Shown piece by piece: positions 1 to 29,526 of a stretch of DNA of 29,526 nt. This stretch comes from Hadesarchaea archaeon (GTDB lineage Archaea; Hadarchaeota; Hadarchaeia; Hadarchaeales; Hadarchaeaceae). The notes beneath the pieces were generated by a model. It saw only the letters and a program-made list of their open reading frames with translations. It did no database searches and was not told the origin of the DNA. The number at the start of each line of letters is the position of its first letter. Within the stretch, counting starts at the first letter, position 1. The position numbers and the translations under genes were made by a program. The stretch covers positions 1 through 29,526 of the forward strand of contig JAUXAS010000004.1 in the NCBI GenBank assembly GCA_030619825.1, written 5' to 3'.

Positions 1-216
1 CGATCAGGCGTACGACCTCCGATCGAGTGGAATCATCGAGCGCGTGCTTGAGGAGCGGGTGCCTGGAGGGTACGAGTGCACGATAACCATGCTTGGCGGG
101 GCGCGGTTGGGCATCTACCTGCCAAAGGATGTGGTGCGGGAGATGGACATCGAACCCAAGCAAAAAGCCATAATCAAACTGCTGTCAAGGCGTCGGATGG
201 TAATCGAGGTCTAAGG
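1..216 (+). repeat. Direct repeat copy A (pairs with 11774..11989)
   Basis: Ungapped manual alignment at offset 11773 gives about 17 mismatches in 216 nt (about 92%). Identity ends 2 nt after the TAA. Confidence 0.95.
2..214 (+). CDS. 3' part of a YgiT-type zinc-finger/AbrB-like antitoxin (5' end lies outside the window); paralogue of 11523..11987
   Basis: Frame 2 reads DQAYDLRSSGIIERVLEERVPGGYECTITMLGGARLGIYLPKDVVREMDIEPKQKAIIKLLSRRRMVIEV*, which differs at only 4 of 70 aa from the C-terminus of 11523..11987. Confidence 0.85.
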   Translation, partial: DQAYDLRSSGIIERVLEERVPGGYECTITMLGGARLGIYLPKDVVREMDIEPKQKAIIKLLSRRRMVIEV

Positions 217-292
217 ATCCACAGCCGCACCTCTTTTGCCGCTTTTAGCGTTGCCCTTAACCGCCCCGATGCCAATCAAACATCGGGTGCCC

Positions 293-901
293 ATGGAGCT
301 CGAGCGCAAGCTCTCCCGGATCCCCAGCTACTCGCGCGAGCTGGGCCTGGACCTGCGGAAGCCCCGGGACCGGTTCAAGTGGTTCCTGGCATCGATGCTC
401 TTCGCCAAGCGCATCTCGGCCGACATCGCGAAGAAGACCTATCGGTTATTCGAGGCAGAGGGGCTGACGACCCCCGACGCCCTGCTCCGGGCCGGGTGGG
501 ACAAGCTCGTCGAGGTGCTGGACGCGGGTGGCTACGTGCGCTACGACTTCTCGACCGCGACCAACCTCCTGGAGATGGCGAAGGGCCTCAAGCAGCGGTA
601 TGGGAACCTCGAGCGCTTGCATGAGGAAGCTGCGGGCCCCCGGGAGCTCGAGCGACTCCTCCAGGGGCTCAAGGGCATAGGGCCGACCGCCACGAACATA
701 TTCCTTCGGGAGCTCCGGGGGATATGGCCGAAGGCTAGGCCGAAGCCCTCGAGGCTGGCGCTTGAGGTGGGCAGGCGGCTCAAGCTTCGCGCCCTCGAGC
801 CCTTCGAGTCGGCGCTCGTGAGGCTCAAGCTCGAGTACTGCAAGCGCGGGCGGTGCGGGGCCTGTCCCGTGAGGGGATACTGCAGGCGGCGTGTGGCATG
901 A
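293..901 (+). CDS. HhH-GPD superfamily DNA glycosylase-like protein with C-terminal 4-Cys (Fe-S) motif
   Basis: HhH motif LQGLKGIGPTATNIFLREL and C-terminal CKRGRCGACPVRGYC. ATG at 293 follows GGGTG; alternative starts at 236 and 269. Confidence 0.75.
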   Translation: MELERKLSRIPSYSRELGLDLRKPRDRFKWFLASMLFAKRISADIAKKTYRLFEAEGLTTPDALLRAGWDKLVEVLDAGGYVRYDFSTATNLLEMAKGLKQRYGNLERLHEEAAGPRELERLLQGLKGIGPTATNIFLRELRGIWPKARPKPSRLALEVGRRLKLRALEPFESALVRLKLEYCKRGRCGACPVRGYCRRRVA

Positions 902-1218
902 AGAGTTTTTGAAATGTAAATCCCGCCTAGCCGCGCCACTCCACGCTTGAATTTCGGATTCAAAACCACTTGCTTCAAAGAGAATTTCCCGTTTCAAAGA
1001 AAAAAAGAGATATTGTGGCTCTTTTTCAGGATCCAGCTGACATAAGTATCAAGCTCCCCCAATTTATTTCTAGATGGGCGACTATCCCCAATGGTATTAG
1101 GCTTGCGTTTTCGCTATTTGCTCGAGTTCGGCGCGCACTACGAGCTTAAGCGCTTCCTATACGGCCCACAGCTCCAGAAGCTAAGAGTTAATAGTGTTTT
1201 TTATCAAAATATTCTTGT

Positions 1219-1779
1219 ATGGTATCTGCTGCGGAATGGTTTAAGAGATTTGCTGAGGGACTCCCAAACGATGACGGAGTTAGAATACAGAGAGAATTGT
1301 TTGATGAACGGGGGAATTGGGGGACAGATACTCAGTGGACTCATGTTATGTCTGTTTTCCTGATGAAACTCGCAAGGAAAATGGGCTATTTCCAAGAATG
1401 CAAAAACATCGACTTTATTTGGTATAGGGGTGATTCGATAAATCCATCAATATTAATAGAGCATGAACACGATTACGAAACAGTAACTGGAAGTGAACTC
1501 CCGAAATTGTTACGTTACAAGTGCAAGAAATGTGAACTCAGAATTTTGATCACGTACACTTGGGCTAGTAAACTGGCATCCGCTGATGAAATTAAACAAA
1601 TTAGAGACAAGATACTAACAAATATCTCTGATAAAATCATGGAATTAAGGGAGGTATGGGGTGGAGAGTTTCTTTTAATAATCGGGGATTCATCACCCGC
1701 TGAGGGAGATATAGATTGGGGCAAGTATTGGCACGGTTACATTTTTGATCAATTCAAGTTCCATAAGGTTGTAGTTTGA
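1219..1779 (+). CDS. Putative PD-(D/E)XK restriction-endonuclease-like protein
   Basis: AT-rich 186-aa ORF with IDFIW...ILIEHEHD (D...ExE variant of the catalytic core), followed by a helix (ELPKLL) and a strand (LRILITY). Confidence 0.55.
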   Translation: MVSAAEWFKRFAEGLPNDDGVRIQRELFDERGNWGTDTQWTHVMSVFLMKLARKMGYFQECKNIDFIWYRGDSINPSILIEHEHDYETVTGSELPKLLRYKCKKCELRILITYTWASKLASADEIKQIRDKILTNISDKIMELREVWGGEFLLIIGDSSPAEGDIDWGKYWHGYIFDQFKFHKVVV

Positions 1780-1964
1780 ACTCTTCCTTTTTCTTACCTG
1801 GCCTTTTCATTTTAGAGATATGCAAGATATCGAGGGCAGTCTCTGAAATCGTCAGTTTTACAATATTTGTTTAAAACATCTTCTTCTGTTTTATGCGGCT
1901 CTCCAATCCCGCACTGCTCTTTTGTAACGCCGGGAACCAGCCACTATTCAGCTGCTAGCACTCT

Positions 1965-3077
1965 TTATAGGGGAACAAACTCCACAAAATCTTCGATTCT
2001 TTCGCCACCTTTTACACGTTCTAGCAATTGGTTTAAAAGCTCGCGCGCAGCGGGATTAGGGTGGATGACTTTAGACGCAAATAGCTCCACATGTTTTCGC
2101 AGAGATAGGCGTGCTATTTGTTCAACGACATTGGGTTTGTACCCCTGTACAAAAATATCCAACTTGGGGCATGCGCAAAAGTAGGCCTCGTGGAGACCGT
2201 AACTTGCGAAATTATGCCATTCTTTCATTTTAAAAATTCTGAGCAGAAAGGCGCAGGCGTGAGACGAAAAACTTTCTTGCAAATTACCAGCTTCGCCAAT
2301 GACCTGGACATCGGGTTGCTCTTCAAAAAGATGCAGGGGGAGCCCTTTGACATTGAAATTTGGGAACTCGATCAGTATTCCATATCTGTCTTCGCGTGTC
2401 TGCATGGCGAATACGAATTTTGGCATAGATGCAAAGTTTGTTACACCGCCAAAAATCTCTGCCATGAGGTCTACGTGGGCTGGTGTTATCCTACCGTTGT
2501 CCAGTTTGGGTACATTAATTGCAACTAAAGGAACTTTGCCAGTAGGCGGCACCACTTTGGCAAATTCGCTGAATGTGGTCACATTGTACGGGTTGGCGCA
2601 GTCTTCCATGTTCGTATTCAACCCCTTTGCTTCTGCGAGTTCTCTAGAGCATAAACATGCATCAAAATCCCCCCTTTTTAGCCTAGCAACCGCTTTCGTT
2701 GTTGTTGAACATTTAACGAAACGATTGGTAACGCCCATTTTACGTAGGAAGTTGCTACACTGTTGGTAGGCAACTTCAGCAGAGCCTATCCTCCTCGGCT
2801 GACCGTCGAATTGGGGTTTTGTTGCATATACGAAGATAATCCTCTCACACCAAAGAGTGGAGATACGAGCAACCTCTTCAAAAATCAATTCTTCTGGGGA
2901 GGACTTGGGGATTATTCCACGGTTGGAGTTCCATAAAGGCAGGGCCGCGCTTTTGTTTATCGGGAGCCCTTTTCGGAGAGCGTTTTTTATCTCCTTAAAT
3001 TTTTTAAAGGTAAGTCGCCTGCGCGGAAATCTCTTCTTGCAGGCCAAGTAAGTCATTGAGTATTTGTCTCCAACCAC
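1965..3077 (-). CDS. Diverged prephenate-dehydratase-like protein (PDT domain, degenerate ACT-like domain, HicB-like C-terminus); probably not a housekeeping PheA
   Basis: Co-linear matches to the PDT consensus: VGDKYSMTYLA~LGPxGSxSxxA, FKEIKNALRKG~FxxVFxAVxxG, LPLWNSNRG~VPIENSxEG, SAEVAYQQCSNFL~SHPQALxQCxxFL, STTTKAV~SSTAxAA, SRELAEAKGL~SxxAAxxYGL, NVTTF~NxTRF. Then RYGILIEF...VQVIG (ACT-like) and YFCACPKLDIFVQG (HicB-like). Confidence 0.65.
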   Translation of the reverse strand: MVGDKYSMTYLACKKRFPRRRLTFKKFKEIKNALRKGLPINKSAALPLWNSNRGIIPKSSPEELIFEEVARISTLWCERIIFVYATKPQFDGQPRRIGSAEVAYQQCSNFLRKMGVTNRFVKCSTTTKAVARLKRGDFDACLCSRELAEAKGLNTNMEDCANPYNVTTFSEFAKVVPPTGKVPLVAINVPKLDNGRITPAHVDLMAEIFGGVTNFASMPKFVFAMQTREDRYGILIEFPNFNVKGLPLHLFEEQPDVQVIGEAGNLQESFSSHACAFLLRIFKMKEWHNFASYGLHEAYFCACPKLDIFVQGYKPNVVEQIARLSLRKHVELFASKVIHPNPAARELLNQLLERVKGGERIEDFVEFVPL

Positions 3078-3102
3078 GAGGGTTATGTTAACTGCCGTCT
3101 GC

Positions 3103-4221
3103 TCACCCGCGCTTCATTTTAGTAAGGGCTGAGTTTACTGCGGCCAAAAGCTTTTTAAGCGGCGCATCGCTGATTTCAGCAAGTTTTTTTCGATCGAGGT
3201 TCTCCAAAAACTTGGTGAACTGTTCGATCCTCTCTGGGTAAGATTTGATTGAGAGGCTCGCTCTTGCTAAAGCTGCGGCCTCGTGAAGGCGCAATCCAGC
3301 AGACTCATCTACCATTTTCCAAGCAACTTCGTCCTTATGGCAGTCGATAAGCTCGCGGACATCAGTCATGGTGTTTATCACATCATTATAAACGTAAGAA
3401 AAAAACTTCTCTTTTAGTTCTTTGAACTCTGCCTTGCTTACGAGTTTGTAGCGGCCGTACCTGGTCTTATTAATAAAGTCCTCGAAGCAATTCCACTTGT
3501 CTTTCACAATCGCTTCGGTTTCAAGTTGCTTCTCTTTGTCAAAACTACGCACGAACTCTTTTGTGAAGTTCTCTATTTCCAAAAATTTGTTTATGGTCCT
3601 AATGTTTATCCCGTAAATACGTCGAATCGCGCCATACGCTTTATCTCGTGAAAAACCCCGCCTCCTCGCTTTCTCGTATTCGCCCGCTATAACCGCGGCT
3701 TTAACCTCACGGGGCCACTTTACTTTAAAATCTTCCATATAGTTGGCTTCCGCGACCACCAACTTTTCGAGTATCTTTGGTAGTGGTGGGATGACATCAG
3801 CCGGTATCCGCAAGACGTGGCCTGGTGGTTTTTCACCCCTGTTCACATAGTCTCGCACTAGTATTTTGCACGAAAATAGGCGGCGGTTACCATCGATCAA
3901 GCGTCCATTCTCGGTTAGAGTAATCGGTACCCTTACACCATTCTTATCAATAGATTTTGCGAGTTCTCTAAGCTCGAGCTTCGGATCTGTAATCATTTGG
4001 TCAAGAAGTTCATCGTCAGTCAGTTCATATATTGACCGCCCAGTTTCATGCTGGATACGCTTAATGTTTAAAAATGTTCTCGCATTATCTTTCCAGTATC
4101 TGAGTTTTGAAATATCTATCTTGCCAGTTGTGACCCGCACGCTCACATTATGGTAGATTCTAATAGCTGGCCGCCGATTAACCAAATACTTTAGAATCTT
4201 CCCATTATTGTCTGATGTCAT
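3103..4221 (-). CDS. ParB/Sulfiredoxin-like N-terminal domain protein with helical C-terminus
   Basis: ELAKSIDKNGVRVPITLTENGRLIDGNRR is the ParB/Srx signature (S-I-xx-G...P...IDGxRR). Its ATG overlaps the MTase stop (ATGA). Confidence 0.8.
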   Translation of the reverse strand: MTSDNNGKILKYLVNRRPAIRIYHNVSVRVTTGKIDISKLRYWKDNARTFLNIKRIQHETGRSIYELTDDELLDQMITDPKLELRELAKSIDKNGVRVPITLTENGRLIDGNRRLFSCKILVRDYVNRGEKPPGHVLRIPADVIPPLPKILEKLVVAEANYMEDFKVKWPREVKAAVIAGEYEKARRRGFSRDKAYGAIRRIYGINIRTINKFLEIENFTKEFVRSFDKEKQLETEAIVKDKWNCFEDFINKTRYGRYKLVSKAEFKELKEKFFSYVYNDVINTMTDVRELIDCHKDEVAWKMVDESAGLRLHEAAALARASLSIKSYPERIEQFTKFLENLDRKKLAEISDAPLKKLLAAVNSALTKMKRG

Positions 4222-5375
4222 GAGCAGCCCTCCTCAAACCAATTTATCAAACTCCGGCCAATACCCTCTCCAAGCTCTACAGGGACAGCGTTGCCTATTT
4301 GGATGTAACGTTGCGTCAGACTTCCTTCAAATTGCCAATCTTCAGGATACCCTTGGAGCAAGGCGCACTCCGTGGTCGTGAAGGGCCGCGCTTTGGTAGG
4401 GTGGCAGAGATTTGTTGCTCTTCCCCGGGGATCTGTTGTGATCGTCGGGCAAGGGTTGTCCCACGAGATTCTCCGCGCGAAACCCACTCGACCGCCCCAA
4501 GAGTAGTAGGCGGCGCCCATCACCTTTTTCTGCCACATTTTTGGCAACACCCTCCAGTTCTCACCTGGTTTTACTAATTTATTCGTAAAGATATGTGCCC
4601 GCACCGCATCATAAGGTCGATAGTCAACACCTAGCGTTTCGTGCCCGCCGTCTAAATGGCTGATGACATTTCTAATAGGGCGGTGACAGCTGGCAAATCT
4701 GCCGATTGGCTTTTCAAGCGCGTAACCGTTCCGTGAACCTACAATAAAAACACGTTTCCTCACTTGTGCCGTGCCGAAGTCCGCAGCGTTCAGCTCCCAA
4801 ATATAGGTGTGGTAACCATATTTCTTGTCTCGGCGGAGGGTCTTGTCGAAACAGCCGCGTATAAAATCCCAGGCTGAGCCGAGGCGTACTTTCTTGCCGC
4901 GCGGTTCGCGGGCATTTTTTCTATTTTCGAGAGGTTGGTGGCGGAGGGCAGCGGAGATGATGCCCTTGACGTTTTCAAACACGAAGAAAGTAGGTTTGAT
5001 GCCCCAAACAAGGTCTAAGAACTTCTGAAAGAGGGTGCCATCTTCTGTACTCACAGAACGCCTACGGCCGATAGTGCTAAACGGTTGACATGGCGGACCA
5101 CCGGACACCAGGGCTGCCTCCCCTCTCCTGAGCCCAGCTATTTTCAACAGGCGGTATGCCGACACATTACGCACGTCTTCTTGAAGCACGCACCCGGCCA
5201 GCTGTGGGCGATTTCTGAGGATCGTCTGAACCGCGAAAGGATTCTTCTCAACACATGCTCTGATCTCAAAACCAGCACGTTCAAGCCCCAAGTCTAAGCC
5301 ATATGCCCCGGTGAATAAAGAGATGCTAGGGTAGCATCCGCGCGGCGCTTTTTCGTGGATTCCACTATAGCCCAT
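4218..5375 (-). CDS. dcm: DNA (cytosine-5)-methyltransferase
   Basis: Ordered motifs I (LFTGAYGLDLG), IV (GGPPCQPFS), VI (ENVKG), VIII (QVRKRVF) and X (QIGNAVP). The segment after motif VI and the TRD recall the M.SinI-like subfamily. Start placed at ATG 5375; the ORF is open to GTG 5402. Confidence 0.95.
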   Translation of the reverse strand: MGYSGIHEKAPRGCYPSISLFTGAYGLDLGLERAGFEIRACVEKNPFAVQTILRNRPQLAGCVLQEDVRNVSAYRLLKIAGLRRGEAALVSGGPPCQPFSTIGRRRSVSTEDGTLFQKFLDLVWGIKPTFFVFENVKGIISAALRHQPLENRKNAREPRGKKVRLGSAWDFIRGCFDKTLRRDKKYGYHTYIWELNAADFGTAQVRKRVFIVGSRNGYALEKPIGRFASCHRPIRNVISHLDGGHETLGVDYRPYDAVRAHIFTNKLVKPGENWRVLPKMWQKKVMGAAYYSWGGRVGFARRISWDNPCPTITTDPRGRATNLCHPTKARPFTTTECALLQGYPEDWQFEGSLTQRYIQIGNAVPVELGEGIGRSLINWFEEGCS

Positions 5376-5492
5376 CTTACCAACCAAAAGATACATTCTC
5401 ACATCTGATTTTAGCTTTTCTATAGCGCCGATCGGCGGCAGTGTTTGAACGATAAATTAATTTAACTCATCGGCCTATTCTGGTGGGTTACG

Positions 5493-6173
5493 ATGAGGGT
5501 GCCAGCCCCAGACAAACGCTTCTTCCGCGGCCAGATTCGGAAGTTCTATGCGCGGTCAGGGAGGCATTTCAAGTGGCGCCGGGAGGCAGACCCCTACCGC
5601 GTCCTTATCACTGAGATTTTGTTAAAGAAGACTACAGCAAAGAAAGTCGAAACTATATACGACAGGTTTTTCGCCGAGTACAGTGGTTGGGGAGACTTGA
5701 TGTCGGCAAAGCCGCGGGATCTTCGGAGGGATCTCAGGCACCTGGGCCTGCAGAAACAGCGCACGAAGGCTCTTGGGAAACTTGCGCAGGTTCTTCGCAT
5801 TAAGCACGGAAACAAGGTTCCCTCCACCTACGATGGGCTGGTCAGCCTCCCTGGAGTAGGCAGGTACACCGCCAATGCGGTGCTTTGCTTTGCGTACGGG
5901 GAGCCGCGCCCCGTGGTCGACGTAAATGTTGCTAGGGTTCTCCAGAGGTTTTTCGGCTTGCCCCCTACTAGAGATGTTAACCGGGACGAACCGCTGTGGG
6001 AACTAGCCAAGCAACTCCTGCCAAAAGGCCATTTTAAAGAGCATAACTTTGGGATCATCGACTTCGCAGCTAGAATATGTGGGGCTGTGCGGCTGAAGTG
6101 TGTGGAGTGCGGTCTTGCCCCCCGCTGTGCTTACTTTACTACTGGTCACGGAGCTAACAACAAAAACAGCTAG
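5493..6173 (+). CDS. mig: Mismatch-specific (T/G, U/G) DNA glycosylase, Mig/MutY-like HhH-GPD family with Fe-S cluster
   Basis: RHFKWR..DPYRVLITEILLKKTTA closely resembles Mig.MthI. Also LPGVGRYTA, VVDVNV (catalytic Asp) and C-x6-C-x2-C-x5-C. No MutY C-terminal NUDIX-like domain. Divergent from a C5-MTase. Confidence 0.8.
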   Translation: MRVPAPDKRFFRGQIRKFYARSGRHFKWRREADPYRVLITEILLKKTTAKKVETIYDRFFAEYSGWGDLMSAKPRDLRRDLRHLGLQKQRTKALGKLAQVLRIKHGNKVPSTYDGLVSLPGVGRYTANAVLCFAYGEPRPVVDVNVARVLQRFFGLPPTRDVNRDEPLWELAKQLLPKGHFKEHNFGIIDFAARICGAVRLKCVECGLAPRCAYFTTGHGANNKNS

Positions 6174-6485
6174 TGCTTTCTTGAGCGGCGCTTGCGCTAT
6201 TCGGTCCAACACCTAGGGCGAATACTCTTCTCTCCACGACGGCCTTCGATTGTCGAGCATGCAAAACTCGAGGGCTCTTTCAGCACTAAATAGGGGCAGC
6301 CTCCTATCTTGGGATAGCTTTCCAGCTAGCCGACATAGTATTTCTAAAGGCGAGTCCCGCCAGCCGCACTACTTTATTTTGTTCGTCCTACAAGTAAAAA
6401 AGCTCAATTATTGCTCCTTTTCTGAATCTCTCGAAAAATTTGATCCGAAACATTAAATACGATCCTTTTTGATCCGATCTGATCG

Positions 6486-6821
6486 ATGAGGAAGACACTA
6501 AACTTGGGCAACGGCTACAGGATAAGAGCCACGAGGAAGAAGGTTGGAACTTTCGCGGTAGTCGCGATCGACTGGGAGCACCCCAACTACGGCTACTTCG
6601 CCGATGCGATGCTGTGGGTACGGGCACCCCACATAGATGAATGGGTTTGCCTCAACTTGGTCAGGTGGGGGGAAAAGTACCGTTTGCTGAAGCCATTCCT
6701 GAAGGACTATCCAGCGTTTTCGAAACTTTTTGAATTCGACCCTTTTGAAGAGATACGGGGAGCTATCCGGAAGATATTCGAATCGCGGAAAGCAATTCCT
6801 CGAAAGTATGTGGCTCCTTGA
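6486..6821 (+). CDS. Hypothetical protein
   Basis: 111-aa ATG ORF with protein-like composition in otherwise unassigned space. Its 3' end overlaps the convergent gene by 59 nt. Confidence 0.45.
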   Translation: MRKTLNLGNGYRIRATRKKVGTFAVVAIDWEHPNYGYFADAMLWVRAPHIDEWVCLNLVRWGEKYRLLKPFLKDYPAFSKLFEFDPFEEIRGAIRKIFESRKAIPRKYVAP

Positions 6822-7716
6822 GGTCTATCCCTCCGAACTCGTATTTCATGAAATGTACGTCTGGACTAGAAATCCTCTTGGAAATTTTCTCGGCGATTAT
6901 AACTCCGGTTACGCATTCCTCTCCTAACTCTTCTATATATCCCCGGAGTTGTTTTACATCCTTCATCTCAGCCCTACTTAGTTTCACTTCCACAGCGATT
7001 ATCCTTGATCTGCCCATGGGTTTCGAGTCCTTTATGAGCAAGTCGACATACCCTCGCGGCAATGCTTTTTCCGTTAAGATCTCAAAATCTTCGGGAACAA
7101 AGCCCTTAAAGCCCAGAATACCAAAAAGGTCGTCTAATTTATCGCTCTTGGAGAGATGCTGCCTTATAAGCGAGTGGAGAATTATTTCTCTCAACTGAAA
7201 GACTCCTTGCTGCTTTGTCTTTGTGCCTCTTGCAAATTTTGGGGTGAAATTCTTATGGGGAGGTAAGCTTAAAGGTTCTGGCTCGCCACTGTAAACTTCT
7301 GGAAGTTGGGAAGTACTCTGGAGAGTAGTCTGGTCTGCTTGGAAGTGAGTTTTTCTATACCCACCCCTCAACATCAAGTTTTCTGCGATGTACTGAAACC
7401 CTTCACGCGCTAGTGATTCTTCGAATTTCCTTACCGGTTTCAAATAAAGTCGGTATTGAAAACCAACTGCTCTGCCAAACCTGTAAAGTGGTTCCCATGG
7501 GTATGAGAACCCTGAATCTTCAATTGCTTCCTTTCCTATAACTTTGTAAAGATTATGCGCCTTAGCACCATACAGAAATGAAACGTAATCGCCTTCTTTA
7601 ATCTCTAAATAAGCCCACAGACCATTCATTGTGCTTGGCATGCCCGCATGAGCGTGCTTTTTACATATTTCGAGATTTTCCTTCGTAGAGACTGCGATGA
7701 AGAAGTACGGCTGCAT
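6763..7716 (-). CDS. EVE/DCD (PUA-like) domain fused to a NucS-like PD-(D/E)XK nuclease; candidate modification-dependent restriction enzyme
   Basis: N-terminus YFFIAVSTKENLEICKK...IKEGDYVSFLY...FQYRLYLKP is EVE/DCD-like. C-terminus GYVDLLIKD...IAVEVK...VKQLRGY...GVIIA matches the NucS C-terminal pattern. Confidence 0.75.
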   Translation of the reverse strand: MQPYFFIAVSTKENLEICKKHAHAGMPSTMNGLWAYLEIKEGDYVSFLYGAKAHNLYKVIGKEAIEDSGFSYPWEPLYRFGRAVGFQYRLYLKPVRKFEESLAREGFQYIAENLMLRGGYRKTHFQADQTTLQSTSQLPEVYSGEPEPLSLPPHKNFTPKFARGTKTKQQGVFQLREIILHSLIRQHLSKSDKLDDLFGILGFKGFVPEDFEILTEKALPRGYVDLLIKDSKPMGRSRIIAVEVKLSRAEMKDVKQLRGYIEELGEECVTGVIIAEKISKRISSPDVHFMKYEFGGIDLKEPHTFEELLSAIRISSG

Positions 7717-7769
7717 GAGAAAATGTTTGGAATTCTTGGATCTAAAGGTTTCGGTGGGCGCTCTTCACC

Positions 7770-7997
7770 AAGCACTTCGTTCCCATCACACCCAGAGTTC
7801 TGCAATCGTTTTTAGATGCTGGGTTCATCCTTCGTGAAGACTTCATAAAAATGCAGTGGAAAATGAAGTCAACTAGGGAGAGGTGGAGGGGCAAAGGTTA
7901 CGATTTTCTTTTGATAAGTCATGAACATTTGTACATTTTTAGAAAACCTGAAGAAGGTGAATCTCTAACAAAATTCAAGGAAAGCGTGAAATGGTAA
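7770..7997 (+). pseudogene. 3' remnant of an N4/N6-type DNA methyltransferase (COG0863-like)
   Basis: Not in the ORF track. It reads KHFVPITPRVLQSFLDAGFILREDFIKMQWKMKSTRERWRGKGYDFLLISHEHLYIFRKP...W*, and GFILxEDxIK and HEHLxxFRKP are typical C-terminal motifs of this family. There is an in-frame TAA at 7743 and no start codon before the homologous part. Confidence 0.75.
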
Positions 7998-8060
7998 TAA
8001 TTGTAATGAAAAATCCATAGTGAGTTCATGGGTGCCTTCTGAGAGAATTGCATGCTAGTT

Positions 8061-8969
8061 TTACAGTAATCGCCTGAGTTTACTTAGTATGGTGCTCGTT
8101 GTTTCTACTACAACAACGTTTGGCCTTGATAACAATTGAGAAAGAAAGAATAATGTATCTATTTTACGACGTATCCATATTGGGTCGCTTGTATGAACAA
8201 GACCAATGCTACAATTATTCGCGGCTTTTATGAATTCAGTTAGACCTACGAAGTATTCACTTAAGTGTTGTTTCATGTCCGTGAATTCCACGTATTTAGC
8301 GGTTTCTTTGTATTTGGCGTTTCCCGATTTGGGTGGACTCGAGGCGAGGTTTACACCAAGTTTGTAGTTCTCAGAATCGAATGTTCTTAGGATAGAACTC
8401 AAAGGAATATACATGTCGCCCCCTATGATCTTAACGAAGAGAAATTCATTGTGAGGTTTTTGCCGTTTTGTCACGTACTTTGCTCCAGTTCGAAATCTGT
8501 CAAACCATGACCATTCTAACCCAAGATATTGCATAAACATGTAGGCCGCACCCATTCCGAAGTATTGCTTTGGGGGCATCCCATAGCTCTCCCTCTTTAG
8601 CTGGACAAACAGAAGTTTATCTTGCATAGAATTGATGGGGAACTCAACAGCGTAATCGGCGCCTGTTATGCTCTCGGCAGGAATACCTTTCGTTACACCC
8701 ATCGGATCGTGGACAGCAATAATGTAGGATTTTTTTCCGCTAAGATTCACCGTGGTCCTTGCCACCGGCTCAGTTCGTTGGTCGATGTCGATTTTCATGT
8801 TTTTTTCTCTGGCGAATTCCTTACTCCACCGCTTGATTTCCTCACATATGCTGATCCTCTCTCCTTTAAGCTCACTAGGAAACGCACGCGATAAGATGGT
8901 TTCAATATTCCCTATCATCGCTAACCTTGTTGGGTCAACTTGCTCTTCCATTTGACCACTTATCGCCAT
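8061..8969 (-). CDS. Putative PD-(D/E)XK-like nuclease (AD...QxK variant)
   Basis: ESITGADYAV...LLFVQLKR fits the E..GAD...QxK catalytic pattern. 302 aa, AT-rich. Confidence 0.55.
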   Translation of the reverse strand: MAISGQMEEQVDPTRLAMIGNIETILSRAFPSELKGERISICEEIKRWSKEFAREKNMKIDIDQRTEPVARTTVNLSGKKSYIIAVHDPMGVTKGIPAESITGADYAVEFPINSMQDKLLFVQLKRESYGMPPKQYFGMGAAYMFMQYLGLEWSWFDRFRTGAKYVTKRQKPHNEFLFVKIIGGDMYIPLSSILRTFDSENYKLGVNLASSPPKSGNAKYKETAKYVEFTDMKQHLSEYFVGLTEFIKAANNCSIGLVHTSDPIWIRRKIDTLFFLSQLLSRPNVVVVETTSTILSKLRRLL

Positions 8970-9042
8970 CTGACAATTCTTCGGATACCATCTCGATCAT
9001 GCTGTCCCTATAAGAACTGGCTACATCGGATATGTAAATTCT

Positions 9043-9082
9043 GTGGGGGTGGTATTAGGAGTTTGAACCCAGATTTGTACCC
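9043..9082 (-). repeat. Degenerate tRNA-3'-end-like repeat, copy 1
   Basis: gtttgaacccagatttgtaccc matches the copy at 23769 at 21 of 22 nt. Confidence 0.6.
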
Positions 9083-9127
9083 TCTAGAACCTACTCTAAA
9101 AATAATTTGTCTGCTTCGATAAACCTA

Positions 9128-9165
9128 TGGTGCGGACAATGGGATTTCACCCAAGCTTTGGACCC
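9128..9165 (-). repeat. Degenerate tRNA-3'-end-like repeat, copy 2
   Basis: tggtgcggacaatgggatttcacccaagctttggaccc; the reverse complement ends ...CCGCACCA. Confidence 0.5.
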
Positions 9166-9262
9166 AGAGGCCAAAAAGGCCAAGGGAACAATTGACATTC
9201 GTTAGAATTTATGCACAAAGTGCACAGAAAGCGAGGTTCAAATACGAGTAAAGATAAATTTT

Positions 9263-10711
9263 ATGGGGACATTTTTGGGAAAACATCGCCATCCTTGGGC
9301 CCTCAAACAAATCGACACATTGCTTGAGATAGGCAAAAAGCTACGTTATAACGTATGCACTATTACTTCGGAGCAAGAGAAACAGATCCACCGGGGATAT
9401 ATTGATGTCGCGTGGTACTTCGGACCTCTCATGGACAAGACGTGTTATCTAGCTGCTTTCGAAATCGAGACATCAAAATCGGATTGGGAAAGGATAAGAA
9501 GCAACTCTGCCAAAGTTGCGGTTTTGAATCCATTTATTTTTGCACATATCTTTGGGCCTACCACACAACTAACTGAGAGTGAAAGAAAGGAATTAATAGG
9601 ACTGCACCATGGGCATAATGCATATGTGATCGACAACGAGAAAGAGCTGAAAAAATTTTACAGTGACTTGGAAATATTACTTTCCCCAGAAAAAGTGCTC
9701 GCCAAATTTAGTGAATCTATGCCTTGGCTAAGATGGAAGATAGAAACTAATTTAGAAGGTTTCCAGAAAAAACTTTGGGAATACTACTGGGCCCACGTAC
9801 CCTGCGTTAACTTAGTAATGTGGATGTGGCTAGTATTTAACAGCATCACAGAAAATTTACCGAGAGAAGTTGGATTTTACAACAGCGAATACAGAACTGA
9901 TATTCCTGGCCCGCCGAAGACTAACTTCAAGTTAAAACTAAAATTTGAGTTTGACTCAAATAGCTTTTTAAAATGGTTATCCAGCAAGGAAGGTAAGGAA
10001 TGGTGTGAACAGAAGAAAAAGATAAACCTTGAACTATTTCAAAAAGATCAACGGGCCTTTGTCTTTTCTCCGCTCGGCATTTATTATGATAATGAAGCAT
10101 TTCATGGATGCCGATACCCCCTTTGGGAAGCGGAAAAAGAAGCAATTCTGCTAGAACATGGAATAAAGCCGATCTGGGAAATTAAGTTTGATAAAAATTT
10201 GCCATACAAGATTGTGTTGGCTAGGCTGGAAAATGAAATGAGCTTAGACATGATTTATGAAGCGATTTTACGATCTTACCTTCAATTCAATAAACGTCAG
10301 CCCCCCAAGGAAAAATGGCCTCTTTCAAGTTGTGCCCTCAAGGCTCTAGAACAAACAATGTTGGAATACCTCAAACATACAAGCGTAGAAGAATCTATTC
10401 AACTTCTTTACGAAAAAAAGATATCCCGCTTTAAAGAAGTTTTTGAATGCATTGAAAAATCTCTTGTTCACGAAAGGAAAGATACCTCTAAAACCTTGCT
10501 GAAGAAACTCGAAGAAATAAAAAAGAAGTACAATGAGATTTTAGCCACGCCACCTGAAACATACTCCAAATTCCTCCCGCTCATTACACGTAGAGAGGCA
10601 TATAACGCGAGTGTTTCTCAGGCTCTCAAAGAATCTATCATGCGAATTGGTATGATACTTCCAATATTGACAACGAAAAAACAGGGATCTAAAAAAGTGT
10701 CCGTAGCTTGA
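9263..10711 (+). CDS. Protein with an N-terminal PD-(D/E)XK-like nuclease domain and a long uncharacterised C-terminal region
   Basis: GYIDVAW...AAFEIETS near aa 46-70; 482-aa AT-rich ORF. Confidence 0.6.
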   Translation: MGTFLGKHRHPWALKQIDTLLEIGKKLRYNVCTITSEQEKQIHRGYIDVAWYFGPLMDKTCYLAAFEIETSKSDWERIRSNSAKVAVLNPFIFAHIFGPTTQLTESERKELIGLHHGHNAYVIDNEKELKKFYSDLEILLSPEKVLAKFSESMPWLRWKIETNLEGFQKKLWEYYWAHVPCVNLVMWMWLVFNSITENLPREVGFYNSEYRTDIPGPPKTNFKLKLKFEFDSNSFLKWLSSKEGKEWCEQKKKINLELFQKDQRAFVFSPLGIYYDNEAFHGCRYPLWEAEKEAILLEHGIKPIWEIKFDKNLPYKIVLARLENEMSLDMIYEAILRSYLQFNKRQPPKEKWPLSSCALKALEQTMLEYLKHTSVEESIQLLYEKKISRFKEVFECIEKSLVHERKDTSKTLLKKLEEIKKKYNEILATPPETYSKFLPLITRREAYNASVSQALKESIMRIGMILPILTTKKQGSKKVSVA

Positions 10712-10859
10712 CTCACTAGGTTAAGAAACAGATAACACTACTCTCCTGTTTTCTGTAGAAGAAAAAGATGGTCAGCAAAAGGCAGCTTAATCACTAGATG
10801 TAGCGGTCGCTTAACTGGTTTTTAAACCCGCCCGCAACCCCTGCACAAACGTAAAAACC

Positions 10860-11000
10860 CTAGCGGTGCTTCTTCACCTGTTTCGCGTAGATCTCCCTGA
10901 CCCGCCCGAGGGTGTCCGCCTCCCCGGGTGATTTGTCCGCGCGGACCCGGGTGATCCGGGCGAAGCGCAGGGCCATCCCGCATGGATACTTGGGGCTCCT
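10860..11000 (-). pseudogene. lig: 3'-terminal fragment of archaeal ATP-dependent DNA ligase
   Basis: [41 protein letters not shown] matches the ligase C-terminus with motif VI (SPKY..G.ALRFPR..R.R.DK...ADT). It is a GC-rich patch in AT-rich flanks, and homology stops abruptly upstream of RSP. Confidence 0.8.
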
Positions 11001-11226
11001 CGGTGTGACAGGGACCGTGACGAGGGCGGACCTGTTCAAGGTTGCGGGAAATGATTTCACTACGAGTCGTTTGGGCCCGAAAACTCAGCTCATTGTTTCC
11101 TTATAAATGACCTCCACCCAAAGCCTAGGCGGGAAAAGTGCTGGCAAATGGTAAAAGAGAAAGACGTATTTTTTACGATAATAAAACGAAGAAAATACAA
11201 ATCTATAAAGGGAGGGGCGACAAAAC

Positions 11227-11526
11227 ATGAGGTTGAAGTTCGAGGACATGCGTGAGTTGCGCAAACGCGTCGTCGAACTCGTGAATGAAGAAAAGGTTAT
11301 GATAAGATGGGAACACATAAGGCCGCGTCACGACGTACGAAGGCAAGAGATTCTGGTGGCGCTGCGTTACGGCACACCGCTGAAACCAGACCGAGAAGTG
11401 GAGGGAAGATATGTCACGTGGTCGAAGCTGACGGAGGAAGGAAGAGTGATAAGAATCGTGTTCGAGGTCCAAAAAATCAACGGCGAACTCGTGGTCGTGG
11501 TAACCGCGTTCGGAGAGGAGGAATGA
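11227..11526 (+). CDS. DUF4258-like (RelE/BrnT-fold) putative RNase toxin
   Basis: 99 aa with H..R..V...EI..AL..G, GRVIRIVF and terminal VVVTAF. ATGA overlap with the zinc-finger gene. Confidence 0.7.
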   Translation: MRLKFEDMRELRKRVVELVNEEKVMIRWEHIRPRHDVRRQEILVALRYGTPLKPDREVEGRYVTWSKLTEEGRVIRIVFEVQKINGELVVVVTAFGEEE

Positions 11527-11987
11527 AGATGGAAAGGCCTAGAGATGAAGATATCCATGTCGTGACAAAGGAGGAAATGGAGGAGGTGCGCCGGCTGCTC
11601 GCAAAGGCTGACGCGCGAAAGGAGAGCCCGCTGAAAGGGGTGCGGGGCGGAATCTGCCCGGTCTGCAACCAGCCGACCATGGATTACGCTGACGACTTGG
11701 TCTACGAGAGCTACCGAACGGGGGAGCGGGTGGTGATAACGGGCCTAACGGGGACGCGGTGCAGGAATTGCAGCGATCAGGCGTACGACCTCCGATCGAG
11801 CGGAATCATCGAGCGCGTGCTTGAGGAGCGGGTGCCTGGGGGGTACGAGTGCACGATAACGACTCTTGGCGGGGAGCGATTAGGCATCTACCTGCCAAAG
11901 GATGTGGTGCGGGAGATGGACATCGAACCCAAGCAAAAGGCAATAATCAAGCTGCTAACGAGGCGCCGGATGATAATTGAGGTCTAA
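11523..11987 (+). CDS. YgiT/MqsA-type zinc-finger protein with C-terminal AbrB-like domain (putative antitoxin)
   Basis: CPVC...VVITGLTGTRCRNC zinc ribbon; LGIYLPKDVVREMDIEPKQK is AbrB-like. ATG 11523 follows GGAGAGGAGG. Confidence 0.75.
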   Translation: MKMERPRDEDIHVVTKEEMEEVRRLLAKADARKESPLKGVRGGICPVCNQPTMDYADDLVYESYRTGERVVITGLTGTRCRNCSDQAYDLRSSGIIERVLEERVPGGYECTITTLGGERLGIYLPKDVVREMDIEPKQKAIIKLLTRRRMIIEV

Positions 11988-11989
11988 GG
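11774..11989 (+). repeat. Direct repeat copy B (pairs with 1..216)
   Basis: About 92% ungapped identity to the start of the window. Confidence 0.95.
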
Positions 11990-12142
11990 GCCCAAGCGCG
12001 GGCGGACGTTAGACACCACAAGAAAGCTACTTGAATAGATTCGCGCGTGGGGAAAAAGAAGTTATTTAATGAATTGACTTTTTTGGTGTGTAAAACATGC
12101 CTAATGCTACTAATAGATGCCATTACTGAAACGCCAGATAAA

Positions 12143-12667
12143 CTATTTAGAAATTTCAATCTCCCCGGTTTTTGATGATATCCTGATGGTTTCCCACTCG
12201 TACCTCTCTTTCTCGATTGTCTTCTCTATGCTTTTTTGGATAATTCGTTGGTCCCTGTTTTCAGTCTCATGATCCATAAACACGATTCTCCTCACATTCT
12301 CATCCCTGTTCATCCCGTCGAAAATCACGAAGTCTATGGGGTCGAAAATCGCCTTCGCATCTTGGGGAAAATACCCCAAGGAGGTGAAGAGGGGATCGAC
12401 CCTTCTCAGGAGCTTCGGTAGCAGAACCCTTCTAGCGCGTTCGGTTGCTTTTTTCCTTATGATTTTTAGCTTCTCTTCCAGTTCCCCCTCTTTCTCACCA
12501 AGTTCCTCCCCTTCCGCTAACAGCTTGTCATACCAATCTATCGGAAATTTACGTTTATACGAGATTTTGATTTCGCTGAGTCGAAATATCCCCCCACACA
12601 GAGGGCAAAGACCAAAAATGTTTCTCTGCGCCTTGAAAAGACCGATAAAAGTGCTAGACCCTTTCAT
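12143..12667 (-). CDS. Holliday-junction-resolvase-like endonuclease family (Endonuc_Holl/COG4741) paralogue with degenerate active site
   Basis: PQDAKAIFDPIDFVIFDG signature; the (D/E)xK position reads MDHET; N-terminal CPLC. Confidence 0.75.
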   Translation of the reverse strand: MKGSSTFIGLFKAQRNIFGLCPLCGGIFRLSEIKISYKRKFPIDWYDKLLAEGEELGEKEGELEEKLKIIRKKATERARRVLLPKLLRRVDPLFTSLGYFPQDAKAIFDPIDFVIFDGMNRDENVRRIVFMDHETENRDQRIIQKSIEKTIEKERYEWETIRISSKTGEIEISK

Positions 12668-12679
12668 AGGTTCTCACCA

Positions 12680-13171
12680 CTATTTCTTCTGGTAGACCTC
12701 CCACTCAACTTTCCTTCTTTCGATGGCGTCCTTGATTTGTCTCTGGCGCTCGTTCAATCCAGCTCCGCCTGTCTTGAGGTCTATTATCCTGATGAAGTCA
12801 ACCTTGTTCTTCTCGGCGAGCCCGTCGAAGTGGATGAAGTCAATAGGGTCGAAAAGCCCGCGACAATCCTGTGGGTTGTACTTGAAGCAGGGTAGGGCGG
12901 GCACGATTTTTTCTATAACCTTCCCCACGTTGACGCTGAGGGCTGCCTTTGTGGCCCGTTCTTTTGCCTTTCTACGCCTTTCCCTCAGTTCTTTGCCCCT
13001 CCCTTTGAGCTCCTTCATCCACTCCGCCACCCTTTCCTTAGCCCGAGGGGTGAAGCGGTCGCCGTAGAAAAACTCCACCTTGGCCAGCTGGAAGCTATCC
13101 CCGCAGTTGGGGCACTCGCCATACAAATTTTTGTCAGATTGCAGAATGCGAATGATGTCAGCTTCCCTCAT
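12680..13171 (-). CDS. Holliday-junction-resolvase-like endonuclease family (Endonuc_Holl/COG4741)
   Basis: GKVIEKIVP...PQDCRGLFDPIDFIHFDG...IDLKTG...LNERQRQIKDAIE; N-terminal CPNC. Confidence 0.85.
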   Translation of the reverse strand: MREADIIRILQSDKNLYGECPNCGDSFQLAKVEFFYGDRFTPRAKERVAEWMKELKGRGKELRERRRKAKERATKAALSVNVGKVIEKIVPALPCFKYNPQDCRGLFDPIDFIHFDGLAEKNKVDFIRIIDLKTGGAGLNERQRQIKDAIERRKVEWEVYQKK

Positions 13172-13185
13172 GGTCGCCCCTGCTT

Positions 13186-14742
13186 TCAGATTTCATATGG
13201 TTCCCGCAGTTTAATCTTTTCATGAACCTGCCCAGCCAGTCCTTTGAACTCTCCTGGGTGCTCCGTGTGAACTGGAAATATCTGCCTGGGCTTAATCTCA
13301 CGCACGAAAGCCTTGAGCTCGACCCCGGAAACGTGCCCCGAGGCGTGTACGTGGAGCAGTTCGTGGTCGGGAGGGTTAAGCTTGAAGTGCCTCATCCAGG
13401 CCTTCTTCCGCTCCTCTTCGATCATCCCCTCCTCGTCGTAGGGCTCCGATGAGGCCGAGACGAAGAGGCCCCCCTCCGGAGGCTGCAGGTCGATGAGCTC
13501 GTTGAAATCCCAGAAGGAGAGGTACACGAGGTAGCGCGAGGGGTCGGCCTTGATCTGATAGGCCCGTATCCCATCTTTGAGGTGTCGGGTATCGGGGCCC
13601 CCTTTATCCCAGTCGGAGCTGAACCCCGCGAGGTACTTCGACCTGGTGTAGTCGCCTAGGGAGTATAACATGCTGCCCTTCCGGGAGACGTAAACCTTCA
13701 CTTTCGGGTCGCTCTCCATCTCCCCGCCGCGCCCCAGCTTGTTGAGCAGGTAAGCGGTACGGGCTGATATCGCGAACGTCTTCCCGCCGGCTCGAGCGGC
13801 CTCCCGAAGAGTTTCAAAGCGGGTCAGGTCCTTCCACGCAAAATCAACCCCGACGAACCCCTTGGCCTTCGAGACAAGCTCGGTGCACTCGGCCTGGACG
13901 CGCTCCTCGGAGTCCGGCTCGGTCTCGTCCACACGTGTCCCCTCACTTATCATCACGTCGGGCTCGAGCCCCTTGACCGCATCCTGGAAGCGCTTGGTCG
14001 CCTCGGCCTGCCTTCCGTGGAACCTGAAGTCCCCCGTGTAGAGCACGCGCTTGCCGTCGGAGGTCGTGATCAGATAGGCCACAGCCCCGAGAATCGAGTG
14101 ATCAACGGTGAAGGTCTGGACGTGCAGCCCCCCGATTTTGAGGATATTCCCCGGGGTGAAAATCTTGAACCCGCGGGCAACCTCATTTCCTCTCTTTATC
14201 GTTGGTTTGCCTGGGAAAGCCCCTCTCTTGATGCGATCGGCCCTCCAAGGCTTGACCTTGGTGAACTCATCCCAGCTTATCTCCTCCATGGTCTCCAGCA
14301 CCCGCAGCGTGACCTCGGAGCAGTAAATCGGGACCCGCGGGTCGAGGTAGGGGATGTAGCCGCAGTGGTCGATGTGGGCGTGGGTGAGGAGGACCCCCGT
14401 GAGCCAGGATTTCCCATCGCGCTTGAGCACGTCTCCGTAGCTCTGGAGCTGCGGGGTCCAGTAGGACGTGTCCTCGATGCCGAGCTCTCTGAGTGCATTG
14501 TCGATCTTCGGGACGTGCACGAGGTCGTCCCTGTAAATCCCGTCGAGGCGGGGAATGAGCCCCATTCGGAGGAGGTCCCGGATGCCCCCCTTCGAGCGGG
14601 GACCCATGAAATCACCGTAGAATTCGCCCTTTTGTCCGAAACTGAGGCCGAAGTCGAGCCAGAGGCGGGTGTCGCGGTCCTCGAGCAGGATCTTGTTGCC
14701 GCCGACCTCGCCTAAGCCGCCGTAAAAAGTGAGCTTTGTCAT
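13186..14742 (-). CDS. Metallo-beta-lactamase/beta-CASP nuclease (RNase J-like)
   Basis: YGGLGEVGGN, DFG, THAHIDH, DHS, YTGDFRFHG, HASGH, PVHTEH. Start set at ATG 14742 (MTKLTFYGG). Confidence 0.9.
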   Translation of the reverse strand: MTKLTFYGGLGEVGGNKILLEDRDTRLWLDFGLSFGQKGEFYGDFMGPRSKGGIRDLLRMGLIPRLDGIYRDDLVHVPKIDNALRELGIEDTSYWTPQLQSYGDVLKRDGKSWLTGVLLTHAHIDHCGYIPYLDPRVPIYCSEVTLRVLETMEEISWDEFTKVKPWRADRIKRGAFPGKPTIKRGNEVARGFKIFTPGNILKIGGLHVQTFTVDHSILGAVAYLITTSDGKRVLYTGDFRFHGRQAEATKRFQDAVKGLEPDVMISEGTRVDETEPDSEERVQAECTELVSKAKGFVGVDFAWKDLTRFETLREAARAGGKTFAISARTAYLLNKLGRGGEMESDPKVKVYVSRKGSMLYSLGDYTRSKYLAGFSSDWDKGGPDTRHLKDGIRAYQIKADPSRYLVYLSFWDFNELIDLQPPEGGLFVSASSEPYDEEGMIEEERKKAWMRHFKLNPPDHELLHVHASGHVSGVELKAFVREIKPRQIFPVHTEHPGEFKGLAGQVHEKIKLREPYEI

Positions 14743-15105
14743 TTGCTTGCCTCGAAACGAATGGATTGCGCGAATGTAAAACTTTAACTTTTGCCCGAGT
14801 TTGAGTAATTTTTTCCCCAGGGAATCTAGCGACCAAATGAGAACTGCTCCAAGAGCTCGGGAGGCCACAACCCCTCCAGTGCTATGCGTTCCAGCATTTG
14901 ACTACGAAGACGTGCTTTTCTTCCTACGCATTATAAGAAAAGCCAGGAAATTCCTTTGCTTACAACGAATTATAAGAAATTCCTGTTATCTATTGTACGA
15001 AGGACTTAAATGAACCTGTCTCAAATTCGACGAGCAAAACTGGTGCACTCTTCTAGCCTTCGATACTGCTTCAACTGTTCCAAGAACTTGTGGGCAATTG
15101 AGTAA

Positions 15106-15135
15106 CTTTTTTATACTATCGGATACATTATGTAT
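15106..15135 (+). promoter_or_regulatory. TATA-like box and palindromic operator upstream of the wHTH-MNT/HEPN pair
   Basis: TTTTTATA about 25 nt before ATG 15138, and the perfect palindrome ATACAT-T-ATGTAT at 15123-15135. Confidence 0.5.
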
Positions 15136-15137
15136 TC

Positions 15138-15707
15138 ATGCTCGAATCGATAATTGGCTCAAAAACGAGGGTCAAAATTTTGGCTCTGTTCCTCCTTAGC
15201 CCAGATAGAAAATTATACGTCAGGGAGCTCGCGAGGAAAACTGGCGGGAATATCAACTCTGTGCGAAGGGAACTGCAGAAATTGGAGTCCATAGGTCTAC
15301 TGAAGAGCGAGAGGGTGGGAAACCTGAAGTATTACGTGGTGGATAAAAAAATGCCGATCTATGAGGAACTAAAAAGTATATTTCTGAAGACGGAGGGGCT
15401 AGGCGAGGTCATAAAAGAAAATTTGTCTGGACTCGGCGAGGTGAAACTTGCCTTTATTTATGGCTCGTTCGCAAGGGGAGAGGAGCAGTTGAAAAGCGAT
15501 ATAGACCTCATGATCGTCGGAGAGGTCGATGAGAAGAAGTTGATACCCCTGATTAGAAAGTTGGAGGAGCGGCTGTCGAGGGAGATAAACTACACGCTGT
15601 TCAGCCCTAGGGAGTTCGAGTCAAGGGTAAAGAAAAAGGACCCATTCGTCAGCAATGTGTTGAGGGAGAAGAAGATCCAGCTTGTGGGTGAGCCGAGTGA
15701 AGTTTAA
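15138..15707 (+). CDS. wHTH-fused minimal nucleotidyltransferase (MNT antitoxin)
   Basis: N-terminal ArsR-like wHTH (YVRELARK...SVRRELQKLESIGLL) and IYGSFARGE...SDIDLMIV. Confidence 0.9.
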   Translation: MLESIIGSKTRVKILALFLLSPDRKLYVRELARKTGGNINSVRRELQKLESIGLLKSERVGNLKYYVVDKKMPIYEELKSIFLKTEGLGEVIKENLSGLGEVKLAFIYGSFARGEEQLKSDIDLMIVGEVDEKKLIPLIRKLEERLSREINYTLFSPREFESRVKKKDPFVSNVLREKKIQLVGEPSEV

Positions 15708-16134
15708 GGAATTGGAAAGGGAGGGCCTGATAAAAAGCCTGCCGGTGAACAAGAGGAAGGTCAAGGACTCATTCAAACTCGCCGAGAGGGATTTGAAAAC
15801 AGCCACAAAAATTCTAAAGGATGACCACGACTGGGCTTTCTCCATCGCGTACAATTCCATGCTTCAGGCAGCGAGGGCATTGATGTTCTCCTGTGGCTAT
15901 AGACCCTCGGGTGAGGCTCAGCACGTGTCAGCGGTAAAGTTCGTCGAGGCATTCTTGAGCAAAGAATTTACGGATGTTGTCATTGCGTTCGATAGGATGA
16001 GGAGGAAGAGGCACCTTGCGATCTATGATAGCACCGGTGCTGTATCCGAAACGGATGCTAGAAACGCAATCAAATGGGCGGAAAAATTTCTCAATGAAAT
16101 GAAAAAGATTTTGACTGAAGGCGGTTTTATTTAG
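15697..16134 (+). CDS. HEPN-domain protein (MNT partner)
   Basis: AERDL..A, AYNSMLQAARAL, H...V, RRKRHLAIY. GTG start after GGTGA, overlapping the MNT gene. Confidence 0.85.
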   Translation: MKFKELEREGLIKSLPVNKRKVKDSFKLAERDLKTATKILKDDHDWAFSIAYNSMLQAARALMFSCGYRPSGEAQHVSAVKFVEAFLSKEFTDVVIAFDRMRRKRHLAIYDSTGAVSETDARNAIKWAEKFLNEMKKILTEGGFI

Positions 16135-16787
16135 TGGGGATCCTTATGGCCGAACCCATCACGCTCAGCGTTACAAGCCTCCAATCGGCCCTCAACTGCC
16201 CGCTCTGCTTCTGGATTGCCGAGCGGTTGGGTTCGCCCCCATCCATCTTCGCCCGTATCACCTCCCAGATGGACTCCGTAATCAAGGGGTACATGCGCCA
16301 GTTCATCGGGGGTTCGGATTTACCTGAATGGTTCCCCGTTCGCGGCACGCTCCTGGACGCCAGCCAAACGCTGAGGGCAACTGACCCGGCTACAGGAATC
16401 ACCGTAGCGGGAAAGCTCGATGCTCTGGTGAAAACCCCTGACGGAAAATACCACATTGTCGACTACAAGACGGGCAGGCCACCCGAGGAGGTCCCATACT
16501 ACTACCAGATGCAGCTCGACGGGTACGCCTACCTGCTCGAGCGAAACGGGTACCAGCCCGTGGCGGGAGGCGTGCTGCTGTATTTCACCCCTCAGCACGG
16601 GGACCTGGGAAAGGGACTCTTCCCGTTCAAGATAACCGCGGTGCGCGCGTCAGTCGATTCGAGCAGGGTCCTAGACACCCTCGCGCGGGCCAAGGAAATC
16701 ATCAATGCAACCACCCCGCCTACCCGGAGCGAGGACTGCGAGATGTGCATGTGGCGGGAGCAGGTCGAGCAAAGATTGTCCGAATGA
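16134..16787 (+). CDS. RecB/Cas4-like PD-(D/E)XK nuclease with four Cys
   Basis: CPLCFW, GKLDAL, IVDYKTG, QLDGY, CEMC. Start may be ATG 16146. Confidence 0.85.
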   Translation: MGILMAEPITLSVTSLQSALNCPLCFWIAERLGSPPSIFARITSQMDSVIKGYMRQFIGGSDLPEWFPVRGTLLDASQTLRATDPATGITVAGKLDALVKTPDGKYHIVDYKTGRPPEEVPYYYQMQLDGYAYLLERNGYQPVAGGVLLYFTPQHGDLGKGLFPFKITAVRASVDSSRVLDTLARAKEIINATTPPTRSEDCEMCMWREQVEQRLSE

Positions 16788-16808
16788 CTGGAACGGCTCA
16801 AGCGTTTT

Positions 16809-16884
16809 CGGCGATCGACGACAGTAGTGCCAACTAAATCTAAAAATTTCACAAGTGTTTAGGCACTACACTCGGCTTTCACCG
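16809..16884. repeat. Imperfect inverted repeat (23-bp arms)
   Basis: Arms 16809-16831 and 16862-16884 match at 17 of 23 positions, including a perfect GTAGTGCC/GGCACTAC core. Confidence 0.5.
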
Positions 16885-16952
16885 GGCAAAAAGTTACCAA
16901 ATGGGTATAAATTGGAAAACCTTATTAATGTATACTTATATGGTATATATTG

Positions 16953-17765
16953 ATGATCGAAAAGGAAATCTGGGCAACCTACTGCAAGCTCTATGGCGAG
17001 TTTGGCGAGGGGCCGGTCAGCGTACCTGAGGTGCTCAAACGTATCAAAATCTCACCTCCCATGTGTAAGAAGGCCTTCTGGGTGCTCAAGCAAAAGGGGC
17101 TGTTGGAGCGCCTAGGACGGGAAAACCGAAGGGTAAAATTTAGAGTGGTGCCCCCGCGCGAAGCAGGGATGCGGCTTGCGCTTAAGCATCCTGACGTGAG
17201 GTTCCGGGAAATCATGAATTTCTTCGCCGCGATAAAGGGGCTTGACTGGTATGTAGTAGGCACGACCGCCCTCAACTACCACGCCCCCTACCACGCTCCG
17301 ACGATCGAGCTGGCGAGCAAACACCCGATGCAGCTAAGGAAAAAGGTGACGAGGTTCGGGCACATTCGCTCGCAAGTCAGCAATGAGGTGGCGGTCGAGT
17401 TTGAGGAAGCCGAGCTGGAGGGCATCCACTTCAAGATATCCTCGGTTGAAGATGCGGTGATCCAGGCCTATGCCAACTACCCCAACACGCCCATCAGCGT
17501 TTCGGGCTTAGACTACATGGCCGCGATAGCGATGAGAGCAAAAGGTGAGCACCTCAACGCTGAGAGGTTCAAGGAACTACCACCAGAGGCGAGAAAACAC
17601 CTAAGGCGGGTGATGGCACACCTAAACTTCAAGCGGAATCTCATCAAGGAGCCGCCAACGGACGAAGTCGAGGAGGAAGCTTGGCGGAGGCAGTTTGCGG
17701 ATGCGCGGGGGAAAGTGGTCGACATGGTTGATACGCTCAGCTTGGGGGCAGTCGTGTGGATGTAA
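16953..17765 (+). CDS. wHTH-containing AbiEi-like antitoxin/regulator
   Basis: N-terminal wHTH (KAFWVLKQKGLLERLGR), YVVGTTALNYH and ISSVEDAVI resemble AbiEi C-terminal patterns. Overlaps an NTase gene. Confidence 0.55.
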   Translation: MIEKEIWATYCKLYGEFGEGPVSVPEVLKRIKISPPMCKKAFWVLKQKGLLERLGRENRRVKFRVVPPREAGMRLALKHPDVRFREIMNFFAAIKGLDWYVVGTTALNYHAPYHAPTIELASKHPMQLRKKVTRFGHIRSQVSNEVAVEFEEAELEGIHFKISSVEDAVIQAYANYPNTPISVSGLDYMAAIAMRAKGEHLNAERFKELPPEARKHLRRVMAHLNFKRNLIKEPPTDEVEEEAWRRQFADARGKVVDMVDTLSLGAVVWM

Positions 17766-18385
17766 AGCTGAGGGGCTTAATTGCCGAGTTCGTCGAGAGG
17801 ATGCAGGGAAGAAAATTTACATTCGTCGGAGCAGTGGCCGTGCAAGCGTATGGAATATTCAAAAGGACTTTGGATATGGACCTCATCACCAATGACTCCT
17901 CAGATTTTGAATCCGCCTGTTTATCCTTGGTTGGGATGGACTTCAAAGAGACAAAACCTCTCGGAGGGTTTGCACCGGGTTTTGCGAAATGGGGGTGGCA
18001 GCACGGCAGGATTGGGGCGGATGTCATGTTCAAGAGGCTTTGGTTTCGCGCCAAAGTACGCGGCAAGCTCATCGAGCAGAAGATCACACCCGACGAGGAA
18101 TTCTGGCGCGACATCAAGTTTCGGGGGGCTGAAGTCTTCGGCGTCGACATCCCTGTGCCGAAGCCCGTGGACTTGGCCGTGTTCAAGGCTGCGTCGAGCG
18201 CCTCCCCCTGCAGGAGCCCGCTGAAAGCCCCGCACGACCGGGAGCATGTCATAAAGCTGATGCGACGCTTCAAGATTTCGCGCGAGGACCTGAGAAAACG
18301 GGCACGAGCGATGGGCTGCCTCAAGCTGGTCGAGCGATTTTTGGCGTCTCACGAGATCAGCGGGAGTACCTCGTCAAGCACGTAA
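17756..18385 (+). CDS. Pol-beta-superfamily nucleotidyltransferase (AbiEii-like toxin)
   Basis: FVGAVAVQAYG..RTLDMDLI motif, and PVPKPVDLAVFK...HD. Confidence 0.7.
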   Translation: MDVKLRGLIAEFVERMQGRKFTFVGAVAVQAYGIFKRTLDMDLITNDSSDFESACLSLVGMDFKETKPLGGFAPGFAKWGWQHGRIGADVMFKRLWFRAKVRGKLIEQKITPDEEFWRDIKFRGAEVFGVDIPVPKPVDLAVFKAASSASPCRSPLKAPHDREHVIKLMRRFKISREDLRKRARAMGCLKLVERFLASHEISGSTSSST

Positions 18386-19053
18386 TCCACGAACTCGCGC
18401 TGCTCGATCCGGCTGAACAGCGTCACCACGCAGTTCCGGGTTATCCCGACCACCAACCCGCGCTTTTGTACCTCAAATACTGCATACCAGATCTTGCTGT
18501 GCTCTAGATAATCGCGGTAGAGTTTGGTATCGGCAAGCGCTGACCCGGCGAGCGCGAGCTTTCCCACGTTTGGGATGTCCACTTCATCAAACCAGATCAG
18601 CTTGGTGGCGCGGGGATTTGACTCGTGAAGATTCTTTAGAGTTTCGTGGGTGATTTTCGTTTCGACGATTGCTCCCGTTTTGATAAACAGGATTTCGCTG
18701 AGCTTGTTCGCCACGTAGTCCGTCAGCAGCTTCTTCACCCCGCGGGCCTTTGAAGGCGCGAGCACGACTAGGAAGGTTCGCCCTTTTGAACGCTTGATCT
18801 TAAAGGGGACCTCCTCTGTCACTAAGGTTTCAACCAGCCCACGTTTATAGTAGCGGCTGAGCATGAAGTCCCTGCTGAAGATCCCCACCAGCGAGTCGCC
18901 CTCCAGCTTCAGGTCCAAAATTTCCATCGTGAGCTTCTCACGCTTTCCCTCGCGCTCGTAGGGCTCTTCCTCGCCGAAGTCCTTGAGCTTCCGGGCTATC
19001 ACTCCCAGCTCAAGCGGCTCTCGGACCTCGAATATTTTGGCTACCAGCACCAC
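18349..19053 (-). CDS. Hypothetical protein divergent from the SMC-like operon
   Basis: 234-aa ORF with host-like codon use and a GGAAGGTGG RBS. Shares a 61-bp AT-rich divergent intergenic region with the SMC-like gene. Confidence 0.8.
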   Translation of the reverse strand: MVLVAKIFEVREPLELGVIARKLKDFGEEEPYEREGKREKLTMEILDLKLEGDSLVGIFSRDFMLSRYYKRGLVETLVTEEVPFKIKRSKGRTFLVVLAPSKARGVKKLLTDYVANKLSEILFIKTGAIVETKITHETLKNLHESNPRATKLIWFDEVDIPNVGKLALAGSALADTKLYRDYLEHSKIWYAVFEVQKRGLVVGITRNCVVTLFSRIEQREFVDYVLDEVLPLIS

Positions 19054-19114
19054 TTAGGCCACCTTCCAAACTTAAATGCGGGAGGGCTTTAAAGTTTGAA
19101 GCCCCAAATTTAAA

Positions 19115-21037
19115 ATGATGGAAATGACTAAAAGCGCCTTAATCCGGGAGATAATCCTGGAAAACTTCATGAGCTATCAATATGCTCGAATCCCCTTCAA
19201 ACCGGGGCTCAACCTAGTGTGCGGTCCAAACGGCGCCGGGAAATCATCGATCCTGTTGGGGCTGGCGGTGGCCCTCGGGCAGACCTACACCGAGCGCTCG
19301 CGGAGGCTCGGGGACCTCATTCGCCGGGGGGAGGATCTCGGGCGGGTGAGCGTAGTTTTCGACAACTCCTCCTACGATGGAAAGCGCCCAATCCCCAGCA
19401 TAAACTCGGACACCCTCGTGCTCTCCCGCTATCTCAACCGCGACGGGACCTACTGGCACGAGGCCAACAACCGGACGGTGATGAAGGGTGAGGTTCTCAG
19501 GCTGCTCGGGCGACTTTCCATCAACCCCGACAACATGATCATCATCATGCACCAGAACATGATCGATGTCTTCGGTGCAATAGATGCCCGCGAGCGGCTC
19601 AAGCTCGTCGAGGAGGCGGTGGGGATCCGGGAGTACCGGGAGCGAATCCTCGAGGCGTGCGAGAAGCTTTCGCACACGCTCAGCGAGGAGGAGTCGATCC
19701 GGAGCCTGCTCGAGAAAGCCCAAGAGACGCTCCGCTACTGGGAGGGTGAGTACGGGCGATTCCAGCGCAAGCGCGAACTCGGGGAGCGTAAGCGCGAGCT
19801 CGAGCTCGAGTACGCGTGGGCGAAGTGCATCCGGCAGGAGGAGGCTGTCGAGAACCTCCGCGGAAAGCTCGATGGGCTACGGGCCGAACTGCAAGAAATC
19901 GAGGGGGAACTGAACGAGAGCTCGAAGCGCGGAGAAGAGCTCGAGGCTAAGCTTAAGGAGCTGGAATTCGGGCTCGATGCTTCCTACCAACGACTCATCA
20001 CCCACGAGCGGGCCCACGCCGAAACCGAGGCGCGAGCCAAACTAATCGAAAGTTTCAACACCTCCCTCCGCTCGTCTGTGGGGACCGGTCTGGAGAAGTT
20101 GCTCGAGGACCTAAGTACTGAGCTGGAGCGGGCGAAGGAAGGCATGAAGGAGGCGGATGCCAAAGCGAAGGAGGTTAAATCTGAACTCGTCGGGGTCAAG
20201 GGGAAGCTGGAAAAAACTAGGGAGGCCCACGTGAACTCACGCGTCCACACCGCCGTGCTCGGGTTCCGCCGCGAGTTGTTCGAGCGGGACATCTCAAGTG
20301 CCCAGTCCGAACTCAGGCGAGCGCGCCGCGAGCTAGAGGGACTTGAGCAGGAGGCACGCCAAGTTGGCGAGCGGATCGAGACCCAGCGGAAGCCCCAAGA
20401 GGTCCTCGATGACCTGAAGCTCACAAACATGCAGCTGGCGAGCCTCGCTGATGTATCCCCCGACGTCGAGCGGATGTATCTCAGCTACAAGGGCACCCTA
20501 AAGGAGCTGGAGGCGAAAGCCGAGGTGGCTGCGGCCAACCGGCAGCGGGCACTCGATGAGCTCGAGCTCAGGAAACAAAAGTGGTCGAGCGAGCTCAGCA
20601 AGTTGATGCAGGAGGTCCGGGGCAGCTACCAAGAGATCCTGAAGCGGGTCAACGCGAGCGGTGACATCAACCTGGCAAATGCCCACGATATCGAGGAGGC
20701 GGGGCTGGAGCTTCTCGTTGGGTTCCGCGGGAGCGAGCCCCAAGTGCTCAATGCCTACACCCAGAGCGGCGGGGAGCGCACGACCGCCCTGATGTGCTTC
20801 CTGCTCGCACTGCAGCAGCGAATCCAATCACCCATCCGAGCGGTGGATGAGTTCGAAACCCATTTGGACCCTCGCAATCGGGAGGCGATCCTGCAGGGAA
20901 TCGTGGAGTTCATGAAGGGCGAAGGGACGCAATACATCGTGATCACCCCAGGGCAGCTCATCAACGTAAAAGGGGTCTTAAACGTGATCACCGTCCAGAA
21001 TACCGCGGGGGTCTCGCGGGTGAAGGTGGCTGCATAG
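19115..21037 (+). CDS. Short Smc5/6-like ATPase (ClsN/arcadin-4 type)
   Basis: LENFMSY, Walker A GPNGAGKS, Q-loop MHQN, coiled coil, signature QSGGE, Walker B/D-loop VDEFETHLD. Only 640 aa, with no canonical hinge. Confidence 0.85.
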   Translation: MMEMTKSALIREIILENFMSYQYARIPFKPGLNLVCGPNGAGKSSILLGLAVALGQTYTERSRRLGDLIRRGEDLGRVSVVFDNSSYDGKRPIPSINSDTLVLSRYLNRDGTYWHEANNRTVMKGEVLRLLGRLSINPDNMIIIMHQNMIDVFGAIDARERLKLVEEAVGIREYRERILEACEKLSHTLSEEESIRSLLEKAQETLRYWEGEYGRFQRKRELGERKRELELEYAWAKCIRQEEAVENLRGKLDGLRAELQEIEGELNESSKRGEELEAKLKELEFGLDASYQRLITHERAHAETEARAKLIESFNTSLRSSVGTGLEKLLEDLSTELERAKEGMKEADAKAKEVKSELVGVKGKLEKTREAHVNSRVHTAVLGFRRELFERDISSAQSELRRARRELEGLEQEARQVGERIETQRKPQEVLDDLKLTNMQLASLADVSPDVERMYLSYKGTLKELEAKAEVAAANRQRALDELELRKQKWSSELSKLMQEVRGSYQEILKRVNASGDINLANAHDIEEAGLELLVGFRGSEPQVLNAYTQSGGERTTALMCFLLALQQRIQSPIRAVDEFETHLDPRNREAILQGIVEFMKGEGTQYIVITPGQLINVKGVLNVITVQNTAGVSRVKVAA

Positions 21038-21038
21038 G

Positions 21039-21833
21039 ATGCCGGGCGAGCGCCAAGAAACGCTGCTTCGGATAATCGACCTCTGCGACACAGTGCGGAA
21101 GCGCGGGCTCGACCCATTCGACGTCGAGGTCCGGGAGTTCTTCGACCGCCTTCGGGAGCTCCTGCCCAAGCTCCAAAAGCATGAAGAGTTCTACCTCGAC
21201 ATCCAAGCCGTACTCGGGCTCGCGGACGTGGTGTTCCAGCAGGGGGAGTGGATCAAGCACAAGTCGTCGATGCTCTACCTCGACCCGCTGCTGATCATGC
21301 TCAAGCTCCACGCGCTCCCGGCCAAGGATTTGGCGGGGGTACTAGCGCATGCTTGGCATCCCATCGTGCAGCTGGAGTCTCTCTCCCCCCACGGGATTAA
21401 GGAGGCGCAGGGGTACTGGACTAGCCTGCCCCCGCTAGAGGAGCGGTGGCGGGGGCTCGACACGACCGAAGTGCTGACTGGGGAAATCGGCCGCCGGGAG
21501 CTCGCGAGACTCGGGATCATCACCGAGGAGGACTTCGCGGCCGTGCTTGACCGGACTTGGCGAGAGCTCAAGGATGCGGCTGGGGAGCGGGGCGTGCTCT
21601 CTTACTGGGACTTTATCTCTAAACGGAGCTTCGAGGAGACCGTCGCGCGGGCTTGGCTCGTGAGCTTCCTCGTCAGCTACGGGTACGCCACGCTGGAGCT
21701 CAAGCCTCTCGAGGAGGAAATTTTGCTGAAGCCGCTAGCCAAGCCACGGGAGCTCGAGCGCGTTGTGACCTTCTCGGTCCCGATCGCGATCTCGCGCAGC
21801 GAGTGGCTTCAAAGGAGGCGGAAGAGTGGCTGA
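21039..21833 (+). CDS. ScpA-like kleisin
   Basis: N-terminal LDPFDVEV is the kleisin DP(W/F)D motif; C-terminal wHTH-like region (SFLVSYGY). Directly follows the SMC-like gene. Confidence 0.7.
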   Translation: MPGERQETLLRIIDLCDTVRKRGLDPFDVEVREFFDRLRELLPKLQKHEEFYLDIQAVLGLADVVFQQGEWIKHKSSMLYLDPLLIMLKLHALPAKDLAGVLAHAWHPIVQLESLSPHGIKEAQGYWTSLPPLEERWRGLDTTEVLTGEIGRRELARLGIITEEDFAAVLDRTWRELKDAAGERGVLSYWDFISKRSFEETVARAWLVSFLVSYGYATLELKPLEEEILLKPLAKPRELERVVTFSVPIAISRSEWLQRRRKSG

Positions 21834-22443
21834 GGGGCAAGACATCGTGGAGCTCCGCGAGAAGCTGGCACGGGCTGCCCAGCTCCTATTGTATAAACAC
21901 CACATGCAGCCGGGGGCAAAGGCGTGGGAGCTGAGGCGAGCCCTGGGGCGGGACTACGAGCAGGTCCTGAAGCTCTTCGACGCCGAGCTCGAGAAGCTCG
22001 GGCTGCAGGTGAAGCGGGTGAGCGAGGGTGAGACCAGCTCCGAATCCGACCGCTACTACGTGATCCTGCGCGGGCACCCAAAACTCACCGAGGTCCGGAC
22101 CTTCGGGTGGCGGATCGACGACATGGCCATGCTCACGGTCGCTCTCGCCCACATCCTCTCGAAGCGGGGAAAGGTCCCCCTCAAGGAGGTCGAGCGGATG
22201 CTTGAGGAGAAATTCCCGCGCTGGCGCATCGAGTCGACCCTCGACCGGTTCATCCGCAGGGGCTACCTCTCGGAGGACGATGAGGGGTTGCTCTACGTGG
22301 GATGGCGCGCGCGGGCCGAAATCGACCAGCGGACCCTGCTTGGGCTGCTGCTTGGAAAAGAAGAGAAACCCAGCGAAGCTGAGGCCGAGCCAAAAGTTGA
22401 AACCGAGAAAGAGGAAGAAACGGGGGAAAATGAAGTAAAATAA
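21826..22443 (+). CDS. Kite-type tandem winged-helix subunit (ScpB/Nse1-like)
   Basis: ELEKLGLQVK and LDRFIRRGYL...LYVGWRARAE. Overlaps the kleisin gene; acidic tail. Confidence 0.65.
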   Translation: MAEGQDIVELREKLARAAQLLLYKHHMQPGAKAWELRRALGRDYEQVLKLFDAELEKLGLQVKRVSEGETSSESDRYYVILRGHPKLTEVRTFGWRIDDMAMLTVALAHILSKRGKVPLKEVERMLEEKFPRWRIESTLDRFIRRGYLSEDDEGLLYVGWRARAEIDQRTLLGLLLGKEEKPSEAEAEPKVETEKEEETGENEVK

Positions 22444-22477
22444 GTTTTTAAAACTGAATGTCCGCAACTAGCTGAAA

Positions 22478-22924
22478 GTGAAAAGAATGGAGAAGCAAAC
22501 GCTCTTGCTCATCGGGCTAATCGGTGGCATTCTGGCGGTGGTCGGGGTCTTTTTGCCTTGGATAGGCCGAAGCTATATGGGTGGATGGTCAGCAGGAGGG
22601 TTGAGCGATTCTGGATGGAACCTGAGAACAACTCGGGTAATTTCTTTTTATTCCCCCTACCCCGCTTTGGCTGGAGGCATTATCGCTCTGTTGGGGGGCT
22701 TCGCGCTACTGAACGGGAAGAGACCCGTAGGCTTCTTGCTCCCGATAGGCGGGATAACCGCTATCGCTGGGGGGCTTTGGGGTTACTTCGATGTCAGCGC
22801 TTACCTATCGCGGGTCGTTACAATACCCGAGCTACATCTTAGTTCTAGCTACGGCTTTTACATCTGCATCGTCGGCGGAGTATTGGCCCTGATTGGTGGA
22901 ACGCTTAGCTTGAAGACGAAATAA
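22478..22924 (+). CDS. Integral membrane protein (about 4 TM)
   Basis: Four Gly-rich hydrophobic segments, with FLPW after TM1. Confidence 0.8.
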   Translation: MKRMEKQTLLLIGLIGGILAVVGVFLPWIGRSYMGGWSAGGLSDSGWNLRTTRVISFYSPYPALAGGIIALLGGFALLNGKRPVGFLLPIGGITAIAGGLWGYFDVSAYLSRVVTIPELHLSSSYGFYICIVGGVLALIGGTLSLKTK

Positions 22925-23009
22925 TGCAACACAGCATGGATTGAGCTTAATCTTTATATAGCTTCAAATGTTAGTTTCAAAATGATTCCCTGAAGGTAGG
23001 AGACAAACC

Positions 23010-23714
23010 ATGAGAGGGAGACAAGATTGGAAAGGTGAAATGCCGCCCGGATGGGCCGCAAAGGTTGCAGTTTCTATCGTAACTGGCGTTGGCTGGCTTA
23101 TCTTCCTCATATTGTTTTTGGTATTTTACGCGGAAGGCTTCAGCATTTACGAGAATTTAGGGATCGTGCTCGCACCGCTTCTCGTTATGTGCGCGATATT
23201 CGGTCCGATGTGGGCTTACTGGGGAATCAAAACTGGCCGCGCCCGGAAGAGGCCGCCCGGAGGGGCCGCAAGGGTTGCAGTTTCTATCGTAACTGGCGTT
23301 GGCTGGCTTATCTTCCTCATATTGTTTTTGGCATTTTACGCGGAAGGCTTCAGCATTTACGAGAATTTAGCGATCGTGCTCGCATCGCTCCTTGTCGTGG
23401 GCGCGATACGCGGTCCGATGTGGGCTTACTGGTGGATGAAAATTGGCCGCGCTCGGGAGAAGCCACCCGGATTGGCTCCAAGGGTTGCGGTTTCAACTGT
23501 GGTGGGCTGTGGCTGGCCGATTTTCCTCATACTGTTTTTGGCATTTTACACTGAAGGCTTTAGCGTTTACGAGAATTTAGCGATTGTTTTAGCATCGATT
23601 CTTGTTGTGTGTGTGATACTTTGTCCGATGTGGGTTTACTGGTGGTACAAAACCAGCCCTGCTTGGAAGAAGAAAATGAGAAATGCTTCGAAGAAGAAAA
23701 GGACAAGAAAATAA
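23010..23714 (+). CDS. Membrane protein made of three 70-aa tandem repeats
   Basis: 210-nt period (23061/23271/23481). Each unit has two TM helices, GWxIFLILFL.FY.EGFS.YENL. Confidence 0.85.
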   Translation: MRGRQDWKGEMPPGWAAKVAVSIVTGVGWLIFLILFLVFYAEGFSIYENLGIVLAPLLVMCAIFGPMWAYWGIKTGRARKRPPGGAARVAVSIVTGVGWLIFLILFLAFYAEGFSIYENLAIVLASLLVVGAIRGPMWAYWWMKIGRAREKPPGLAPRVAVSTVVGCGWPIFLILFLAFYTEGFSVYENLAIVLASILVVCVILCPMWVYWWYKTSPAWKKKMRNASKKKRTRK

Positions 23715-23768
23715 TCCCATAAATTTTTACTTGCACCACACTCATGCCCACCAGCCATTTTTAATTTG

Positions 23769-23806
23769 TGGTGCGGGGGTAGGGGTTTGAACCTAGATTT
23801 GTACCC
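23769..23806 (-). repeat. Degenerate tRNA-3'-end-like repeat, copy 3 (best preserved)
   Basis: Reverse complement gggtacaaatct-AGGTTCAAACCCCTACCCCCGCACCA gives a T-loop, an acceptor 3' strand and CCA, resembling archaeal tRNA-Leu ends. Confidence 0.65.
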
Positions 23807-24090
23807 ACAACCCCCAAGTTATGCTATCATCTTAAGAAAAAGGTATTAAATTCTATCAGGTAGATAATGACCCCACCAAGTTTACAGAACCGGTGGATGG
23901 TCGGGAATTACGTTGCCGCGCTAACTCTCCTCTCGACCATCAGGTCTATTTGAGCCTCCACATTCTTAACATCTCTGTGTTCAATATCCAAAATCTCGGC
24001 CATGGCGCGCTATTAAGAATCAGTCCTGAAGGTCCGCAATTTAGTTAGGAACCTTTAAAAAGAACACGTAGTAACACTATTGGGATCACA

Positions 24091-24681
24091 TTGCCGCGGA
24101 GAGCTAGAGGATCTTTGGAAACGAACAAAGCTCTGGGCGGTGTAGGAGCACTATTGATGGTAATAGGTCCCCTATCAGGGGCCTACACCGGCGTGCTTGG
24201 GCTGGTTGGCCTAATACTTGTACTGATAGCTTTGAAAAGATTATCTGATTATTACAATGCAAAAGGAATATTTAACAACGCACTTTATGGAACTATCATA
24301 GCAATAATAGGGGTAGTAGTTTTCGTGGCTGGGATTGTGGTGGCAGCCGTTGGTTTATTATCCGATCTGGGTATCGCTTGGGGTGACTGGGCAGGTCTTC
24401 AAGAGGTTGACTGGCAACCCGTGACCTGGGATATTATTGAGCCCCATATTGCAGTCATAATTGGAAGTTTGGTTGCGCTTTTCGTATTCGTTGTCGTCTC
24501 GGCCATTTTCTTGAGAAAATCATTAACGACCCTTTCCACGAAGACAGGGGTGAACATGTTTGGTACTGCAGGATTGTTAATGCTGATAGGTGCTGTCTTG
24601 ACTATAATCTTGATCGGTCTCATACTTATCTGGGTTGCTTTGATACTGCTTACTGTGGCATTCTTCTCGATCAAGACATAA
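24091..24681 (+). CDS. DUF996-family archaeal membrane protein
   Basis: LETNKALGGVGALL, LVGLILVLIALK.LSDYY...IFNN, L..KTGV..F.TAG, AFFSI. Start uncertain (TTG 24091 or 24115). Confidence 0.8.
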   Translation: MPRRARGSLETNKALGGVGALLMVIGPLSGAYTGVLGLVGLILVLIALKRLSDYYNAKGIFNNALYGTIIAIIGVVVFVAGIVVAAVGLLSDLGIAWGDWAGLQEVDWQPVTWDIIEPHIAVIIGSLVALFVFVVVSAIFLRKSLTTLSTKTGVNMFGTAGLLMLIGAVLTIILIGLILIWVALILLTVAFFSIKT

Positions 24682-24708
24682 TCCACTCAACCTACTTGTC
24701 AAAACCCA

Positions 24709-24744
24709 TGGTGCAGTACTGGGGGTTTGAATCCAAGTTTGTAC
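24709..24744 (-). repeat. Degenerate tRNA-3'-end-like repeat, copy 4
   Basis: tggtgcagtactgggggtttgaatccaagtttgtac, preceded by aaacc(c)a as in copy 2. Confidence 0.55.
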
Positions 24745-24840
24745 TATTTTTTGTGCAGAAATTGAATTATTGTGCAAAGCCAGATTGAGCTAAACTTTTA
24801 TATGACCTCAAAATTATTCCCTGATGGTAGGAGACAAACC

Positions 24841-25320
24841 ATGAGAGGGAAACATAAAGAGTGGAAAGGTGAAATGCCGCCCGGAGGGGCCGCAAGGGTT
24901 GCAGTTTCAATTGTGGTGGGCGTCGGCTGGCTGATCTTCCTCATATTGTTTTTGGCATTTTACGCGGAAGGCTTTGGCGTTTACCGGAACTTGGCGATCA
25001 TACTCATATCGCTTCTCGTTGTGGGCGCAATACTCGGTCCGATATGGGCTTCCTGGGCAATCAAAACTGGCCGCGCCCGGAAGAAGCGACCTGGCTTGGC
25101 CTCAAGGACTGCGGTTTCAACTGTGGTGGGTTGTGGCTGGCTAATCTTCTTCATATTGTTTTTGGCATTTTACGCGGAAGACTTTAGCATTTACCGGAAC
25201 TTGGCGATCATACTCGTATCGCTTCTCGTTGTTGGCGCGATCGAGGGCGCGATGTGGGCTCCCTGGGCAATGAAAACTGGCCGCGCCCGGAAGAAAAGGA
25301 TGAGAAAAAAAAGAAGATAG
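24841..25320 (+). CDS. Membrane protein with two 70-aa repeats; paralogue of 23010..23714
   Basis: Same 210-nt unit twice. The upstream region (ttccctga.ggtaggagacaaaccATGAGAGGGA) is also duplicated, which fixes the start at 24841. Confidence 0.85.
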   Translation: MRGKHKEWKGEMPPGGAARVAVSIVVGVGWLIFLILFLAFYAEGFGVYRNLAIILISLLVVGAILGPIWASWAIKTGRARKKRPGLASRTAVSTVVGCGWLIFFILFLAFYAEDFSIYRNLAIILVSLLVVGAIEGAMWAPWAMKTGRARKKRMRKKRR

Positions 25321-25332
25321 CTCAACCGCAAA

Positions 25333-26991
25333 TCAAGATTCAACCACACCTTTCCACACCTTTTTCAGCTTTCTATGGCACGTTTCATCAGGGCTCCAGA
25401 ACTCGACCACATCACTAGGTGAACGGAGCACCCTACCCACCTGCTGGACGAACTCTCGCTCAGCCATATCTTGGTAGTACGCCCAGAAAGCCCTAGGACC
25501 TAGACGGCGCTCCATCCCCTTCAACAGAGGATCCCCGCGCTCCGGGTACGGAAATTTCAGGAGGATGACACTTCCCCTTCCCTTGAGGTCTGCCCCACGA
25601 TCCATCTTGGTCGAAAACTGGGCCCTCCCGAGCTCATAAGCATCCACACTATTTCTCAGCATGTCCTCCCTGAGCTTGGGGGGCAGGTACTTTAGTGAGT
25701 GCACAGGCACGAAGCTGGGAAGCTTGGCCCTGCGCCTCATTTTCGACAGGAGGTCCCAATACCTTCGCCTGAACCCATCGTCGGCCCACCTCCTGTAATT
25801 GACCGTTTCCTCCTGCCCCAGCTTCCTCTGAATGATTTTTCCGGGAAACCTCGTCTCGCCTTCCACAAAAGTCGGCTCTATCCCAAATACTTCCCTTAGA
25901 ACATCCTCGCCCTGGACGGTCGCGCTCATCAGAAGCCACTTGCCGCCCACTGCCTCGAGAATTCGCTGGAGAACTATTTTTGGATCAGGGACAAAGTAAA
26001 CTATCCCCTTCTCCACATGTTCCCACTCCGCGTGATCCCTATGCTCCAAGACCGACCTCAGCTTCCAATAAAGAGTTCCAGAGGTTTCATCCATTTCATC
26101 GAGCAGCCCAGCCAGATGGCCCGCCAGCTCTATTGGGTCACCTCTACCATCGAGGACGCCCGACCACATATCATGCAGCGTTTCTCCCTCATCCCCCAGC
26201 TCCTCCCGTTCACCGGAGAGTCTCTCAATTTTCTCTAGAACCCGTTCCATCACCTTTTGCGTGAGGGAAACCTTCACAGCGAGCGAGTCCAGCCATCCAT
26301 CGGCTTCGTCGACAACCGTGAGTGGAACCTCCGGTAGTCTCCCGATGTTAAGCTCGGCCGCCCACTTCGCGGAGTTCATCACGATAGCGTCGGAAAAAAC
26401 ATACGCCCCAAACTGCTTCCAGTACGGACACTCACCCCGCATGCACCAGAGCCAATTCCCCTTTATCCCTTGGTATGGCATTACCTCGGCATTTTTTATC
26501 GAATCCCTCCAACCGCTCGCGAAGATGAATCCCCAGTGAGGGCAATCCTGCAGGGCATCGATCCTGCGCTCCCCGGCCTCCTTGTTGAGGGGTCTCCTGC
26601 AAGGCAGAGTGCTAGCAGCGCATGAAATTTTCCACCCCTTGTCCGCCATGTACATGCAGCGAAAGTTCCCGCGCCCCTTTAGAATGTCTATTTTCGCTGC
26701 CGAGCCATCCGCCCTCATAAAATACTTTTCTTTCTCGTAGCTTGCAACGTACTGGTCCGAGAGCACCTTCGTTGGGACCGAAACAACGCCTTTCCCAAAC
26801 TCGAGGATTGTTCGAAGACCGACCACCGATTTGCCGCTGCCCACGGCTCCCTTAAGGAAGACGATGTCGTTTCCGCGGAAGGCTTCCAAGATTTCCTCGA
26901 TTAAGTCGGTTTGAGTTTTTCCCAATGAGTAGCGTAGCGGCTCTTGTAAGCGATTTTTTATGTCATACAAGCCGAGCTCTAATTTTCCCAT
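25333..26991 (-). CDS. DinG/XPD(Rad3)-like SF2 helicase
   Basis: Q-motif, GAVGSGKS, KGRGNFRC with several Cys (possible Fe-S), VVDEAD, MSAT, KFPYP, QQVGRVLR. Confidence 0.85.
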   Translation of the reverse strand: MGKLELGLYDIKNRLQEPLRYSLGKTQTDLIEEILEAFRGNDIVFLKGAVGSGKSVVGLRTILEFGKGVVSVPTKVLSDQYVASYEKEKYFMRADGSAAKIDILKGRGNFRCMYMADKGWKISCAASTLPCRRPLNKEAGERRIDALQDCPHWGFIFASGWRDSIKNAEVMPYQGIKGNWLWCMRGECPYWKQFGAYVFSDAIVMNSAKWAAELNIGRLPEVPLTVVDEADGWLDSLAVKVSLTQKVMERVLEKIERLSGEREELGDEGETLHDMWSGVLDGRGDPIELAGHLAGLLDEMDETSGTLYWKLRSVLEHRDHAEWEHVEKGIVYFVPDPKIVLQRILEAVGGKWLLMSATVQGEDVLREVFGIEPTFVEGETRFPGKIIQRKLGQEETVNYRRWADDGFRRRYWDLLSKMRRRAKLPSFVPVHSLKYLPPKLREDMLRNSVDAYELGRAQFSTKMDRGADLKGRGSVILLKFPYPERGDPLLKGMERRLGPRAFWAYYQDMAEREFVQQVGRVLRSPSDVVEFWSPDETCHRKLKKVWKGVVES

Positions 26992-26994
26992 TTC

Positions 26995-29526
26995 TTATGC
27001 CCACCTGAACCGTCGGAACAACGCCTCCCGCTCCTTTCGAAGTAGGAGTTCTAGGAACTTGCTAGAGAACTTCTGTTCCTTAGCCAATATCTCCCTCACT
27101 GCTGATGGCGTGACTCCCCGACCAACCAGTGCGAGCGCCGCGAGCTTTCCGTACTGACCGATGAGCTTCGCGCTCTCCTGCAGCTCCCGCCAAGTCGGGC
27201 TTTTCCTCCCCCGCTCCAAGAGCTCGATCGCCCGCCGGACCTCCTCAGCCGGCTCCTCGACCATCCCCAGCATCGTCGACCCACAGCGCGAACACTTCGG
27301 TTCTTCATCGAGTTCGTGAAGTTGGAGCTCCTCCACGTAGCGCTTGCACTGGGTGCACGCAAAGGTACGGGCCTCGCTCAGCAGCCGCGCTTTAGTCGAG
27401 GCTATCGCGAGCAACTTGAGCCGCTCGGGCATCACGGGTTCGAGGGCGAGGTAGCGCTGGCGCCACGCAAAGCTCGACACGGGCGTGGGTTCGGCCCGCT
27501 CCCCCAACGAGATGAGCTCGATTTCACCCCTGCGGATGCGTTCGAGCACCTCGAGCGTACGCTTCAAATCGAGGTCCTTATGCACGACCTCCTTGAATGT
27601 CTCCTCAAATACCGGGGTGCCCTTGAGTGCGCGCATGAGCTTGTCTAAAACAGCGCTCGTGAGCTCGGCCTCTCGCTCGAGCACCCCCATCCGTCGGGCT
27701 ACCTGCGCCAGCCGCCACCGGAAGAACCGGCTCTCCTTGATGATCTCCTGGAGATCTCGCTGGAGGTCCGCGCTTAGCCCGCCGCGCAGAATCTCAATCA
27801 CGCCCTCCGGTTCAAGCGTTTCAGAGCGGAGCAGGATCCGGTAGGAGTCTACGGAGGTCGAGGTCGTCTCCCCGAGCTCGGCCGATGCTTTGTAGGCGAG
27901 CAGTCGGGCGAGCGTTCGGTTGACGAGCGTCCCAAAGCAGGCGTTTACCACGCAAATCTCCTTGGTTTTTTCCACCGTGAGGCGTCGATCCGTGGGCAGG
28001 GGCAGGGCCGCCCCGACCTGCCGGTGGGCGTCGGCGAGCGCGAGCCGCATCGTCCCCTCGTCCGCCCCGTAGCGCTTGGCGAGCTCCGCGGCCGCCTCCT
28101 CGAACTTTTTGCCCGCGCGCACGAGCTCCTCGAGCTGCGCCCGGAGTTTCCCCACCTCCTGGGCCACCGAGTAGGGCACTGGAATCTCCTCGCCTATCCA
28201 GGTCGGGATTGCCCCGAGCGGGTCCTCGTCGGGCTTCACGTATACCTTGTCCTTGAACACCTGCAGGATGCGCCAGAGCTCCCCCCCGATCACGAACTTC
28301 ACCCCGGGCTCGCCGTACTCCGCGACAAAAGACTCATCGAGGACCCCGACCGGTTGGCCCCGTTCATCATCGATCACCAGGTACTGCCGGAGCACGGGGA
28401 TCATCGAGAGGTTCGAAAAATAGTAGTTGAAGACCCGCTCCGTCGATCGAGGGCGGGCAAAATCTTTCCCATCCTCGGAAACCCACACCAGCCGTCGCTC
28501 CAAGCTCTGCGCGAACCCGAGCACCTTGAGCAAGTCCTCCCGCTCGAGATTTCTGAATGGATAAGCGCGTCGGAAGAGCTCGAACGCCTCATCGACGCTC
28601 CCCCTGCGTTGAACCGCCGTGATCGAGACGAGCGCGTGGAGGAGCACGTCGAATGGCTTCTCGGGAACCACCACCGGCTCGAGCTCTCGTTGGTGGGAGC
28701 GGGCGGCGATCACGATTGACTCAATCGCATCGTCGGGGTCCTGGACTAGGATTATCCCCTTGGTCACCCCGCCTATCCGATGGCCGCTACGACCCGCGCG
28801 CTGGAGCAGGCGGGTCACCTGGCGGGGGGAATTATACTGGACGACGAGGTCGATGCGCCCTATGTCGAGCCCGAGCTCCATCGATGAGGTGCAGACGATT
28901 CCCTTGAGCTCGCCCCCCTTGAGCCCCCGCTCGGCCCGGAGCCGGGTGAAGCTAGAAAGTGACCCGTGGTGTACGCTCAGGGGGAATCGAATGTCCCAGA
29001 TGCGGAAGCGGCTCGCCAAGATTTCAGCTGTCGAGCGAGTATTCGTGAAAACTAGCGTGGAGCCGTGGTCCTCGATGAGCTTCCGCATCACGCGCAAACG
29101 GGCGGCGACCGGGGGGTAGGTGTAGAGTTCCGACGCAAGCCGTTCGTCACGCTTGGTCGGTGTTGGGTAAAAAACATCGAGCTTGAGCTCCCGCGCTACA
29201 CTCACGTCGACGACCTCGCACGGCCGCCCAACCCCCACGAGAAACCGCGCGACCTCCTGGGGAGAGCCAATCGTGGCCGAGAGCCCGATGAGCTGGAACT
29301 CACTCCCGCGGAGCTTGCGCAGGCGCTCGAGTGTGAGAGAGAGCTGGGCCCCGCGCTTGTTGTCCGCGAGCTCGTGGACTTCATCAATTATTACCCACCG
29401 CACGCTCCGCAGGTGCTGGCTAAGCCTCCGCCCCATCAGAAAAATTTGTAGCGTCTCGGGGGTCGTGATCAACACATCGGGTGAAATTAGGGCCTGTGCT
29501 CGGCGCTCGCGTGCCTCGGTGTCCCC
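26995..29526 (-). CDS. lhr: Lhr-family ATP-dependent helicase (5' end outside the window)
   Basis: GDT...PDVLITTPETLQ, IIDEVHE, GLSATIG, FTNTR, HHGSLS, TSSMELGLDIG, LLQRAGRSGH, and a C-terminal CxxC...CxxC. The frame is open to the window end. Confidence 0.95.
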   Translation of the reverse strand, partial: GDTEARERRAQALISPDVLITTPETLQIFLMGRRLSQHLRSVRWVIIDEVHELADNKRGAQLSLTLERLRKLRGSEFQLIGLSATIGSPQEVARFLVGVGRPCEVVDVSVARELKLDVFYPTPTKRDERLASELYTYPPVAARLRVMRKLIEDHGSTLVFTNTRSTAEILASRFRIWDIRFPLSVHHGSLSSFTRLRAERGLKGGELKGIVCTSSMELGLDIGRIDLVVQYNSPRQVTRLLQRAGRSGHRIGGVTKGIILVQDPDDAIESIVIAARSHQRELEPVVVPEKPFDVLLHALVSITAVQRRGSVDEAFELFRRAYPFRNLEREDLLKVLGFAQSLERRLVWVSEDGKDFARPRSTERVFNYYFSNLSMIPVLRQYLVIDDERGQPVGVLDESFVAEYGEPGVKFVIGGELWRILQVFKDKVYVKPDEDPLGAIPTWIGEEIPVPYSVAQEVGKLRAQLEELVRAGKKFEEAAAELAKRYGADEGTMRLALADAHRQVGAALPLPTDRRLTVEKTKEICVVNACFGTLVNRTLARLLAYKASAELGETTSTSVDSYRILLRSETLEPEGVIEILRGGLSADLQRDLQEIIKESRFFRWRLAQVARRMGVLEREAELTSAVLDKLMRALKGTPVFEETFKEVVHKDLDLKRTLEVLERIRRGEIELISLGERAEPTPVSSFAWRQRYLALEPVMPERLKLLAIASTKARLLSEARTFACTQCKRYVEELQLHELDEEPKCSRCGSTMLGMVEEPAEEVRRAIELLERGRKSPTWRELQESAKLIGQYGKLAALALVGRGVTPSAVREILAKEQKFSSKFLELLLRKEREALFRRFRWA

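Follow-up and report, generated by a model that had tools for sequence, protein, structure and literature searches.

Type II restriction-modification (RM) systems that act through 5-methylcytosine (5mC) are among the described systems closest to the locus presented here. The 5mC made by C5-methyltransferases (MTases) deaminates to give T:G pairs, which are repaired by Vsr or Mig, and M.MthTI with Mig.MthI is a system of this type provided with Mig. ParB proteins bind NTP through their Box I-III motifs, and the PBP2 cleft closes on small ligands. PD-lambda-5 is a compact RM+Abi system in which a ParB-type protein accompanies an MTase (available part of PMC9519451), and there is a precedent for a ParB fold turned ATPase toxin (available part of 10.64898/2026.05.05.722872). 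The catalytic motif of prephenate dehydratase (PDT) is TRF, as given in the available parts of PMC13217925 and PMC10845154. The word 'prephenate' is absent from the main text of a survey of orphan ParB proteins (10.1101/2025.10.10.680097).

The window (the whole 29,526-nt stretch of archaeal DNA that was analysed) carries a C5-MTase gene followed by genes for a ParB-like and a PDT-like protein, which together are likely to form an undescribed self/non-self defence system.

Layout of the locus

The four open reading frames (ORFs) of the unit and its repair gene are present exactly where the earlier note had placed them. With their surroundings, they are as follows.

4218 to 5402, minus strand: C5-cytosine DNA methyltransferase (PF00145, E 7.5e-54)
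3103 to 4221, minus strand: ParB/Noc/KorB-fold protein of 372 aa (motifs, AF2 model, Foldseek)
1965 to 3077 from GTG, or 1965 to 3098 from the homologous ACG, minus strand: PDT-like protein of 370 aa (PF00800, AF2, Foldseek)
5493 to 6173, plus strand: T:G mismatch glycosylase of the Mig type (HhH-GPD fold with a 4Fe-4S motif), oriented divergently to the MTase gene
1219 to 1779, plus strand: ORF of 186 aa with no assigned family, convergent with the PDT-like gene
1 to 216, plus strand: left copy of a 216-bp direct repeat, the 3' end of an antitoxin-like gene
11774 to 11989, plus strand: right copy of the repeat, 92% identical to the left

The two repeat copies flank a lower-GC island, with a GC content of 0.41-0.45 in parts as against 0.55 across 12100-29526. 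The MTase-ParB-PDT-like unit measures 3.4 kb. Its genes had been described as tightly linked by an ATGA overlap and a 25-nt gap. The overlap, shared by the MTase and ParB-like genes at 4218-4221, stands, but the gap holds only if translation begins at GTG 3077, where the first canonical start lies; the PDT-like family alignment extends seven codons further upstream, to an ACG at 3098-3096, 4 nt past the ParB-like stop. The PDT-like protein of a ~95%-identical relative is also annotated short, at 363 aa. An independently assembled contig of 5,594 nt covers positions 872-6464, differing from the window at 258 sites and by 5 gaps, so that the gene arrangement is no assembly chimera. Compared with their counterparts in the ~95% relative, two cassette proteins of the window have 5.8% and 7.5% of their residues changed; given also the lack of a canonical start at the homologous PDT-like position, selection on the cassette looks relaxed in the window's lineage.

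The 186-aa ORF gave no match in Pfam, PADLOC or NCBIfam and no homologue at E<=0.001 among the ORFs of 18 related loci (below), although it is present on the contig of the ~95% relative; on sequence comparison it is not a conserved part of the cassette. It contains a D...EHE stretch that is nuclease-like by eye only.

Folds of the ParB-like and PDT-like proteins

As a single sequence, the ParB-like protein matched no Pfam model and only TIGR00180 (E 0.0018), while the profile of its family matches 7BNK (E 0.011). With its AF2 model (pLDDT 92), Foldseek returned 6SDK (E 2e-4), followed by Noc (7NFU), KorB (8QA8) and Spo0J, with 7BNK also matched and no nuclease among the matches. Family profile and structure model thus agree on the ParB/Srx assignment made in the earlier note. 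An N-terminal β-hairpin precedes the nucleotide-binding domain, an HTH-like region and an all-helical C-terminal half with conserved charged motifs (FWEFxNK, KQVE and EDKxR). The fold is that of ParB, Boxes I, II (GxxR) and III of the superfamily are all present, and W43, N46, R48, S90, N94, P99, D110-G-N-R-R114, A157, E158 and N160 are invariant in 128 rows. It is a protein of the ParB/Noc/KorB fold and a predicted NTPase. No parA gene was found among the 26 window proteins or the 114 neighbours of related loci. The phage collection held no ParB-like match and the plasmid collection one partial match; an Atlas search with a homologue returned unnamed clusters, one with ParB_N in 17% of its members.

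The PDT-like protein matches PF00800 over residues 2-170 (E 4.7e-10, 40 bits against a cut-off of 25.2). Its AF2 model (pLDDT 93) retrieved 6VH5 (Foldseek E 2.3e-12) and aligned with 3MWB at a Z of 18.4 and an rmsd of 3.4 over 254 residues. Numbered from GTG 3077, the domains are PDT (PBP2) at ~1-175, ACT-like at ~180-268 and an extra C-terminal domain at ~270-370. The earlier note had the PDT fold running the whole length of the protein; the fold itself is borne out, but PDT and ACT together span only residues 1-276, and beyond them lies an α-β-β-β-α plus helix domain of ~95 aa. The modelled topology of this domain is compatible with the β-β-β-α arrangement of HicB, with one HicB-like row in BFVD (E 0.91, TMt 0.48), 0.25% by hhalign against a six-row HicB alignment and no Pfam or PDB sequence match; the profile comparisons thus lend no support to a HicB identity. 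Searches with the PDT-like protein found no match in plasmid or phage collections, no locus in IMG/VR, nothing at E<=0.001 in BFVD and, in the Atlas, PDT clusters only, under 0.9. Two weak matches in the host phylum (E 2e-4 and 3.5e-4) were rejected as PDT-length proteins aligning over the N-terminal domain only.

Proteins of this kind form a family of about 50 clusters, apart from true PDTs; databases label members 'prephenate dehydratase'. NxTRF occurs in none of the 63 family rows, T and F being kept in all 63 and R giving way to T, S, V or other residues; the ENS glutamate is Trp in 63/63 and the SHPQ histidine is likewise replaced. The ACT regulatory motif ESRP is found in 0/63 rows, as against 21/65 PDT-type rows and the host PheA. 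Polar cleft residues are kept (S7, N50, S99, Q106, T126, N165 and T167), as is F169 of TRF; Q106, C107, N165 and T167 are invariant, E237 is the sole conserved charged residue, and the median pI is 5.2. Since T167, N50 and Q106 are kept, the protein may retain some conversion of prephenate to phenylpyruvate. The true pheA of the host lies elsewhere in the genome, with PIES, NITRF and ESRP, beside TyrA- and AroE-like genes.

Recurrence of the cassette and its methyltransferase

We compared the window with 18 related loci (L007-L024) and scanned 114 neighbour proteins. The ParB-like gene lies immediately upstream of the PDT-like gene in 14 of the 15 loci having upstream DNA, and a cassette-type C5-MTase is adjacent in 15/18, upstream and co-oriented in 10 loci and downstream and convergent in 5, much as M and R genes rearrange. 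The synteny recurs across phyla, and the three genes are a recurring unit. In pairwise identities, the ParB-like and PDT-like proteins co-diverge strongly (rho 0.90, 0/5000 permutations), while the MTase follows them weakly (rho 0.29 with ParB-like, 0.33 with PDT-like). The distribution is sporadic, with the cassette in 1/66 genomes of the host phylum and a full-length ParB-like protein in 1/401, 1/401 and 3/401 genomes in three overlapping draws. A small reverse search starting from ParB returned five genomes, all already in the cassette set.

Some departures from the pattern were seen: in L007 the MTase is split across two frames beside intact ParB-like and PDT-like ORFs, in G474 the MTase nearest the ParB-like gene belongs to another clade, and L018 lacks the ParB-like gene but retains an MTase, Vsr and a PDT-like gene truncated at its 5' end. 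L041, a candidate for ParB without PDT-like, was discarded; about 21 first PDT-like codons trail its ParB stop, followed by phage DNA. Other RM, TA or integrase genes occur at 6/18 loci (without a background control), 12/18 have no further recognised defence gene, and many lie amid housekeeping genes. None of the 18 places the PDT-like family in an aromatic-pathway operon.

The Pfam match confirms the 5mC MTase identity, and the catalytic motifs GGPPCQ and FENVKG (ENV) are present. The target-recognition region, WGGRVGFARR, resembles that of SinI-linked (GGWCC-type) enzymes; three of six inspected close plasmid homologues adjoin SinI-family restriction endonucleases (REases). Fifteen intact cassette MTases (window plus 14 loci) form one clade next to the SinI-linked MTases (support 94, unstarred). 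SinI is specific for GGWCC, and a GGWCC-type target is predicted for the cassette MTase. GGWCC has an O/E of 0.51 in 39 cassette genes against 0.81 in 40 neighbours, a weak depletion not confined to this site (CCWGG 0.64 against 0.95; CTWAG and GTAC low in both gene sets).

The divergent gene was correctly read as a T/G glycosylase: its nearest PDB match is 1KEA (Mig; E 8.5e-52, against 1e-29 for MutY), and it is closer to Mig than to MutY/Nth, with GVGRYT placing Tyr at the HhH catalytic position (GVG[RK]YT aligned) and a C-x6-C-x2-C-x5-C 4Fe-4S motif. A PADLOC match to 'Type II nicking endonuclease' (E 1e-52) was set aside as this glycosylase and not an REase. A repair gene is present in 10/18 loci (Vsr in 7, Mig-like in 3), which implies an active 5mC MTase; Mig is an exchangeable accessory, with Vsr in its place at other loci.

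No REase was found in the unit, as the earlier note had held: no REase model matches the ParB-like or PDT-like protein, both have other folds, and Pfam and PADLOC gave no PD-(D/E)xK, HNH, GIY-YIG or PLD match in either. No recognised REase family recurs among the 114 neighbours. The window's two proteins are unmatched in PADLOC, and ten such proteins from five cassette loci gave nothing beyond a weak PD-lambda-5A N-domain match. Literature searches returned no description of an MTase-ParB-PDT-like unit, nor of a PDT/ACT fold in DNA conflict; in keeping with the earlier claim of novelty, no described system combining the three was matched.

Proposed function and comparison with known systems

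We judge the chances evenly balanced that the cassette is a methylation-guarded defence in which a ParB clamp reads unmethylated sites with a ligand-binding PDT-like partner. The three genes would act as one mobile, RM-like cassette without a nuclease. The MTase would mark the host's own GGWCC-type sites, the ParB-like protein would clamp onto DNA lacking the mark, and the PDT-like protein would bind the clamp and a small metabolite and so gate or deliver a block; foreign DNA might be stalled, or arrest might follow from an NTP or metabolite drain through the ParB fold or a retooled PDT cleft. Methylation-sensitive clamp loading, the ParB/PDT-like complex and the outcome are thus proposed steps. 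More tentatively, and with less confidence than doubt, the cassette may represent a nuclease-free RM class in which an NTP-gated ParB clamp senses missing 5mC and switches on an amino-acid-biosynthesis enzyme fold as immune effector or metabolic checkpoint.

The defence reading is favoured by the sporadic distribution and by the clade of the MTase, adjoining SinI-linked enzymes that serve REases; locus anatomy supports the suggestion that the ParB-like/PDT-like pair stands where the REase would. Also in its favour are the near-constant ParB-PDT-like gene order with an adjacent MTase in one of two arrangements, the repair gene at 10/18 loci, the strong co-divergence of the pair, the other RM, TA or integrase genes at 6/18 loci, the weak GGWCC depletion, the invariant ParB motifs and retained polar cleft residues, and the precedents of PD-lambda-5 and the ParB-fold toxin. 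Against it count the lack of visible effector chemistry (E237 is the only charged residue conserved in the PDT-like family; the ParB-like model has no nuclease match), the departures in L007, G474 and L018, the 12/18 loci without another recognised defence gene, the non-specific site depletion, the unstarred clade support and the signs of relaxed selection in the window's lineage. The addiction version, lethal without the MTase, has the split MTase of L007 against it. That same locus, with the lack of a nuclease, the nearest folds (ParB, Noc, KorB), the ligand-sensing nature of PBP2 and ACT and the many housekeeping surroundings, would suit an epigenetic regulator, a KorB/VirB/Noc-like sliding clamp with methylation-controlled loading that silences or unsilences genes, with PDT/ACT as metabolite-sensing co-regulator. 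We consider this unlikely, though deserving of some weight, given the sporadic cross-phylum spread without conserved target genes, the relation of the MTase to REase-linked enzymes and the loss of the ACT ligand motif ESRP in 63/63 rows.

DNA hypermodification, in which the PDT-like protein would take 5mC or another base through a further alteration with the ParB-like protein as its guide or activator, draws on a phage T/5mC dioxygenase activated by ParB (available part of PMC13229309), on the new chemistry gained by the PDT fold in the GqqA acylase (available part of PMC8192741) and on the four invariant residues. It is nevertheless improbable: Vsr/Mig in 10/18 loci fits plain 5mC, the low pI is poor for DNA binding, the PBP2 cleft suits small ligands, donor-supplying genes are not recurrent in the neighbourhoods, and the phage and IMG/VR sets hold no intact PDT-like gene. 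A cryptic two-subunit REase, in which the ParB/Srx site or the helical C-terminal half of the ParB-like protein would cut unmethylated DNA and the PDT-like protein would be the regulatory subunit, would suit a location next to a SinI-like MTase and Vsr/Mig, where an REase is expected, as well as the conserved charged motifs; we regard it as quite improbable, because no nuclease family was matched in Pfam or PADLOC, the C-terminal half is all-helical, and the split MTase of L007 should kill the cell. Finally, the MTase might be a type II enzyme left orphan or in decay, accompanied by a repair gene and lying beside an unrelated pair whose PDT-like protein is a working prephenate dehydratase. The retained T167, F169, N50 and Q106, the database names, the weak MTase co-divergence and the 186-aa ORF as a potential local REase speak for this ordinary reading, but it is largely refuted by synteny already and appears very improbable: the host has a canonical pheA, no locus lies in an aromatic operon, one MTase clade spans two different arrangements, and the 186-aa ORF is missing from other loci.

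In defence catalogues these loci would pass for orphan methylases, and annotation pipelines give the partner the name 'prephenate dehydratase'. Were the defence reading true, discrimination of self from non-self by methylation would be executed by a ParB clamp together with the fold of a metabolic enzyme, with no nuclease; the ParB NTP switch would gain a further use, and the PDT/ACT fold a part in DNA conflict. A nuclease-free class would, in addition, tie central metabolism to the methylation state of DNA in bacteria and archaea. As a regulator, the cassette would still be a methylation-linked clamp, coupled to a metabolite sensor, of a kind not yet described.

Like Type II m5C RM systems with Vsr or Mig, the cassette has a C5-MTase with a similar target-recognition region, a T:G repair gene, a co-oriented or convergent M gene and a sporadic distribution. 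It differs in having no recognisable REase but co-diverging ParB-fold and PDT-fold genes, and its MTases form their own clade, whereas the SinI-linked ones do serve REases. The PD-lambda-5A model weakly matches the ParB N-domain of two relatives (62-72 residues, E 1e-4 to 5e-4), but the window protein is unmatched, full-length similarity is lacking, the B model fits D12-class N6-adenine MTases whereas the cassette MTase is C5, and PD-lambda-5 has no PDT-like partner. With the ParB, Noc and KorB clamps the ParB-like protein shares Box I-III and an NTPase plus HTH-like architecture; it differs in having no parA, an N-terminal hairpin, a long helical C-terminal half and a fixed PDT-like partner. 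PheA and GqqA share the PDT+ACT fold over residues 1-276 and the cleft S, N, Q, T and F, but the PDT-like protein lacks TRF, the ENS glutamate, the SHPQ histidine and ESRP, has an extra C-terminal domain and is tied to DNA-methylation genes. In the ParB-dependent phage T-dioxygenases, a ParB-like protein likewise has a cognate enzyme encoded next to it, in the context of DNA modification, but there the partner is a 2OG-Fe dioxygenase, the ParB has no DNA-binding domain and the system is phage-borne (all from the available part of PMC13229309).

The unit and its surroundings

The window, with a gene content suggestive of an archaeon, is contig C55 of the host assembly (991 kb, 89.3% complete), and the four open reading frames of the unit described in the earlier note are all present. 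The genes considered here are:

1965–3077 (−): prephenate dehydratase (PDT)-like protein, 370 aa
3103–4221 (−): ParB-like protein, 372 aa
4218–5402 (−): C5-methyltransferase (MTase)
5493–6173 (+): Mig-type T:G mismatch glycosylase
6763–7716: NucS-type nuclease domain protein, beside the unit
8061–8969 and 9263–10711: two uncharacterised ORFs (302 and 482 aa), beside the unit
12143–13171: tandem pair of Endonuc_Holl genes, beside the unit

Pfam matches were obtained for the MTase (C5-MTase, E 7.5e-54), the glycosylase (HhH-GPD) and residues 2–170 of the 370-aa protein (PDT, E 4.7e-10), and the 372-aa protein, as a single sequence, matched no ParB family in Pfam. A 5,594-nt contig from a separately assembled run (X1) covers window positions 872–6464 at about 95% identity, so the gene order of the unit is not a mis-assembly. 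The two copies differ at 4.6% of the DNA, at 21/363 residues of the PDT-like protein and at 28/372 of the ParB-like protein, some at conserved sites; this rough comparison suggests that the unit may be under purifying but relaxed selection. The homologous start of the PDT-like gene is an ACG (3098–3096), the first canonical start being the GTG at 3077.

The unit lies within a lower-GC stretch with a 216-bp repeat on both flanks (1–216 and 11774–11989; 92% identical); the sequence duplicated in this way is the 3′ end of an MqsA/MazE-like antitoxin gene (11227–11987). Pieces of an HhH gene (236–901) and of the stretch 10853–10999 recur on two other host contigs, C18 and C76, and with this duplication the island flanks look like a recombination-prone cassette site. 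Copies of the short elements at ~9051–9092 and ~11099–11134 occur on several contigs and on many loose ends of contigs in X1 and a second run, X2; these elements may represent a dispersed repeat or a site of recombination.

Elsewhere in the window, an HTH-nucleotidyltransferase and HEPN pair (15138–16134) and a second HTH and nucleotidyltransferase-like pair (16950–18385) are candidate toxin-antitoxin-type modules. At 19115–22443 (+), a short SMC-like ATPase of 640 aa precedes genes that weakly match Nse4_C (E 0.004) and MAGE/Nse1 (E 0.02–0.04), and together they may constitute an Smc5/6-like SMC-kleisin-KITE operon. The membrane-protein genes at 22977–23683 and 24808–25307, two paralogues, carry internal repeats (~200-bp units, 76–87% identical).

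Recurrence of the cassette

Eighteen related loci, 14 from GTDB and 4 from metagenomes, were retrieved with subfamily alignments (close pairs L011/L013 and L014/L016). By record titles, they include Verrucomicrobia, Lentisphaerota, Margulisiibacteriota, Altiarchaeota, Fibrobacterota, Gallionellaceae, Nitrosovibrio and Ghiorsea. Of the 15 loci whose sequence extends upstream of the PDT-like gene, 14 carry the ParB-like gene immediately upstream of it in the same orientation; in the exception, L018, the PDT-like gene is 5′-truncated and the genome holds no ParB-like gene. L019, L021 and L022 begin at a contig edge, and in the L019 genome a ParB gene runs off another contig. A cassette-type MTase is adjacent in 15/18 loci, upstream in ten (split over two frames in L007) and downstream and convergent in five; the MTase near ParB in genome G474 belongs to a different clade. 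The MTase-ParB-PDT-like synteny on which the earlier proposal depended does recur, across phyla.

A T:G repair gene accompanies some loci (Vsr in 7/18, Mig-like in 3/18), and none of the NucS-type gene and the 302-aa and 482-aa ORFs recurs. A scan of 114 neighbours, chosen by hand from the called ORFs, showed no recurring restriction endonuclease (REase) family; RM, TA or integrase genes were found in L008, L009, L012, L014, L015 and L016. The closest JGI homologues, P0003 and P0007, are both listed with an 8,880-nt longest contig, a shared figure that would be consistent with linkage. The cassette occurred in 1/66 genomes of the host phylum and in 1/401, 1/401 and 3/401 genomes of three other draws; it is real, widespread but rare. 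According to its record, one PDT-like family member (WP_238760270.1) comes from Leptospira levettii, a cultured isolate.

The three proteins

A profile of five close homologues of the PDT-like protein, searched against 1.84 billion representatives, matched 189 proteins. About 50 full-length matches (334–406 aa) form a PDT-like family, scoring above 85 bits in all but two, whereas ordinary PDTs scored below 58 bits. A canonical pheA (199 bits) is also present in the host, on contig C72, where it adjoins genes that were named TyrA- and AroE-like from their sequences. The fold had been taken to be that of PDT from end to end; in the AF2 model (pLDDT 93, alignment of 49 rows) this holds for residues 1–276 (Foldseek 6VH5, E 2.3e-12; VIA, Z 18.4, rmsd 3.4, 254 residues aligned), after which comes an extra domain whose HicB-like topology is only a lead.

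Residues were compared between 63 family rows and 65 PDT-type rows, namely 64 low-scoring profile matches of at least 240 aa and the host PheA. Retained in the family are S7 (62), P47, N50 (62), G54 (62), S99 (56), Q106, C107, T126 (56), N165, T167 and F169. The ENS glutamate is Trp in 63/63 rows, the SHPQ histidine is mostly Val (54 of 63), the TRF arginine is replaced (TRF 0/63) and ESRP is absent (0/63); in the available text of PMC13217925 and PMC10845154, TRF is the catalytic and ESRP the regulatory motif of PDTs. Because cleft residues are kept while these motifs are replaced, the cleft looks retooled, not dead. The PDT fold is able to gain new chemistry, as described for GqqA (available text of PMC8192741). 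The family is acidic (median pI 5.2), with a pI of 9.3 for the window copy.

The ParB-like family is basic (median pI 9.2). Its 20-row profile matched 204 proteins, the best 120 all with E<1e-134. Residues invariant in 128 rows (W43, N46, R48, S90, N94, P99, D110-G-N-R-R114, A157, E158 and N160) match ParB Boxes I and II and, we infer, Box III, by the definitions in the accessible part of 10.1101/2025.10.10.680097. The predicted model (pLDDT 92) matches ParB 6SDK (E 2e-4), 7BNK, Noc, KorB and Spo0J at low TM-scores (0.2–0.3 by query), with no clear structural match for its helical C-terminal half. A more distant ParB subfamily (116–124 bits to the family profile) lies on three IMG/VR contigs (L042:5850-12005, L043:5817-12007, L044:6964-13670) in a recurring module of C5-MTase, an uncharacterised protein of ~275–317 aa, ParB, SNF2 helicase (565 aa) and an uncharacterised protein of ~400 aa, with no PDT-like gene.

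All 15 intact cassette MTases fall into a single clade, with a support of 94 (not starred) both in FastTree with 24 rows and in IQ-TREE quick with 25, two rows being omitted; next to it stand plasmid MTases, 3/6 of which adjoin SinI-family REases. The TRD motif of the cassette MTases is [WT]GG[RK]xGFxRR[LVI]xW (last W is D in one row), where the SinI-linked set has GGKTGF. Across 39 cassette genes (leaving out L013 and L016 as near-duplicates, and also L018, L019 and partial genes), GGNCC was the most depleted palindrome (z −4.6) and GGWCC the third (z −3.8) against codon shuffles; GGWCC O/E was 0.51, versus 0.81 in 40 neighbouring genes, with a similar gap for CCWGG. A GGWCC/GGNCC-type target is predicted. 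The identities of the ParB and PDT-like proteins across 14 loci correlate at rho 0.90, to which shared ancestry contributes part, versus about 0.3 for each with the MTase; the ParB/PDT-like pair is therefore the stable core, and the MTase may be exchanged within its clade or evolving at another rate.

Proposed function and known systems

In its anatomy the cassette is a type II m5C system, with an M gene, a T:G repair gene, variable orientation and sporadic spread, in which the R slot is taken by an NTP-binding DNA-clamp fold (ParB-like) and a ligand-binding metabolic fold (PDT-like). Judged from genes and models, methylation-guarded, nuclease-free defence is the best reading of the cassette, and we hold it with about even confidence. 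The strict form of the addiction reading that had been offered beside it is opposed by the split MTase of L007 and by a viral contig, L041, carrying an intact ParB gene beside a truncated PDT-like gene. That the cassette is instead an epigenetic regulator seems rather unlikely, and we give distinctly less weight to its carrying out further DNA modification. It is improbable that the ParB-like and PDT-like proteins make up a cryptic two-subunit nuclease, and an ordinary coincidence of neighbouring genes is the least probable explanation.

As the earlier note supposed, no already named system matched the unit. PADLOC 2.0 has no model for the ParB-like or PDT-like partner, and the full-text literature, covering few subscription papers and no supplements (whose candidate tables could list the unit), gave no relevant link of PDT to ParB, methyltransferase, restriction-modification, Vsr or anti-phage defence. 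The cassette is apparently undescribed. The tested systems that come closest are PD-lambda-5 (PMC9519451) and the ParB-activated T-dioxygenases (PMC13229309), and both lack a PDT fold.
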